Positions 1-64,000 of a stretch of 64,000 nucleotides of DNA are shown here, one piece after another (the first letter of the stretch is position 1; each line of letters opens with the position of its first letter). The position numbers were made by a program, and so were the translations under genes. Source of the DNA: Planctomycetota bacterium (GTDB taxonomy: Bacteria > Planctomycetota > Phycisphaerae > WQYP01); NCBI GenBank assembly GCA_021804985.1, contig JAJZGD010000002.1, positions 1,492 through 65,491 on the forward strand, given 5' to 3'. The notes under the pieces were generated by a model. The model had not been told where the DNA came from and did no database searches. It saw only the letters and a list, made by a program, of their open reading frames with translations.

Positions 1-1880
1 ACACGCGGATTTTCTGGTCCGGTCTTCTCATCCAGGAATCGCCTGGCTTCGGCGCTTAGCTTGCCGGAATCCGATGCGGCGCTCGGTGCCATGATGGCGT
101 AATGGAACAGCCCATCGTCTTCAATATCCCGCGGCTTGGCGGGCAGCATATGCACGCGTACGCCCGCTGCGGATGCTCCGCCGGCCAACCCACGCACACG
201 GGGAAGTTCCTCTACCAGCCTCGCCCTGATCACCTCCGGCGAGAACTGCGCTGCGGCCGCTGCCTGCATCTGCGTCAAATTGGGCCGGTTTCCCAGCCGC
301 CATTGATCTGGTAATTGGTCGCCCCTCTCCGGCACATTGACGTCATCTAACCAGTAGCTGCTGTGCGCCCAGCGAACCAGTGCTTTTTCCAACTCAATTC
401 TGTCCGGCCGGCATGGACCAATCAGCAGCATCAGATCACGTGCCTTCGCGCTGCGGCCTGTTGGCTGCGAATGCAGGAATGTCGCCATCACGGCCTGTCG
501 GATTTCCCGCAGTTTCAGGCCGACCGATTCGTCTTCGACCTGCCGGGCACAATTAAGCTCGGCCTCAAGGATGCCGGTCCAGCGGTTCGCCTGGCCGTCG
601 ACCACGATGGTGTCTGCAATGGCTACTAATTCACGTGCCGCTTCAGATAGCCCCAGCAATCCGGTGGCGTTGAGGAAAACCGCCGGGCCAATCAAGGGAC
701 TTTCATCCCATTTTTCAGCTTCGCGCAGCGCCAGCGCAAAGGTTCGCAAAACGCCGCGCGTCTTCTGAAACCGCTCAATCCCCGCCGCCCACTTGGAGTA
801 GAACACATCCGTCAACTCAGGGTGAAACGGATAGCTTTGAAGATAGCGATCTTCCTCAGCGGCGCTGGCCTTTGCGGTTTGCTCATCCAGGCCGGATATC
901 CCCTTAAGTGCGGCAATCACATGCTGCCGCCACGCCTGGCGGTCTTGCAGTGACGATGTATCCAGCAGCCGGCGGCGAAGCACCTCGGCCACGTCGCCTT
1001 TTTCGACCGGCTGCACCGCCTCTTCCCGCTGACGCTGAAAGATGTCATAAAGTTCGGAAACAATTCGCTTGCCCAATTCGTCCGCCTGATCTTTTGGCTC
1101 GCTCGATAGCAGCGATGCCACGATACAGCATCTGGGTACCTTGGTGGCAGCCTGCGTCAGATACTGGAAAAATGAGCTAAGCAAATCCAAACAGCCGGGA
1201 TCGGAGCGCACCTTCACTTTGGCATACAGCAGCACCTCATCCACCAGCACCAACGTGGAAAGCTTGTCCATCGCCGGTAGTGCCAGCAGGCCTGTCAATG
1301 TTGGCTCGGCCGGCGGCGTGCGCCTTTCCTCGGGCCGGCCTTCTGGATGCAGCAACTGCAAACCGGCATCGCCGGCGATCTGAAATGCCAGGATGCTCCA
1401 TGGATATTTGAGCCGCCTTATTTTTCCATCGGGCGAACGTACCTCGCAGCCGCTTTCCACATCCACTTTATCAAAGCAAAGTGCGGCAACCCGTGCCCTC
1501 GGAGGCGTCAGACCAATCGTTTGTTCAAATTCCTGCACCGCCGGCACGTCGGGAAGTGTGGCCGGATCATTTACAAGATGACGCAGAGTGATGAGTGTGT
1601 GGGTCTTGCCGCCGCCGTAAGTTAGTTCAAGTTGGCGCACGGCTTTGTCATTTTGGCCGGCCAGTCGCAGCACCACATCGCGGGCAAAGTTGCGCAGGTT
1701 ATGGGTCGGATACGTCAGGGCAAAGAAGCTTACCGGGTCTTCGTAGATCGGCAGTTTGCCGCCCTGCATCATGACTTCATAAAGATCGGCTGCGAATAGA
1801 TGCAGCGGCAGCTCGCCGGACTGCAAGTCTTTCCGCAGCTTCACCACTTCATGCCAGGGTTTCCAATGTAACTTAGCCAT
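1..1880 (-). CDS. DUF499-family ATPase (defence-associated), partial; 3' end lies before window start
   Basis: I translated the minus strand by hand from the ATG at 1880: MAKLHWKPWHEVVKLRKDLQSGELPLHLFAADLYEVMMQGGKLPIYEDPVSFFALTYPTHNLRNFARDVVLRLAGQNDKAVRQLELTYGGGKTHTLITLRHLV. The KPW..V, FAADL and Y.DP..FF..TY motifs plus the GGGKTH P-loop are typical of DUF499. An RBS AAGGAAAG lies 6 nt upstream. It is absent from the ORF track because it runs off the edge, and no long plus-strand ORF competes. Confidence 0.75.
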   Translation of the reverse strand, partial: MAKLHWKPWHEVVKLRKDLQSGELPLHLFAADLYEVMMQGGKLPIYEDPVSFFALTYPTHNLRNFARDVVLRLAGQNDKAVRQLELTYGGGKTHTLITLRHLVNDPATLPDVPAVQEFEQTIGLTPPRARVAALCFDKVDVESGCEVRSPDGKIRRLKYPWSILAFQIAGDAGLQLLHPEGRPEERRTPPAEPTLTGLLALPAMDKLSTLVLVDEVLLYAKVKVRSDPGCLDLLSSFFQYLTQAATKVPRCCIVASLLSSEPKDQADELGKRIVSELYDIFQRQREEAVQPVEKGDVAEVLRRRLLDTSSLQDRQAWRQHVIAALKGISGLDEQTAKASAAEEDRYLQSYPFHPELTDVFYSKWAAGIERFQKTRGVLRTFALALREAEKWDESPLIGPAVFLNATGLLGLSEAARELVAIADTIVVDGQANRWTGILEAELNCARQVEDESVGLKLREIRQAVMATFLHSQPTGRSAKARDLMLLIGPCRPDRIELEKALVRWAHSSYWLDDVNVPERGDQLPDQWRLGNRPNLTQMQAAAAAQFSPEVIRARLVEELPRVRGLAGGASAAGVRVHMLPAKPRDIEDDGLFHYAIMAPSAASDSGKLSAEARRFLDEKTGPENPR

Positions 1881-2021
1881 GCTTCTTTCCTTTCACTGCC
1901 GCCCGTGACTCAAGGGCGTGCCGGGTCACGACGATCTCCTGTCGTAGTGCCTCCGGGTCAGGCAGTTCCGTCAGATACCTGGACGCGGACACCTGGGCCC
2001 GGATGGCCCCCATTGCGTACC

Positions 2022-2213
2022 TCACGACGGCGTCTGCGCAATTTCGAATTCTTCCGTTACCGTCGGAACAAACGCCGTTGCGGATTCGCTCGACAGCGCC
2101 GCCCCGCGCGTTGCCTGCTCAAGCGATCGGGAAACGTCCGAAACGGGCCGGTCATACTCACCCGCTGCCCGAGGTGTCCGCGCCGAGCTTGTCACGGTGC
2201 GTTTATGGCTCAT
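2022..2213 (-). CDS. small hypothetical protein (63 aa), start overlaps methylase stop
   Basis: ORF track entry; its ATG overlaps the stop of the DUF1156 gene, and it sits between the methylase and the DUF499 gene. I recognise no domain; a plus-strand ORF overlaps it. Confidence 0.3.
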   Translation of the reverse strand: MSHKRTVTSSARTPRAAGEYDRPVSDVSRSLEQATRGAALSSESATAFVPTVTEEFEIAQTPS

Positions 2214-5200
2214 GTTCCATCCTTGGCAAATCCCATTTTCATTTGATCGGCGTCGGCCCGCGTTCCCCTTGCCCCGACATGGTTGCTCATGCTTTCCAGA
2301 ATGGATCGCTCGCTATTCGTGGACAACTCGATCAGCGATTGCACCACGCGCTTAAAAAGCTCATTCTTACGCAAGGCCGACGCATCCAAATACTCATCCA
2401 CCTTATGCACGTCCCCCTGCTTCCACAGGTGCATCAGCCGATGGATGCGGTCGATCAGTGGAATCGCCTTACCACCCGGTGCCTCGTAGCCCATGCTTTT
2501 TCCGTGCCGCTGGCTCCAGGCCTTAAGTTTAATTTTCTGGCCTGGGGAGCCGGACTCCACTTCTTCCTCTTGGTCGGGCTCGGCGTCTTCTGCTTCCGCT
2601 CCGTTACCGTCGCGGCTCGGACCGTCTTGCTCGCTGCCGCGTCTGGCCAGCACGTTCCATGTTTTCTCTAACTCGGTATCCGAGAGTCCGCAGGCGGTGG
2701 CGTAAAGAATGCACGCGCCGACGGGTGCGTCTTCCAAGCCAAAATCATTGCGGTGCAGCAAGTAGTATGAGGTTACATCGTCCAAGCGGTCCGTGGGAAT
2801 TTCCGCTCCCTGACGGTCGCGGCTCGGACGGGATTCGCCCACCGCGCTACGCGTAGCATCCGATCCGGGTGTAATATCCTCCCCGCCGCCGGTCTCCGCG
2901 CCCCCGCCGATTCCCGCGCCGCGACCAATATCCGCACCAAAACCAATATCCGCACCAAAACTAATATCCGAGCCGCGACCGTCAGGGAGCGGTACACTCA
3001 ACACCCGCCCGACGACGAAGTCCACCACCATCCGCCGAACGTGCGTGAGAAATTCACCAACGGACATGGTGGCGTTGGGCTGGTCTGCCTTGCGCACTAC
3101 CGGATGCTTGCTGTATGCCTCAAGCGCCGGCCCCGTGGCAGCCCAGACAAAATCGGGCCCGCGAATACCGGCATCCCAGAAATCGCGCAGCTTGGTCGCG
3201 ACGTTGCTTCGCATTTCTTCCAATACCGCGTTATCCCAGCCGGGCCGGGCGTTTGCCGGGCGCTTCCGCGCAACCAGCCAAACCGATGATGCGAGCGCGG
3301 CCGAAGTCTTGGCCCGCATTCTCGTGGCCATTTCGGTTTGGATTGGCCAGCTTCCAACGGCCACAAATCCGGCGCGAATGATCGCGGACACGAGTGTCTC
3401 CCAAGCGTCCGGCTGCTTATTAGCGAACACAACGACCAGCCGGCCATGGACCGTTAAGGCCTCAGCGCACCGCGAGAAGGCGGTCGCCATCCCATCCTCG
3501 TACGCCTGCTTGCTCTTAGCCCCGTCGTTGCCGTGGCGGCTGGAATCGTCAATTAGCTCACCATCGTTCTCGTCGTGGTTCCATTTCGGCGCAACGGTTG
3601 ATGCGAAGGCGCGGTCGGCGGTTGGGGCGAGCCCGCGAAGCGTCCGCCGCAACCAAATGTAGAAGAAATCCATCAGGTCGGAGTACGGAATCGCGTCATA
3701 GTAGGGCGGATCGGTGACAATAACGTCCAGCACGCTCATCCGAATCTGGGTGGAGGAGAGCGTGACAACATCGGGCGCCTCGGCCCCATTCCCAGCCAAC
3801 AGGCCGTGATCCACATAGCGAGCCAGCCAGTCAAGCTGCGCCGAGAACGCTCCCCCGACATCGCCCGTGGCGGGGATTTCGGAGAAATCCCACGTTATTG
3901 GTAGAGCGAAGCGCGTGAATGTGTGCCCAATCAGTTCCCGCGAAAGGTGCCACACGCAAATCGTCGAGTTGTAATCAGCCAGCTTATCCACCCCGGATGC
4001 CAAATAGGCCCCGACCGCCTCCATCCACTCCGGTGGGTAGCTGGCGGCAGCCATTGCCTGCCGCGCCGCCCGTGTCGCTGAAACGAACCTTCCCAACGCC
4101 GTCAGTTGACGGGGAGTGAAAAGGTCACGCCAGCGCATCAGGCCGTATCCCTGAACACTGAAGGCCCTGCCGGCACCGGACCCGCCACCTTTCGGCGTCG
4201 GCTCTTCCGGCACACCGAACGGCACATCCTTGAAGGCGGCTTGGATTTGCTCCTCGCTGATCGCAGCGACGGCCAGTTCATGCCCGGTTGGCAGCCGATA
4301 TTCTTTACCGTTTTGTCCATCCACCACCACCGCCGTCATGACACTGCCCACCCGCCCGGCTTTGCCCTCTAGGCGAATGTCTTCCATCGTATTAACTGCC
4401 CCGCAGCACGGGCATGTTGCGCCGGACCGGCTCATGGTGCCGGCACCGATGCGTTTGTCATGTTCGCGCTTTTGCGCAGCATTACCACCTTGCACTGGAA
4501 CATCGGTTTGGACACCGAAGGCAATTATTTTTGTCGCCGCGACCGGGATAAGCGCTCCGTTACCGTCGCGGCTCGGACGGGATTCGCCCACCGCGCTGCG
4601 CGTAGCATCCGATCCGGGTGTAATATCCTCCGCGCCGCCAATTCCCGCGCCGCCGATTCCCGCACCAAAACCAATATCCGATTTGCGCCCAATTCCCGCG
4701 CCGCGACCAATATCCGCACGAAAACCAATATCCGATTTGCGCCCAATTCCCGTGCCGCGACCAATATCCGCACGAAAACCAATATCCGAGCCGCGACCAA
4801 TATCCGCACGAAAACCAATATCCGAGCCGCGACCGTCAGGGAGCGGTATAAGCGGCGCAACTCCCGCCCCATCCTTCACCCGCGGAAGTTCCGCCCCCTG
4901 CCGCTCGTTAACGTACACACACGCCCCCTGCACCGCATCCATGTCCCATAAATAACGTGTGCTGCCGTGCCGAGTCCACGCCCGCGTTTCGGCGGGAAAA
5001 GCTCCTGCCTCAACCATACGGCGCGTCGCATAAGATTTCAGGTCGTTCATCACTCGCTCTGGCGGTACTGGGGCCGCCACCACGATGTGTACGTGATTTG
5101 TACGGACATGCGCCGCGTGCAGCGTCCATCCGCGATACTGGCAAACCTCGAGGATGGTTCGTTCAATAACTTCGCGCTGTGGGGCGTCGAAACTCACGGG

Positions 5201-6724
5201 GGTGTGTTTGAGGCGTTGAAATTCCGCCTGCTCTCTTAACCCGTCATCATCAAGAACCGCCGTTCCAGGAGTGTTGTGGCCACGGTCAACCGACCCGGCG
5301 GCCTTTCCGTGCAGCCAAGTTCCGTAAGCGGTAAATGTGATCATATACGCCGCTGGTTGGTGCGGTGGATTGTCCGCTCCCTGACGGTCGCGGCTCGGAT
5401 TTGAGTCGATGCCGGAGTTTACGAGTTGCAGCGTTAGAAGCACGCGTTTGCGATCCTTTTTGCACAGCCAGCGTGTCTTCAACAAAGGCAACTGTGCGCG
5501 GCAGTTTTTGCATTTCACCGTGCGTGCCCATAGGTAAGCTACCGTAGGCTTTGCCACCCAGCGGATATTGCGCTTGTCCGCAAGATAATCCTTGGAGAAA
5601 TCCGCATTCAACGCATTGGTATTTGGTGTTCCATCATCATTCAATGGCACCAGCCGCAGGTTATCTTCAACCGCTCCGTTACCGTCGCGGCTCGGACGGG
5701 ATTCGCCCACCGCGCTGCGCGTAGCATCCGATCCGGGTGTAATATCCTCCCCGCTGCCAATTCCCGCGCCGCCGATTCCCGCACCAAAACCAATATCCGA
5801 TTTGCGCCCAAAAACCGTATCGCGTCCAATTCCCGCGCTGCGACCAATCTCCGCACCAAAACCAATATCCGAGCCGCGCCCAATATCCGAGCCGCGACCG
5901 TCAGGGAGCGGTCGTCCCCCCCGTTTCACCCGCGCCTCGCATTCGGCATACGTTGGATACAACTCCGCCAGTTCTTTTCGTGCCCGCGCCAGCACCCATT
6001 GCCCCCATGCCCGCACGTGCCACGCGAGGTCGGCGTCCGGTGCATGGGTGGCCTGGCTGGCAGCGAACAGCGTCCCCTTCTGCCTTATGGTCGCCTTGCC
6101 TTGGCCTTCAGCGCCCGGATTGGCCTTGTAAAAGGCCTCCATGAATTCTTCGTTTTCCAGAATGAACGTCGGCAGCGGCCGAGTCTTGCCCGCGAACTGT
6201 TGCGGGTATTCCAACGTGCATTTAAGAATGAACCACGCCACTGGATTAATATCATCTGCCGTCGCTTCACATCCCAGCCGCATGGCTTCCAGCGGAATCG
6301 CTCCGCCACCGGCGAAGGGGTCCAGCACCTTGGGCGCTCTTCCACCGTAGGCCTTCTTAATTTCCTGACGGAACCATTCCAAATCGGCCGCATTTTCGGT
6401 TTCTCGGCCCCAATGCAAAATGCCGCCTTCGGTTTCTTCTTTCACCCGTTCCACGGTCTGCCCATTGGGCATTTTTTTGCGTTCGATTCGCTTGACGACC
6501 TTGCCGGCGATTTTCTCGCACAGCTCTTTGCGTTTCTCCGGCGTGCCGGGATCGGGCAAAAGCGTGGCGATCAGCGCCGCCCGGCACGCCGCCAGCGGCC
6601 GCCGCGCCGGCCAGATATGCAACGTGGAAATATGCCCATGCCGGACATTCTTTTCGTGAACAGAATCCAGCGAAGTCTGTTTCAGTGGAAAAGCGTGTTC
6701 AATAAGTCTGGGAAAGTCAGTCAT
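2210..6724 (-). CDS. DUF1156-family N6-adenine DNA methyltransferase carrying in-frame inserted elements
   Basis: N-terminus MTDFPRLIEHAFPLKQTSLDSVHEKNVRHG.ISTLHIWPARRPLAA is the DUF1156 signature. The DPPY motif (..VIVTDPPYYDAIPYSDL..) and a Cys-rich segment (KCKNCRAQ, CPCCG) are present. The RBS AAGGAGGAAG precedes the ATG at 6724. The track ORF reaches 7210, but residues 1-162 are the upstream repeat element read in another frame. Confidence 0.8.
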   Translation of the reverse strand: MTDFPRLIEHAFPLKQTSLDSVHEKNVRHGHISTLHIWPARRPLAACRAALIATLLPDPGTPEKRKELCEKIAGKVVKRIERKKMPNGQTVERVKEETEGGILHWGRETENAADLEWFRQEIKKAYGGRAPKVLDPFAGGGAIPLEAMRLGCEATADDINPVAWFILKCTLEYPQQFAGKTRPLPTFILENEEFMEAFYKANPGAEGQGKATIRQKGTLFAASQATHAPDADLAWHVRAWGQWVLARARKELAELYPTYAECEARVKRGGRPLPDGRGSDIGRGSDIGFGAEIGRSAGIGRDTVFGRKSDIGFGAGIGGAGIGSGEDITPGSDATRSAVGESRPSRDGNGAVEDNLRLVPLNDDGTPNTNALNADFSKDYLADKRNIRWVAKPTVAYLWARTVKCKNCRAQLPLLKTRWLCKKDRKRVLLTLQLVNSGIDSNPSRDRQGADNPPHQPAAYMITFTAYGTWLHGKAAGSVDRGHNTPGTAVLDDDGLREQAEFQRLKHTPVSFDAPQREVIERTILEVCQYRGWTLHAAHVRTNHVHIVVAAPVPPERVMNDLKSYATRRMVEAGAFPAETRAWTRHGSTRYLWDMDAVQGACVYVNERQGAELPRVKDGAGVAPLIPLPDGRGSDIGFRADIGRGSDIGFRADIGRGTGIGRKSDIGFRADIGRGAGIGRKSDIGFGAGIGGAGIGGAEDITPGSDATRSAVGESRPSRDGNGALIPVAATKIIAFGVQTDVPVQGGNAAQKREHDKRIGAGTMSRSGATCPCCGAVNTMEDIRLEGKAGRVGSVMTAVVVDGQNGKEYRLPTGHELAVAAISEEQIQAAFKDVPFGVPEEPTPKGGGSGAGRAFSVQGYGLMRWRDLFTPRQLTALGRFVSATRAARQAMAAASYPPEWMEAVGAYLASGVDKLADYNSTICVWHLSRELIGHTFTRFALPITWDFSEIPATGDVGGAFSAQLDWLARYVDHGLLAGNGAEAPDVVTLSSTQIRMSVLDVIVTDPPYYDAIPYSDLMDFFYIWLRRTLRGLAPTADRAFASTVAPKWNHDENDGELIDDSSRHGNDGAKSKQAYEDGMATAFSRCAEALTVHGRLVVVFANKQPDAWETLVSAIIRAGFVAVGSWPIQTEMATRMRAKTSAALASSVWLVARKRPANARPGWDNAVLEEMRSNVATKLRDFWDAGIRGPDFVWAATGPALEAYSKHPVVRKADQPNATMSVGEFLTHVRRMVVDFVVGRVLSVPLPDGRGSDISFGADIGFGADIGRGAGIGGGAETGGGEDITPGSDATRSAVGESRPSRDRQGAEIPTDRLDDVTSYYLLHRNDFGLEDAPVGACILYATACGLSDTELEKTWNVLARRGSEQDGPSRDGNGAEAEDAEPDQEEEVESGSPGQKIKLKAWSQRHGKSMGYEAPGGKAIPLIDRIHRLMHLWKQGDVHKVDEYLDASALRKNELFKRVVQSLIELSTNSERSILESMSNHVGARGTRADADQMKMGFAKDGT
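2596..2620. repeat. solo 25-bp terminal motif (CCGCTCCGTTACCGTCGCGGCTCGG) of the repeat-element family, inside the methylase CDS
   Basis: Exact match to the left terminal inverted repeat of the elements. It is translated in frame as ..DGPSRDGNGA.. Confidence 0.7.
2803..2992. mobile_element. repeat element copy 3 (MITE/RPE-like), in frame in the methylase CDS
   Basis: Left TIR CCGCTCCCTGACGGTCGCGGCTCGG at 2803-2827 is the perfect reverse complement of the right TIR CCGAGCCGCGACCGTCAGGGAGCGG at 2968-2992. The interior holds a conserved ~55-bp module plus 18-bp tandem units (ACCAATATCCGC-N6). It encodes PLPDGRGSDISFGADIGFGADIGRGAGIG..GEDITPGSDATRSAVGESRPSRDRQGA. Confidence 0.75.
4549..4843. mobile_element. 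repeat element copy 2 (MITE/RPE-like), in frame in the methylase CDS, abutting the HuH transposase-like segment
   Basis: Left TIR at 4549-4574 and right TIR at 4819-4843 flank about 14 units of the 18-bp tandem repeat (54-bp and 36-bp higher-order units). The encoded peptide is PLPDGRGSDIGFRADIGRGSDIGFRADIG.. Confidence 0.8.
4819..5398 (-). mobile_element. IS-like unit: 25-bp perfect inverted repeats flanking an IS200-like HuH (Y1) transposase domain, embedded in frame in the methylase ORF
   Basis: The 25-mer at 4819-4843 is the exact reverse complement of the 25-mer at 5374-5398. Between them, minus-strand codons give YMITFTAYGTWLHGKAAGSVDRGHN..RGWTLHAAHVRTNHVHIVVAAPVPPERVMNDLKSYATRRM, with the HuH motif (HVHIVV) and the downstream catalytic Tyr context typical of IS200-like Y1 transposases. 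There is no stop and no strong independent RBS. Confidence 0.6.
5671..5911. mobile_element. repeat element copy 1 (MITE/RPE-like), in frame in the methylase CDS
   Basis: Left TIR at 5671-5695, right TIR at 5887-5911, with internal 18-bp repeats. It encodes RPLPDGRGSDIGRGSDIGFGAEIG..SRPSRDGNGA, inserted after ..ECEARVKRGG of the methylase. Confidence 0.8.
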
Positions 6725-6748
6725 GCGCTTCCTCCTTAGGCAATTCAA

Positions 6749-7082
6749 CCGCTCCGTTACCGTCGCGGCTCGGACGGGATTCGCCCACTGCGCCGAGCCC
6801 ATCATCCGATTTGTGTTCGATATCCCCACCGCGTGCGATACCATCCCGGCGCCCGATTCCCGCACCATAACCAATATCCGCACCGCGACCAATATCCGCC
6901 CCAAAACCAATATCCGATTTGCGCCCAAAAACCGTATCGCGTCCAATTCCCGCGCTGCGACCAATATCCGCCCCAAAACCAATATCCGAGCCGCGACCAA
7001 TATCCGCACCAAAACCAATATCCGAGCCGCGACCGTCAGGGAGCGGTATAAGCGGCGCAACTCCCACCCCGAAGCCCACCCG
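6749..7082. mobile_element. repeat element copy immediately upstream of the methylase start, plus a ~35-bp remnant of the transposase 3' end
   Basis: Left TIR at 6749-6773 lies 24 bp upstream of the methylase ATG, just beyond the RBS. The right TIR is at 7022-7046. The sequence 7047-7082 (TATAAGCGGCGCAACTCCC..CCCACCCGCGC) resembles the junction between the transposase domain and element copy 2 at 4844-4880. Confidence 0.75.
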
Positions 7083-7232
7083 CGCATGATGGCACGCCGC
7101 CAGCGGGCGCCGCGCCGGCCAGATATGCAATGTGGAAATAGGCCCATGCCGGACATTCTTTTCGTGCACGGAATCCAGCAAGGTCTGTTTCGGTGGAAAC
7201 GCGTGCTCAATAAGTCTGGGAAAGTCAGTCAT
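7083..7232 (-). pseudogene. duplicated 5' end (codons 1-~50) of the DUF1156 methylase gene, fused to the upstream element; retains the ancestral ATGA overlap with the Abi-like gene
   Basis: 7090-7232 aligns with 6590-6724 with only scattered mismatches. It encodes MTDFPRLIEHAFPPKQTLLDSVHEKNVRHGPISTLHIWPARRPLAAC, then runs into the element (HHARVGFGVGVAPLIPLPDG..), and stops just before the true ATG. ORF track entry 6717..7232. Confidence 0.7.
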
Positions 7233-8065
7233 AATCCCTTCATTTGCTTCAATGTTCGAAGCAGCATATCACCGACGATGCCCATCACTTGCGTCGCATG
7301 CCGAGCCTCCTCGGTGGTAATGGACGGAAGCCAAGGATGGCCGTGGCCAGTGCCCTGCTTATTTCGCAGCATGTTCACAGCGCAAGCGGCGTCGTATAAC
7401 GCTCGCTGTAACCTATGTTGCGGCGGGTCACCGGTCGCTGCCGTATCGGCCGAGGTCTTGAGACCAAGTGCAACGAACGCCTGACCAAGCAGTGTCGGAA
7501 AATCGTGCGGCGGGCCGCTTTTGTTATATACCTCCAGAAGCACATGTGCCGCGACTGCCTCCAGCAAGTCCTTCCCCGTACCTACGACGAGTGCCGCATC
7601 ATCCGATCCCCTTTGGGCGCGGCGCACATACGCAGCGAGAGCCTCGGTAAGCTCTGTCCCCGAGAGCGAGTCCAAGGCAGCAGTTTGAATTTCCCCGTCA
7701 GACGTCAGCGCGAACCCTTCGGCCGCCATCGCTTCGCGGAGGCCCTTGACGGCTTCTGCCCCGACGAAATTCGGCGAGTCAGGCCGGAACCCCCCGCATG
7801 AGCGGATATGGGTGACTAGTTGGCCGACAAAGCAACGACCGTTCTCAAACGAGTTCTCAATCGCCCACATCAGTACCGCGCGGACACGCTTGGTTTTGCC
7901 GACTGTCTGGCCCTGGGACTTTGGATCACCGCCGCTTAGGTGGGACTGCGCGATACAGAAGTCAATATCGGAATGGCTCGGATCACGGCGCTCGGACTGC
8001 GCGTCACCCACCATCCGTGCGAGCGCAAAGGCGATTGAATCGGTAAGCGGAGGCTTGTGACTCAT
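7229..8065 (-). CDS. Abi_C / HEPN-like abortive-infection family protein
   Basis: Track ORF 7229..8104. The likely start is the ATG at 8065 (MSHKPPL..) with a GGAGA RBS 7 nt upstream. The C-terminal region RALYDAACAVNMLRNKQGTGHGHPW contains an R-x6-H HEPN-type motif resembling the Abi C-terminal domain. The stop overlaps the ATG at 7232 (ATGA). Confidence 0.5.
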   Translation of the reverse strand: MSHKPPLTDSIAFALARMVGDAQSERRDPSHSDIDFCIAQSHLSGGDPKSQGQTVGKTKRVRAVLMWAIENSFENGRCFVGQLVTHIRSCGGFRPDSPNFVGAEAVKGLREAMAAEGFALTSDGEIQTAALDSLSGTELTEALAAYVRRAQRGSDDAALVVGTGKDLLEAVAAHVLLEVYNKSGPPHDFPTLLGQAFVALGLKTSADTAATGDPPQHRLQRALYDAACAVNMLRNKQGTGHGHPWLPSITTEEARHATQVMGIVGDMLLRTLKQMKGL

Positions 8066-8135
8066 CGCGGTGTCTCCGCGCGGTCCCAATGCCACGACGG
8101 CCATGAACGCTCATATTTCATGGGACCAAAATACT

Positions 8136-8959
8136 TCATCCGTTTCTCCCCAGTGCTACAAGGGAATTCGGTGCCGCATCACCCCACCATTTCTGGCAGG
8201 GAACGCTGCGCCTCTCAGGCCACCTGGAGGAACGTGGCAGCATACGTGACACGAGGGTCTTCACGTACCCGTCGATCAAGGCCCTCTCGCCGTCCCACTC
8301 TTCGGCAGCCACAAAGTCGTGAAGCTCTGCGTAGCGGTGCAGAATGAAGGCATAAAGATCAGCTACCTGCACAAGCCCCGCATGGTGCGACTTAACGGTA
8401 AAAGCACTGTCTATGAGCTGGTCAAGTTGCCCCTGGCCTTTGGCACGACCGTAGTACGTATCCGTCCAGCCAGGAGGTTTGAACAAAAGTTCCGCCAAGT
8501 CATCAGCCATTTTTTTGTTTTCATCGAAGATTAAAAACGTGTGGCCCTTGTTGCTCTTCTTGCCTTGGTGATGTTTCTGAAGTTGGAGAGCAATATGGAG
8601 CGCAGCCACCAACCAAGGATCATGCTTTATTTCGGCGAAGCTAGCCGGACCGCTTTGTGCGAACTTTTCTCTATCAATCGCGGAGATCGCCAAATAGTGT
8701 TTACGCTTTACGAGCCAATCGCAAAAGAATTGGACAATGCGTTTTCGCTTGTCAGGATCAACGTTGCGCCACCGGTCCCGACCAAAGATTATCTTCGATC
8801 CTTTGAGCTCGCGCAAATTTTCTTGGAACAGTTGCTGAACAGAATCGAACTCCTTGTCAAACTCTTGTTGCGTTCGATTGAGTCTCGTTGCATCGACAAC
8901 GATTCCGACCATGACCAGGCAGGGCCCTTGGGCGTCGTTACCACTTTCGTCGACATAAC
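8136..8959 (-). CDS. DUF3800-family protein
   Basis: N-terminal motif VKVCYVDESGN matches DUF3800 (Y.DESG). The probable start is the GTG at 8959, preceded by GGAGGAAG with 4-nt spacing and lying 7 bp after the helicase stop. The track ORF extends to 9149 only by overlapping the helicase. Confidence 0.6.
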
Positions 8960-8965
8960 AGACTT

Positions 8966-11900
8966 TCACGTAACTTCCTCCACAGAAGCATTTACGATTG
9001 CGGCCACGCTCACCACGACGCTCCCCTTCGCCTTCGCCAACAAACTTCCAAATGGGTCCTGCACGCGAACCAGTCGCGGCGCGGGCGTTGCGCAGTCGTA
9101 AACCACGTACAGCCAATAGCCATCCCGCAAATTCGCCGCGCGAGCCCATTCGTTGGACGTGACTTCCACATCTCCGGTGCCGGCGCGGCCTTTCACTTCA
9201 ATGGCCTTTGTGCGGCAGGCCCCTGTGCCCGTCATCGACAGGAGATCAAATCCCGGATTGTCGGTCAGCCCCGCCGCACGGGCCAATTCCGGCGTCTGGA
9301 CGTCCTTCACAGTCGCCCCGGCGGTCTCTTCGAATGCACGGGCTACATCTATCGCAATCTTCTCAACCTCGGCGTCCTGGCGTTTCACGTCATCGGGGTC
9401 CGCCGATGGCACAACCAACGCGTGGGCTAAGAATTTAATATTACCGGGGCCAATTAGATCCGGCTCGCGGGTAAGCGTCGCCAACGCCATGTCGCGGCGA
9501 TGGGCCAGCGACCGTTGTTGCTCCTTAATACCGCCGAGCGCCTTGGCGGCGGCGGTATTGCCGGTTCGGGCCTTTTCCGCCCGCTGTTTTTCCCTGGCTT
9601 CCGCCAGTTCCACCTCCTGGTAGGCAAAGCCGCGCCGAATGAAATCCCGGCGCTCCGCCATTGTGGCCAAAAGCGTCTGCCGTCGCTGGCTTGCCAGTGA
9701 ACGTGCAACGCTTTCAGTCGCGTAGGCGGAAGCCTGTTCCGTAAGCCTCTCGGCCGCCATTGCCAGCCGCTGGGCTTCCGGCGGCAGCCCCCCGTGCCTG
9801 CCCTTGAGCAGCAGCAGATGCTCCACCGCACATGGGGCAATTTCCGCCCCTTCATTCTGCCTAATCCCCACAAGCCGACAGTCCAGCAGCTCCTCTTGGG
9901 CGAGGTCCGCCAATTCGCGGTCGGCATGGCGAAGAATTTTGATCAGAGCCAAGTGAAATAGGTACGGCTTAGTGCACATCGGATCGACAAACACCGCGCC
10001 TCGGCGGGCCTGGGCCTGTAGCTGCTCACTGACGATCGACCGGAATCGATCGAACACCGGCTCGCCGGGGTGCAGCCAGATGATGCGGTCCTTTTCCGCC
10101 GGGTCGGGGCGAATCACAGAGAAGCAGGAGCGCTGGCGTGGCGAATAAATTTCGGCTTCCCGCAGCAATGCATCAACCGCTCCCTCGCGGCCCGGCCTGA
10201 GGGTGAAACAGCCGTTCATGTCGCCATCAATTTCCACGTCCACCAGCGGCGCTGCGTTTTCAACGTAGTTGCGAACATATCCCGGCAGCAGCCGGCAGTA
10301 TGCCTCTTGCTGCAGGTCCCGCCGAAGTTCCGGCAACCGACGTTTCACGTCGCCACCGTCGCCATATATCCTTGTCTCCTTCGCTACCAAAGCCGCGACC
10401 TGCTCGGCGGTGAGCCTGCCGTCAAGTTCGTTGGCCACGGCGTCCGCATCACCCAAGGCTGCGCGCTCCATATAATCCCTGAGCGATACCCCCTCAAACA
10501 ACCGGCCAATCGAGTCATATACTTTTTCTGTGCCCAGGGCATTTCGTATGGCCTCCAACTTTGTCAACAGCGTTTTAAGCACCAGCCCCTCACGCGTCTT
10601 GGGCGCGATCAGATTGACAATCTGCACAGGATCGTGCTTTTGGCCGTAACGGTGAATCCGCCCCATCCGCTGCTCCAGGCGGGCCGGGTTCCACGGCACA
10701 TCGAAGTTAATCATGATCCAGCAGAACTGGAGATTGATGCCTTCCGCCGCGGCATCGGTGCAAACCATAAACTGCGCGCCATCTTGCTCGTTGGGCCGCC
10801 GGAATTTCTCCACCTGCTCCTGCCGCCGGACGTAATCCATACCGCCATGGATGCGGGCTATTTGTTCCGTGTAGCCCATCCCCCCAAGCCGTTTGGCCAG
10901 ATAGTCGAGCGTGTCACGATGTTCTGTGAAGATGATAAATTTTTCACCGGCGAAGCGCTGGTCGGCCAGCACCTCGCGGAGTTTGTCAAACTTGGATTCG
11001 CCGCCGTGCTCGTAAACATCACGGGCCAGATCGCAAAGGCGCACGACTTCATCCCGCTCGGCGACCAGTTCCGCCATCGATGACGCCAAAACACCGGCAA
11101 GCAGGCTTTCTTCCGAAATTTCGCCTTCCTCGCATCCGGCGGAACTGTCTTCCTCGTCGGCCGTCTTGCTGTCCAAGACGTCGTGCTCGCGCTCCAGGTT
11201 GCGTTGCAGAATGACAAGCTGCTCCGGCGTCAGTTCGCCGGTCTGAAGTTGGCGAATCAGGCCTTCAAGCTTGTCAATGCGTCGTCGCAGGGAACGCAGC
11301 AGGGCGTAGGTGGAACTGGCTAGCCGACGCTGCAGCACACTCATCGCCATCTGGGCGGCGGAACGATTGAGCACTTTGGCCCGGTTATACACGTGCCGCA
11401 TGTAATCTGTGGTCTGGTCGTAGAGCGCCTGCTCGCTGTTCGGGCCGCAGGTCAGATCGTAGCCCAGCGTGTCCGATATGCGCCGGGGATACAGCGGCTT
11501 GCCGTCAAGCTGCACCATTTCTTCCTTGGTGCGGCGGATGAATTTGGCTAGACGTTGTTGGGCGGGGTATTCGTCGAATGCGTGTGGCGTTGCGAGAATT
11601 TTGGGCTCCAGCAAACGCCAGAGCGCGTAATACGGATAATCTTTCCCTTGATGCGGCGTAGCGGTAAGCAGAAGGACGTGGTGTGCTGCCCAGGGCAATC
11701 GCCAGCCCGGTTCGGCATCCGGCACACCGCATAATCCTTCAGCGAGCTTGTAGCGTTCGGTTTTGTTCACCCGCAGGTCGCCGCCACGATCCGCCGAAAG
11801 CTTGTGAGCCTCATCAAATATCACGAGATCATACGGCTGCACGTCCGGCTCACCCAGGCGGGCAAACATGCGCGCACCGGCCAATGTATCCACGCTGACG

Positions 11901-12568
11901 ATAACACTGTCGCTTCGCTCACCGCCAAATGGATTGCCGCTTTTCGCGTCCACGCCCCTGATGATGTTGAACTGCAGGCCAAAGAGCGTCGCCAACTCAC
12001 TTCGCCAGTTGCCAATCAGACCGGCCGGCGGAATTACCAAAACGCGCCGAATCAGGCGGCGGCTTATCATTTCTCGGATATACAGGCCGGACATAATGGT
12101 CTTGCCGGCGCCGGCGTCATCTGCCAGCAGGAATCGCAGTGGTGATTGTTTGAGCATGTGCTCGTAGACGGCGATTCTTTGGTGCGGCAGGGGGTCGATT
12201 TGCGAGATTTCCGTCGCAAACACTGGGTTGAACATGTGGCCGAAACTCAGGCGTTCGCCCTCGGCCAGTACGCGAACAACTTCCGGCGACGCGGTAAAGT
12301 CCAGTGGTGGCGCTGCGTTCGAATCCAGACCTGAATCGGCGGTAGCGGGATTTACCGAATCGGGTTGCTCCCCATCCATCCGCTGTAAGCGTGACCAAGC
12401 CAATGGCGATGGGCGAGTTTGGCCGTTTTCCCAACGGTTCACCGTAGTGAACGACACACCGAGTCTCTCGGCCAGTTCAACCTGCGTTAACCCGAACCGC
12501 TCCCGAAAGCGTTTAACCCGCTTCGAATATTCAGGGGGAGTGTCAGATGTCGAGATTTCTTGCGACAT
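8966..12568 (-). CDS. SNF2/DEAH-family helicase with an N-terminal HTH-XRE domain and a C-terminal DUF3883 (PD-(D/E)xK-like) domain
   Basis: HTH: FGLTQVELAERLGVSFTTVNRWENGQTRPS. Walker A: DDAGAGKTIMSG. DEAH box: LVIFDEAHKL. A C-terminal helicase domain is present. The tail ..FDLLSM..AIEVKGRAG..VEVTSNEWARAANLRDGYWLYVVYD fits DUF3883. Confidence 0.85.
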   Translation of the reverse strand: MSQEISTSDTPPEYSKRVKRFRERFGLTQVELAERLGVSFTTVNRWENGQTRPSPLAWSRLQRMDGEQPDSVNPATADSGLDSNAAPPLDFTASPEVVRVLAEGERLSFGHMFNPVFATEISQIDPLPHQRIAVYEHMLKQSPLRFLLADDAGAGKTIMSGLYIREMISRRLIRRVLVIPPAGLIGNWRSELATLFGLQFNIIRGVDAKSGNPFGGERSDSVIVSVDTLAGARMFARLGEPDVQPYDLVIFDEAHKLSADRGGDLRVNKTERYKLAEGLCGVPDAEPGWRLPWAAHHVLLLTATPHQGKDYPYYALWRLLEPKILATPHAFDEYPAQQRLAKFIRRTKEEMVQLDGKPLYPRRISDTLGYDLTCGPNSEQALYDQTTDYMRHVYNRAKVLNRSAAQMAMSVLQRRLASSTYALLRSLRRRIDKLEGLIRQLQTGELTPEQLVILQRNLEREHDVLDSKTADEEDSSAGCEEGEISEESLLAGVLASSMAELVAERDEVVRLCDLARDVYEHGGESKFDKLREVLADQRFAGEKFIIFTEHRDTLDYLAKRLGGMGYTEQIARIHGGMDYVRRQEQVEKFRRPNEQDGAQFMVCTDAAAEGINLQFCWIMINFDVPWNPARLEQRMGRIHRYGQKHDPVQIVNLIAPKTREGLVLKTLLTKLEAIRNALGTEKVYDSIGRLFEGVSLRDYMERAALGDADAVANELDGRLTAEQVAALVAKETRIYGDGGDVKRRLPELRRDLQQEAYCRLLPGYVRNYVENAAPLVDVEIDGDMNGCFTLRPGREGAVDALLREAEIYSPRQRSCFSVIRPDPAEKDRIIWLHPGEPVFDRFRSIVSEQLQAQARRGAVFVDPMCTKPYLFHLALIKILRHADRELADLAQEELLDCRLVGIRQNEGAEIAPCAVEHLLLLKGRHGGLPPEAQRLAMAAERLTEQASAYATESVARSLASQRRQTLLATMAERRDFIRRGFAYQEVELAEAREKQRAEKARTGNTAAAKALGGIKEQQRSLAHRRDMALATLTREPDLIGPGNIKFLAHALVVPSADPDDVKRQDAEVEKIAIDVARAFEETAGATVKDVQTPELARAAGLTDNPGFDLLSMTGTGACRTKAIEVKGRAGTGDVEVTSNEWARAANLRDGYWLYVVYDCATPAPRLVRVQDPFGSLLAKAKGSVVVSVAAIVNASVEEVT

Positions 12569-12662
12569 AACGATGCAATGTTACCCGCAGCGCTGGCCCA
12601 CGTCAAGCTGACTATTGCATATGCCATATCTACCACTTTTAAGCGCACGCGGTGATAGTTAT

Positions 12663-12895
12663 TTACGAGCCAGGTGCCAGCGAGCCAAGTCGGCCCCCCG
12701 CGCGGATTAACCGCACAATTGTGACGGCTTCGCAGGCATCCCGCCCCGCAATGGGTTTGGCCAGTGGCCGCCGCGCCGGCCAGATATGCAACGTGGAAAT
12801 AGGCCCATGCCGGACATTCATTTCGTGAACAGAATCGAGAGATGCCTGCTTGAGTGGAAAAGCGAATTCAATTAAACGGGGAAAGTCAGTCATGA
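12663..12895 (-). pseudogene. third, truncated copy of the methylase 5' end with its RBS (77-aa ORF that diverges after codon ~45)
   Basis: ORF 12663..12893 gives MTDFPRLIEFAFPLKQASLDSVHEMNVRHGPISTLHIWPARRPLA then unrelated sequence. Upstream lies the same CCTAAGGAGGAAG RBS plus an element TIR as at the true gene start. Confidence 0.7.
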
Positions 12896-12918
12896 CACTT
12901 CCTCCTTAGGCAATCCAA

Positions 12919-13250
12919 CCGCTCCGTTACCGTCGCGGCTCGGACGGGATTCGCCCACTGCGCCGAGCCCGTCATCCGATTTGCGTTGGATATCCCCATC
13001 GCGCCCAATACCATCCCGGCGCCCGATTCCCGCACCATAACCAATATCCGATTTGCGCCCAAAAACCGTATCGCGTCCAATTCCCGAGCCATAACCAATA
13101 TCCGCACCAATACCAATTCCCGAGCCATAACCAATATCCGCACCAATACCAATATCCGAGCCGCGACCGTCAGGGAGCGGTATAAGCGGCGCAACTCCCA
13201 CCCCGAAGCCCACCCGCGCATGATGGCACGCCGCCAGCGGGCGCCTGAGG
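12919..13250. mobile_element. repeat element copy upstream of the helicase operon (a near-identical duplicate of the 6749-7082 copy and its flanks)
   Basis: Left TIR at 12919-12943 and right TIR at 13157-13181. The flank 13182-13250 is near-identical to 7047-7110 and includes the RRPLAAC codons. The 18-bp repeats are present (peptide frame ..GSDIGIGADIGYGSGIG..). Confidence 0.75.
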
Positions 13251-13424
13251 CCTTTACGCCTGCGTTTTGTCGCATGCGGTCGAGCGACCGCCATGGCAGC
13301 TCCTAAATCCCGGCAGATAAAATCTTTTTACGCGTCATTCCGCCGTTGAGCAAGGGGTGGGCTGGAAGACAGCGTGCGACGGCCACTGCATCCGGCCGCG
13401 TGCCCCCATTGTCTTAAGCGGCGC

Positions 13425-15383
13425 TTATTTGCGCACCGCATGGATAGCATCCGTGAGCATCTTCTCGACCATTTTTGCATCCGAGGGGGCCGCGGTGGAA
13501 TTATTTAACACCACATCTCCCGCATGGACACAGTAATACAAATGCGAAATCGCCCGCTGCCGCGGCGTAAAATGCATGGGTACCGTCCGCACTGCGTGCA
13601 TACTCTGCTTTAATAATTCCGCGGCCTGCCGCTCCAACTGCCTCAGACGAGCCATCTTCGGCAAGTGCCGCACCGGCCATTTAACATCTTGCCGTATCGC
13701 GGCCATACCGCTCGGCAGCACTGCCGCTACGCCAATATATTTTCGCAGTTTCCCAGGCAGCGGCGTCTTGAACACATAAGCATCCGCCGCAGGCCCCACA
13801 TGGATCATTTGTTTTGTTCCGGCATAGATCACATAGCCCGCCGCACCGGGGAACGCATGCCAACTCAATTCCACCCGCCGGCCCATGCGAGCGGCGGTGG
13901 CGTGAAGCTGGTATATCCGATGGCCCCCGATCGTCACGTTAATAAAATGAAACGCGCGGGCATTTTTTAGCCACACCGCCGGCTGATGCGCCTTCATCGC
14001 GCCGATATTAATATTTTCTAACCAGATGTGGCTAATCGGCGATGGGCCGAGGTTCACCAGCGATATCGCGGATAGGCCCCCGGATTCGACGCGATCAATC
14101 GACACATCGCTGATCGCCCAATCGGATATTTTGGGAACAAAGCCGGCATTCGGCAGTTGATAACCACCCGCCCAGGAAATCGCCGGCTCGGTCAGGCACT
14201 TTACTGTGTCGGCGGTAACGCCTCGGATATAAATGTGCTGAATATATCCCCCCCGCTCGCCACCCCATTTCATATAGATGATATCCGCGCCATTGCCGAA
14301 CTGGTTATCGTGAGCAAATACATTTTTAATACCACCGGACATCTCGCTGCCAAAGCCGATATCGTGCGAAAGCCAGTTGTGGCGGATAATCACATTCTTA
14401 CAGGGTCTTCCGCCATTGACGCTCCAGGCATCGGCGTTTCGGCCTGATTTAATGACGATGTTGTCGTCGTTGTTGCGGATGTTGCAATTCTGAATCAATG
14501 TGTCATTGCATGAATCGACATCAATGCCATCGTCCATGTATTCATCATGGTTGTATACCGACACCCCCTCGATGATCACATTGCTGCAGAATGACGGGTG
14601 GATCGTCCAAAATGGTGAATCCTTAAACGTGACACCGCGCACCAGAACATTGCGACATTGTTCAAAATCGCAGAACTCGGGCATCAGATGCCATCCGGCG
14701 CCAAAAATCCTTTTGCGCATAGGCGTGAGATGATCCGAATATCCCCAATTTACCAGGCGGTCCTTCCAATGCTCCCGCTGCTGTGCGTTGTACCAGTGCA
14801 TCCATGTGGAATGGGGGCTATTGCGTTGGCCGTTTAGCACGCCAGCGCCCGTCACCGCAACATTTGTCTGACGAAACGCATAAATCAGCGGCGAATAGTT
14901 GTAGCACCAAACGCCTTCATAGCGCACCAGCACACATCCATTGACCGCGGCCTTACCGGTGAGGTAATTGCGGGGATTAAAGCCGAAGTTGATCTGCGAT
15001 CCGGCATCGAGATGAAAATTTACATTCGACAACAGCGTAATCGGGCCCTTGCAGATGTAGGTACCGGGCGGAACGATGACGCGACCACCGCCGGCGGCGT
15101 GGCACGCAATGATCGCCCGCTTGAACGATGATTCACAATTCTTGCCGCCGGGGAGGGCGCCGTACTGCCGTACATTGAATTGGCGGCGGGGAAAGACGGG
15201 CGCGTGAATCTTTCGAAGAATTGCGTGATATAACTGCGCATTCCATACGCTGGGCGGTACAACCTGCGATGCCACGCCGGTGGCCCCGTCGGCAAAACCA
15301 GCGGACACTGCGACAATCAGCAGGGCCGCGAGCCAAATCGCCCGGTCGCATTGGGCCCGCGCCGCTCCAGCAATCATTTTCAT
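13425..15383 (-). CDS. secreted glycoside hydrolase family 28 (polygalacturonase-like parallel beta-helix)
   Basis: An N-terminal signal peptide follows the likely start MKMIAGAARAQ..AALLIVAVSAGFA. The protein is GH28-like with Asn/Asp-rich beta-helix repeats (NCNIRNNDDNIVIKSG, HD motifs). Start chosen by signal-peptide and RBS spacing. Confidence 0.6.
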   Translation of the reverse strand: MKMIAGAARAQCDRAIWLAALLIVAVSAGFADGATGVASQVVPPSVWNAQLYHAILRKIHAPVFPRRQFNVRQYGALPGGKNCESSFKRAIIACHAAGGGRVIVPPGTYICKGPITLLSNVNFHLDAGSQINFGFNPRNYLTGKAAVNGCVLVRYEGVWCYNYSPLIYAFRQTNVAVTGAGVLNGQRNSPHSTWMHWYNAQQREHWKDRLVNWGYSDHLTPMRKRIFGAGWHLMPEFCDFEQCRNVLVRGVTFKDSPFWTIHPSFCSNVIIEGVSVYNHDEYMDDGIDVDSCNDTLIQNCNIRNNDDNIVIKSGRNADAWSVNGGRPCKNVIIRHNWLSHDIGFGSEMSGGIKNVFAHDNQFGNGADIIYMKWGGERGGYIQHIYIRGVTADTVKCLTEPAISWAGGYQLPNAGFVPKISDWAISDVSIDRVESGGLSAISLVNLGPSPISHIWLENINIGAMKAHQPAVWLKNARAFHFINVTIGGHRIYQLHATAARMGRRVELSWHAFPGAAGYVIYAGTKQMIHVGPAADAYVFKTPLPGKLRKYIGVAAVLPSGMAAIRQDVKWPVRHLPKMARLRQLERQAAELLKQSMHAVRTVPMHFTPRQRAISHLYYCVHAGDVVLNNSTAAPSDAKMVEKMLTDAIHAVRK

Positions 15384-15440
15384 GCCATACATCTCCGAAT
15401 CATCGGACTTCCCGAAGTGCATTTACCTTTGGCGGCCGGT

Positions 15441-17258
15441 CTAAGACACCGCGATTTGGGGCTGCGGAGGTGAAGCCTTTACTTGCTCGGCAGCCGCCTC
15501 GCCGGCGATTGCGCTGAGCACCTGCTGCGGATACGCCCTTTCAATGGCGGCCCGCACCAGTCCTAAAAATAGCGGATCGGGTCGAAGGGGGCGGCTCGTT
15601 AAACAGGGGTGCGCCTGCGTGCCGACAAAATAGGGATGAACCGCCGTGGATAATTCGAGCATTTGCATAATGGGCTGATTGGGGGCGTGTCCGCTAAAAG
15701 TTAATCCGGCCTTCTCAAGCGTGGCGATATATCGCGGTTCAACCTCATAGCGGTGCCGGAAGCGGAGGCGCACGCTGGCGGCGTTGTCATAAAGGCGGCT
15801 GATGTTGGACCCCGCTTTCAGGATCACGTCTTTACCGCCCAAACGCATATTTCCGCCCAGCCCCTCGAGCTTTTTTTGCTCCGGTAATACATCAATCACC
15901 GGCTCGGAACAGTTGGGATCAAACTCGGTGGTGTTGGCACCGGCGATGCCGCAAACATTCCGGGCGAATTCCACCACGGCCATCTGAAAGCCGAGACATA
16001 TTCCCAGATACGGCACATGATTTTCGCGCGCAAAGCGCACGCACTCTATTTTCCCCTCCGCCCCGCGAACGCCAAAGCCCCCCGGCACAATGATGGCATG
16101 GCAGGCCCGCAGATGATCCATCACGTTGCGCGCATTGATTTCCGTCGTATCAATCCAACGGATGTTAATGTGACAGCCGGTATATACGCTGCAATGTTCC
16201 AGCGCCTTGTCGATGCTGGCGTACGCATCGCGAAGCGAAGTGTATTTTCCAGTAACGGCAATCGTTACAGTTTTTTCTTTCGGCAGTTGCAGTTTGTCAA
16301 TAAATGCCTGCCAGGTTCGTCGGGCGCGATCTTCCAGCCGCTGATTTACCCGATCATGCAGGCCCAGCAGCGTCAGCACTTCGCGATCCATCCCCGCCTC
16401 GCGCAGCATCTCAGGCACAAGATAAATGCTTGCCACATCGTGCATGGAAAATACACGCCGCAGGGGCACGTTGCTAAACATGGATATCTTTTCACGGACC
16501 TTTTCAATCACCGGCGTGGGGCATCGACATGCGATGATATGGGGCTGAAGGCCCGCCTGCATAACCTGCCGCAACCCAAGCTGTGCCGCCTTGGACTTTT
16601 GTTCGCCCAGCGACTGTGGCTCCATGATGTAGGTCAATGCCACCACGCAAACGGCCTGCTCGCCCTCTTCGTATGCGAGTTCGCGGATGGCCTCAATAAA
16701 GTAACCATTTTCATAGTCGCCAACGGTTCCCCCCACCTCGACGAATACGATGTCTGATTTGGAGTCCACAGCCAGTTGACGCAGCGTGCGTTTCACCTCA
16801 CCGGTAACATGCGGAATCATCTGCACATCGCGGCCGAGATATTGCCCATGGCGCTCGCGCTCAAGAATGCGGGTGAATATCTGTCCGCTGGTGGTAAAGT
16901 TTCCACCCGAGAGGTTTTCATCGAGCATGCGCTCGTAGGTGCCCAGGTCCATGTCGGTTTCCATACCGTCATCGAGCACAAACACCTCGCCATGGCGATA
17001 GGGATTGAGCGTTCCCGAATCAATGTTCAGGTATCCCTCCATTTTAATGGGGGAAACCCGCAAACCCTTGTCTTTTAGAATTTTCGCCAAACTCGATGAG
17101 AATATGCCTTTGCCCAGCCCGCTCATGACGGTTCCGAGAACCACCACGTATTTTGTGCGGCCCTTGACATAGCCTGGCGGAAAGGGCGTGTAAAACTCGG
17201 TATCTTGCGTGGCATTTCCAAGGGAAGCGAGCAATTCCTGCTGAACATCATCATTCAT
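15441..17258 (-). CDS. pyrG: CTP synthase
   Basis: KYVVVLGTVMSGLGKG P-loop plus a C-terminal glutamine amidotransferase domain (GICLGFQ). It has a ~33-aa N-terminal extension with no alternative in-frame start. Confidence 0.9.
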   Translation of the reverse strand: MNDDVQQELLASLGNATQDTEFYTPFPPGYVKGRTKYVVVLGTVMSGLGKGIFSSSLAKILKDKGLRVSPIKMEGYLNIDSGTLNPYRHGEVFVLDDGMETDMDLGTYERMLDENLSGGNFTTSGQIFTRILERERHGQYLGRDVQMIPHVTGEVKRTLRQLAVDSKSDIVFVEVGGTVGDYENGYFIEAIRELAYEEGEQAVCVVALTYIMEPQSLGEQKSKAAQLGLRQVMQAGLQPHIIACRCPTPVIEKVREKISMFSNVPLRRVFSMHDVASIYLVPEMLREAGMDREVLTLLGLHDRVNQRLEDRARRTWQAFIDKLQLPKEKTVTIAVTGKYTSLRDAYASIDKALEHCSVYTGCHINIRWIDTTEINARNVMDHLRACHAIIVPGGFGVRGAEGKIECVRFARENHVPYLGICLGFQMAVVEFARNVCGIAGANTTEFDPNCSEPVIDVLPEQKKLEGLGGNMRLGGKDVILKAGSNISRLYDNAASVRLRFRHRYEVEPRYIATLEKAGLTFSGHAPNQPIMQMLELSTAVHPYFVGTQAHPCLTSRPLRPDPLFLGLVRAAIERAYPQQVLSAIAGEAAAEQVKASPPQPQIAVS

Positions 17259-17433
17259 GGCGGACCATCCTTCGGAGCATCAATTTATCCGAATATCGCT
17301 GAAGCGGAAAGTTGGCGCGGCCGCCTGAGAGTTCAGCGTGACATCCAGTGCTGCCGTCGGAAGAACGGGCCAATGAGAATTCGGCGTCCTGCGCGGTTCT
17401 ATGCGGTTCTACAGCGCCCGCACCTTGCGGGCG

Positions 17434-18159
17434 TTATAGCCTGCCTTTCAAATTCTTGAGAATTTTTTCTTCCAGCGGGATATCCCGACCCACACGCATC
17501 CAAAAGCTGCCTGGCGTGGTGGGCGAAGCATTCTGTGAAACCAACGGAAGCGGGTTGGCGCCAAAGGAAGATGATCCGAGAAATGCGACGCCCGTTACTC
17601 CGCCTTGCGGATTCTCGCGCTGTTCCACCAATACCTCGGCGGACAAGCGATACATCCCCGCATGGCCCGGCTCGTGTGCGATGACAATGCGAACGCACCG
17701 TCGATAGGTGTTAATCGTTCCCTCTGCCAACGCGTCCAGGCTCGTTGCATCGGGTCGCCAAAACTGAAGAATCTCCGGCCCGCTGCGCGGCAGTGTCGTG
17801 ATGACGCCCAGCGCGTAATCACGCCAATCAATCCGGTATCCCATGGCCAGAAGTAATTTGATTGTCTGATGCCAGATATGCTCATAGTGCTCATCATTAA
17901 TAGTGGTCGTGCTGGCATTTTTTAAATTCATAAACCATAACTTATCGGCTTTGGCCGCTGGTGCCGCTTGCCGCGCTGCCAGGCTTGGCGCCGTGGTTGG
18001 CTGCGTAGTCGGGCGGGTGGTGACCGGCACGATACGCCGGGCCCATGGCGGCCCAATTTCGGCCGGGCGTAGTGGCACAATCGTCGTTTGACAACCCGCT
18101 GCCATAAGGGCACCGAGCGTCAGAAATAATGCCCCGCCTATGTTTGGCCATGATTTCAT
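17434..18159 (-). CDS. hypothetical lipoprotein
   Basis: Signal peptide with a lipobox (LGALMAAGC) after the start MKSWPNIG. No recognised domain. Confidence 0.5.
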   Translation of the reverse strand: MKSWPNIGGALFLTLGALMAAGCQTTIVPLRPAEIGPPWARRIVPVTTRPTTQPTTAPSLAARQAAPAAKADKLWFMNLKNASTTTINDEHYEHIWHQTIKLLLAMGYRIDWRDYALGVITTLPRSGPEILQFWRPDATSLDALAEGTINTYRRCVRIVIAHEPGHAGMYRLSAEVLVEQRENPQGGVTGVAFLGSSSFGANPLPLVSQNASPTTPGSFWMRVGRDIPLEEKILKNLKGRL

Positions 18160-18229
18160 TCTAATGCGCCTTGCAAACAACCAACCCTGCCGCCGCAACC
18201 CGGTCATCACTCGGACAGGCTCCCAGGCA

Positions 18230-18832
18230 TCACGCTTCTCCGTTCAGCTTCATCAGCCGCGGACTGATTTGCAGCATCCATTGCACACGCTCAAAATGTG
18301 TCAGCCACTCAGCCACATTGGCTAAGAGAATATCGTTTGTCCCAACGCTAAGCCCAGTGCTGCAACTGGCACCTTGCCGCGACGCGATTTTATGCCGATA
18401 GGTGGCCAGCGTGCGTTCACCAAAGCGTTCGCACTCGTAAAAATCCTCAGAGAGAAACACCAACACCGGCACACGCGGCCCACCGCAGATGGAAAGCTCA
18501 TTGGCAAGGCGCGTTCCCATATCCGTGGCCTGGGGCAAAAAATTCCTGTCCCGATGAACAAATCGCAAGTCAATGGCCGGCGAATGGGCGGCAAAAACCT
18601 GAAAAATGGGGCAGGCATTGATGCAATCTCCGCACCAGGCACCGGCGAGGCAAATGACTGCCATCTTTCGCCTGAATGACGCAAGCAAAGCCTTCTGCTC
18701 GGCCGTAAGGTGTATCGTCGCTCCAAAATGGGTCCAGCGCTGCCTCTGTTCGGCATCTGCGTAAGTATTTAGAAATTGATCGTAAGAAAGCGCCGCCTGA
18801 TAAACGGCCTTGAAGTCAAATGGCATTCGCAC
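18230..18832 (-). CDS. thioredoxin-fold protein (WCGDC active site)
   Basis: AGAWCGDC motif; about 200 aa. Confidence 0.55.
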   Translation of the reverse strand: MRMPFDFKAVYQAALSYDQFLNTYADAEQRQRWTHFGATIHLTAEQKALLASFRRKMAVICLAGAWCGDCINACPIFQVFAAHSPAIDLRFVHRDRNFLPQATDMGTRLANELSICGGPRVPVLVFLSEDFYECERFGERTLATYRHKIASRQGASCSTGLSVGTNDILLANVAEWLTHFERVQWMLQISPRLMKLNGEA

Positions 18833-18883
18833 ATCCTTATTATGATTTTTCGCCGCCTGCGGTGTTCACGCCCCGCAGGCAAC

Positions 18884-19630
18884 CTATTGTTCCCGGGAAA
18901 AACTTTGCGCCGCCCGGATCAGAGCGCCAAAAAGGCGATCCGCCGATTCGTCGTGCATCCCCTCAGGATGCCACTGCACCCCCAGAAAAAAAGGGAGCGA
19001 AGGGTCTTCCACCGCCTCAATAATACCATCGGAGGCGCGGGCGGTAATAGTCAAACCGTCTCCTATTTCATCCAAGGCTTGGCGATGGCGTGAATTCACT
19101 TGCAAAGATTCCTTCTGGAAGACTTCGGCGAGCCGACTTTTCGCAAAGATGCTTACGTTATGCCATGCATTGCGATCCGTCAGATTCGCCCGGTCGCCGG
19201 CATGGGGCACCGCATTTTGTCGATCATATTCGGGAACATATTGGATAAGGGTGCCGCCGCGCATCACGTTTATGGTCTGACACCCCAGGCATACGCCAAG
19301 CGTGGGAAGCGCGATATTTTGCGCTCCCTTTAGCAAAGCGAGATCAAAGCGCTGGCGCAGGGGGTCCATGGGTATGGTTTTGGGGTGCGGCGGCTGGCGG
19401 TACAAGGCCGGGTCCAAATCATTGCCGCCGGGGATTAAAAGTCCATCGATGACATCAAATATCCTATCGAGCGTTTCAGCCACATCGGTGGGCGCCAGTA
19501 AAAGCGGCACCCCGCCGGCGGTTTCGATCGCCTGCCGGTAAGCCACGGGCAATTCGTAATGACGCGACTGGTTGTCCAGATCGCAGGAGATGCCGATAAG
19601 CGGTCGGTTATCAGGTGGGGCTTTTAGCAC
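18884..19630 (-). CDS. class I glutamine amidotransferase-like, gamma-glutamyl-GABA hydrolase (PuuD/peptidase C26) family
   Basis: LGVCLGCQ nucleophile elbow and HPE motif (VQWHPE). Confidence 0.7.
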   Translation of the reverse strand: MLKAPPDNRPLIGISCDLDNQSRHYELPVAYRQAIETAGGVPLLLAPTDVAETLDRIFDVIDGLLIPGGNDLDPALYRQPPHPKTIPMDPLRQRFDLALLKGAQNIALPTLGVCLGCQTINVMRGGTLIQYVPEYDRQNAVPHAGDRANLTDRNAWHNVSIFAKSRLAEVFQKESLQVNSRHRQALDEIGDGLTITARASDGIIEAVEDPSLPFFLGVQWHPEGMHDESADRLFGALIRAAQSFSREQ

Positions 19631-20684
19631 GGTGCCTCAGATAAAGTGCAACAACCATCCCTTGCAGCAGCGCCCCCATTGTCAGCCATTGCGTGGACCA
19701 GAGCAACGTTTGGATCTGGTCAAGCCAATAGAGGGTATCCTTGCCCGCCACAATTTGGAAATATGAAACCAGATCCCAAATGGACAATCCCAACAACAGT
19801 ATCACGATGCCTTGCAACAAAACCGCCAGCATCAGCGACATGGAAAATTCCGCCATGTCATGATGCCGACGTGAATTTTGCAATTGGTGCGACAGGTCTT
19901 CGATGGCGGTCTTGAGTGCCGGCGTTGACAGCGCCTGATTAATTTCGCCGCGCAGGCGCTCCGCAATAGCGGATGCAATTTCTTCAGCGCTCGGCCCGTT
20001 CACCGAGGCAGGCGATACCATCTCCTGCGCCGCCGGGGCCGCTCCGGGCTCATCGATATCCGCCATGCGTTCGCTTGCGCCAACCGGCAGGGGAACCGGA
20101 TCTGCCAACGGGCTGTTTTGCTCGCGCACAATGATGCGTGCCGCATCTGCCAGTGACCGGACAACAAAATTCGGCGTGATAATCGGTTCGTTATTCCCGG
20201 CGGCCGGCGGCATTTCCGGATCACCCAGGAGGATGGTTCGGCAATGCACCGCAGCACCAGCGGCAATATCGCGAAGCATATCGCCGATCATCCAGCAGCG
20301 CGTTAAATCCAGGTCAAAATCGGCTGCGGCGGCTTTAAGCATGCCTGGCTTGGGCTTCCGCCATTCATGATCCACCTTGTATTCGGGCACCACTGCCTCC
20401 GGGTGGTAGGGGCAATAATAGCTCGCATCCACATGCGCCGCCGCTTGTTCGCGTAACTGCCGAATCATCTCCTGATTCACCGCCTCCACGGCCGCTTCGT
20501 CAAACATCCCTCTGGCCACACCGCTTTGATTGCTTGCGACGATAATGCGGTATCCGAGGCGGCGCAGCGAAGCGATAGCCGCACCCGCACCAGGCAACAA
20601 GCGTACTTTGGTGGGATCGCCAAGGTACCCATCGTTGGCGATGATGGTGTTATCTCGATCCAAAAACACCGCTTTATCAGGCAT
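19611..20684 (-). CDS. gmhB: D,D-heptose 1,7-bisphosphate phosphatase (HAD-IIIA, GmhB-like) with a C-terminal membrane-spanning extension
   Basis: FLDRDNTI HAD motif I and the WRKPKPGML motif. The C-terminal ~170 aa has no HAD homology and two hydrophobic helices. Confidence 0.7.
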   Translation of the reverse strand: MPDKAVFLDRDNTIIANDGYLGDPTKVRLLPGAGAAIASLRRLGYRIIVASNQSGVARGMFDEAAVEAVNQEMIRQLREQAAAHVDASYYCPYHPEAVVPEYKVDHEWRKPKPGMLKAAAADFDLDLTRCWMIGDMLRDIAAGAAVHCRTILLGDPEMPPAAGNNEPIITPNFVVRSLADAARIIVREQNSPLADPVPLPVGASERMADIDEPGAAPAAQEMVSPASVNGPSAEEIASAIAERLRGEINQALSTPALKTAIEDLSHQLQNSRRHHDMAEFSMSLMLAVLLQGIVILLLGLSIWDLVSYFQIVAGKDTLYWLDQIQTLLWSTQWLTMGALLQGMVVALYLRHRAKSPT

Positions 20685-20699
20685 GGGGCGCTCCCTGCG

Positions 20700-22199
20700 T
20701 CATTGTGTCGGCGACTCCAGCGATCGCGCGATCAAAGCTGTTGTGCTTCGTCCCTCCAGAAAAGGGGCGAGCACCACTCTGCCGCCATGGCGTTCCACCC
20801 ACTGCCTTCCCGCCACCGGTTTATCGGCGTAGTCTGACCCTTTTACCAGAATATCCGGTGTTACGCTCTCTATGAGATTCTCCGGCGTCGATTCGTCAAA
20901 GCTCACCACATAACTTGCCGCCTCGAGGCCGGCTAAAACCGCCATGCGATCCGCCAAAGCGTTCACCGGCCGCGTCGGGCCTTTAAGCCCCCGAACCGAC
21001 GCATCACTATTGACGCCAACGATCAGAATATCCCCTTGCCGCCGTGCGAATTCCAGGTATCCCACATGCCCCGCGTGGAGGATATCAAATACGCCATTGG
21101 TAAATACGACCCGCTGCCGGCTTTTCCGCGCCACAAGCAGCAAGCGCTTAAGTTCCGGAACCGACACGATTTTTTTATGCCGCGAGCCCATGATGCTGTT
21201 GAGCTCATCACAAATTTCCTGCCGTGTAATTGGCACGCATCCAAAACGCTCAACCTCCAGACCGCCAGCCACGTTGCCCAAATCCACCGCCATTGCCCAT
21301 GGCAAGCCATGTGCTACAGACATCGCCAACATCGCCAGCACCATGTCGCCGGCCCCCGTCACATCGTAAACCTGCCGCGGCCGCGTGGGGTGCAGCGCAC
21401 CGGCATTATTCCCTTCCTGAAGATACATTCCCTGGCGATCAAGCGTCAGAATGCACGTTCCAAATTGGTGCTCATGGATAAGCTTGCCTGCCAGCTGAGC
21501 CGGTTCGGCATTCGCGGCTTTCAGGCTCACACCGCTCGCCAGCTCGGCTTCAGTGCGATTCGGCGTGATGGCCGTGGCGCCCGCATAGCGTGAATAATCG
21601 GCAATCAACGCGGGATCAACCAGCACGATTTTTCCCATTTGCTGCGCCTTACGAATAATGAATTGACACAGCCGATGATCCAGCAATCCTTTGTTGTAAT
21701 CTTCAATGCACACGACGGGCACTCTTTGAATCAGCGGCAACAGCGCATTGCCAAACGCCTGAATAATCCCATCATCAACGGGATCCGTCACTTCATGGTC
21801 TAAGCGCAGCATCTGCTGTTGATGCCGATGCTGCGCCAAACCGATGATCCGCGTTTTGCATGCCGTGGGCCGATCCGGCGAGGAAATTATCGCTCGGCAG
21901 TCAACCCCTGCCTCTGCCAGAAGCGCACGCAATTTGTCGGCATTTTCATCGCGGCCGCACAACCCGGAGAGAATGGGTCTCGCTCCCAGGGCCGCAAGGA
22001 ATATGGCGACATTGGCCGCCCCGCCGGCCTGAATTTTTTCATCGCGCCGGCGAATCACCGGAACCGGCGCCTCCGGCGAAAGCCGTTCCGCATCGCCGAA
22101 GATGTAATGATCCAGAATCAAATCACCGACGACCAGAATTTCCGGCGAACCGAAACCTTCAAGCTGAGCGAGAATATCTGCCGCCTGCTGTGCCATCAT
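20700..22199 (-). CDS. hldE: bifunctional D-beta-D-heptose 7-phosphate kinase / heptose 1-phosphate adenylyltransferase
   Basis: N-terminal ribokinase-like domain (GAGD) plus a C-terminal cytidylyltransferase domain (VVFTNGVFDILHAGHVGYLE). Confidence 0.9.
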   Translation of the reverse strand: MMAQQAADILAQLEGFGSPEILVVGDLILDHYIFGDAERLSPEAPVPVIRRRDEKIQAGGAANVAIFLAALGARPILSGLCGRDENADKLRALLAEAGVDCRAIISSPDRPTACKTRIIGLAQHRHQQQMLRLDHEVTDPVDDGIIQAFGNALLPLIQRVPVVCIEDYNKGLLDHRLCQFIIRKAQQMGKIVLVDPALIADYSRYAGATAITPNRTEAELASGVSLKAANAEPAQLAGKLIHEHQFGTCILTLDRQGMYLQEGNNAGALHPTRPRQVYDVTGAGDMVLAMLAMSVAHGLPWAMAVDLGNVAGGLEVERFGCVPITRQEICDELNSIMGSRHKKIVSVPELKRLLLVARKSRQRVVFTNGVFDILHAGHVGYLEFARRQGDILIVGVNSDASVRGLKGPTRPVNALADRMAVLAGLEAASYVVSFDESTPENLIESVTPDILVKGSDYADKPVAGRQWVERHGGRVVLAPFLEGRSTTALIARSLESPTQ

Positions 22200-23305
22200 G
22201 TAATGCTAATCCCCGGCCTGCCTGTCTCAGCGTTGGGCGGTCCGTGCCCCGGCGACCGCTTACCGGCGCCCGTTATCACACCCCGCAACATATCGCGCCA
22301 CACGTCCAACTGCGAACCGGCGACGTAACTCTCGATTCCCACATACACCAGCGGCACCGGTGGTGTGTATCCGCCGAGCTTAACAAAATCTTTGAGCGTG
22401 GTCACCCACACATCGATCCCGCGCCGCCGCGTAAGCTCTTCCATCGCCTTAAAATCAACTTCCGGATGATAGTGGTGATGATCTCCGAACCAGCAGCCGA
22501 TAAGCGGGCGGCACCCCGCCGCCTCCAGCGTGTGCATAAAGCTTTCGGGATTTCCGATACCCGCAAAGGCCAGCGTTTTTTTATCATACAAATCCCAACG
22601 CTTCCCTTCGCCGTCCATCACGCCCGTGACCCGCGTGCGCTGCTGAAGGATATTCCTTGAGCCCACCCATTGAGATAAAAGCTCTGCGGCAACATCCGCG
22701 AGTTCCTGAGATATCTGCTCGCAACGGGTCAGCATGACATGCGTCGCGCGCGACAGACACGCCGGCGGCTCGCGCCAAGTTCCGCGTGGCAGCACGCCAG
22801 GAATACCCATGGGCCGCGTGGCGTCGACCAACACCAGATTGATCTCTCGTGCCAGTCGGCGATGTTGAAACCCATCATCAAGCAAAAGTAGATCCGCCCC
22901 AAACTCAGTCATGGCACGATTGCCACCCCGCACGCGGTCCGCATCCACAACGACGGGCACATCCGGGCACTGTCGGCGGATCACCAGCACTTCATCCGAT
23001 TCCATGCCGGATCGGGCACCATAGCCACGGGTTAAAACCGCCGGCCTCGCCCCCAGCGCGCACAACTGCCTGGCAATCATTATGACGGTCGGCGTTTTGC
23101 CGGTGCCCCCGGTCGTCATATTGCCGACCGAAATCACCGGTACGCCCAGCCGCTCAACCGGCTTTAAGCCATGATCGTAGGCAAAATTGCGAACCCCCAC
23201 GATGCTTCGGTACAGCAGGGAGGCCGCCAGCAGGCTCCCCCGCCCCACCGCGGGCAGGCCGCCCACCGATTCTCCGCTTATCAGCCGGTGGTATGCTCTT
23301 TCCAT
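22196..23305 (-). CDS. lpxK: tetraacyldisaccharide 4'-kinase
   Basis: VISVGNMTTGGTGKTP P-loop; 4-bp overlap with hldE. Confidence 0.85.
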   Translation of the reverse strand: MERAYHRLISGESVGGLPAVGRGSLLAASLLYRSIVGVRNFAYDHGLKPVERLGVPVISVGNMTTGGTGKTPTVIMIARQLCALGARPAVLTRGYGARSGMESDEVLVIRRQCPDVPVVVDADRVRGGNRAMTEFGADLLLLDDGFQHRRLAREINLVLVDATRPMGIPGVLPRGTWREPPACLSRATHVMLTRCEQISQELADVAAELLSQWVGSRNILQQRTRVTGVMDGEGKRWDLYDKKTLAFAGIGNPESFMHTLEAAGCRPLIGCWFGDHHHYHPEVDFKAMEELTRRRGIDVWVTTLKDFVKLGGYTPPVPLVYVGIESYVAGSQLDVWRDMLRGVITGAGKRSPGHGPPNAETGRPGISIT

Positions 23306-23344
23306 TTGGATTGTCCTCCCGGCGCAGCGGCCGCATTCGGCGAC

Positions 23345-26326
23345 CTAACCCTGCACCACCAGGTTGAGCATACGATTCTTGATGTATACATGTTTCTTAA
23401 TCTCACGCCCCGCAAGGCGCGAACTGATCTGGGGATCCGCTCGGGCCTGCTCAAGAATGTACGATTCCGTCGCCAGCGCACTAACCACCACGCGACCGGC
23501 AAGTTTGCCATTGACCTGAACCGGCAGGTCCATCGAATCTTCCTCGCATACGGCATCATCATATTGCGGCCACGGTTCCGCGCTGATCGACGCCAGCGCC
23601 CCATCCCCACGGATCTGATGATACACTTCCTCCGCAATATGCGGAGCGAACGGTTCAATCAGCCGCACAAATGTTAATGCCATATCCTGATCGACCGTGC
23701 GTGTTTTACCGATGAGATTGTTAAACTCCATCATCGCGCTGATGGCCGTATTAAAAGACAATCGGTCGATGTCCAGCGTAACTTTGCGAATGGTACGATG
23801 CAGTGGCCGCAGAAGTGATTGGGATTCTTGCTCAGCAATTTGCGATTCTTCAACGGACATTTTTGTGGGTCCGCGGTAATAAATGCCGTTCTTCTTATGC
23901 ACCAGGCGGGATGGAAACTCGGGCGTGCCAATGATGTGTCGCCAGAGCCGCCCCAAAAATCGATACACACCTTCCACGCCCGCCATGCTCCAGGGCTTAA
24001 CCTGCTCCAACGGGCCCATAAACATTTCAAAAAGACGCAGCGAATCCGCGCCGTAGTCCTGAATCACATCATCCGGATTGACCACGTTTCCCCGCGATTT
24101 GCTCATCTTAAAGGATCGAGCATCGAGGCGGATATTGTTGTCTGCCTTGAGCACCGCCGCATCTCCCCGCCGATCGACATATTGCGTTTCAACGGCGCGC
24201 CCATAAACCACCGCACCATCCGATCTTCGCCTGGATACCAGCAGCGATTTGCCATCCGGCCCCGCCTGCGTCGACCATTGCGGGTCAACATCGTCGATGG
24301 ATATCGCGCAACCGCTCGCATCGGCAAACCCGGTGTATTCCGACTCGCCTAAGATTAGGCCCTGATTAATCAACTTGCGAAACGGCTCGGCGCCGGAAAC
24401 ATGGCCGCGGTCATAAAGCACATGATGCCAGAAACGTGAATACAACAGATGAAGCACAGCATGTTCGGCGCCGCCGACGTAAAGGTCTACGCCAGACGGA
24501 GTGCCCATCCAATAGCGCTCGATTTGGGGATCGCAAAAATGATCTTGATTCAGCGGGTCCAGATACCGAAGGTAATACCAGCACGAGCCAGCCCACTGGG
24601 GCATCGTATTAAGCTCGCGACGGGCGCGCACGGCACCGGGCGTATCGGCTGCAACCACGCGCGCGACCGGATCTTCCGCCGCCCCCGAAAGTAGCACCAT
24701 TACATCCCGCCAGTCCGCCGCCTTCGAAAGCGGCGGATCTATGGTTTGTGTCGGTTTAAAGTCGCTCATTTCTGGCAGCAAAAGGGGTAATTGATCATCC
24801 GCCAGCGGCGCCGTCGTGCCGTCCTGCAAATGGACGAGCGGAAATGGTTCCCCCCAATACCGCTGCCGGGAGAACAGCCAATCGCGTATGCGGTAGCTAA
24901 CCTGCCGCCGACCAATTTTTTGCGCCTCCAGCAGGCGGCACATTTCAGCCTTGGCTTCGGCCGTCGGCAGGCCATTGATGGCCGGTGAATCGACCGCCAC
25001 GCCAGAGCCTTCAAACGGCAGCGGTTGTTCCGCGCCATTAGCCTTAACCACTTGACGGACAGGCAGAGCAAATTTCCGGGCAAAATCAAAATCACGCTGG
25101 TCGTGGGCCGGAACGGCCATAATCGCGCCCGTGCCGTAGCCAATCAGCACGTAATCAGAAATAAATATCGGTATGCGATCATGGCTGACAGGATTCGTCG
25201 CCATGAGGCCGGTAAACACGCCGGTCTTTTGAACATCCTCCTGGCGTTGCCGCTCTGAGCGGGCGGCTGCGATCCCCTGATAAGCGGCGATGGCAGCACG
25301 CGGAGCGCCGGCCGCTGGCGTGCCCATCCAGGCGGCCGGGGTTCCCGCCGGCCACGCCGCGGGCAGGCAGCAGGTTTTAGATGCCAGGTTCACCAGTGGA
25401 TGCTCCGGCGCAAGCACCAGATAGGTGGCACCAAAAAGCGTGTCGGGTCGAGTGGTAAATACGTCAATTGGGCCGTCGTCCGTCTGAAACTGCACCATGG
25501 CACCTTCGGATTGGCCAATCCAATTTCGCTGCATAAGTTTGAGCGATTCCGACCACTCCAGGCCGTCGAGCCCGTCCAGCAATCGGCGAGCGTAAGCGGT
25601 AATCCGCAGCATCCATTGTCGCATCGGGCGCCGCTCAACGGGAAATCCGCCGACTTCGCTGCGACCATCAATAACCTCTTCATTGGCGAGCACGGTTCCC
25701 AGCGCCGGACACCAATTCACCGGTGCCTCAAGTTGATAGGCCAGCCGATACCCTTCCAGTAGCCGACGCTTTTCGCCATCCGACATTTGGTTCCAGGCCT
25801 TGGAACCCTCCGGCATTCGCGTGCCGGCGGCAAATTCATCTATCAGTTCACTGATCGGGCGCCCCCGCTGCGCGCCGACATCGAACCAGGTGTTGTAAAG
25901 CTGCAAAAATATCCACTGCGTCCAGCGATAATACTTTGGATTGGTGGTATCCACCTCGCGAGACCAGTCATACGAAAACCCAATCGCCTGAAGTTGCTTG
26001 CGGAAACGCTCGATATTTTTTTGCGTGACCACACTTGGATGCGTATCGGTTTTGATGGCGTATTGTTCCGCAGGCAGGCCAAAAGCATCCCACCCCATCG
26101 GATGCATCACATTAAAGCCACGCGCCCGCTTGTAGCGCGCAACAATATCGGTAGCGGTGTATCCCTCGGGATGGCCGACGTGAAGCCCCTCTCCCGACGG
26201 ATAAGGGAACATATCCAAAACGTAACATTTTGGTCGGTCGACGACCATCTCAGCCTTGAATGTTCGGTTTTCAAGCCAGAAGTTTTGCCATTTCGGCTCG
26301 ATTGACGCTGGATTGTACGCCGGCAT
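23345..26326 (-). CDS. leuS: leucyl-tRNA synthetase
   Basis: HVGHPEGYTATD (HIGH) and FKMSKS (KMSKS) motifs. The likely start is MPAYNPASIEPKWQ at 26326; the track ORF extends 27 aa further. An Ala/Pro-rich low-complexity insert (..PAAWPAGTPAAWMGTPAAGAP..) is present. Confidence 0.9.
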   Translation of the reverse strand: MPAYNPASIEPKWQNFWLENRTFKAEMVVDRPKCYVLDMFPYPSGEGLHVGHPEGYTATDIVARYKRARGFNVMHPMGWDAFGLPAEQYAIKTDTHPSVVTQKNIERFRKQLQAIGFSYDWSREVDTTNPKYYRWTQWIFLQLYNTWFDVGAQRGRPISELIDEFAAGTRMPEGSKAWNQMSDGEKRRLLEGYRLAYQLEAPVNWCPALGTVLANEEVIDGRSEVGGFPVERRPMRQWMLRITAYARRLLDGLDGLEWSESLKLMQRNWIGQSEGAMVQFQTDDGPIDVFTTRPDTLFGATYLVLAPEHPLVNLASKTCCLPAAWPAGTPAAWMGTPAAGAPRAAIAAYQGIAAARSERQRQEDVQKTGVFTGLMATNPVSHDRIPIFISDYVLIGYGTGAIMAVPAHDQRDFDFARKFALPVRQVVKANGAEQPLPFEGSGVAVDSPAINGLPTAEAKAEMCRLLEAQKIGRRQVSYRIRDWLFSRQRYWGEPFPLVHLQDGTTAPLADDQLPLLLPEMSDFKPTQTIDPPLSKAADWRDVMVLLSGAAEDPVARVVAADTPGAVRARRELNTMPQWAGSCWYYLRYLDPLNQDHFCDPQIERYWMGTPSGVDLYVGGAEHAVLHLLYSRFWHHVLYDRGHVSGAEPFRKLINQGLILGESEYTGFADASGCAISIDDVDPQWSTQAGPDGKSLLVSRRRSDGAVVYGRAVETQYVDRRGDAAVLKADNNIRLDARSFKMSKSRGNVVNPDDVIQDYGADSLRLFEMFMGPLEQVKPWSMAGVEGVYRFLGRLWRHIIGTPEFPSRLVHKKNGIYYRGPTKMSVEESQIAEQESQSLLRPLHRTIRKVTLDIDRLSFNTAISAMMEFNNLIGKTRTVDQDMALTFVRLIEPFAPHIAEEVYHQIRGDGALASISAEPWPQYDDAVCEEDSMDLPVQVNGKLAGRVVVSALATESYILEQARADPQISSRLAGREIKKHVYIKNRMLNLVVQG

Positions 26327-26452
26327 GGGCCTCTGGCTCCAAAAACTGCAAACCGGCAAGATACGCTTGCCGAGCCGGTGCGACAAGCCATGAACGGCCG
26401 CTTGCAAATCCCTTGTATTTTTGTTCAGCGCGCCGCAGTGAGAAAGTCGAAT

Positions 26453-26974
26453 TTACTCGCGGCGAGCATCTGCCCGGCGGGCGGAGAAAAAATTGCGTAA
26501 CAGCTCACCGCATTCCGCTGCGTAAAGGCCGCCAGCCACCTCCGGTCGGTGATTGAGCCGAGCGTCCGAAAGAATCTGGTACAAAGTTACAGCGGCGCCC
26601 GCCTTCGGATCGGTGCATCCAAACACCACGCGCCGCAACCGACTGTTGACCATGGCACCAGCGCACATCGGGCATGGCTCAAGGGTTACGTACAAATCGC
26701 ATTCGGTGAGTTGCCAGGAATCCACCTTCCGGCCCGCTTCGCGCAGGCAAAGTATCTCCGCGTGAGCGGTCGGGTCACGGGCCATCTGACGCAGGTTATG
26801 GGCCGTTGCCACTACCACGGCCTCGCCGGCAGCCGCCCGCTGTACAATCACGGCCCCGACGGGAACTTCACCGAGGTCGAATGCGGCACGCGCCTCGGCA
26901 AGTGCCAATTCCATGAAATGGCGGTCGCTATCGCTCCACGCCAACTGACTTTCTTCGTTAATACGAACATCCAT
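26453..26974 (-). CDS. tadA: tRNA-specific adenosine deaminase
   Basis: HAE..PCPMCAGA zinc-binding CDA motifs. Confidence 0.85.
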   Translation of the reverse strand: MDVRINEESQLAWSDSDRHFMELALAEARAAFDLGEVPVGAVIVQRAAAGEAVVVATAHNLRQMARDPTAHAEILCLREAGRKVDSWQLTECDLYVTLEPCPMCAGAMVNSRLRRVVFGCTDPKAGAAVTLYQILSDARLNHRPEVAGGLYAAECGELLRNFFSARRADARRE

Positions 26975-27129
26975 ACGTTGAAGTGTACCGCAGCTTGAAA
27001 GCCGCCGCTTGCCGAAAGGGTATGTTTGATCCTAAACTAAGTGTAACGGCGGTTTGCAGGCAAAGTTGCAGAAGGCCTGCAGGCGCCCTTCGCGGTGGTT
27101 ATCCGCGTGCCCACGGAAGGAACAGAATA

Positions 27130-27894
27130 TTGAAATTCGCGTCGACGATCACCCCCGAGTATTCGCAAGTATGGATTGACTTTGACGGTACCATTTCCCA
27201 GCGAGATGTACTCGACGATCTGATATTGCGTTATGCAAAAAACGAATCATGGCGTCTCATTGAAGAACGCTGGGCAGCGGGGGTTATCGGTTCGCATGAA
27301 TGCCTGCGGCAGGAATTTGCCCTTTTGCGCGTGTCGTCGCAGGAACTCGAAGACTTCGTTCGCACCGTACCGATTGATCCCGGTTTTGCCCCGCTCGTGA
27401 AACTGCTCCACACCTTGAACGTTCCAATGGCGATCCTTAGTGACGGCATTGGGCGATTCATTAATACGATCCTCAGCCAGAACGGCATCTCCGGAGTGCC
27501 TGTTCTCGCCAATTCTCTCGTCCACCGCGGTGAGCAGCTGATACTCAAATGCCATCGGTCCGGTAAGGGCTGTGAAAGCCGCGCGGCCCACTGCAAATGT
27601 CAAAGTGCCGAGCGAATCGGCTCTCGAGATAAAACCACGATTTATATTGGCGACGGCCGCAGCGATCTATGCCCGGCAGCCAAAGCGGATGTCGTTTTTG
27701 CCAAGGGTGTTCTCGCTAAAGAATTGGCGCATCGACTGATTCCATTTATTGCCTATCGCGATCTGACCGACGTGGTAGCGGCGCTTGAAGGGGCGTGGCG
27801 GCAGACCGCGCCCACATCCGCCCATCCCCCGCTCGTGGCCCATGGACTCAAGGTCTCGGCAACGGCGGCCGATCGGCGCAGCGCAGCACGATAG
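27130..27894 (+). CDS. HAD-family phosphatase (MtnX-like, IDFDGTIS motif)
   Basis: DFDGT motif I and a later GDGRSD motif. The start is set at the TTG at 27130 with a GGAAGGAA RBS. The track ORF start at 26983 would leave no room for the divergent tadA promoter. Confidence 0.5.
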   Translation: MKFASTITPEYSQVWIDFDGTISQRDVLDDLILRYAKNESWRLIEERWAAGVIGSHECLRQEFALLRVSSQELEDFVRTVPIDPGFAPLVKLLHTLNVPMAILSDGIGRFINTILSQNGISGVPVLANSLVHRGEQLILKCHRSGKGCESRAAHCKCQSAERIGSRDKTTIYIGDGRSDLCPAAKADVVFAKGVLAKELAHRLIPFIAYRDLTDVVAALEGAWRQTAPTSAHPPLVAHGLKVSATAADRRSAAR

Positions 27895-27979
27895 CAAACT
27901 GGCCAGCGATCAGAACGGTTGGCAATTCGAGGGCCGGTCGCCAGCGCGCGGTGACGGCGGATGGCTTGGTTAATGGGGT

Positions 27980-29407
27980 GTGCGTTCGAAATTGGCAGGT
28001 TGGTTTTGTTCTATGCCCATTCCACAGCATGATGCAATCGAAGTCTCCGACACGCCCCCTGCGCCCACAAGGCCTCAGCCACTTGCCCACGCACCTGGCC
28101 AAGCCCCCCTTTGTCACAGCTTTGAACAGGGCTTTGAACAGGCCCTGATTTCATTTCTCCAGGGGGCCGTCGCAATTCCGAGCATCAGCGGGCAAGAAAA
28201 GCCGCTCGTGGAATACGTCGCGGCCTGGTGCGAGGAACAGGGATTCAAAATTGATTTATTTCAAACCGATGAAAAGCAACTGGCAGACCACGCGCTGGCG
28301 GCGCGTAAGCACATTCCACTGGCAAACCGCCCGACATTGGTTGTCAGCCTCGATGGCAGCGCACCCGGGGCCACCATCATGTTCAATGCGCATAGCGATG
28401 TGGTCAGGCCGGGCGATTGCACCCAATGGAGCCACCTGCCATGGTCTGGTGACATTGTCGATGGCCGGCTTTTCGGGCGCGGTGCCTGCGATGCAAAAGG
28501 CGCTCTGGCCGCTGGCTTAGGCGCCATGCTTTGGATCAAGCAAAAGCACGGATCCGATTTTTCCGGCAGGATCGCGCTGGAATTAATTCCCGGTGAGGAA
28601 GATTGTGTCGACTTAGGAACGCTTACCAGTATTCACCGAGGCTATCGGGCCGATGCGGCCATTGTGCTCGAGCCGACAGATTCTGTTCCCCGCTGTGCCG
28701 CGCGTGGTGGCTTGCGCTTCGAAATTATAGCCGCCGGCGAAGCGGTTCATGGAACCGTCAAATGGCTCGGCCGTGACGCCATCGCGATGCTGCGATCCGT
28801 ATTGAGCGCCTTGGATAAACTTGAAACCCGATTCAGCCGCGAAGATACTGACGAATTATTCGCGTTTTATCCGCTGATGCGCCCAATTACGGTCGATCAT
28901 ATCGCAGGCGGTACATGGCAGGGGATGGTGTGTGACCGCGCGCTTTGCAGCGGCTATTTTGAATTGTGCCCGGGAGATAATGTGGAAGTTTGGGCGCGAC
29001 ATTTCACCGCCTCCCTGCAATCACTTTTGCGGTCGGAAGGCATCGCTTCAGAGCACATCGGGGTGGCATTTCCCGAACAGTACAACGGATTTAGAACAGA
29101 ACAAACTTCGTCCATATGTAAAGCGGCCGCGAGAGTGCTAGAATCAGTGGATGCGTCTTGGGCGGACGCGCCAGCGGGTGCTGCGCCCTGGCGAGGTTTT
29201 AATTCAGGCTGCGAAGGCGGTTTGCGAGCTGCCATGCACGCCACACCCACCCTGGTGTGGGGACCCGGGTCACTGGATCAGGCGCATCGGTGCGATGAAT
29301 ACGTGTCGGTGCACGACGTGCTGAAGTGCTCGCGCATGATGGCTGAGGTCGCGGCCGAGTTTCTCAAGGGGCAGGCGGCCCGCGAGTCGCATGGTGAAAA
29401 GAATTGA
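27980..29407 (+). CDS. M20-family metallopeptidase (ArgE/DapE-like)
   Basis: HSDVV and GACDAKG metal-binding motifs; start uncertain. Confidence 0.7.
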   Translation: MRSKLAGWFCSMPIPQHDAIEVSDTPPAPTRPQPLAHAPGQAPLCHSFEQGFEQALISFLQGAVAIPSISGQEKPLVEYVAAWCEEQGFKIDLFQTDEKQLADHALAARKHIPLANRPTLVVSLDGSAPGATIMFNAHSDVVRPGDCTQWSHLPWSGDIVDGRLFGRGACDAKGALAAGLGAMLWIKQKHGSDFSGRIALELIPGEEDCVDLGTLTSIHRGYRADAAIVLEPTDSVPRCAARGGLRFEIIAAGEAVHGTVKWLGRDAIAMLRSVLSALDKLETRFSREDTDELFAFYPLMRPITVDHIAGGTWQGMVCDRALCSGYFELCPGDNVEVWARHFTASLQSLLRSEGIASEHIGVAFPEQYNGFRTEQTSSICKAAARVLESVDASWADAPAGAAPWRGFNSGCEGGLRAAMHATPTLVWGPGSLDQAHRCDEYVSVHDVLKCSRMMAEVAAEFLKGQAARESHGEKN

Positions 29408-30813
29408 TCAATTATTTGGAAAGAGAAAAGGCCTTGGCTGCATCGCTGACACATGAGAAGCTATCGGAACTCGGCTTAATCCATCGGACCGATGAATCCA
29501 AGGCGTGGTTCGCGCGGGCGAACAAGGTTCTCGCCGGGGGTATCAGCAGTTCCGCCCGGGCCAGCACCACCGGCGATTTACCCTATCCGCTCTATATTAC
29601 GCGCGGCGCCGGATCGCACATCTGGGACGCCGATGGAAATGAATTTATTGATTATTTGCTCAGTTACGGCAGCGTGATTCTCGGTCATCAGGACGCGGGC
29701 CTCAAATCGGCCATTACCGCCCAGCTTGACGCAGGCACCATGTTTGGTACCTGCAACACCATCGAGGTACAACTTGCCGAGCAAATTTGTCGCATGGTGC
29801 CCGGCGTTGATCTGGTGCGCTTTTCAAACTCTGGCTCCGAGGCCATTTGCGGCGCTGTGCGCGCGGCCCGCGGGTTTACCAGTAAAACCAAAATCCTGAA
29901 GTTTGAAGGCCACTACCATGGATGGGTCGATGTTCTCGCCATCAGCAATCGACCAGCCGCCGCCGAATCCGGCCCGCTGGACCATCCCGCCAGCCAGCCC
30001 CACTCGCGCGGAATTCCTCAGGGCATTGTTAACGATGTAATTATCGCGCCATGGAATCACCGTCGGCAGGTGGAAAATATTCTTGATCAATTTGAATCGG
30101 ATCTTGCCGCCATCGTCCTTGAACCCGTGGTGGCCAACAATGCCTGCACCATGCCGGAGCCCGGCTTTCTCGAATTTCTCCGCGAGCAGTGCACGCGCCG
30201 AAAGCTGCTTCTGATTTATGATGAAATCGTCACCGGCTTTCGCCTCGCACGCGGGGGTGCGGCTGAATATTTTGGCGTGATCCCGGACCTTATGATCTGG
30301 AGCAAGGCCATTGGCGGCGGCTTCCCCATCAGTGCATTTGGCGGCCGGCGCGACGTCATGCTGCCCGTGGCTGCCAACACCGTCAAGCACGGTGGCACAT
30401 ACAACGGTAACCCACTTTGTGCCGCGGCCGCCTTAGAGACGCTGCGTCGGCTTGGCGAACCGGGGACACTGGAAGCCATCCAAAACCATGGCGACGGGCT
30501 GATTGAAGCCATCAAGCGATCTGCCCATGATCTGCATGTTCCGTGCTGCGTTCAGGGAACCGGAACGATGTTTCAACTGGTGTTTACCGATGATGGACAA
30601 CCCCTGAGGCACTATCGAGACATTCTGAAGGCCAATTCCGCGCGGTATGGGGTGTTTCGACAGGCCCTTTTGGAAATGGGCGTTCATATTAACAATTCGG
30701 GCTCGGCCTGCTGGTTTGTCAGTGCCGCCCATGGGGCCAATGACGCCGCCGGCGGTTTTGATCTGGCCCACACCCGTAGCGCCATCGAGCGTGCCATGCG
30801 GGCGTGCGCTTGA
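29404..30813 (+). CDS. class III aminotransferase, glutamate-1-semialdehyde 2,1-aminomutase-like
   Basis: PLP fold with LLIYDEIVTGFR and the SKAIGGG lysine motif. Confidence 0.75.
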   Translation: MINYLEREKALAASLTHEKLSELGLIHRTDESKAWFARANKVLAGGISSSARASTTGDLPYPLYITRGAGSHIWDADGNEFIDYLLSYGSVILGHQDAGLKSAITAQLDAGTMFGTCNTIEVQLAEQICRMVPGVDLVRFSNSGSEAICGAVRAARGFTSKTKILKFEGHYHGWVDVLAISNRPAAAESGPLDHPASQPHSRGIPQGIVNDVIIAPWNHRRQVENILDQFESDLAAIVLEPVVANNACTMPEPGFLEFLREQCTRRKLLLIYDEIVTGFRLARGGAAEYFGVIPDLMIWSKAIGGGFPISAFGGRRDVMLPVAANTVKHGGTYNGNPLCAAAALETLRRLGEPGTLEAIQNHGDGLIEAIKRSAHDLHVPCCVQGTGTMFQLVFTDDGQPLRHYRDILKANSARYGVFRQALLEMGVHINNSGSACWFVSAAHGANDAAGGFDLAHTRSAIERAMRACA

Positions 30814-30977
30814 GGTTAGCAGGCATTTATGACAATTTGGGGTCGGGTACCCCTGTATCATTTGGAATTTATGAACGCTCTATTAAATTTTAGAGATATT
30901 ATTTTACCTAAGCCGTGCAGGGGCCTCATGTGCTCCCGGCGGGCAGACGCGGTCCAATGTGGGAGGCACACGGCGCG

Positions 30978-32351
30978 ATGATATGGCAGTTCATTGACAA
31001 CGCGGTGGATCGGCTTTCGCCGACAAATCTTTCGCGCATTTATCATTTAACCCCCCCCTGGCTCATGGGGCGCATCCGGCTTTCGCGCTTTCAAACAACT
31101 GTGCGCTGGGCGGCGGAGCATTCCCCGTTCTATAAAGAGGCCTTTGCCGCACGGGGCATTGATGCCGCTGCCATCAAATGCCCGACTGATCTCAAAGACT
31201 TCTTCACCACACCCGACGATATCATTGCGGATCCGGAAAAATTCCTGTGCAAAGCCCCCGCCATTGTATTTGAATCATCGGGCACCAGCGGCCGAAATAA
31301 AAAAATATTTTATGACAACGCCGAACTGGAGCAAATGGGGCAAATTATGGCCGCCGGCACGATGCTCATGGGCGCTGGGCTTGAGGATCGGGTCGCCAAC
31401 GCGTTCGATTTTTCCATGTGGATTCCCGGCATGCTCACGCATTATGCGCTGATGGCCGGCGGTCAATTCTGCATGGCATTCGGCAAAGTGGACCCGATTG
31501 AGGTTTATCGCCGCCTGGAAACTTATCGGTTCAACGTCGTGATGGGGGAACCGACATGGCTCATTCGTTTGACCGAAATAGCCGAGCGTCAGGGAAGCTT
31601 TCCGCTCAAACTTTTGTTAGGTGGCGCCGAAGAAATGCCGCCCAACGCCATCCCCTGGATGCGCGATGTCTGGCAGGGCGCCAGCGTGCGGATGTGCTAC
31701 GGAAGCGTCGAGCTTGGCAGCGCTCTGGGATACCAGCCATGTGATCAGATCGATGGCTATCACATCGATGACACCGACTTTTTGCCCGAATTGCTTGATC
31801 CCGATGCCGACGGCTTCGGAGAACTGGCTTACACCACGCTGCGCCGCCGCGTGATGCCGCTAATTCGCTATCGCTCCCGAGACGTCACCCGGCTTATCGA
31901 TACGCCGTGCCCATGCGGTATTCCGGGGATGCGCATGGATCGGCTGCGCGGCCGCCGCGACGAACTGATTGTCGCCAGCGGCGGCAATCTGTATCCGCTC
32001 ATGTTCGAATCCATATTTAAGGCGATTCCGAGCCTCACGGGTGATTGGCAAATTATTTTTCGTCTTGAAGGCATTCGGGAAGTCCTTGAGATGAATGTGG
32101 AGACAACGCGTACGGATATTGAAACGCTGGAACAGGAGATTCATCGCTGCTGCAACGCACTTTATCCAGACCTCATGAAAAATCTTGCCTTGGGAATATT
32201 TCAGATGCGACTGGTCGTTCATGCACCGGGCACCATCCGAACCGGCCGAAAAATCAAACGCATGCTGGATCTGCGTTACACCAAACCGGTATCACCATTG
32301 CTTGCTGACGCTTCGCACCAAAGCCCGGCGGAGGTCGAACATGTCGTCTAA
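30978..32351 (+). CDS. phenylacetate-CoA ligase family adenylate-forming enzyme (PaaK / F390 synthetase-like)
   Basis: ESSGTSGRNK AMP-binding P-loop and the SPFYKEAF motif. Start taken at MIWQFID. Confidence 0.7.
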   Translation: MIWQFIDNAVDRLSPTNLSRIYHLTPPWLMGRIRLSRFQTTVRWAAEHSPFYKEAFAARGIDAAAIKCPTDLKDFFTTPDDIIADPEKFLCKAPAIVFESSGTSGRNKKIFYDNAELEQMGQIMAAGTMLMGAGLEDRVANAFDFSMWIPGMLTHYALMAGGQFCMAFGKVDPIEVYRRLETYRFNVVMGEPTWLIRLTEIAERQGSFPLKLLLGGAEEMPPNAIPWMRDVWQGASVRMCYGSVELGSALGYQPCDQIDGYHIDDTDFLPELLDPDADGFGELAYTTLRRRVMPLIRYRSRDVTRLIDTPCPCGIPGMRMDRLRGRRDELIVASGGNLYPLMFESIFKAIPSLTGDWQIIFRLEGIREVLEMNVETTRTDIETLEQEIHRCCNALYPDLMKNLALGIFQMRLVVHAPGTIRTGRKIKRMLDLRYTKPVSPLLADASHQSPAEVEHVV

Positions 32352-33099
32352 TGGCGAACTGCCGGTAAAAACTGGAAAAGGAAAGCGGTTGCTCATTGAG
32401 GGGGATTCAATCGCTTTGGGCGTTTCTGAGGTACACGGGCTTAACGTGGCCAGCCGCGTATCGTGCAGTTTTGTGGATATTATTTCCCTGCGCTTTCCTG
32501 ATTTGGAAATACACATTGATGCCGATGTGCACCGCTCAACGATTGGGGCATTGCGGTGCATTGATGAATTGCTGGCAAAGTATCGCCCGGATGCAACGCT
32601 GCTGATGGTCGGTGGCAGCGATGCAGATCCGGACTGGAAGCGATTTGTCGTTAGTAATGGTCGCGTGGCGCGAAGCCGCGTCGATCTGAGCCGTTACACG
32701 GAGAATCTGCGTTCGCTTATTGATAAGATTCGCCGTGCCAATTCCATTCCCATTCTCACCGACATGCCCAACCAGAACGTTACCCGGCGGGGGCTGTTAA
32801 TGTCTGAGCTTAGTGGCAAAGATGTTTCTGCGCTGATTCGCGCCCACGGCGGCCAAAAAATCTGCGACGAAGGGCTGGAGCTATACCGCCAGACCGTCGC
32901 AGCGCTGGCGGCGGAATTCGACGTGCCATTTGCACCCTATGGTCACCGATTGGGTATTCATGATTCCGATAAGGTTATTGGCCCCGATGGAATTCATCCG
33001 ACAGAATTTGCCCACTCGATCATTGCGGAAGAAGTGACCGGCGTATTGAGTCGGATTTTTCAGACGCAGGTATCCCGTCTCTCAGGCTCGAGCACGTGA
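32341..33099 (+). CDS. SGNH/GDSL-family hydrolase
   Basis: GDSI block I near the N-terminus and a DGIHP block V. The start MSSNGE overlaps the preceding stop. Confidence 0.65.
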   Translation: MSSNGELPVKTGKGKRLLIEGDSIALGVSEVHGLNVASRVSCSFVDIISLRFPDLEIHIDADVHRSTIGALRCIDELLAKYRPDATLLMVGGSDADPDWKRFVVSNGRVARSRVDLSRYTENLRSLIDKIRRANSIPILTDMPNQNVTRRGLLMSELSGKDVSALIRAHGGQKICDEGLELYRQTVAALAAEFDVPFAPYGHRLGIHDSDKVIGPDGIHPTEFAHSIIAEEVTGVLSRIFQTQVSRLSGSST

Positions 33100-33506
33100 T
33101 CATTGCACGGAAGAAACAGTTGATGCTGTGCGTTGGGCTTGCCATCGCGATCGGTTTGGATACCGCCGTGCAGCTCTGCTGGAAAGCCGCAGTACCCCTC
33201 TCCGGTTCTCCGCTGACGATTCTTGCGGGGACGGCGGAAAATCCATTGTTTGCCGCCGCGGCCGTTTTAATGATTTGCCAACTGCTGAACTGGATGACGG
33301 TACTAAGTGTGGCCGACGTCAGCCTTGCACAACCAATTACCGCCATGGGCTATATTACCGTGGCAATCGCATCGTTTTATCTGTGGCATGAAACGCTGAC
33401 ACCATTGCAGGTCGGGGGCATTGCCTTGATATTATTCGGGGTATTGCTCGTTAGTCGGACGCACCGCCCGCAGGCAGGAGGCATGCCATCCTCACAAGCA
33501 TCGTAA
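33096..33506 (+). CDS. small 4-TM EamA/SMR-like membrane protein (ArnE/ArnF-like)
   Basis: Four hydrophobic helices; overlaps the SGNH stop. Confidence 0.5.
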   Translation: MIIARKKQLMLCVGLAIAIGLDTAVQLCWKAAVPLSGSPLTILAGTAENPLFAAAAVLMICQLLNWMTVLSVADVSLAQPITAMGYITVAIASFYLWHETLTPLQVGGIALILFGVLLVSRTHRPQAGGMPSSQAS

Positions 33507-33520
33507 CGATCGCCTGTGCC

Positions 33521-33841
33521 GTGGCTCTGGAAGTGTCGGGGCAGCTCTGTCTGAAAAAGGGTATGCGGGGCCCAGGTTCCGGATTTCAAGCCTTCATCCG
33601 GCGGATACTGACCAATCGCTGGGTACAAATTGGCATTGCATCTTTTTTGCTTGAGGCCGTGTTTTGGACCTGGACGCTTTATCTTGTTCCCGTGGACATC
33701 GCTTTTCCGATCGGGTCGGTCTGCTTTGTGGGCGTTGCGCTGGGCGCGGCGTGGCTTTTGGGTGAATCCATCTCGTTGCAGAGGTGGATTGGCATTGGAC
33801 TGATACTTCTCGGCGTGGCTATGCTGGGCACCGGCCTTTGA
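33521..33841 (+). CDS. small 4-TM EamA/SMR-like membrane protein, paired with the previous gene
   Basis: GTG start in the track; paired small membrane proteins upstream of a glycosyltransferase. Confidence 0.45.
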   Translation: MALEVSGQLCLKKGMRGPGSGFQAFIRRILTNRWVQIGIASFLLEAVFWTWTLYLVPVDIAFPIGSVCFVGVALGAAWLLGESISLQRWIGIGLILLGVAMLGTGL

Positions 33842-35094
33842 TGAACATCGTCGTCAAAGATCAATTTCTCACACCCATCCCCAATGGGCAGCGTGCCGAA
33901 TTGGACGCCCTGCTCGGGCGATCAACTCAATTAATGAAAATTTGGTTGGTACATGATTGGCTGACCGGCATGCGCGGCGGCGAAAAAGTCGTTCTGGAAC
34001 TGATCCGTCTATTTCCGAATGCCCGGATCGCCACGTTGTTTTATCGGCCCGGGTCGATACATCCCGCGATTGAATCACGCATTGTTTGCACCTCATGGCT
34101 GCAAAAGGTGCCGGGCATCAGCAAGCATTATCGCAAACTTTTGCCGCTCATGCCGCTCGCCATTAAAACCCTTCATATTGATGCGTGCGATCTTGTGATC
34201 AGCACCAGCCATTGCGTGGCCAAAAATATTGCGACGCAAAGCCCGCATCTTTGCCATTGCTTCACTCCCATGCGCTACATCTGGGACATGCAGGATTCTT
34301 ATCTCAAATCGCAGAAGCTGCCTTCGCGCTGGGCCCTGAAGGCCCTGACGCCCTGGCTCAGGCAGATCGACACCACCGGGCACCAAAGCGTGGGCCAATT
34401 CATTGGAACCTGTCAAAATGTTTGCGCCCGCGTAACTCGCACCTACCGGCGCCCCTGTGCAATTGTGCATTCGCCGATTGATGAAAGCTATTGGTTGCCC
34501 GCCCGCGACGGGCGGCGCGATTATTTCCTCATCGTCTCTGCGTTGGTGGCGTACAAGCGCATCGACCTGGCTGTCGACTTCTTTTGCCGCATCGCTGCCA
34601 AATCCCCGCAGCGCTTTGGCAAACTGGTGATCATCGGTACCGGCCCTGAGCTGCCGCGTCTGAAAGCCTGCGCGGCCGAGGCCAATGGCGGTGTGCAATT
34701 TCTGGGATGGCAAAATGATGAGACCGTTCGCTGGCACTATCAAAACTGCCGCGCTCTGATCTTTCCTGGTGAAGAAGATTTTGGATTGGTGCCGATCGAA
34801 GCGATGGCGTGCGGTCGGCCCATCATTGCCTTCGGCCAAGGGGGCGTTTTGGAAACGGCCACCGGCCTGCGGGCCGACAGCTCCAACCGGGATTCGGCCA
34901 CGGCCATTTTTTTCGAGCATCAAACGCTGGAATCGCTCACCGATGCCATGGATCGCTTTTGCGAGGCGGAGGAAGTTTTTACGCCCGAACGGCTGCATGC
35001 GACGGCCATGCGTTTTAGCCGGAATCATTTTCACCGCCGGATTTGCGAGCTTTCTGCGTCGCTTTTAAGCGGTAAAACGAATCAATCGCAATAG
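33841..35094 (+). CDS. glycosyltransferase family 4
   Basis: EEDFGLVPIEAMACGRPII GT-B motif. The start (MNIVVKD, overlapping the preceding stop) is uncertain; MKIWLVHDW is an alternative. Confidence 0.75.
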   Translation: MNIVVKDQFLTPIPNGQRAELDALLGRSTQLMKIWLVHDWLTGMRGGEKVVLELIRLFPNARIATLFYRPGSIHPAIESRIVCTSWLQKVPGISKHYRKLLPLMPLAIKTLHIDACDLVISTSHCVAKNIATQSPHLCHCFTPMRYIWDMQDSYLKSQKLPSRWALKALTPWLRQIDTTGHQSVGQFIGTCQNVCARVTRTYRRPCAIVHSPIDESYWLPARDGRRDYFLIVSALVAYKRIDLAVDFFCRIAAKSPQRFGKLVIIGTGPELPRLKACAAEANGGVQFLGWQNDETVRWHYQNCRALIFPGEEDFGLVPIEAMACGRPIIAFGQGGVLETATGLRADSSNRDSATAIFFEHQTLESLTDAMDRFCEAEEVFTPERLHATAMRFSRNHFHRRICELSASLLSGKTNQSQ

Positions 35095-35190
35095 GCAATG
35101 GAGGGCATAGGCCACCGTGGAAAAGCGGACACTTTTGAACGGGAAAACTTCGTTTACACATTCTCGCGTTAGGATATAATGTTTTCCCCT

Positions 35191-35262
35191 GCGGGCGTAG
35201 CTCAGTGGTAGAGCGTCACGTTGCCAACGTGAATGTCGAGGGTTCAAATCCCTTCGCCCGCT
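35191..35262 (+). tRNA. tRNA-Gly (anticodon GCC)
   Basis: Hand-folded cloverleaf: acceptor GCGGGCG/CGCCCGC, D arm GCTCAGTGGTAGAGC, anticodon stem TCACG/CGTGA with loop TTGCCAA, T arm GAGGGTTCAAATCCCTT. No encoded CCA. Confidence 0.85.
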
Positions 35263-35422
35263 TTTGACCCCACGACACAGGCGAATATGCACTCTGAAAA
35301 AGTGGCGCAGTTAAGAGCAGAAACGGCCGGAATTGCCCCGCAAGCGTCAACCGCTCTAAGTGAGAAAAGCCCCATTTTACGGGCGTTTTCCGACGCATTC
35401 ATTGCTGCGCAACCGTACCTTA

Positions 35423-35507
35423 TGCCCGGGGCGGGAGTCGAACCCGCACGACCGAAAACGGTCACAGGATTTTAAGTCCTGAGCGTCTGCCATTCCGCCA
35501 CCCGGGC
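35423..35507 (-). tRNA. tRNA-Leu (anticodon TAA), long variable arm
   Basis: Minus-strand sequence: GCCCGGGTGGCGGAATGGCAGACGCTCAGGACTTAAAATCCTG..GCGGGTTCGACTCCCGCCCCGGGCA. Anticodon loop CTTAAAA; variable arm TGACCGTTTTCGGTCGT. Confidence 0.8.
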
Positions 35508-35648
35508 GTAGCCTATTCTTATCAGCAATGTAAGACAAAACGTTGCCGATGAAAACCACCGTCAGCCCTGCGCTCCAAGAGAAGGGGTGGCTTCCCAGCC
35601 GTGGGCCACCCCGTGCGGCTGGCTCCAATTCCGGCGGCGGTCAACACC

Positions 35649-36605
35649 CTACATTGACCCTAGCAGCACACCGGCGAGAAACACCAACAGGCCGCCGACC
35701 ACAATTTGAAATGTGGCACGCAGAAAAGGAGTGTCCATATAGCGATATCGGATGAAGCTAATGGTACAAAGCTCAACGCATACCACCACCACCGCGATGC
35801 CGGTCGCCAGATGAAAATTGGGAATCAGATAGGGAAGCGTGTGCCCCAGGCCCCCCACCGTCGTCATCAGGCCGCAAACGGCGCCCCGTATCAATGGATG
35901 GCCGCGGCCGGTTAATGATCCGTCGTCCGACAGGGCCTCGGCAAAGCCCATGGAAATGCCCGCGCCGACCGCGGCCGCCATACCCACAATAAATGCCTCA
36001 AAGCTATTGTGCGTCGCAAATGCGGCGGCGAACAAAGGCGCCAAGGTTGATACCGAGCCATCCATAAGGCCCACCAAACCCGGCTGCACAATCTGAAGCA
36101 CAAAAAGGCGTGCCTGGGCGTCGCTTTCGATTTTCTGTTGATCGTTGCTAACCAGTTCTTTGTGCATCCCCGCCGCCGCGGCCGAATGTTTTTGCTCTTC
36201 CTGCGCCAGATCACCGAGTAATTTCCGGGTAGAGGCGTGGGTGCAGCGCGTGGCGGCCTTCTCATAGAAATTCCGCGTTTCCAGCTCCATGATTTGCGCC
36301 TGCTCGCGGATTGTCTTAATGCCCGATTGCAGCACCAGCCACAGCGGGCGCCGCTTCACAAAGCCGCTGATATCGTCACGCGTGATCGGCGTCATATGCT
36401 CGCCAAAGCGATCAATATATAGATCCAGCAGTCGCCGGCGATGGTCGGATTCTTCTTCCTGCATGGTGGCAAACATTTTCGACGAGGCTGGAAAATCGAG
36501 CGCTAAAACTTCAGCGAACGTGCCGTAGGTTTTTCCGTCATCCTCTTCCATGAATATGGCCAAGGCAAGAATCTCCTGCTCCGTCAAATTCTTAAACCGC
36601 TTCAT
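35649..36605 (-). CDS. VIT1/CCC1-family iron transporter with an N-terminal ferritin-like (erythrin) domain
   Basis: N-terminal ferritin-like ExxH-containing region followed by five hydrophobic helices typical of VIT1. Confidence 0.65.
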   Translation of the reverse strand: MKRFKNLTEQEILALAIFMEEDDGKTYGTFAEVLALDFPASSKMFATMQEEESDHRRRLLDLYIDRFGEHMTPITRDDISGFVKRRPLWLVLQSGIKTIREQAQIMELETRNFYEKAATRCTHASTRKLLGDLAQEEQKHSAAAAGMHKELVSNDQQKIESDAQARLFVLQIVQPGLVGLMDGSVSTLAPLFAAAFATHNSFEAFIVGMAAAVGAGISMGFAEALSDDGSLTGRGHPLIRGAVCGLMTTVGGLGHTLPYLIPNFHLATGIAVVVVCVELCTISFIRYRYMDTPFLRATFQIVVGGLLVFLAGVLLGSM

Positions 36606-36769
36606 AGGAAAAACTCCGAAGGCGTAACGCAGGAAGGATTATATCGACGGCGGCAGTTCACGCCCGACATCGGGGGTCAAGCCGGCTCCGCAGCCTGCCC
36701 CGCCAGTGGTGGCGCAACGCACCGGCACCGACCACGACATTTAGACGGCGACAACATCAATCCGGGAAA

Positions 36770-39700
36770 TTAAATCTCCGATCCGGTTGACTGTGGAGGC
36801 GGAGTTTTAACCGTGGCAATAAATGAATAGATCACGGGAATAACATAAAGCGAAAACAGACAGCCAATCGATAGGCCGGCAGCCAGCATCAAACCCATGT
36901 CAAAGCGGCTGACCGCCCCGGCGCCGGTCGCCACCAATAAAGGCACCACACCGAAGACCATTGCTCCCGTCGTCATCAATATGGGCCGCAGCCGAACCGA
37001 TGACGCCTTGACGATGGCGGCGTGTCGTCCAAGCCCTTCTTCTTCCTGAAGTCGATTGGCAAATTCGACGATTAATATTCCCTGCTTGGTAATCAGCCCG
37101 ATGAGGGTCAAAAGGCCCACCTCGGTATAAATATTCAGCGTCGCAAAATTCAGGAATAAGAATAGCAACGCCCCGAAGATCGACATCGGCACGGTGAACA
37201 TCACAATCAAAGGATCAATGAAGCTTTCAAATTGCGCCGCCATGATCAGAAAAATCAGGATCACCGCGAGGAGGAATGTCACGATGATGGCGTTCCCTTC
37301 CTGTAAATATTGTCGCGACTGACTCGCATAATCGATGGCGTAGCCGCGCGGCAAAAGCTTATGCGCCTCGCCTTTCAGGTACGCCAAAGCCTGACCCAGA
37401 GACACCCCGGGAGCGGGCACACCTTCAATGGTCGCTGAATTCAACTGCTGGAATTGGGCGATAAATTCAGGTCTGACGACGTGACGGATCGTGACAATCG
37501 TGGAAAGGGGCACCATCTGCCCTGAGGTGGTGCGAATGTAATAATTCTTGAGTTCGCCGGCGTTGGCGCGCCGGGCGTCGGGCACCTGCGGAATCACCTT
37601 ATAGCTACGGCCCTTAAGATCAAAGCGATTAACAAAATTCCCTCCGAGCAGCGGCTCAAGATCGCTGGTAATTTGCGCCGCCGTGAAACCGAGATCTGCG
37701 GCAATTTTCCGGTGTACCTTTATTTCAACCTGAGGATCATCGTAGCGGATATCCTTGGTCAAAAAGACAAATTTGTGGCTAAGCATTGCGGCTTGCAATA
37801 GCTTGTCGGCGTTTCGGTCCAGTTCTTTAAACCCTTTGGTGGTTTTAATGACGAACTGCACAGGAAAGCCCCCCGCAGATCCCGGCAGAGACGGAAGCGG
37901 GAACGCGGCGACCTGAACACCGGCGACAGCGGAGAGTTTCTTATCGAGTATGGGAAGAATCTCCTGCTGCGTCACAGTGCGCTGGTTCCACGGCTTCAGC
38001 AGCATGCCGCCCACAAGCGTATTCTGGCCCGGGGAAACAAATGAAAAGCCGTTAACCTGAAAGACCCGCTGCGTCTGGGGAAATGAATCGCAAATCTTTT
38101 TGATCTGCAAGGCATATTTGGACATATATTGCAATGTGGCCGTAGGTGGCCCGGTTCCGGTGAAAAAGAGAATGCCTTGATCTTCGGTGGGCGCAAGCTC
38201 CGATCGGGCGCCCATAAGCAGGAAGGGGATGCTGATAAAGATGCCGGCCGCAGCCAGCAATACCGCGATCCGTATGGTTAGCACGGCCTCGAGCGTCCAG
38301 ATGTAAAATCGCCTCACGGCGTCAAAGATTACATCGAGCAGATGAACCAACCCGCGCGGTTTGGTGGGGCGAAGCAGGTGGCTTGCAAGCATCGGCGAAA
38401 GCGTGAGTGCCGCCACCATGGAAACCAGCACCGCAAATACCAGGGTAAAGGCAAATTCGCCGAACAGATCGCCGCTTAAGCCGCCCATGAGTCCGATGGG
38501 CGCAAAGACTGCCGCCAGCGTCGTTGACATGACAACGATGGGGCCCGCAAGTTCGCGGGCACCGCGCTTCGCCGCCGCCGCCGGGCTCATTCCTTCGTCG
38601 ATGTGACGCTGAATATTTTCGACAACGATAATCGCGTCATCCACCACCAAGCCAATAGCTAATATGATCGCCAGCAACGTCAGCAGATTGACGGAAAATC
38701 CGCATGCCAGGGCAAATGTGCCCGCTCCGATGATTGAAAGCGGAATCGCCACGACTGGAATCAGCAGCGAACGCAGCGAACCGAGGAACAGGAACACCAC
38801 CAGTACCACTATGCCCAGCGTAATGAGAACCGTATCTTCCACATCGGCGATGGCGGCCTTGATATAGGTGCTGCCGTCAAAACCGATGGTGACATGCAGG
38901 CCCGGCGGAAGCGACTTTTTCATCTGCGCAAACAGAACGTGTACTTCGTGCGCCACGGTGAGATCATTGGCATTGGGGGTGGTTTGAATGCCGATAAATA
39001 CGGCACGCTGGCCATTGAGCAGCACGCTGGCGTTGTAGTTTTGCGCCCCCAGAACGACACGCGCCACATCTTTAAGATAAATAATGGCCGAGCCCGATTT
39101 CCTGATTATCAAATTCCGGAATTCTGCGGCACTTTTAAGCTGGGTTGTGGCGGTAATAACCTGCGCAATGTTTTTTCCACGGAGCCGCCCCACCGCCGAT
39201 ATGCTGTTATTGGCCACAATCGCGTTGTACACATCGCTGGGCGTGATCCCCAGGGCCGCCATTTTATTGGGTTTCAGCCACACGCGAACCGCAAAACTAT
39301 TTCCACTGGACCCGGTGCCCTGCGGAAGAATCTGCGCCTGACTAACCCCCGCGATGGACTGTATTTCAGGTTGAATAACCCGCAGAAGATAGTCATTAAT
39401 CTGCTGGCCGTTCAGCCGCTTGCTGTAAAACGCCAAATAAATCAGGGCGCGGGTATCCCCCACGGTTTCGTTGATTACCGGCGATTGACTTTGCGGCGGA
39501 AGCTGACTGGCTACCTGCTTGACCTTGGCAAGAATCTGCGCCACGTCGGCATTTGGATCGGAATTGAGCTTCATATTTACGGCGATGCTCGAAGTTCCCT
39601 CCGTGCTCGTTCCGGTCATATAGTCAATATTTGGCGCTTGCGCCACGGCCTGCTCAAGCCGCGAGGTAATAAACCCCTGCACCGTCGAAGGGCTGGCGCC

Positions 39701-39856
39701 CGGATACGAAGTGCTTACCGTTACCACGGTGCTGGTGATGTTGGGATATTCGCGCACGGTCATGGTGAGCCATGCGCGCAGCCCCAAAATCAGGATGATC
39801 AGGTTGATCGCGCTTGCAAGCACCCAGCGCTTGATAAACAGGTCTGTAAACTTCAT
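36770..39856 (-). CDS. RND efflux transporter permease (AcrB/HAE1-like)
   Basis: About 1028 aa with twelve TM helices and two large periplasmic loops; N-terminus MKFTDLFIKRW. Confidence 0.9.
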   Translation of the reverse strand: MKFTDLFIKRWVLASAINLIILILGLRAWLTMTVREYPNITSTVVTVSTSYPGASPSTVQGFITSRLEQAVAQAPNIDYMTGTSTEGTSSIAVNMKLNSDPNADVAQILAKVKQVASQLPPQSQSPVINETVGDTRALIYLAFYSKRLNGQQINDYLLRVIQPEIQSIAGVSQAQILPQGTGSSGNSFAVRVWLKPNKMAALGITPSDVYNAIVANNSISAVGRLRGKNIAQVITATTQLKSAAEFRNLIIRKSGSAIIYLKDVARVVLGAQNYNASVLLNGQRAVFIGIQTTPNANDLTVAHEVHVLFAQMKKSLPPGLHVTIGFDGSTYIKAAIADVEDTVLITLGIVVLVVFLFLGSLRSLLIPVVAIPLSIIGAGTFALACGFSVNLLTLLAIILAIGLVVDDAIIVVENIQRHIDEGMSPAAAAKRGARELAGPIVVMSTTLAAVFAPIGLMGGLSGDLFGEFAFTLVFAVLVSMVAALTLSPMLASHLLRPTKPRGLVHLLDVIFDAVRRFYIWTLEAVLTIRIAVLLAAAGIFISIPFLLMGARSELAPTEDQGILFFTGTGPPTATLQYMSKYALQIKKICDSFPQTQRVFQVNGFSFVSPGQNTLVGGMLLKPWNQRTVTQQEILPILDKKLSAVAGVQVAAFPLPSLPGSAGGFPVQFVIKTTKGFKELDRNADKLLQAAMLSHKFVFLTKDIRYDDPQVEIKVHRKIAADLGFTAAQITSDLEPLLGGNFVNRFDLKGRSYKVIPQVPDARRANAGELKNYYIRTTSGQMVPLSTIVTIRHVVRPEFIAQFQQLNSATIEGVPAPGVSLGQALAYLKGEAHKLLPRGYAIDYASQSRQYLQEGNAIIVTFLLAVILIFLIMAAQFESFIDPLIVMFTVPMSIFGALLFLFLNFATLNIYTEVGLLTLIGLITKQGILIVEFANRLQEEEGLGRHAAIVKASSVRLRPILMTTGAMVFGVVPLLVATGAGAVSRFDMGLMLAAGLSIGCLFSLYVIPVIYSFIATVKTPPPQSTGSEI

Positions 39857-39872
39857 CTGATATTTATCCGAT

Positions 39873-41003
39873 CTACGGCTGCACCTGGTTATTAATTTTG
39901 ATGACCGCCCCCGGATGCAGCTTGATCTGCCCCGCTGTTACAATCGTCTGCCCCACCTTGAGGCCGCTGAGAATCGCCACCAGATTGCCAACCTGCGGCC
40001 CCACCACCACCGGCACCTCTTCGACCGTTTGCACGCTTTGCATCGTAGTTGCAGGCTTGGTTTGGCTGCCGCTGGCGGCGGGGCGCTTATTAATCACCCG
40101 GTAAACAAAATCGCCGTAGGTGTTGTATGAGACGGCCACATCAGGAACCGTTTCATAGTGCGAGGTCAGCCCGGTATCCACCTTTACGGTGCCGAACATT
40201 CCCGGCCTTAGCAAGAGGCGCTTATTAGCAAACTCGGCCTGCACTTGCACCGTGCGCGAATTGGGATCGAAGTTGGAGGAGATCGCCTGAATTTTGCCAC
40301 GGAATATTATTTTGGGATAAGCGTCCACACGCAGCATCACCTTTCGGCCAACTTTCAGCACCGGAAATTCGTTCTGCGGGATGTTGAAATCCGCAAAAAT
40401 CGGATTCCATTTGTTAATCACCGTGATCGCCGTTCCCGACGCCAGATACTGACCCAAACTTACCTGCCGAATACCCAGGTATCCCGAAAAAGGGGCCGTG
40501 ATATTCAGCTTGGCCAAGGTGGCTTTGTCTTGCCCCACAATCGCCGCCACATTCGCCAATGCGGCCTCATACGTGTCGAGCTGCGATTGCGCCGCGGCAC
40601 GATGGGCGATAAGCTTTTTGGTTCGCTTCACGTTAATAGACGCCAGCGATTCATTGGCTTCGTCCGCCCGCAGTTGCGCCAGCTGCGTGGTGTCATCCAC
40701 GGTTAGCAGCCGCTGACCGGCCTTTACTTTTTGGCCCGAATGAAAATTTATGGCGATGACATTGCCGGCAATCTGTGCGGTGATATTCGTTCCTTGGACC
40801 GCATTTAAGCTCGCCACCGACTGAATGGTTCGCTTCCAAACGGACTCCGTCACACGCGCGGTGGAAACGGTTACCGAGGGCGGGGGCATATGGCTGATGG
40901 CATAGGCAATTTTGGTATTAACGAAGGCCTTGAATATAAAAAGGCCGACGAGGAAAATAACAAAGAAGACCACGACCGCCAATCCAGCAAAAAAACGCTT
41001 CAT
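39873..41003 (-). CDS. RND efflux periplasmic adaptor (membrane fusion protein)
   Basis: N-terminal TM anchor and a coiled-coil/lipoyl/beta-barrel HlyD-like organisation; overlaps the OMF gene. Confidence 0.85.
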   Translation of the reverse strand: MKRFFAGLAVVVFFVIFLVGLFIFKAFVNTKIAYAISHMPPPSVTVSTARVTESVWKRTIQSVASLNAVQGTNITAQIAGNVIAINFHSGQKVKAGQRLLTVDDTTQLAQLRADEANESLASINVKRTKKLIAHRAAAQSQLDTYEAALANVAAIVGQDKATLAKLNITAPFSGYLGIRQVSLGQYLASGTAITVINKWNPIFADFNIPQNEFPVLKVGRKVMLRVDAYPKIIFRGKIQAISSNFDPNSRTVQVQAEFANKRLLLRPGMFGTVKVDTGLTSHYETVPDVAVSYNTYGDFVYRVINKRPAASGSQTKPATTMQSVQTVEEVPVVVGPQVGNLVAILSGLKVGQTIVTAGQIKLHPGAVIKINNQVQP

Positions 41004-42673
41004 GGTTTTGTACTCCGATTCTGATTCATGATGGGAGATGCTCCTGCGGGCATGGCGCTTCCATTATTTCCGCGCGGTACCGTACGCATACCCGTTCGGG
41101 TGGAAGTGCGGGGGCCCACGCCGACGCGAGAGCGATTCGCATTGGCCTGCGCTCGGGCCCATTTTATTTGGTCGCGTGAGGCATCCGCTTTGGGCCACCA
41201 GCCACCTCCAAGGGCGACAAATAGCCCGGCAGTATCGGCATACCGCTGCGACGCCGATTGCACCACTGCCAGCCGCGATTTCTGATATTGCACTTCGCTG
41301 GTTAACAGCGTGATGTAGTCGATCGAGCCGTCGTGATACTCGAACTGCGCCAATTTGTAGGCTTTCTCTCCGGCAACGTATGCCGCCTGATTATATTGCA
41401 GGGATTCGGCGTCATGCTGCACCGCACGCAGCGCCGTAGCAACCTGGTTGAATGCACTGAGTATGGTCGACTTATAGGAATAAATCGCCGCGGTCAATGC
41501 ATATTTCGCCGCCCGCTTATTGGCCTGTAGCGTGCCCCCGTCAAAAATGGTGACGGCCAATGAACTGGCCAAAGACCAGATGAAACTCGATGCGTCAAAA
41601 TAGTGCGAGAGACTGCTGCTTTCCAACCCCACCGCACCGGTGAGCTGAATAGCAGGATACATGCGGGCAATTGCCTCTCCCACCGCCGCATTGGCCACTC
41701 GCAGCTGCGCCTCTGCGGAAAGAATGTCCGGCCGCTGATGCACCAAACTCGATGGCAGAGAAACCGGCAACCGCACCGGCAGAGTAAACGTGGCGATATT
41801 AAGGCGCGGCAGCGCGAGCAGAGACGGGATGCGCCCGAGCAGCACGGCCAGTGCATTGCGTGCAGCCGAGTAATTCTGCAGCAGCGGCGGCAGTGTTGCC
41901 TGAGTACTTGCCAGCTGACTTTCCTGATTAACCACATCGAGATAGGGAACGGCTCCGAATTTATACTGCTGCTTGATAATCTTCAGGATATGCTCCTGAT
42001 CGCGTATCAGACTGCGCGTGGTTTGTATCTGCGCATCGTATGAAGCGACCGCAACGGCGGTGGTAACGGTATTACCCTCAACCGTTAGATATGCCTCCTG
42101 AAGGGCATAGCGCTGGGCATCTTCTTGCGCCATAAATGATCGCGAAACGAGCCGATTGAGACCAAAAATATCCGGGGCGTATGAAACCTCCAACTCTCCC
42201 GTGTAAAGATTGAACGTTCGCGACGAGCCCCCAAAAGCTTCGCCGGATTGGCGCTGCCGCCCTGCGTTGCCATTTAGAGATAATTGTGGCCAGAAGATGC
42301 CCTGAACAGATTTTAAGTTCTCGTGGGCCTGTGCCAGATTGGCTTGGGCAAGTTGAATGGTGGGGTTGTGCCGAATGGCCTGCGCGACAAGCCCATCGAG
42401 CTTGCCGGAATGAAAAAGCTGCCACCACAGATGCTTCACCCGTGCGCCATATATAAATCGTTGCTGAGCACCGGCCAACCCCGTTCCGGCCACGGCCTGA
42501 GTGGTGGCCACCTGCCGCTTCCCGGGGTTGTAGCGGGCGGTAGCGGGCGCGCGGGGTACCTGGAGCTTGGGTTCAAACGAACATCCCGCCACCAGCAGGC
42601 CAGCGACAGAGAACAACAGCAAGAGAAACGGTTTCGTCTGCCGGAAGCGAATTCTGAGATTTGGATGCGTCAT
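41000..42673 (-). CDS. NodT-family outer membrane efflux lipoprotein (TolC-like)
   Basis: Start MTHPNL with lipobox LLVAGCSF and two OEP repeats. The track ORF start at 42811 adds an implausible leader. Confidence 0.8.
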   Translation of the reverse strand: MTHPNLRIRFRQTKPFLLLLFSVAGLLVAGCSFEPKLQVPRAPATARYNPGKRQVATTQAVAGTGLAGAQQRFIYGARVKHLWWQLFHSGKLDGLVAQAIRHNPTIQLAQANLAQAHENLKSVQGIFWPQLSLNGNAGRQRQSGEAFGGSSRTFNLYTGELEVSYAPDIFGLNRLVSRSFMAQEDAQRYALQEAYLTVEGNTVTTAVAVASYDAQIQTTRSLIRDQEHILKIIKQQYKFGAVPYLDVVNQESQLASTQATLPPLLQNYSAARNALAVLLGRIPSLLALPRLNIATFTLPVRLPVSLPSSLVHQRPDILSAEAQLRVANAAVGEAIARMYPAIQLTGAVGLESSSLSHYFDASSFIWSLASSLAVTIFDGGTLQANKRAAKYALTAAIYSYKSTILSAFNQVATALRAVQHDAESLQYNQAAYVAGEKAYKLAQFEYHDGSIDYITLLTSEVQYQKSRLAVVQSASQRYADTAGLFVALGGGWWPKADASRDQIKWARAQANANRSRVGVGPRTSTRTGMRTVPRGNNGSAMPAGASPIMNQNRSTKP

Positions 42674-43067
42674 CAACTTACTTCGTTTCTGGGAAATAGG
42701 CTGTTGGCCATATAGTTTCTCTCGGGCAACAAAATTAGAGCAATATAGTATATGTATGAACTTTCGGCGTGGCAAATAGCGGCGACCATCGAATGTAAAA
42801 CTCTGCGGCAACTGGTGTTATGCGTTCCACGTCGAGCTGGCGGGCCAGCGATTGCAGTTCTTCGTGGCAACAACCGGCATCGCACCTGGTAGGGAAAGTC
42901 GGTATATTACATAAGTGCGAAAATGATTTCGCAGCCGAGATGATGGTTTTTGCCAAGATGACGCGCGGCGGCGGCCTGCACCGGGTGAAATCACACAGAA
43001 AGAGTCTTTCACTGTTCCCGTCGCAATTGCCGATAACTATCTTGATGGTTGCAAGGAAAGCCCCCGG

Positions 43068-46000
43068 ATGCCGGATCGTATAATCGGGATGCTCAAAAAG
43101 GTCGGCCTGCCAACGCGCTTTATGCTCGTGGCATTGGGGCTGGCCATTTCCATCGCCGTCCCTCTCTTTCAGCTGTACCGCTCGGAATCCGCCAAAATCT
43201 CGATCACCGAATCCGAGTTGCGCTGGTGCGCATATATTCAGCCCGTACTACCCTTAATTCGTGCCGTCCAGGGTCATGAGCTGGCATGGGAAAAGGGGTG
43301 GGTCGCCGGCCACGCCGACCGATCGGAAGAGGTGCGGACCTGGAATCAGATTCAACGCTATAGCACGCAGCTGGCCATCATCAACCAAGGACAAAAATCC
43401 AGTCTCGGTTTGCAGCAACGCTGGAAGAACATCGAAATCGAGATTCGGCAGGTCAAAAAGTTCCCCTCGCTCCGCAACCCCGATCAGGAACAGGAGCTTC
43501 ACAGCTCCATCGTCACAGCATTGTGGAGTCTTTACGAGTCGGCATCTGATCGTGCAGGCCTCGGCGCCGATAGAAACCGCGAAACCACCCGCGAACTTAG
43601 AGCGGTTCGCGTTGAGATGATCCAACTGCTTTCGCGCGTGAATGAAATTCAGCAAGCGACCGTCGGGCAGGCCCTCGGTGTGCACGGGAGCGACTTCTGG
43701 CGAGCCGACATCATTGAGGCGGCGGAAAGCAGCAACTGGCGAGATATCGCTTCCATTCGAAATGCTATTAGCCCGATTGCCGACCACACCCGACGCCAAT
43801 CCACGCTGCTGTTGCTGCGCGCCCAATTGATCGCGCTGCGTCGCGATGGCGACAAGCTCACCACGGCCGCCCGCTCACTCTCGGCGGCAAATCCTGCGGC
43901 CCGACACAGCATCTTTACTGCCGCCGGCCGCGTCAGTCGGGATGTTGGCCACCTTTTTCGCTTAACTGTTGGGCACCTGCAGCAAACATTGCGAGTGCGC
44001 CTCGGCCATCTACGCCTTACACTCCTTTTGAACATCGGTCTGGTCTCCTGTCTGGCCGCAGTGGTGGGTCTTATTTTTTATACGATGTACCGATCGCTGC
44101 TCAGAGCGCTGGGGAAGAAATCGCTCGCCGAACGCGATTTGCAACAGCTTACCGATTTATACGCCACGCTCAGCCAGACCAATCAGCTCGTTGCGCACCG
44201 CTGTCCCCAGGAACAGCTCTTTAAGGACGTGTGCAAGATCATTACAGAATCGGCCGGCTTTCAACTCGCCTTTATCGCCGTTATTACCTCCCGATCAAAG
44301 CAATCGCGGTTACATAACTGGGCCGGCTCTGCCTCTGGCTACCTGACAGCCATCTGGAATCCTCAGCAGCAAATGCTGCCCGCAGGCCTGCAACCGATCG
44401 AAACGGCTATCACGGCGCAAAAACCCGCGATAATTCAGAATTTTAAAGCCATGGCTTTCGATACCCCCTGGGGTTATGCACTGGAAAAGTTTGGCCTCGC
44501 CTCCGCGGCTGCGTTTCCGCTGGTACGAAAAGGGCTGAATTTCGGCGCGATGGTCGTTTATTCAAGCCGCACTGAGGCGTTTACAGGCCGCGCCGCCGAG
44601 GTGCTCTCCGAAATCGCTACCAGCTTGTCATTTGCCATTGAAGACGCGGATCGAGAAAGCCTGCGGCGCGCCGCCGAGCAGGCCCTGCGCGACTCGGAAG
44701 CCCGATACCACCTGGTCATGGAAGCTGCAGGCGATGCGATTGTTCTTATGGAAAGCGATGGCCGCATCATCGAAGTAAATCGCCGTGCGCTGGCGCTTCT
44801 CGGCTACACGCGTGAAGAAATGTTCGCCCTGCGCGGCCAGCAATTGTTTCCGCCCGACGGCCAGGGAGATGCCATCACGCGCTACAACCGCATCATTACC
44901 ACCGGTGAAACCGTCGACTCCACCACCACAATTACGCGCAAAGATCTCCGGTCTTTCCCGGTGGAAGCCGTGGAAAGCCGCGTGGAAATGCAGGGCAAAT
45001 ATATGGTGCTCAGCATCTTCCGGGACATCAGCGATCGCAAAATTGCGGAAGAGCGCATTCATTATCTCGCGTATCATGATTCGCTGACCGGATTGCCCAA
45101 TCGCACGCTGCTGATTGACCGCCTCGAGCAGGCCATTCGCGAGGCGCATCGCCGCAATACCATGGCGGGCGTCGTATTTATTGATCTGGACAATTTCAAA
45201 AGCGTTAACGACACGCTGGGCCATGATTTTGGCGATGAACTGCTGCAAGGTGCGGCGATGCGCATTCGCAGCGCTTTGCGAACGGAGGACACGGTGGCAC
45301 GCCTCGGCGGTGATGAATTCATCGTGCTCATAAAAGAACCGCGGTCGCCGGGCGATGTGAATCTGGTGGCCCAGAAAATCATTCAGTCCATGTCGGTTCC
45401 GTTTGTGATCTCGGGCCATACCTTCCACATTTCATGCAGTATCGGTATGAGCATTTACCCCCGCGATGGCGTCGATTGCGGCGTGCTGCTGCGGACTGCC
45501 GATGAGGCCCTGTACCAGGTTAAGAAAGAAGGTAAGAACCGCGCCGCCTTTCATACGCCAGAAATGCACGCCGCTGCAATTGAACATATCCGACTGGAAA
45601 ATGATCTGCGCGAGGCCCTTCGCAAAAATCAGTTTGTTCTGCAGTTTCAACCGCAGGTTCATCTGCAGTCCGGTAAAATCATCGGCAGCGAGGCGCTCAT
45701 ACGCTGGCACCATCCGGAGCGGGGCATGGTTTCGCCGGCCAAATTTATTCCACTGGCCGAAGAAAAGGGCCTCATCCTCGAAATCGGTGAATGGATTCTT
45801 CACGAGGCGTGCGCCCAGAATAGAAAATGGCAACTTGCCGGAATTCCCATTGTGCCCGTCGCCGTGAACCTTTCCGCCTTGCAATGCCGAGAGCCGGGTC
45901 TGCCGGAAATTGTTCGCCGGGCTTTGCGCGACACCGGCCTGGAGCCAGGAATGCTGGAGCTTGAAATTACGGAAAGTACGCTCATGGCGCAGACGGAATC

Positions 46001-46397
46001 TCTGCGATCACGCATGCTTGAGATTAAGGATTGCCGCATCCGCTTCTCGCTCGACGACTTCGGCACCGGTTATTCAAGCCTCAGCTATCTGACACGCTTT
46101 CCCATTGACACGCTGAAAATCGACAGCTCTTTTATCCGCGATATGATCGACGACCCCAAAGACCTCGCCGTCGTTGATACCATTGTTAATCTTGCCGACA
46201 ACCTGCAGTTGAGAACCATTGCAGAGGGCGTAGAAAAAATCGAGCAAATTACGCTCCTTAAGCTTTTGGGATGCAATTCCATGCAGGGCTATTACTTCAG
46301 CAAGCCGCTGCCGGCCGATGAAATGGCCAAAATGTTGCTCGGCGATATTCGTCTGCCAACGTCGCAAAGCAGTCCGCCCCACACGGTTGCCGTCTGA
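43068..46397 (+). CDS. membrane-anchored signalling protein with PAS, GAF, GGDEF and EAL domains
   Basis: RLGGDEFIVLI (GGDEF); EALIRWHHPERG and the DDFGTGYSSL motif (EAL); PAS region with SIFRDISDRK. Confidence 0.9.
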   Translation: MPDRIIGMLKKVGLPTRFMLVALGLAISIAVPLFQLYRSESAKISITESELRWCAYIQPVLPLIRAVQGHELAWEKGWVAGHADRSEEVRTWNQIQRYSTQLAIINQGQKSSLGLQQRWKNIEIEIRQVKKFPSLRNPDQEQELHSSIVTALWSLYESASDRAGLGADRNRETTRELRAVRVEMIQLLSRVNEIQQATVGQALGVHGSDFWRADIIEAAESSNWRDIASIRNAISPIADHTRRQSTLLLLRAQLIALRRDGDKLTTAARSLSAANPAARHSIFTAAGRVSRDVGHLFRLTVGHLQQTLRVRLGHLRLTLLLNIGLVSCLAAVVGLIFYTMYRSLLRALGKKSLAERDLQQLTDLYATLSQTNQLVAHRCPQEQLFKDVCKIITESAGFQLAFIAVITSRSKQSRLHNWAGSASGYLTAIWNPQQQMLPAGLQPIETAITAQKPAIIQNFKAMAFDTPWGYALEKFGLASAAAFPLVRKGLNFGAMVVYSSRTEAFTGRAAEVLSEIATSLSFAIEDADRESLRRAAEQALRDSEARYHLVMEAAGDAIVLMESDGRIIEVNRRALALLGYTREEMFALRGQQLFPPDGQGDAITRYNRIITTGETVDSTTTITRKDLRSFPVEAVESRVEMQGKYMVLSIFRDISDRKIAEERIHYLAYHDSLTGLPNRTLLIDRLEQAIREAHRRNTMAGVVFIDLDNFKSVNDTLGHDFGDELLQGAAMRIRSALRTEDTVARLGGDEFIVLIKEPRSPGDVNLVAQKIIQSMSVPFVISGHTFHISCSIGMSIYPRDGVDCGVLLRTADEALYQVKKEGKNRAAFHTPEMHAAAIEHIRLENDLREALRKNQFVLQFQPQVHLQSGKIIGSEALIRWHHPERGMVSPAKFIPLAEEKGLILEIGEWILHEACAQNRKWQLAGIPIVPVAVNLSALQCREPGLPEIVRRALRDTGLEPGMLELEITESTLMAQTESLRSRMLEIKDCRIRFSLDDFGTGYSSLSYLTRFPIDTLKIDSSFIRDMIDDPKDLAVVDTIVNLADNLQLRTIAEGVEKIEQITLLKLLGCNSMQGYYFSKPLPADEMAKMLLGDIRLPTSQSSPPHTVAV

Positions 46398-46407
46398 CGC
46401 CCTGTCG

Positions 46408-48297
46408 TTATGGAGCCGGTCCAGGTAATGGCCGGCCGGCTTTCGCTGCGCCATGCTGGTGGATATGCACATGCGGCAGCAGCGCCGCTTGTGCTGCAAA
46501 ATGGGTGATTTCCTTATTGACCTTTGCGATGGCCCCCACCCGGAATTTAAATACTCTTCGGTCGCAGGTAATTAAGCCGGTGCAATGATCCGAAACCTGA
46601 TCGGCCCAGCGCGTGTAAACCGCCGCCGCCAGCCCGCGCTCGATCAGCGGCCGCAGCGCCATGGCCCATTTTGTATATCGCTTAAACCACGCCCTGCGGA
46701 TTGCCCTTCCGGCAGCCGTACTGCGCCCGGGCACGCCCGTTTGATATGGCTCGCCGGGATAGGGCCAGATATGGCCGGCAATGGGACACGGAAATCGACC
46801 GGACTCCCCGAGCACGCTGGCGCGAGATTTCATCGCCGGCCACATGCCCGGGCCCGGATAAATATGTGCATCTTTCATGGCACCATAGCCGTGATCGGTC
46901 CAGCCGCTGGGGCCATCAACGAGCCGCGTGGGGTCCAGCCGGTGTACCCATCGCAAAATTCGGTTGGTGTCGTGCTGTCCCCACCCTTCGTTAAATATGC
47001 ACCAGATCACCACGCTCGGATCATTGTGCAGGTGCGTGACCATCTCCGAAAGTTCGCGACGAAATTCGGCGTGCGCGGCGCGGCTTTTATCGCCAAACGC
47101 GGCCGGCATATCCTGCCAAACCAGAAAACCGAGTTTGTCGCACAGATAGTACCACCGAGCCGGGGCGACGAGCTGATGCTTCCGGCACATATTAAATCCC
47201 ACCCGCTTCATCGCTTTAATATCAAAAATCATCGCTGCATTGGATGGCGGCGTGTAAGCGCCGTCCGGCCAGTACCCCTCCTCCAACGGTCCAAATAAAA
47301 ACAGGGGCTTGCCGTTAAGAAAAATTCGCATGTATCCGTCCGGCGCCTTTTTCACTTGAATTGTCCGCATGCCGAAATAGCTTGTCACACGGTCGATGAT
47401 TTTGCCATGCGCGAGTAAGCGAACCTGCAGTGAATACAAAAACGGGTGCGCCGGCGACCAGAGTTTGGCATGCGCAATGTGGAGTATTTGCCGCTGGCCA
47501 ATAAGCCCTGCACTTTCAGCCACGCTATGGCCATGGGCGAGCGCCACGATTTGCACCTTGCATCCCCGCACGGTGCCGCGCCCCGCAACCGTCACCGCAA
47601 CCGTCCCCGTTAATGCACGCGGTGTTATCCGCAACGATCGAATGGATTGCGCCGGCACCTTTTCCAGCCAAACCGTCTGCCACAATCCGGTAGACACCAG
47701 GTGCATCGTGAAGCCCGGCTTGCCGACCTGCTGCTTTCCGCACGGTTCGCTGCCCCGATTCGCAGGATTCCAGCAGGAAACGATCAGCGTTTGCGTGCCC
47801 GGCTTGAGATACCGCGTAACGTTCACAGTAAAAGGGTTGTAATCGCCGTCGTGGACGATGAGCAACCTTCCATTGAGAAACACATGGGTGCGATACATGG
47901 CGCCGCCAAAATGCAGCAGCAATTGGCCGCCGTGGCGCAGCAGCGGTGCCTTAAATTCCGTTCGATACCAGAGCCGCTGCGTAATGCCGACTTTTCGGTC
48001 CACGCCCGAAAGTTTCGACTGTGCCACAAACGGAACCAGAATGCTTCCCTGCCAGCGCGTCGGAATGCCATCGGCTCGCGGGGATATGGCATATTGCCAG
48101 AGACCATTTAGATTTTTCCAGTTTTTCCGCCGCATTTGTGGCCGCGGGTAATGCGACCATACATGCTGCGGTTTGATGGCCGCGCCCCATGGGCTCAGCG
48201 GATTTGGGCCGGCAGGACGCCACGATGCCAACGCCATGGCCTTAGCCGCAGTGCATAAAAACAATACCGCAAAAAGCAATGTCAAACGCTTGACCAT
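46408..48297 (-). CDS. secreted glycoside hydrolase family 2-like enzyme
   Basis: Signal peptide after MVKRLTLLF; WQDMP and IFNEGWG (catalytic NE) motifs. Confidence 0.6.
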   Translation of the reverse strand: MVKRLTLLFAVLFLCTAAKAMALASWRPAGPNPLSPWGAAIKPQHVWSHYPRPQMRRKNWKNLNGLWQYAISPRADGIPTRWQGSILVPFVAQSKLSGVDRKVGITQRLWYRTEFKAPLLRHGGQLLLHFGGAMYRTHVFLNGRLLIVHDGDYNPFTVNVTRYLKPGTQTLIVSCWNPANRGSEPCGKQQVGKPGFTMHLVSTGLWQTVWLEKVPAQSIRSLRITPRALTGTVAVTVAGRGTVRGCKVQIVALAHGHSVAESAGLIGQRQILHIAHAKLWSPAHPFLYSLQVRLLAHGKIIDRVTSYFGMRTIQVKKAPDGYMRIFLNGKPLFLFGPLEEGYWPDGAYTPPSNAAMIFDIKAMKRVGFNMCRKHQLVAPARWYYLCDKLGFLVWQDMPAAFGDKSRAAHAEFRRELSEMVTHLHNDPSVVIWCIFNEGWGQHDTNRILRWVHRLDPTRLVDGPSGWTDHGYGAMKDAHIYPGPGMWPAMKSRASVLGESGRFPCPIAGHIWPYPGEPYQTGVPGRSTAAGRAIRRAWFKRYTKWAMALRPLIERGLAAAVYTRWADQVSDHCTGLITCDRRVFKFRVGAIAKVNKEITHFAAQAALLPHVHIHQHGAAKAGRPLPGPAP

Positions 48298-48486
48298 CGC
48301 ACATCCTCCGCCATACATATTTCTTCAAACGGAGTATATCCATTGGCTTACCAGGGCTCAAGTAATTATTTGGCGGCCTGCCCGGGGAGGCCGGCGCCGG
48401 TGCAAGTTGGTGCAAAATGCCAATCTTGCGTCGCGCAGGGCAACTGAAACGAAGGCGTCGGTACGCGCCGGGTCATGCCGTGCCAG

Positions 48487-51400
48487 TTAGTCCACATTGA
48501 AATACCGAGCGTCCGGATGGTGCATGATCAGGGCCGAGGTGGATTGCTCCGGCTGGATCATCCAGTTTTCCGAAAGCTCACAGCCGATACGGGCCGGATC
48601 AAGCAGCTGAAATAGCTTTTCCTGATCTTGCAGTTCGGGGCATGCCGGGTAGCCAAAGCTGTAACGGCAGCCCTGATATTTGCAGGCGAATATTTCCCGC
48701 ATACGGGTGGAATCATAGCCTGCAATGCCCAATTCCTGGCGAATACGCTTATGCCACATCTCGGCCAGCGCCTCGGCAATCTGCACTCCCATGCCGTGAA
48801 AATACAGATACTCCGTGAAATCGCCCTGTTCAAAAAGCTGTTTCTCAAATGGTGTGATCGCATGCCCTGCGGTAACACACATCATGGGCAAAACATCGAT
48901 CCGGCCGGAGCTTTGAGGTGAAATAAAATCGCTCAGGCACCAAAACTTTCGATTTGGCTGCCGCGGAAAGTTGAATCGCAACCACTGCGTTTTCCCATCT
49001 TCACGATAAACAATCAGATCATTCCCATCGGATTGTGCGTGAAAATAACCGTAGACTACCTGCGGCGTAAATAAATTCAGTTCGCGCGATTTTTCCTTGA
49101 TTCTTCGGAAGAGGGGTTGCACATGCTCCCGAGTCCACCGCCGAAATTCATCGCGCTGCATCACACCGCTTTTGAACTGCCATTGCCCTCGGAATAATGC
49201 CACTTCATCAATGTAGGGAAAAACACTTTCGACCGGAATATTCGTTACCACCCGCGTACCAAAAAATGGCGGCTCCGGGATTGGCATCGCGACGCGCACC
49301 CCCACCGGTGGACGCACGGTTGGCACCGGCGCGGGTATGGCTGCGGCCACGATGCGGCCACCCTGCCGCTGGCCCACACTGCGCAGCTGAGCCGTTTCCG
49401 CCTGCTCGCCGGTGGCAACCAGAATTTCCAGAAGCCGCCCGGTGCTGACGTGATCCATGATCCGCAGCCCTTCAAACGCGTCTTTTCCGTAGAACAGCGG
49501 ACCGTTGTAAATCTGCCGCAGATCGGCCTCAACATATCCGCGCGTCAGCGCCGCCCCACCGAGGATCACGGGCGTGCTGATTCCAAGGCGATTGAGTTCC
49601 ACGAGATCATCTTTCATCACCATGGTGGATTTAACCAAAAGGCCTGAGAGGCCGATGGCATCCGCATTGAACTTTTTTGCCGCTTCAATCACATTGGTAA
49701 TCGGCTGTTTAATGCCCAAATTGTGCACGGTAAAACCGTTATTAGACAAAATAATGTCCACGAGGTTTTTGCCAATATCATGTACATCGCCCCGCACCGT
49801 TGCCAACACCAGTGTGCCGCGCGATTTCCCCTCGGCTTTGGGCATGAACGGCTGAAGATAGGCCACGGCCGCCTTCATGACTTCAGCACTTTGCAGCACA
49901 AACGGCAATTGCATCTTGCCCGAGCCGAATAACTCGCCGACGGTTTTCATCCCCGCGAGCAAAAGCTCATTGATGATCTGAAGCGCGGGATAACGCTCCA
50001 GCGCTTCATGCAGATGGTCTGTCAGATGCTGCTTGTCGCCGTCAATAATATGCCGCTTGAGTTTTTCCTCTAGTGGCAAATTTTCTTCGACGGCAGCATC
50101 TTTCTGCGGTGCCCCCAAGGTGCTCAGCAGGCCCAGCGGGTTGTAATCTTCCGCCCGCCGGTCATAAATCAAATCCAGCGCCCACTGGTAATGCTGCGGA
50201 TCAATTCGATTTTCCGGCAGAATTTTGCTGGAGTGAACGATTGCAGACGTAAGACCGGCCTTCGCACATTCACTGAAAAATGCACTGTTGATCACCAGCC
50301 GGGCATACGGTTTAAGACCAAATGACACATTGGAAAGGCCCAGGGTCGTGTGGCAATTGGGAAAGCGCTCTGAGATGGCGCGTATGCCGTCGAGCGTTTC
50401 AATCGCGAGGCGCCGCACTTCTTCCTGACCGGTAACGATGGGAAAAATCAGCGGATCAAAATATATATCGGTCTCGGGAATTCCATATTTTCGCACCAGC
50501 AGTTCGTAAAGCCGCGTCGCAATTTGTAGCTTTCGATCCGCCGTTTTGCCCATCGCCTCGATTTTGTCTTCATCAATGGTTCCCGCTACCACAGCGGCGC
50601 CGTAACGCCGCAGCAGCTCGGCCATTTTCGCAAGCTTTTCCTCCCCTTCCTCCAGATTGATGGAATTGATAATGCATTTCCCCGGCGCTGCCTGCAGCCC
50701 CGCCTCCACGACATCCAACTGCGTTGAATCGATCATCAGCGGCGCGGTCACCTCTTTGGCAAACCGCTGCACCACACCCCGCATATCCGGCACGCCATCT
50801 CTGCCGACATAATCCACGCATACGTCGATTACATGCGAACTTTCTTTCACCTGCTCGCGCCCCATCGCCACCAGCGTGTCCCAATCCTGGCTCAGGAGGG
50901 CATCTTTAAATTTTCGGCTGCCGTTGGTATTGGTGCGTTCTCCAATAATTAAAATGGATTTGTCCTGCCGTGCATCAACCGAACTGTACAACGACGACAC
51001 CGCGCTGCGCGCGGCGTCAATCGGGCGATGAAAGGCGTCGCGCCTTACCGGCCGGAGCGATTTAATCGCCTCGGCGGCGCATTGGATATGGGCTGGCGTG
51101 GTGCCGCAGCATCCGCCGACAATATTCACACCCAAATCGCGCACGAATTCCACATGGGCCTGCGCAAACTCGGCCGGCCTGAGGGGGAAATGGGTTCTCC
51201 CTTCGTGCGGCACAGGAAGCCCCGCGTTGGGCTGCACCGAAATATAGCGGGTGCAACTGCGACTGAGTATTTCAATGTGCTGCCGCATGAGTTCGGGGCC
51301 GGTGGCGCAATTCATTCCAATCACATCCACCGGCAGCGCTTCGAGCGTGGTAATCACTGCGGGCATTTCGGTGCCCAATAGCATGGTACCTACGGTTTCC

Positions 51401-52032
51401 ATCGTCACCTGAACCATCAGTGGTACGTCGATGCGACACTCCCGCATGGCATCAATCGCGGCAATCACTGCCACTTTCGCCTGCAGCAGATCGAAGCAGG
51501 TTTCGATTAAAATGGCATCCACGCCCCCTTCCAACAGACCGCGCATTTGCTCCAGATATGAATCATGCATGATCGCAAATGTCGTGTTGCCCAAGGTGAT
51601 GGATTTGGTGCCGGGCCCGATCGATCCGGCGACAAAACAGGGATGATCGGCGGTTGCGAACGCTTCGGCGGCTTTCCGGGCAATTTTGGCAGCGGTGCGG
51701 TTAATTTCCCGACAGCGATCCTCAAGCCCGAATTCGGCCAGCACGATTTTGCTTCCGCCAAACGTGTCGGTCTCCACGGTATGGCTGCCCGCCGCGTAAT
51801 AGGAAGCATGAATCGCTTCAATCACGTCTGGCCGGCTAAGCACCAGAACTTCGGGGCAGTTTTCCAGATTCCAGAAATCGGCCAGCGTCAGGTTGGCTTC
51901 AAAAATCTGCGTCCCCATGCCGCCATCAAAAAGCATCACGTGGTCGTGGAGAAATTTTAAAAATGGCTTGTTCTCCTGCGATGCATGCAGTTCTGGCGGC
52001 GGCGCTGATGGAATCTCTGCTTCGGTACCCAT
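48487..52032 (-). CDS. metH: cobalamin-dependent methionine synthase
   Basis: Hcy-binding, pterin-binding, B12-binding (DVHDIGKN) and AdoMet-binding modules. The probable start is MGTEAEIP at 52032, downstream of the rluB stop. Confidence 0.9.
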   Translation of the reverse strand: MGTEAEIPSAPPPELHASQENKPFLKFLHDHVMLFDGGMGTQIFEANLTLADFWNLENCPEVLVLSRPDVIEAIHASYYAAGSHTVETDTFGGSKIVLAEFGLEDRCREINRTAAKIARKAAEAFATADHPCFVAGSIGPGTKSITLGNTTFAIMHDSYLEQMRGLLEGGVDAILIETCFDLLQAKVAVIAAIDAMRECRIDVPLMVQVTMETVGTMLLGTEMPAVITTLEALPVDVIGMNCATGPELMRQHIEILSRSCTRYISVQPNAGLPVPHEGRTHFPLRPAEFAQAHVEFVRDLGVNIVGGCCGTTPAHIQCAAEAIKSLRPVRRDAFHRPIDAARSAVSSLYSSVDARQDKSILIIGERTNTNGSRKFKDALLSQDWDTLVAMGREQVKESSHVIDVCVDYVGRDGVPDMRGVVQRFAKEVTAPLMIDSTQLDVVEAGLQAAPGKCIINSINLEEGEEKLAKMAELLRRYGAAVVAGTIDEDKIEAMGKTADRKLQIATRLYELLVRKYGIPETDIYFDPLIFPIVTGQEEVRRLAIETLDGIRAISERFPNCHTTLGLSNVSFGLKPYARLVINSAFFSECAKAGLTSAIVHSSKILPENRIDPQHYQWALDLIYDRRAEDYNPLGLLSTLGAPQKDAAVEENLPLEEKLKRHIIDGDKQHLTDHLHEALERYPALQIINELLLAGMKTVGELFGSGKMQLPFVLQSAEVMKAAVAYLQPFMPKAEGKSRGTLVLATVRGDVHDIGKNLVDIILSNNGFTVHNLGIKQPITNVIEAAKKFNADAIGLSGLLVKSTMVMKDDLVELNRLGISTPVILGGAALTRGYVEADLRQIYNGPLFYGKDAFEGLRIMDHVSTGRLLEILVATGEQAETAQLRSVGQRQGGRIVAAAIPAPVPTVRPPVGVRVAMPIPEPPFFGTRVVTNIPVESVFPYIDEVALFRGQWQFKSGVMQRDEFRRWTREHVQPLFRRIKEKSRELNLFTPQVVYGYFHAQSDGNDLIVYREDGKTQWLRFNFPRQPNRKFWCLSDFISPQSSGRIDVLPMMCVTAGHAITPFEKQLFEQGDFTEYLYFHGMGVQIAEALAEMWHKRIRQELGIAGYDSTRMREIFACKYQGCRYSFGYPACPELQDQEKLFQLLDPARIGCELSENWMIQPEQSTSALIMHHPDARYFNVD

Positions 52033-52045
52033 GCATATTCCTGCT

Positions 52046-52957
52046 TTAACGTGACACCCGTCGGTGTGCCGGCGCCGCCGACGCAGTGGGGCGGCGTCCG
52101 CCGTGCGGGGGCCGGGCACTGGCAGCGGATTTAAGCCGACGGCGTTCTTTATCCAATTCCTTTTTCTCAAACCATTGCTGCGTCGCGGCGCGCTTCCGCG
52201 CCTGGTGCTCATGAGAGCTCGCCTGCCGCAGCCACTGCACCTCAGCCGAATTCAAAAGGCGAAATTCGCCCGCAGAAAGCCCCTTGAGCGTAAGCTTGTC
52301 TGCAATGGCTGCCCTGCAAATATCGCGCACACGGTACCCGGCGCGGGCCAAAACCCGGCGAATTTCCGGATTTCTCCCCTCCGAAAGCCGCACCTCCAAA
52401 GTGGTAAACTGCCGATCACTACTCAACAGCTTTATTTTCAGACCCTCCGTCCGCACGGCCCTTCCGCGCCCCGCCGGGCCAAGCCACGCACCTTTGCGAA
52501 TTTTCTCCAAACTGCCGGGACTCATTTTCCCATCCACCGTCACAACGTACAGCTTCTCCACGCCGTGGCTGGGGTGCGTCAGGCGGTTGGTCAGTTCGCC
52601 GTCGTTGGTCAAAAGCAGCAGGCCGCGGGAATCCATATCCAGCCGCCCCACCGGAAAGACGCGCTGGGAAATACCCCGAAGCAATTCAAAGACGGTCTTG
52701 CGGCCGGCCTGATCCTGGCGGGTTACCAGAATGCCCCGCGGCTTGTACAAAAGCACGTAAATAAGCTCTTCCGGTGCAATAGGCTCGAGCAGCTTTTCAC
52801 CCACCGTGATGCGATCCACTTTGGGGTCCACAAGAATCGGTAATTCCGTGCGAATTTCTCCATTCACGCGCACCTGGCCGTCACGTATCAGGTCTTCGCA
52901 ATGCCGCCGTGATGCGATTCCGCAATCGGCCATGAATTTTTGCAGCCGCATCTGCAT
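52046..52957 (-). CDS. rluB: RsuA/RluB-family pseudouridine synthase
   Basis: S4 domain, catalytic VGRLDMDSRGLLLLTNDG motif, and a basic C-terminal tail. Confidence 0.8.
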   Translation of the reverse strand: MQMRLQKFMADCGIASRRHCEDLIRDGQVRVNGEIRTELPILVDPKVDRITVGEKLLEPIAPEELIYVLLYKPRGILVTRQDQAGRKTVFELLRGISQRVFPVGRLDMDSRGLLLLTNDGELTNRLTHPSHGVEKLYVVTVDGKMSPGSLEKIRKGAWLGPAGRGRAVRTEGLKIKLLSSDRQFTTLEVRLSEGRNPEIRRVLARAGYRVRDICRAAIADKLTLKGLSAGEFRLLNSAEVQWLRQASSHEHQARKRAATQQWFEKKELDKERRRLKSAASARPPHGGRRPTASAAPAHRRVSR

Positions 52958-52960
52958 CCG

Positions 52961-54046
52961 TTATGCCTCCGCTTTCTTTTCACCGCGATCGGGAAGGTCT
53001 GCAACCAGCAACGACAAAGCACTTACCACCCGCAAATAACTCCCTTGCTCTGCGGGCTGGCAGCCGGGCACCAGCAGCGTATCACCGGTTGTGAACGCCA
53101 CCGAATGCTGTCCATGCCAATCCAAAACGGCCTGACCGCCAAGAACGATCCAGACCTGGGCCTGCGGCCGCCGCAAGGGCGATGGCAGCGGCACTGATCC
53201 CTCCGCCACATCCGCCCGCGATAGGTGAAAATAGTCGCAGTCCACCAAATTCGTCCATCGCACATCATCAAATTGCCGGATGCGCCTTCCCGGGGGCAGC
53301 GCCTCAGCGGGAGGCTGATTAAAATTAATAACTTCGGTGGCTTCGGCAATCTGGAGCGCCCGCGGTTTGCCGTCCGGACCGACGCGATTCCAATCGAAGA
53401 TGCGGAACGTGGTGTCGCTGGGCGTCTGCACTTCCGCCGCCAGAATGCCCGCACCCAAAGCATGAATTTGTCCGGATGGCAGGAAATGACAATCGCCGAC
53501 GCGTGCCGGATAACTTCTGAGCAGACCCGCAACCTTTCCCGTCGAGATGGCATCAACAAATTGGCGGCGACCGACGCCGGGCATCAGTCCCTTAAAAAGG
53601 CGAGCGCCGGGGACGGCGTCTAAAATGTACCACGCTTCCGTTTTCAAGTGTGCCCCCTCATGGCTCGCTGCGTAATTGGCTGTGGGGTGCACTTGAACCG
53701 ACAGATCTTCTCCCGCGTCCAGAAACTTTACGAGCAAGGGAAAATGCTCCCCGGCCGAATCCGGCAGAAAGGCCGATTTATAATCCGCCAAAACCTGATG
53801 AAGCGTTTGCCCGGCCAGTGCTCCGTTGCTGATTCGACTGCTCAGCGATCCATCCGCGGCGGCACCGATTGAATCTGCCTTGACCGAACCCGGTGGCAGG
53901 TCCGCAAGTTCCCACGATTCACCCACCGGCGACTTTCGCATTATCTTGGGAATCGGCTTGCCCAACAGCGTTTTGAGCCGCGTGCCGCCCCATATCCTCG
54001 GTTGAAAGATTGGATCAAACTTTAGTGGATAAATCATGCTGGCCAT
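52961..54046 (-). CDS. manA: type I mannose-6-phosphate isomerase
   Basis: Cupin metal ligands (QVHP, ..E.WYIL, H..G). Start MASMIYPLKF at 54046. Confidence 0.7.
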   Translation of the reverse strand: MASMIYPLKFDPIFQPRIWGGTRLKTLLGKPIPKIMRKSPVGESWELADLPPGSVKADSIGAAADGSLSSRISNGALAGQTLHQVLADYKSAFLPDSAGEHFPLLVKFLDAGEDLSVQVHPTANYAASHEGAHLKTEAWYILDAVPGARLFKGLMPGVGRRQFVDAISTGKVAGLLRSYPARVGDCHFLPSGQIHALGAGILAAEVQTPSDTTFRIFDWNRVGPDGKPRALQIAEATEVINFNQPPAEALPPGRRIRQFDDVRWTNLVDCDYFHLSRADVAEGSVPLPSPLRRPQAQVWIVLGGQAVLDWHGQHSVAFTTGDTLLVPGCQPAEQGSYLRVVSALSLLVADLPDRGEKKAEA

Positions 54047-54277
54047 GGGTTCCTTGATTTCCAGGCGACGGATAAGCCCTGTACATACCCCTGTCATCCG
54101 CGCCACGCCTACCCATCTATTGTACGCGGAGCATTGGCAAATTTCGCCGCCCTTACTTCGGCCCGGCCAATGCCCAGGCGGCGTTCCGCCGCGCTTGAGC
54201 GCGGGCATCGGAAATATCCATTTGCAAAACCCGCGATTGTTGCTTATCATTCTATCCGGATAGACGGATTATTCAAA

Positions 54278-55279
54278 ATGCCCACGGGTAGTGACAACAA
54301 TTCGGTCGACGCTTGGGTACGCCTGCTGCGCACGCTCGCAGACCCGGTGCGCATTCGCGTACTGCAGCTGATGGAATCCGGCGGGCGGCCGGCTCTGCGC
54401 GTGGGCGAAATATCGTCCGCCCTCAAAATGCCGCAGTCCACCGTTTCAAGACACCTTAAAACGCTTTTGGATTGCGGGCTTATCGAATCGCGGCGGCAGG
54501 GAACGGCCATGCTTTATCGGCCCAGCAGCAACACCGACCTCGCCGGCTTAAAAGAACTTCGGAACGCTTCCAAAAAAATGCTTCACGATGATGATCAATT
54601 GCAAACAGATTTGTGGCGACTCGGAAAAATTCTCGAGCACCGACACGATGTCGACGTCTTTGCCGAAACGGCACCCGAATGGGATTCAATCCGTGGGCGA
54701 TGGTTTGGCGAAACGTTTCAGTATGAGGCGATGCTTGCAAGCCTCAATCCTCAGTGGGCCGTCGCCGACATTGGCGCGGGAACCGCTTCGCTCTCTGTGG
54801 CGCTCGCCCGCCATGTCGCCCGCGTTTATGCCATTGAACCATCGCAGGCCATGCTTAAGACGGCCCGGCAGCGCATCATTAGTTCCGGCTGCGAAAATAT
54901 TGAGCTTCTTGCAGGCTCGCTCGGTGCGATCCCGGTCGCCGCCGATGCCGTGAATCTGGCCATCGCGTCGCTGGTGCTTCATCATGTGAAAGACATCGCC
55001 GGCGCCTTAGACGAACTTTGCCGCATTGTCTGCCCCGGCGGTTCTGTGCTGATTATCGATCTGCTGCCGCACCAGATTGAATATTTTCGAGAAAAAATGG
55101 GCCATCGCTGGATGGGCTTTAAGCCGCATGATTTTCAGCGGCAGCTTTCCGCCGCTGGTTTTTCTGACAGCCGATGGTATGCGCTGCCTGCACGCACCTC
55201 TGAGCTTAAGGACACCGGCGTGCGCGTTCCAGATCTGTTTGTAATGAGGGGAACCAAACCGCTTGTGGCGGCGAAATAA
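54278..55279 (+). CDS. ArsR-family HTH fused to a class I SAM-dependent methyltransferase
   Basis: ArsR wHTH (LADPVRIRVLQLM..ISSALKMPQSTVSRHLKTL) followed by the MTase motif I VADIGAGTASLS. Confidence 0.75.
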   Translation: MPTGSDNNSVDAWVRLLRTLADPVRIRVLQLMESGGRPALRVGEISSALKMPQSTVSRHLKTLLDCGLIESRRQGTAMLYRPSSNTDLAGLKELRNASKKMLHDDDQLQTDLWRLGKILEHRHDVDVFAETAPEWDSIRGRWFGETFQYEAMLASLNPQWAVADIGAGTASLSVALARHVARVYAIEPSQAMLKTARQRIISSGCENIELLAGSLGAIPVAADAVNLAIASLVLHHVKDIAGALDELCRIVCPGGSVLIIDLLPHQIEYFREKMGHRWMGFKPHDFQRQLSAAGFSDSRWYALPARTSELKDTGVRVPDLFVMRGTKPLVAAK

Positions 55280-55324
55280 TTCCCCGGTTTTATGCCGGAC
55301 AATGTTCCGGCGCGTTATTGTTGA

Positions 55325-56602
<1,278 letters not shown>

Positions 56603-56629
56603 TCCAACGGATATGACAGGCTCAAACTG

Positions 56630-56666
56630 CCGGCCGACGCTCAATCCAGCGTCGGCCTTTTTTTAC
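56630..56666 (+). terminator. rho-independent terminator after ahcY
   Basis: GCCGACGCT / AGCGTCGGC stem followed by TTTTTTT. Confidence 0.6.
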
Positions 56667-56757
56667 ATATCCGGTTCTTGTCCCGTGTGATGCATTGCCT
56701 CGGACAGGCTCCTATAATCAGTGGGTTACGCGATTGTTTTTCTTTTTGGAGATACTG

Positions 56758-57438
56758 ATGTCCGTTTCCATCCTCTTTCACGGCCACTCAACTTTGGAAA
56801 TGACCAGCGGTGAGCACCGACTGATTATTGACCCCTTTCTGGATCAAAATCCCCTCGCAGATGTAAAGGCGACCACCATCAAGACGCCGCATATTCTGCT
56901 TTCTCATGCCCATTTTGATCATACGGCGGATGCCGAGGCGATCGCGAAGCAAAACAATGCCACGATTTACTGCAATGTCGAAATGTCGCAATATTATGAA
57001 AAGCGAGGAATTCAGGTCGTGGGGCTCAATCAGGGGGGAAGTGTAAAGACGCCGTTCGGCCGCATCGCGCTGACCATTGCATTTCATACGAGTACCTTTG
57101 CCGACGGCTCCAATGGCGGGGTGGCGTGCGGATGGATTATTGAAATTGGCGGCAAGCGCATTTATTTCGCCGGAGACACCGCCCTGTTTGGTGATATGGC
57201 GCTGATCGGTCGCATCTGGAAGCCGGATATGGCCATTCTACCGATTGGTGATCATTACACCATGGGGCCGGCGGATGCCGTCCTGGCGGCAGAAATGATC
57301 GGCGCACCGCTTGTGATGCCCGTGCACTTTAATACGTTTCCGCCGATCACGCAGGACGCGGGCGCCTTCGCCGACGATTTGCGAATCAAAGGTCTTACGC
57401 CGGTGGTGCTGGTGCCGGGGGGAAAATTTGAACTCTGA
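56758..57438 (+). CDS. MBL-fold metal-dependent hydrolase (UPF0173-like)
   Basis: HAHFDH motif; about 226 aa. Confidence 0.7.
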   Translation: MSVSILFHGHSTLEMTSGEHRLIIDPFLDQNPLADVKATTIKTPHILLSHAHFDHTADAEAIAKQNNATIYCNVEMSQYYEKRGIQVVGLNQGGSVKTPFGRIALTIAFHTSTFADGSNGGVACGWIIEIGGKRIYFAGDTALFGDMALIGRIWKPDMAILPIGDHYTMGPADAVLAAEMIGAPLVMPVHFNTFPPITQDAGAFADDLRIKGLTPVVLVPGGKFEL

Positions 57439-57609
57439 CGCTTACGTGACAGCCGGGCCGCCGGGCGGTCCCGCAGCCTTTACCAATAAAAAAGATCGCC
57501 CGCTGCAACACACAGCGGGCGATCTCGGTTATGGGAGGAAACTGCAACTGCGACCACTACTGGTATCGGTAACAATTAATAAACTCTTGAGGTAAACTGC
57601 AAAAGTTAT

Positions 57610-59277
57610 TTGTGGTCCGCTGCGATGGTTATGTCGGCGTCGCCGGGTGCGTCATCGCCCCTTACAGACGGGCAACAATGGCGAATATTATCGGAGCCTG
57701 TTTTGACGCCGCAAACCCTCGTCTATCTGGTCGGCGCCGGCCCCGGTGATCCCGGGCTGCTGACATTGGCCGGTCGCGACGCCCTGGCATCGGCCGCAGT
57801 GGTAATTTATGACGCCCTGGCCAATCCCGCCTTACTCGCTCACGCGCCACCGCAGACAGAATTTATCTACGCCGGCAAGCAATCCAACCGCCATACCCTT
57901 TCACAGGCGCAAATAAACGCTCTTCTGGTCGAAAAATGGCATCAGGTATCCGCAAGCGCCTCCGCGCATGATGGCCAAGCCCCGCGCCATATCGTGCGGC
58001 TTAAAGGGGGTGATCCTTATGTATTCGGCCGCGGCGGCGAAGAAGCGCAATACCTCTTTGCGCATAATGTTCCATTTCGCGTGATTCCCGGTATTACCAG
58101 TGGGATCGCCGGGCCCGCCTATGCCGGCATCCCTGTTACGCATCGAGAAGTTACCAGCACACTCACCCTGGTGACCGGGCATCAGCAAGAGGGGGGCGTG
58201 GAAACCACAGGTGTTAATTTTGACGCCTTGGCGAAACTCGATGGCACGCTGGTGTTTTATATGGGTGTCAAATCGATGCCCACCATCGCGGCCAAACTCG
58301 TTGCCGCCGGTCTTGATCCGGGAACCCCCGCGGCCGTCATCCAACGCGCCACACACCCCAGTCAAAAAACCCTCCGCACCACTGTGGGCGAATTGCAGGC
58401 GGCCGAACGGACTGCCAGCATAGCCCCGCCCGCCATCACCATTATCGGACGGGTGGCGGCCATGGGGCCGGAATTAAATTGGTTTGAAAAACGCCCCCTG
58501 TTCGGCCAAACCGTGCTGGTAACGCGAACCCGGGATCAGGCGGGCGAATTGACCCACGCGCTCATGGATCTCGGGGCACGTGTGATTGAAGCACCCACCA
58601 TCGAACTCGCGCCCCCCACCGATGCGGCGGCCCTGCAGGCGGCGATACGCCGCATTTCATCCATGGATATGGCAATATTTACCAGCGTCAACGGCGTAGG
58701 TGCAACCTGGAATGAATTACGCAGGGCGAACCTTGACGCCCGGTGTTTCCCGAAAAAGGTGATCGCCGTCGGGCCGTCCACCCGCCAGGCCTTAAGCCAG
58801 ATCGGAATCATTGCCGATCTGATGCCCGACGAATTTACCGGCGATAAGCTCGCCGTGAGCGTGCAACAACGCCTTGGCGACATCCGGAACGCAAGGATTA
58901 TCCTGCTTCGAGCCCAAATCGCCCGCCCCGCCCTCAGCCAGGCCCTCAGCCAGGCGGGCGCCATCGTGGAAGATGTCGCCATTTATCAGACGCTTCGTCC
59001 CGCCCAATTGCCGCCGGCGGCCATCGCGGCACTGGACGCCGGGGAAATTACACTTGCGACCTTTACCAGTGCATCCACGGCGAATAATCTTTACGCTATG
59101 CTTCCAACCGAACTCCGCAGCAAGATACGCTCTATTTCCAAATTATCGATCGGGCCGATTACTTCCGATGCCTTGCGAACCCTTGGCTGGGGCGAACATC
59201 TCATTGAAGCGGCGCAGCATGATATACCCGGTATGATCAAGGCATTGTCGGAGGCTGCGCTCCCGGACTGCGCCTGA
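57610..59277 (+). CDS. cobA-hemD: uroporphyrinogen-III C-methyltransferase fused to uroporphyrinogen-III synthase
   Basis: SUMT N-terminus (VYLVGAGPGDPGLLT) plus a C-terminal HemD-like domain; start uncertain. Confidence 0.8.
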   Translation: MWSAAMVMSASPGASSPLTDGQQWRILSEPVLTPQTLVYLVGAGPGDPGLLTLAGRDALASAAVVIYDALANPALLAHAPPQTEFIYAGKQSNRHTLSQAQINALLVEKWHQVSASASAHDGQAPRHIVRLKGGDPYVFGRGGEEAQYLFAHNVPFRVIPGITSGIAGPAYAGIPVTHREVTSTLTLVTGHQQEGGVETTGVNFDALAKLDGTLVFYMGVKSMPTIAAKLVAAGLDPGTPAAVIQRATHPSQKTLRTTVGELQAAERTASIAPPAITIIGRVAAMGPELNWFEKRPLFGQTVLVTRTRDQAGELTHALMDLGARVIEAPTIELAPPTDAAALQAAIRRISSMDMAIFTSVNGVGATWNELRRANLDARCFPKKVIAVGPSTRQALSQIGIIADLMPDEFTGDKLAVSVQQRLGDIRNARIILLRAQIARPALSQALSQAGAIVEDVAIYQTLRPAQLPPAAIAALDAGEITLATFTSASTANNLYAMLPTELRSKIRSISKLSIGPITSDALRTLGWGEHLIEAAQHDIPGMIKALSEAALPDCA

Positions 59278-59369
59278 GATGCTACCCGCGAGGTGGTGTC
59301 CAGCAGTATCAAAAAAGGAGAGATGGGAGGCTTGTTGAGTGCGGATGTGCAGGAAGGCGAGGACTCTTT

Positions 59370-60134
59370 ATGTCAGAAATAACGCCTGTTCAAAAGCTAA
59401 AAATGAACGTGCGGACGGCCCGGGCATTTACCCTTGTGGAAATGCTCGTGGTGCTCTTGGTCATTACGATTTTAATCGGGATCGGCTTGGCGGTCGGCAC
59501 GCAGGTTGAAAACAGCTCGGAGGCGAATTTAACCAAAACCGAACTTGGAAACCTGCAGGCCGCTTTGGTTTGGTATGAGCACAAAAGCGGCGGCAAAATT
59601 CCGGCCAACATGGGGCAGTTTCTCCAGGGCTATCAGCTTGATCATGCCTATCCTGGGCCCTCGGGCACTTTTAAACAGACCCCCAATATTCTCACCGCCC
59701 TTCCTGCCAACCTCGTCGTTACAGGAACTTTCAACGGGCCATCCACCGGCGGCACCGGGTCGGGTGGTACGATGACGGGCGTCATTGCCGTGCTCGATGC
59801 CTTCGGTAATCCGATTCAGTACGTTCCGCCAGCGTCGGCGGGCACGCCGACCCTTTACGCCAGCCCCGCGACCCCGAGCAGTGGAAATGCCGCCGCGCTG
59901 ACGTGGCTTTCGACTTCCACTTACTACAGCCAAGACGAAGCCAACCTTCCATCCGTTGTCGTCAATATCAATACCTTTCAGGGCGGCAATTGGAGTCCCA
60001 GCAGTCAAAGCATCTCCGAGCACGCCCCCTACTTTTTCAGCTTTGGGCCGCTGATGGGCGCAGCGCAGGCCAATACGCCCCCCAATTCAACTACTTTTGG
60101 CCCCGCGGACTATATCTACAGCTACAGCCAGTAA
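59370..60134 (+). CDS. prepilin-type N-terminal cleavage/methylation domain protein (pseudopilin-like)
   Basis: ARAFTLVEMLVVLLVITILIGIG N-terminal motif. Confidence 0.7.
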   Translation: MSEITPVQKLKMNVRTARAFTLVEMLVVLLVITILIGIGLAVGTQVENSSEANLTKTELGNLQAALVWYEHKSGGKIPANMGQFLQGYQLDHAYPGPSGTFKQTPNILTALPANLVVTGTFNGPSTGGTGSGGTMTGVIAVLDAFGNPIQYVPPASAGTPTLYASPATPSSGNAAALTWLSTSTYYSQDEANLPSVVVNINTFQGGNWSPSSQSISEHAPYFFSFGPLMGAAQANTPPNSTTFGPADYIYSYSQ

Positions 60135-60335
60135 TCTCGCCACCGCGATAGCGACTGCCGCTCCCCGATATTGGCCAACAAACCTTTGGCTGTTATGCCG
60201 CGTGCGTTATCGGCGGCGGCTTTAGCTGAAAATTCTAAAGTTTTCCTTTCCATCCTACATCGATCATCTATGATGTGATTAGAGCAATTGGCCGCGGCGG
60301 CATCCCGGCTTCAGTTCCCATTTCAGGAGAGAGCC

Positions 60336-60854
60336 ATGCGTCCTAAATTTGATTTTCGATCCGCGGATCTTCCCGTGCTTGTCGCAGGCATTGTGATTTT
60401 AACGGGTGTGATGGCCTGGTTCCGGGTGCAGGCCGCCGAGCAGACGGAGCTTGTCAGTACGCGTATTACCTTGGCCACGCTGCAGCAGGCGCTGAATCAA
60501 TATGAATCGCACTTCAAACGTCCGCCGCCGCTCCAGGGCCGAAAGCCTGCGCTGCAGCAGTTTCTTCTCGACTACCAGCGCGCCGTATACCAGCGAGCGT
60601 TTACCTATGTCAATCGTACCGGGCAGCGTGTGGATCAGCCCGATGTGCTCACATTTATTCGCCCCGGCGACGCGGTGCGCGGAACCGTTCACCTGCCCAA
60701 CGGCAAATCGATTTGCGGCCTGGTGAATGTTACCGATGGATTTGGACGCAGCATTCGATACATACCCACTCAAATGATCTCGTGGCGAGCCCCCTGTTTC
60801 GCCAGCGTGCCACCGGGCACTTCGCGCCCGAGCCAGTGGATTTATAGCCGATGA
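60336..60854 (+). CDS. hypothetical membrane-anchored protein
   Basis: ORF with a single N-terminal TM helix; no recognised domain. Confidence 0.35.
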   Translation: MRPKFDFRSADLPVLVAGIVILTGVMAWFRVQAAEQTELVSTRITLATLQQALNQYESHFKRPPPLQGRKPALQQFLLDYQRAVYQRAFTYVNRTGQRVDQPDVLTFIRPGDAVRGTVHLPNGKSICGLVNVTDGFGRSIRYIPTQMISWRAPCFASVPPGTSRPSQWIYSR

Positions 60855-60967
60855 GCCTGCTGTTGGTGCGGCCCTCAAATTAAAAACCACAAGTTGGCGA
60901 ACGCCCCAAGCGCCCTTAAACTCCCGTTTCGTTTTCATGGCATCTATTTTTGCATTCGGGAGTGCTG

Positions 60968-61777
60968 ATGGAATTCCAATTGGCGTTTATCGGGGCCGGC
61001 AACATGGCAGAGGCTATTGCCAGGGGCATTTTGGCAAGCGGTATTTTTACCGCACCTCAAATGATCGCCTGCGACCCCAATGCCGCCCGAAGACAAGTTT
61101 TTCAAACGCAGCTCGCCATCCGGGCCATAGAAAGCACCTCCGAAGCGGCAACATTGGCGTCGCGCATCTTATTGGCGGTCAAACCGCAAAAAATCGACGA
61201 AGCGCTGGGAGAACTTCAAGGCGCGATCAAACCCCACACCCCCGTTCTCAGCATTGTTGCGGCAATCACTACCGGCTTTATTGAAGGCCAATTGATCGCC
61301 AAGGCTCCCCGCCTAATACGCATCATGCCCAACACACCGATGTTGGCCGGCGCTGGCGCCAGCGGTTTATGTGCCGGCAAGTTGGCCACGCCTGAGGATA
61401 TGGCCCTGGCAGAGCGAATCTTCGGGTCTTGCGGCCTCGCCGTGCGCGTTGAAGAGCGCCTGATGGATGCCGTGACGAGCCTTTCCGGATCCGGGCCGGC
61501 GTATGTGTTCTATCTCGCGGAAGCGATGGCCGCCGCCGGTGTGCGGCAGGGCCTGCCACCCGACATTGCTGCGCAGCTTGCCCGCCAAACCATCATTGGT
61601 GCCGGTGCGTTGCTGGCGCAATCCACTGACGATGTGCCAACCCTTCGCCAAAAGGTTACCAGCCCCGGTGGATTTACGCAGGCCGCGGTTCAGGCGTTTG
61701 AGCAAGGTGACCTTGAGGGTTTGGTCGCCAGAGCCATGGACTCTGCCCTGCAACGCGGCAAAGAGCTTTCTCGCTGA
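60968..61777 (+). CDS. proC: pyrroline-5-carboxylate reductase
   Basis: FIGAGNMAEAI Rossmann motif and ProC C-terminal dimerisation region. Confidence 0.85.
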   Translation: MEFQLAFIGAGNMAEAIARGILASGIFTAPQMIACDPNAARRQVFQTQLAIRAIESTSEAATLASRILLAVKPQKIDEALGELQGAIKPHTPVLSIVAAITTGFIEGQLIAKAPRLIRIMPNTPMLAGAGASGLCAGKLATPEDMALAERIFGSCGLAVRVEERLMDAVTSLSGSGPAYVFYLAEAMAAAGVRQGLPPDIAAQLARQTIIGAGALLAQSTDDVPTLRQKVTSPGGFTQAAVQAFEQGDLEGLVARAMDSALQRGKELSR

Positions 61778-61786
61778 GGACGCCAT

Positions 61787-62155
61787 ATGTTTGCCATCGA
61801 AATTGCGGAGAGTTTTCAGGCTGCCCATCAGCTGCAACTTGCGGATGGCCAAATGGAAGATAGTCATAGCCACCTGTGGCAGGTTTTGCTGCGTGTCGGC
61901 ACCGCACGGTTAGACAGCATCGATACGGTGATGGATTTCCACCAGCTCGCGCATATGCTGCGCAACACCGTTGGCCAACTGGCCGATCGCGATCTTGGCC
62001 AAACGCCGGTGGTCGCCGGCGGAGCCAACCCCAGCGCCGAAAAAGTGGCCGAATGGATTGCGCGGCAGGTGCAACGGCAGTTGCCGACGGGAGTCGATTT
62101 AGTATTTGTCCGCATCAGCGAGGCAGAAAACTGCTGGGCGATTTACGAACCGTGA
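61787..62155 (+). CDS. queD: 6-carboxytetrahydropterin synthase / PTPS family
   Basis: About 120 aa with the ESHSHLW zinc-binding histidine motif. Confidence 0.6.
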   Translation: MFAIEIAESFQAAHQLQLADGQMEDSHSHLWQVLLRVGTARLDSIDTVMDFHQLAHMLRNTVGQLADRDLGQTPVVAGGANPSAEKVAEWIARQVQRQLPTGVDLVFVRISEAENCWAIYEP

Positions 62156-62237
62156 GCATTGGCTGGCTATGGCCAACGCTACGGCGATGCGATGCACAAT
62201 GCTATGCCACCGCCCGCCGAACGGCTAACATCATGGT

Positions 62238-62906
62238 ATGAAGCAGCCGGCGTACCCCGTCTTTATCACTCTGGAAGATCAGCCCGTTTTAGTTGTCGGG
62301 GGCGGAACGGTGGCCGCGAGAAAGATTCCCGGTTTGCTTGCCGCTGGCGGGCGGGTGCAAGTGGTTAGCCTCGAAATACATGCGGATATAAAAAACCATT
62401 CGCGCGTGCAGTGCCTCATGGGGGCTTATCAGAGCCAGATGCTTGAGGCGCCTTACCCGCGCTGGCGACTGGTGTTTGCCGCCACCAATGACCCCTGTGT
62501 CAACGAACGGGTTGCCAGCGATTGCCAGGCGTGCGGCATCCTCTGCTGCAATTGTGGAGATGCTGCCGGCGGCGATTTTTTCACCCCCGCCACCCGACAG
62601 GCGGGCACCATTACGGTTGCGGTTTCAACCAGCGGCGGTTCACCAGGCCTTGCGGCGCGTATCGCCGATGCGGCGGTGGATGCCATCACCCCCGCGCAGC
62701 GGCAGCTTGCAGGGCTGCTTTTGCAGTGGCGCGACATCATTCGGCAAACCATTCCGGATGAAGCCGCCCGGCGCGATATGATGCGAGCAGTCAGCGGCCC
62801 GCATATGATGGAGGTCCTTGAATCCGGCGGATTGCAGGCTGCGGAAGATGCGTTTCAGCAGTTGCTCCGCGACTCTCATTGGGACGCCCAGCGGCGGGAT
62901 GCCTGA
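62238..62906 (+). CDS. sirC: precorrin-2 dehydrogenase / sirohydrochlorin ferrochelatase (siroheme synthase N-terminal domain)
   Basis: LVVGGGTVAARK NAD-binding motif. Confidence 0.7.
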   Translation: MKQPAYPVFITLEDQPVLVVGGGTVAARKIPGLLAAGGRVQVVSLEIHADIKNHSRVQCLMGAYQSQMLEAPYPRWRLVFAATNDPCVNERVASDCQACGILCCNCGDAAGGDFFTPATRQAGTITVAVSTSGGSPGLAARIADAAVDAITPAQRQLAGLLLQWRDIIRQTIPDEAARRDMMRAVSGPHMMEVLESGGLQAAEDAFQQLLRDSHWDAQRRDA

Positions 62907-62912
62907 CAAAAT

Positions 62913-63779
62913 ATGTACATCCATCACGATGCACAATTGAACTGGCTTGAAATTGCGGCAGCGGCCCTGATACCCGTACTGCTGCTCGGCGCGTTTTTCC
63001 TCCAGACGAGTACTGCGAGTACCGCAACCACCGCAGGCGCGGTGACGCAAAGCCGTCGGCTGCCAGCCGGTTGGCTTGTGGCCACCGGCGCCGGGGTTCT
63101 CGTGGTGCTGCTGGCATTTCGGGCTGCGGCCGCCCATTCTCTCATTTCCACCGTCTCCGATTTTTTTGATTCTGCCATGGTTCTATCGCTGCTGCTGCTG
63201 CTGGCGTGGGCGTATTATCGTATTACCCGGCAGCTTCGGAGTTTTGCCCCATTTCTGCTGCCGATGGTGGCCATTCTTATGATCGTCGGCCTGCTGCTGA
63301 GCTTCACCGCCGAGCGGCATTTTCATGACGATAATCCATGGACAATGATCCACGTGGTGAGTGTACTTTTGGGACTCGCTTGCTTCGCGGTCGGATGTGT
63401 TGCGGGCGCCGTGTATCTGCTTTCGCAGGCGCAGCTGCGCCGCCGCGGTCGAGGCGGATGGACATTTCCCGGGCTTCCCCCGCTGGACCGGCTCGAGCGC
63501 TTTACCCGACACAGCATTGTGCTGGGTTTTCCGCTTCTAACGCTGGCGGCGATCAGCGGCATTTTCCGGGCCGTGGAAGACCCACGGGCGCTTGGGCATC
63601 AATGGTATTTTTCCCCTAAAGTACTCCTGACGTTTGTGGCGTGGCTGGTGTATGCGTCGCTGCTGCACGTGAAACTTGCACCCGCACTGCGCGGGTCCCG
63701 GTGTGCGTGGTTGAGTGTTCTTGGCTTTGCATTGTTGCTGACGGTTTTGATCGCCGCCAACTGGATGCCGCATGGATAA
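62913..63779 (+). CDS. CcsA/HemX-family cytochrome c assembly membrane protein
   Basis: Polytopic membrane protein immediately upstream of hemA; Trp-rich region. Confidence 0.5.
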   Translation: MYIHHDAQLNWLEIAAAALIPVLLLGAFFLQTSTASTATTAGAVTQSRRLPAGWLVATGAGVLVVLLAFRAAAAHSLISTVSDFFDSAMVLSLLLLLAWAYYRITRQLRSFAPFLLPMVAILMIVGLLLSFTAERHFHDDNPWTMIHVVSVLLGLACFAVGCVAGAVYLLSQAQLRRRGRGGWTFPGLPPLDRLERFTRHSIVLGFPLLTLAAISGIFRAVEDPRALGHQWYFSPKVLLTFVAWLVYASLLHVKLAPALRGSRCAWLSVLGFALLLTVLIAANWMPHG

Positions 63780-63785
63780 AGCGTA

Positions 63786-64000
63786 ATGGAATCAATGATT
63801 CCCCATCCTTATACACTTCTGATGGTCGGTATTAATCACCGAACTTCGCCACTGGAAGTGCGCGAAAAACTTGCTGCCAGCGATACCGAGGCGGTCGCCT
63901 TTTTACAGTCGCTATCCGCACAGCAGCCCCACGCCGAGTTCATGTTTCTATCCACCTGCAACCGGGTGGAAATATATGCGGCGTTTCCGGCGGGAATGGA
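63786..64000 (+). CDS. hemA: glutamyl-tRNA reductase, N-terminal part (continues past window end)
   Basis: MESMIPHPYTLLMVGINHRTSPLEVREKLA..FLSTCNRVEIY, the HemA N-terminus with its catalytic Cys context. Confidence 0.8.
   Translation, partial: MESMIPHPYTLLMVGINHRTSPLEVREKLAASDTEAVAFLQSLSAQQPHAEFMFLSTCNRVEIYAAFPAGM

What the first reader, a model, noticed from the sequence alone, without database searches (positions are those of the whole stretch)
6575..7232. Triplicated 5' end of the methylase gene (with RBS) as direct repeats flanking element copies
The first ~150 bp of the DUF1156 gene occur three times in direct orientation: 6575-6724 (the functional start), 7083-7232 and 12760-12895. The 7232 copy keeps the ancestral ATGA overlap with the upstream Abi-like gene. 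The functional start instead sits behind an element copy and uses the RBS CCTAAGGAGGAAG, which also precedes the 12893 copy.

The arrangement 5'frag - element - RBS - full gene is what a Campbell-type integration of a circular element carrying a homologous 5' fragment would leave. The 12663-13250 block looks like a segmental duplicate of 6575-7110.

Because all copies are direct repeats, recombination between 12760-12895 and 6590-6724 would delete about 6 kb (helicase, DUF3800 and Abi genes). This could act as an ON/OFF or composition switch for the island.
Basis: partly seen in the sequence, partly recalled or inferred. Interest (0 to 1): 0.65.

Follow-up and report, generated by a model that had tools for sequence, protein, structure and literature searches.

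The report
Tripled start of defence methylase gene
The first 142 bases of a phage-defence methylase gene really are present three times, because a small repeat element split the gene's start and a fresh ribosome-binding site plus start was recombined in behind it; this looks like recombination scarring with a working repair, and nothing shows it to be a programmed switch.

Summary
The 5' end of the DUF1156 gene (minus strand) occurs three times: A 6583-6724, B 7091-7232, C 12760-12893. Four other assemblies show parts of the same arrangement at 98.6-99.96% identity.

The gene is hmaB of an Hma defence operon: hmaA, DUF3800, Abi_C, hmaB, hmaC. In an 81%-identical relative, Abi_C overlaps hmaB by 4 nt, so B is the ancestral start.

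The "element" is a REPIN-like repeat: inverted 26-nt REPs around 18/36-nt tandem units. It sits after nt 142, between invariant residues C47 and R48. An AGGAGG site and the intact copy A follow it. B and C carry changes at invariant residues and are dead. The B ORF stops inside ATGACTGA, overlapping A's ATG.

Block C (12760-13245) is a colinear copy of 6591-7111. It equals one 508-nt repeat period plus 13 nt, which suggests a circular or tandem intermediate.

Differences between copies fall mainly on third codon positions, which suggests exchange with other working alleles. Other strains show a mosaic C block (L003) or lack the island (L002). The predicted 6-kb deletion was not found, and no integrase-type recombinase was found in the visible part of the island.

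Verdict: recombination scars with a functional restart. An ON/OFF switch is possible but unsupported.

The parts
6583..6724 (-). Copy A: the working 5' end (first 142 nt) of hmaB (DUF1156 methylase gene 2210..6724)
   Evidence: Reference copy of repeat family D4. It is continuous with the 1504-codon ORF. Its residues match the consensus of 106 homologues.
6725..6740 (-). Shine-Dalgarno segment CCTAAGGAGGAAG plus a 3-nt spacer, in front of the ATG at 6724
   Evidence: Read directly from the sequence. It is absent upstream of B and upstream of hmaB in L124 and L126.
6741..7090 (-). Element E1. It consists of a 44-nt tail homologous to the 3' flank of the RAYT gene, REP 7046..7021, 18/36-nt tandem units, and inverted REP 6774..6749
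   Evidence: The terminal inverted REPs pair in the DNA fold.
7091..7232 (-). Copy B: the ancestral hmaB start, now a dead fragment carrying L14P, S18L and H31P
   Evidence: 93% identical to A. Its ATGA overlaps the Abi_C stop. L124 and L125 have the same context. Substitutions are listed.
6717..7232 (-). 171-codon ORF running from B through E1. Its TGA at 6719..6717 overlaps the new start (ATGACTGA)
   Evidence: The identical ORF is present in L001 and L128.
7229..8104 (-). Abi_C-domain gene, cargo embedded in the hma operon
   Evidence: Pfam Abi_C, E = 4.7e-11.
8136..9149 (-). DUF3800 gene, embedded cargo. The likely real start is near 8969
   Evidence: Pfam DUF3800, E = 2.8e-14. L001 has a 277-aa gene call here.
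8966..12568 (-). hmaA, encoding an HTH + SNF2 helicase + NOV_C protein
   Evidence: PADLOC HmaA, E = 1.6e-159. Pfam domains.
12578..12606 (-). Sigma-70-like promoter match (TTGACG-17-TAACAT) ahead of hmaA, in the unique spacer X (12569-12759)
   Evidence: This is a consensus match only. It is one of two promoter-like sites in 6400-13500 (the other, 12553..12526, is inside hmaA), fewer than the shuffle mean of 3.1, and none lies in the element copies.
12760..12893 (-). Copy C: the first 134 nt of an hmaB 5' end, dead (K25M, H31P). It heads a 76-codon ORF 12663..12893
12894..12910 (-). Second copy of the SD segment, CCTAAGGAGGAAG plus a 4-nt spacer
12911..13224 (-). Element E6, a copy of E1 that lacks one 36-nt unit
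13225..13245 (-). A 21-nt tail identical to nt 122-142 of copy B, forming the left end of block C
   Evidence: Positions 13245..13148 are identical to 7111..7014.
2210..6724 (-). hmaB ORF of 1504 codons, kept open through five in-frame insertions: E2 5671-5911, REP 5374-5399 + RAYT + E3 4552-4846, E4 2803-2992, and solo REP 2596-2621
   Evidence: L128 confirms 7476..3025.
3..1880 (-). hmaC (DUF499 ATPase), which runs off the left end of the window
   Evidence: PADLOC HmaC, E = 2.2e-55.

Best explanation
The triplication is a set of recombination scars around a REPIN-like repeat element in an Hma defence operon, together with a functional repair of the methylase start.

1. The ancestral operon was hmaA, cargo, Abi_C, hmaB, with the Abi_C stop overlapping the hmaB start (ATGA). 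This part is shown.
2. A REPIN-like element, derived from the 3' flank of a RAYT (IS200-like Y1 transposase), now lies after nt 142. That position is between invariant residues C47 and R48, where an insertion should kill the enzyme. The other copies of the element sit in stretches of hmaB that vary among the few homologues compared.
3. hmaB survives because the element is followed by a strong SD and a complete, consensus 5' end (copy A). That end was probably brought in by recombination with another hmaB allele. Translation therefore starts at 6724. The old start B now heads a 171-codon decoy ORF. This ORF stops inside ATGACTGA, so termination-reinitiation could keep hmaB coupled to the operon. 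This step is inferred.
4. B and A are 142-nt direct repeats whose starts are 508 nt apart. Block C (12760-13245) has exactly the structure of one such period opened within nt 122-134 and placed at the island's left border. This suggests a small circular or tandem intermediate. This step is inferred.
5. The copies then exchanged patches with each other and with foreign alleles, while B and C decayed. The mosaics are shown.

The direct repeats could delete the hmaA/DUF3800/Abi_C module, but only as ordinary homologous recombination. Nothing indicates a dedicated switch.
For: - Three copies and their geometry.
- The same arrangement in independent assemblies: L001, L128, L129 and L130.
- Hma identity: HmaA E = 1.6e-159, HmaB E = 1.1e-116, HmaC E = 2.2e-55.
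- Cargo between hmaA and hmaB is common in Hma systems (PMC11232893).
- Ancestral Abi_C/hmaB 4-nt overlap in L124 and L125.
- Element anatomy and RAYT linkage.
- H31 is invariant in 106 of 106 homologues, K25 in 105, S18 in 105 and L14 in 103. B and C are mutated at these residues and A is not. The insertion site lies between invariant C47 (C/S/A) and R48.
- Differences between copies are biased to third codon positions: A-B 7 of 10, B-C 14 of 22 (P = 0.0035).
- Block C is colinear with 6591-7111, and its sharp ends fall at nt 122 and nt 134.
- L003 and L002 are mosaics.
- No promoter-like site lies in the elements. One of only two matches in 6400-13500 precedes hmaA, and that count is below the shuffle mean.
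- hmaB stays open for 1504 codons across five insertions, which implies selection for a working gene.
Against: - There are no expression data, so use of the ATG at 6724 and the proposed coupling are inferred from sequence alone.
- The order of events cannot be recovered from these sequences.
- The 19-nt SD segment has no identifiable source.
- No 508-nt circle, tandem array or B-by-A deletion product was observed.
- The codon-position statistics rest on only 10-22 differences.
- Two independent illegitimate joins (serial island replacement) could also give block C.
- The right end of the island is outside the window.
Confidence: 0.5

Rival explanations
1. A circular DNA carrying X-hmaA-DUF3800-Abi_C plus a homologous E/RBS/5'-fragment region integrated by a single (Campbell) crossover. 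The roughly 0.5-kb direct repeats now act as an ON/OFF or composition switch by excising the 6.2-kb module.
For: - Direct repeats 12760-13245 and 6591-7111 flank exactly hmaA-DUF3800-Abi_C-B.
- The repeats exchange sequence in the population (L003).
- Hma operons are known hotspots for swapping embedded cargo (PMC11232893).
- HmaA alone is reported to defend, so the modules are separable.
Against: - The model presupposes the B-E-RBS-A structure inside the circle, so it does not explain where that structure came from.
- No integrase-type recombinase was found in the visible part of the island; the only transposase gene is the RAYT-like one inside hmaB.
- The repeats are only 85-93% identical outside a 98-nt identical stretch.
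- The predicted deletion product was not found among the few contigs available for this lineage. L002 lacks the whole island through a different junction.
Confidence: 0.17
2. Serial island replacement. Block C is the remnant of an older resident allele (E-RBS-hmaB as the first gene). That allele was overwritten by incoming Hma DNA through homology-facilitated illegitimate recombination. The B-E-RBS-A structure arose when such an E-RBS-hmaB allele recombined into a canonical Abi_C-hmaB operon, using the 21-nt tail and downstream homology.
For: - Synonymous-biased divergence points to three once-functional alleles.
- Natural variants F10 and A17 in C occur in homologues.
- The divergent tract in the window's C block spans the E right end, the SD and codons 1-19. 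This implies that another lineage has the same E-SD-hmaB architecture.
- Junctions J1 and J4 are sharp and show no homology.
Against: - It needs two independent illegitimate joins that happen to fall within the same 13 nt of the 5' fragment (nt 122 and nt 134).
- It does not explain the origin of the 21-nt tail.
- No standalone E-RBS-hmaB locus was found.
Confidence: 0.2
3. Self-repairing mobile cassette. The unit E + SD + the first 47 codons of hmaB is itself mobile as a roughly 0.5-kb circle, mobilised by the RAYT encoded inside hmaB. It carries a replacement gene start so that insertion into the invariant hmaB motif is not lethal.
For: - Block C equals one period plus 13 nt, which is a circle-like permutation.
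- A RAYT with an HUH motif and a tyrosine lies in the same gene, flanked by inverted REPs.
- The same module sits at two places in the island.
Against: - The module is seen only at these two places in one locus.
- The ends at nt 122 and 134 are not REP hairpins. No Y1-transposase-like cleavage motif was identified there.
- The 13-nt overlap is not a feature of IS200/IS605 transposition (from established knowledge).
Confidence: 0.08
4. The repeats are an assembly artefact: collapsed or chimeric repeats in a metagenome assembly.
For: All sequences of this lineage come from metagenome assemblies. Contigs tend to break at the elements (L001 ends in E6 and E2).
Against: Four further contigs from separate records (one NCBI MAG, three ENA contigs from two assemblies) reproduce the junctions base for base: L001, L128, L129, L130. 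Each copy also has unique flanks and diagnostic substitutions.
Confidence: 0.03

Closest known systems
REP / REPIN elements with RAYT (REP-associated tyrosine transposase) genes
   Same: The element has short conserved palindromic units in inverted pairs. A Y1 (HUH) transposase gene is flanked by inverted REPs. The repeats act as recombination substrates.
   Different: The copies here are intragenic and in frame, not extragenic. The REP pairs enclose 190-300 nt of 18/36-nt tandem units. The same 26-mer occurs exactly in many phyla, whereas REP families are often species-specific, though some are shared among species (PMC3733652). The transposase match is weak: Pfam 26.6 bits and no PDB sequence hit.
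Rickettsia palindromic elements (RPEs), which are in-frame selfish repeats in protein genes
   Same: These are palindromic repeats inserted in frame into genes that stay open. The copies tolerated are those in variable regions.
   Different: The sequence family and hosts are unrelated. Here one insertion hit an invariant motif and was bypassed by a new SD + start, which is not a described RPE outcome (from my own knowledge, plus PMC3733652 for RPE background).
Integration of prophages or genomic islands into a gene end, with a replacement end carried by the element (partial gene duplicate at attL/attR)
   Same: There is a duplicated gene-end fragment in direct orientation on either side of inserted DNA. 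The interrupted gene stays functional because the insert supplies a new end.
   Different: No integrase or att core was found. There are three copies rather than two. The copy next to the gene is separated from it by a repeat element and an SD, not fused seamlessly.
Hma defence system (HmaA/HmaB/HmaC) with embedded cargo genes
   Same: All three core genes match the PADLOC profiles. The cargo (DUF3800, Abi_C) sits between hmaA and hmaB, as reported for about two thirds of Hma loci (PMC8565338, PMC11232893).
   Different: hmaB here carries five in-frame repeat insertions, including a transposase, and has a duplicated and relocated start. I did not find this described in the two Hma papers read.
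REP-mediated chromosomal duplications and homology-facilitated illegitimate recombination
   Same: Dispersed repeats or one-sided homology generate duplications with sharp novel joints.
   Different: The joints of block C (nt 122 and nt 134 of the gene fragment) lie in the gene fragment, not in the REPs. This comparison rests on my own knowledge and was not tested.

Membership tests
Hma defence system (PADLOC) | HmaA: SNF2-type helicase with a C-terminal NOV_C/nuclease region | tested here: met
   PADLOC HmaA E = 1.6e-159 over residues 86-1174. Pfam finds SNF2-rel, Helicase_C and NOV_C.
Hma defence system (PADLOC) | HmaB: DUF1156 methyltransferase | tested here: met
   PADLOC HmaB E = 1.1e-116. 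Pfam DUF1156 E = 9e-18. The NCBIfam DUF1156_antiphage match is far below its cut-off because the insertions split it.
Hma defence system (PADLOC) | HmaC: DUF499 ATPase in the same operon | tested here: met
   PADLOC HmaC E = 2.2e-55 on the 626 residues that lie inside the window. The gene is cut by the window end.
Hma defence system (PADLOC) | Anti-phage activity | not testable with these tools
   Only a Halomonas HmaA has been tested experimentally (PMC11232893).
REP/REPIN-RAYT | A short conserved palindromic unit repeated many times, often as inverted pairs | tested here: met
   12 matches to the 26-mer in the window against 0 expected. They form five inverted pairs plus a solo copy and a RAYT-flanking copy.
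REP/REPIN-RAYT | An associated Y1 (HUH) transposase gene flanked by REPs in inverted orientation | tested here: met
   Pfam Y1_Tnp scores 26.6 bits against a cut-off of 23. The HVH motif and SYATRR are visible. REPs 5374-5399 and 4821-4846 are inverted around it. The match is weak: the NCBIfam IS200 score is below its cut-off and there is no PDB sequence hit.
REP/REPIN-RAYT | Extragenic location | tested here: not met
   All copies except E6 lie inside ORFs. E1 lies within the 171-codon B ORF. E2, the RAYT-flanking REP, E3, E4 and the solo REP are in frame within hmaB. In-frame copies also occur in other phyla.
REP/REPIN-RAYT | Mobilisation by the RAYT | not testable with these tools
   There is no experimental or polymorphism evidence for transposition. 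Only 1 of 120 loci from other genomes has a RAYT homologue nearby.
Campbell-type integrated element / excisable island | Direct repeats bounding the inserted DNA | tested here: met
   12760-13245 and 6591-7111 are colinear direct repeats.
Campbell-type integrated element / excisable island | A dedicated recombinase (integrase) or att core | tested here: not met
   No integrase-type recombinase was found among the large island ORFs scanned between about 1 and 13245; small ORFs were not scanned. The only transposase gene is the RAYT-like one inside hmaB. The right part of the island is outside the window.
Campbell-type integrated element / excisable island | Observed circular form or precise empty site | tested here: not met
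   No contig shows the predicted deletion junction. L002 lacks the island but through a different joint at nt ~125. Sampling is very thin (five contigs besides the window).
Phase-variable (ON/OFF) defence locus | Reversible, high-frequency rearrangement seen as within-population heterogeneity at defined junctions | tested here: inconclusive
   Different samples carry different C-block mosaics (L003 against L130). This shows gene conversion, not reversible switching. No read-level data were available.

The most novel reading that the evidence does not exclude
The unit 'REPIN-like element + Shine-Dalgarno site + first 47 codons of hmaB' may be a self-repairing insertion module. It would travel as a roughly 0.5-kb circle, perhaps made by the Y1 transposase that sits in frame inside the same gene. 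It would bring its own replacement gene start, so it could occupy the most conserved motif of a defence methylase without killing it. More broadly, the 26-nt REP family, shared exactly across many phyla, may be adapted to live inside reading frames. It is open in four of six frames and encodes hexapeptide (IGxGxD) repeats.
Probability: 0.1. Interest if true: 0.7.

Novelty: new variant of a known kind. Interest (0 to 1): 0.4.

Why it matters
- It is a clear natural example of how a defence operon survives a repeat-element hit in an essential motif. The start of the gene was duplicated and re-equipped with its own ribosome-binding site, and the old start was left as a coupled decoy ORF.
- It shows that the very conserved hmaB 5' end is a recombination substrate in a system already known as a hotspot for swapping defence cargo. 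This could help explain how the cargo between hmaA and hmaB is exchanged.
- The repeats give a testable route to loss of the helicase/DUF3800/Abi_C module.
- The side observation may be of wider interest than the triplication itself. A 26-nt palindromic unit is conserved exactly across phyla and often sits in frame in real genes.

Tried and rejected
- Rfam scan of 1-14000 at E <= 1: no family matched, so the element is not a described RNA.
- JGI metagenome scans for the SD/ATG junction and for the RAYT-tail/REP junction: 0 hits each, so this lineage is not in that collection.
- Plasmid and phage collections: only short hits to the conserved DUF1156 5' region, and none to the element.
- Search for further homology of block C's flanks to hmaB: none, the scores equal shuffles.
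- Search for extra 5' fragments in the related Hma loci L124-L126: none.
- Search for an empty site in more distant relatives through the flanking GH28 gene: the next relatives are 67-70% identical, and the one whose context was checked (P0125, 67%) is not syntenic.
- The sequence after the fragment in island-less L002 has no match in the window. I could not tell whether it borders the island's far end.
- A tRNA-like end of L002 was not confirmed by ARAGORN.
- A simple large target-site duplication was rejected, because the 19 nt before A differ from the 19 nt before B.
- A pure in-situ duplication followed by neutral decay is disfavoured by the third-position bias. It is not excluded if foreign patches were converted in later.
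- A PDB sequence search with the transposase segment found nothing.

Full report
**Observation**

The repeat finder returns one family of three direct copies of a 142-nt segment on the minus strand: 6583-6724, 7091-7232 (93% identical) and 12752-12893 (85%).

Reading the sequence shows the following.
- The ATG at 7232 overlaps the TGA of the upstream ORF 7229..8104 (ATGA).
- The ATG at 6724 is preceded by CCTAAGGAGGAAG at 6740..6728.
- The same motif precedes the ATG at 12893.
- Homology of the third copy ends at 12760, which is nt 134.

The arrangement is not an assembly artefact.
- An NCBI MAG contig (L001, 7403 nt) is colinear with window 13190..5788. It has 27 mismatches, none of them in the repeats.
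- An ENA contig (L128) matches 7476..3025 with 2 mismatches.
- L129 and L130 cover the left block.

**What the genes are**

PADLOC profiles identify an Hma defence operon on the minus strand:

| Gene | Coordinates | E-value |
|---|---|---|
| hmaA | 8966..12568 | 1.6e-159 |
| hmaB (the DUF1156 gene) | 2210..6724 | 1.1e-116 |
| hmaC (runs off the window) | 3..1880 | 2.2e-55 |

A DUF3800 gene and an Abi_C gene lie between hmaA and hmaB.

Hma was proposed as a three-gene candidate system by Payne et al. (PMC8565338). About two thirds of hma loci are reported to carry inserted defence genes (PMC11232893).

In a relative whose HmaB N-terminus is 81% identical (L124 and L125), the order is hmaA, UvrD-like gene, Abi_C, hmaB. 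Abi_C and hmaB overlap by 4 nt, and B's upstream sequence aligns with that Abi_C 3' end. Copy B is therefore the ancestral start in its ancestral context.

**What the element is**

A 26-nt unit, CCGCTCCSTKACSGTCGCGGCTCGGA, occurs 12 times in the window against 0 expected. All copies lie in 2596-13180.

- Five inverted pairs enclose 18/36-nt tandem units: E1, E2, E3, E4 and E6.
- Two inverted copies flank an IS200/RAYT-like Y1 transposase segment. It matches Pfam Y1_Tnp at 26.6 bits, and an HVH motif and a tyrosine are visible.
- E1 and E6 begin with 44 nt homologous to the 3' flank of that transposase.

So the element is REPIN-like. Unlike classical REPs, every copy inside hmaB is in frame, and the ORF stays open for 1504 codons. 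REPs inside genes and the in-frame Rickettsia elements are precedents (PMC3733652).

**Which copy works**

Among 106 homologous N-termini:
- H31 is invariant;
- K25 and S18 are conserved in 105;
- L14 is conserved in 103;
- the stretch W38-A46 and R48-A50 is invariant.

Copy A matches the consensus at every position where B and C differ from it. Copy B carries L14P, S18L and H31P. Copy C carries K25M and H31P.

E1 sits exactly between C47 and R48, inside the invariant motif. E2 and the RAYT+E3 unit lie in stretches that vary among the few homologues compared; E4's site was not compared. I infer that an insertion at this site would inactivate the enzyme, and that the SD plus the intact copy A behind the element is what keeps hmaB alive.

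The old start now heads a 171-codon ORF (6717..7232). It reads through E1 and stops at a TGA inside ATGACTGA, overlapping the new ATG. This geometry would allow termination-reinitiation.

One of only two promoter-like matches in 6400-13500 precedes hmaA (12606..12578); the other lies inside hmaA, none lies in the elements, and the count is below the shuffle mean. Co-transcription is therefore likely. Both the coupling and the co-transcription are inferences.

**Geometry of the third copy**

Block C (12760-13245, 486 nt) is colinear with 6591-7111 (521 nt). It differs in length by one 36-nt unit and one extra base.

In order, block C consists of:
- nt 122-142 of a B-type fragment;
- the element;
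- the SD;
- nt 1-134 of the fragment.

Both of its ends fall in the same 13 nt (GGCGSCCRCTGGC). The flanks beyond show no homology. The block therefore equals one 508-nt period plus 13 nt.

This is what a circle released by B-by-A recombination, or one unit of a tandem array, would look like after being opened at that motif. Two unrelated illegitimate joins landing within 13 nt of each other would be a coincidence.

**History**

Differences between the copies are concentrated at third codon positions:

| Pair | Differences | At third position | P |
|---|---|---|---|
| A-B | 10 | 7 | 0.02 |
| A-C | 15 | 8 | 0.09 |
| B-C | 22 | 14 | 0.0035 |

The non-synonymous differences F10 and A17 in C are natural variants in the family. 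Much of the divergence therefore arose in working genes. This points to recombination with other alleles and argues against simple decay in place.

Comparison between strains supports this.
- In L003, the C block keeps the window's C-type flanks but carries a contiguous E1/A-type tract. The tract runs from mid-element to about codon 19.
- L002 is another mosaic.
- In the window itself, 13245..13148 is identical to 7111..7014.

The blocks exchange patches with each other and apparently with foreign alleles that share the E-SD-hmaB architecture.

**Structural variation**

L002 has flanking genes 98.5% identical to the window. It carries flank, block and 5' fragment up to about nt 125. Unrelated sequence and a peroxiredoxin gene follow, and no Hma genes are present. 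The island can therefore be lost, and one breakpoint lies in the fragment.

No contig shows flank-E-RBS joined to a full hmaB. Sampling is thin: five contigs besides the window. Both JGI scans were empty.

No integrase-type recombinase was found in the visible part of the island; the only transposase gene is the RAYT-like one inside hmaB. Outside the 98-nt identical stretch, the repeats are 85-93% identical. A deletion by ordinary homologous recombination is plausible, but a programmed switch is unsupported.

**Unresolved**

- The 19-nt SD segment has no identifiable source.
- The order of events cannot be determined.
- The right end of the island lies outside the window.
- H31P is shared by B and all C variants, which suggests conversion between them.

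**Verdict**

The best reading is recombination scars around a REPIN-like insertion, with a functional restart of hmaB (confidence about 0.5). The main rivals are serial island replacement (0.2) and a Campbell-type excisable module (0.17).

This is a new variant of known phenomena: repeat-mediated duplication, in-frame palindromic elements, and cargo turnover in Hma loci. Its interest is moderate.

Noticed in passing
It often lies in frame inside long ORFs that look like real genes from their sequence (not confirmed by domain search): a MetH-like protein in L051, PKS-like ACP linkers in L005, a cyclase-like protein in L110, an unidentified long ORF in L073, and a VWA-like protein in L062. There is no Rfam family for it. 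Exact conservation across phyla is unusual for a REP.
   Followed up: partly
window ~4870-5360 (minus), flanked by REPs 5374-5399 and 4821-4846: An IS200/RAYT-like Y1 transposase (HVH motif, tyrosine in SYATRR) is fused in frame inside hmaB. It has no stop codon of its own, so it would be translated as part of the methylase unless an internal start is used. The second assembly L128 shows the same sequence.
   Followed up: partly
window 1-64000: All 12 copies of the REP in the 64-kb window lie inside the Hma island, 10 of them between 2596 and 7046 (hmaB plus the E1 element just upstream of its start). None lies in the remaining roughly 50 kb. The elements either came in with the island or spread locally from the transposase in hmaB.
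   Followed up: no
window 6860-7034, 4638-4834, 5779-5899, 2924-2970, 12990-13162: The 18/36-nt tandem units inside the elements encode hexapeptide repeats (IGxGxD, with a weak LpxD-like match). The elements are free of stops in four of six frames. The number of units varies: E6 lacks 36 nt relative to E1, and L002 lacks 72 nt.
   Followed up: partly
proteins P0004-P0123: The best 120 homologues of the HmaB N-terminus are all only 216-467 aa long. Several are on contigs above 100 kb and end in frameshifted text. Either hmaB is often split or pseudogenised, or these long-read assemblies carry indel errors.
   Followed up: no
window 12191-12306 and 10763-10991 (hmaA); 16750-17166: Differences between near-identical strains (L001 and L129 against the window) cluster in short patches and are not spread evenly. 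This suggests frequent short recombination tracts in hmaA and in the CTP synthase gene.
   Followed up: no
L002 6543-8028: A strain with 98.5%-identical flanking genes has no Hma island. It keeps only the block of element, SD and truncated 5' fragment, followed by unrelated sequence and a peroxiredoxin gene. The same contig was seen in two samples.
   Followed up: partly
window 8966-9149: The mechanical DUF3800 ORF (8136..9149) overlaps the end of hmaA by 184 nt. The gene call in L001 (277 aa) starts near 8969 with a 4-nt overlap, which is the likelier start.
   Followed up: no
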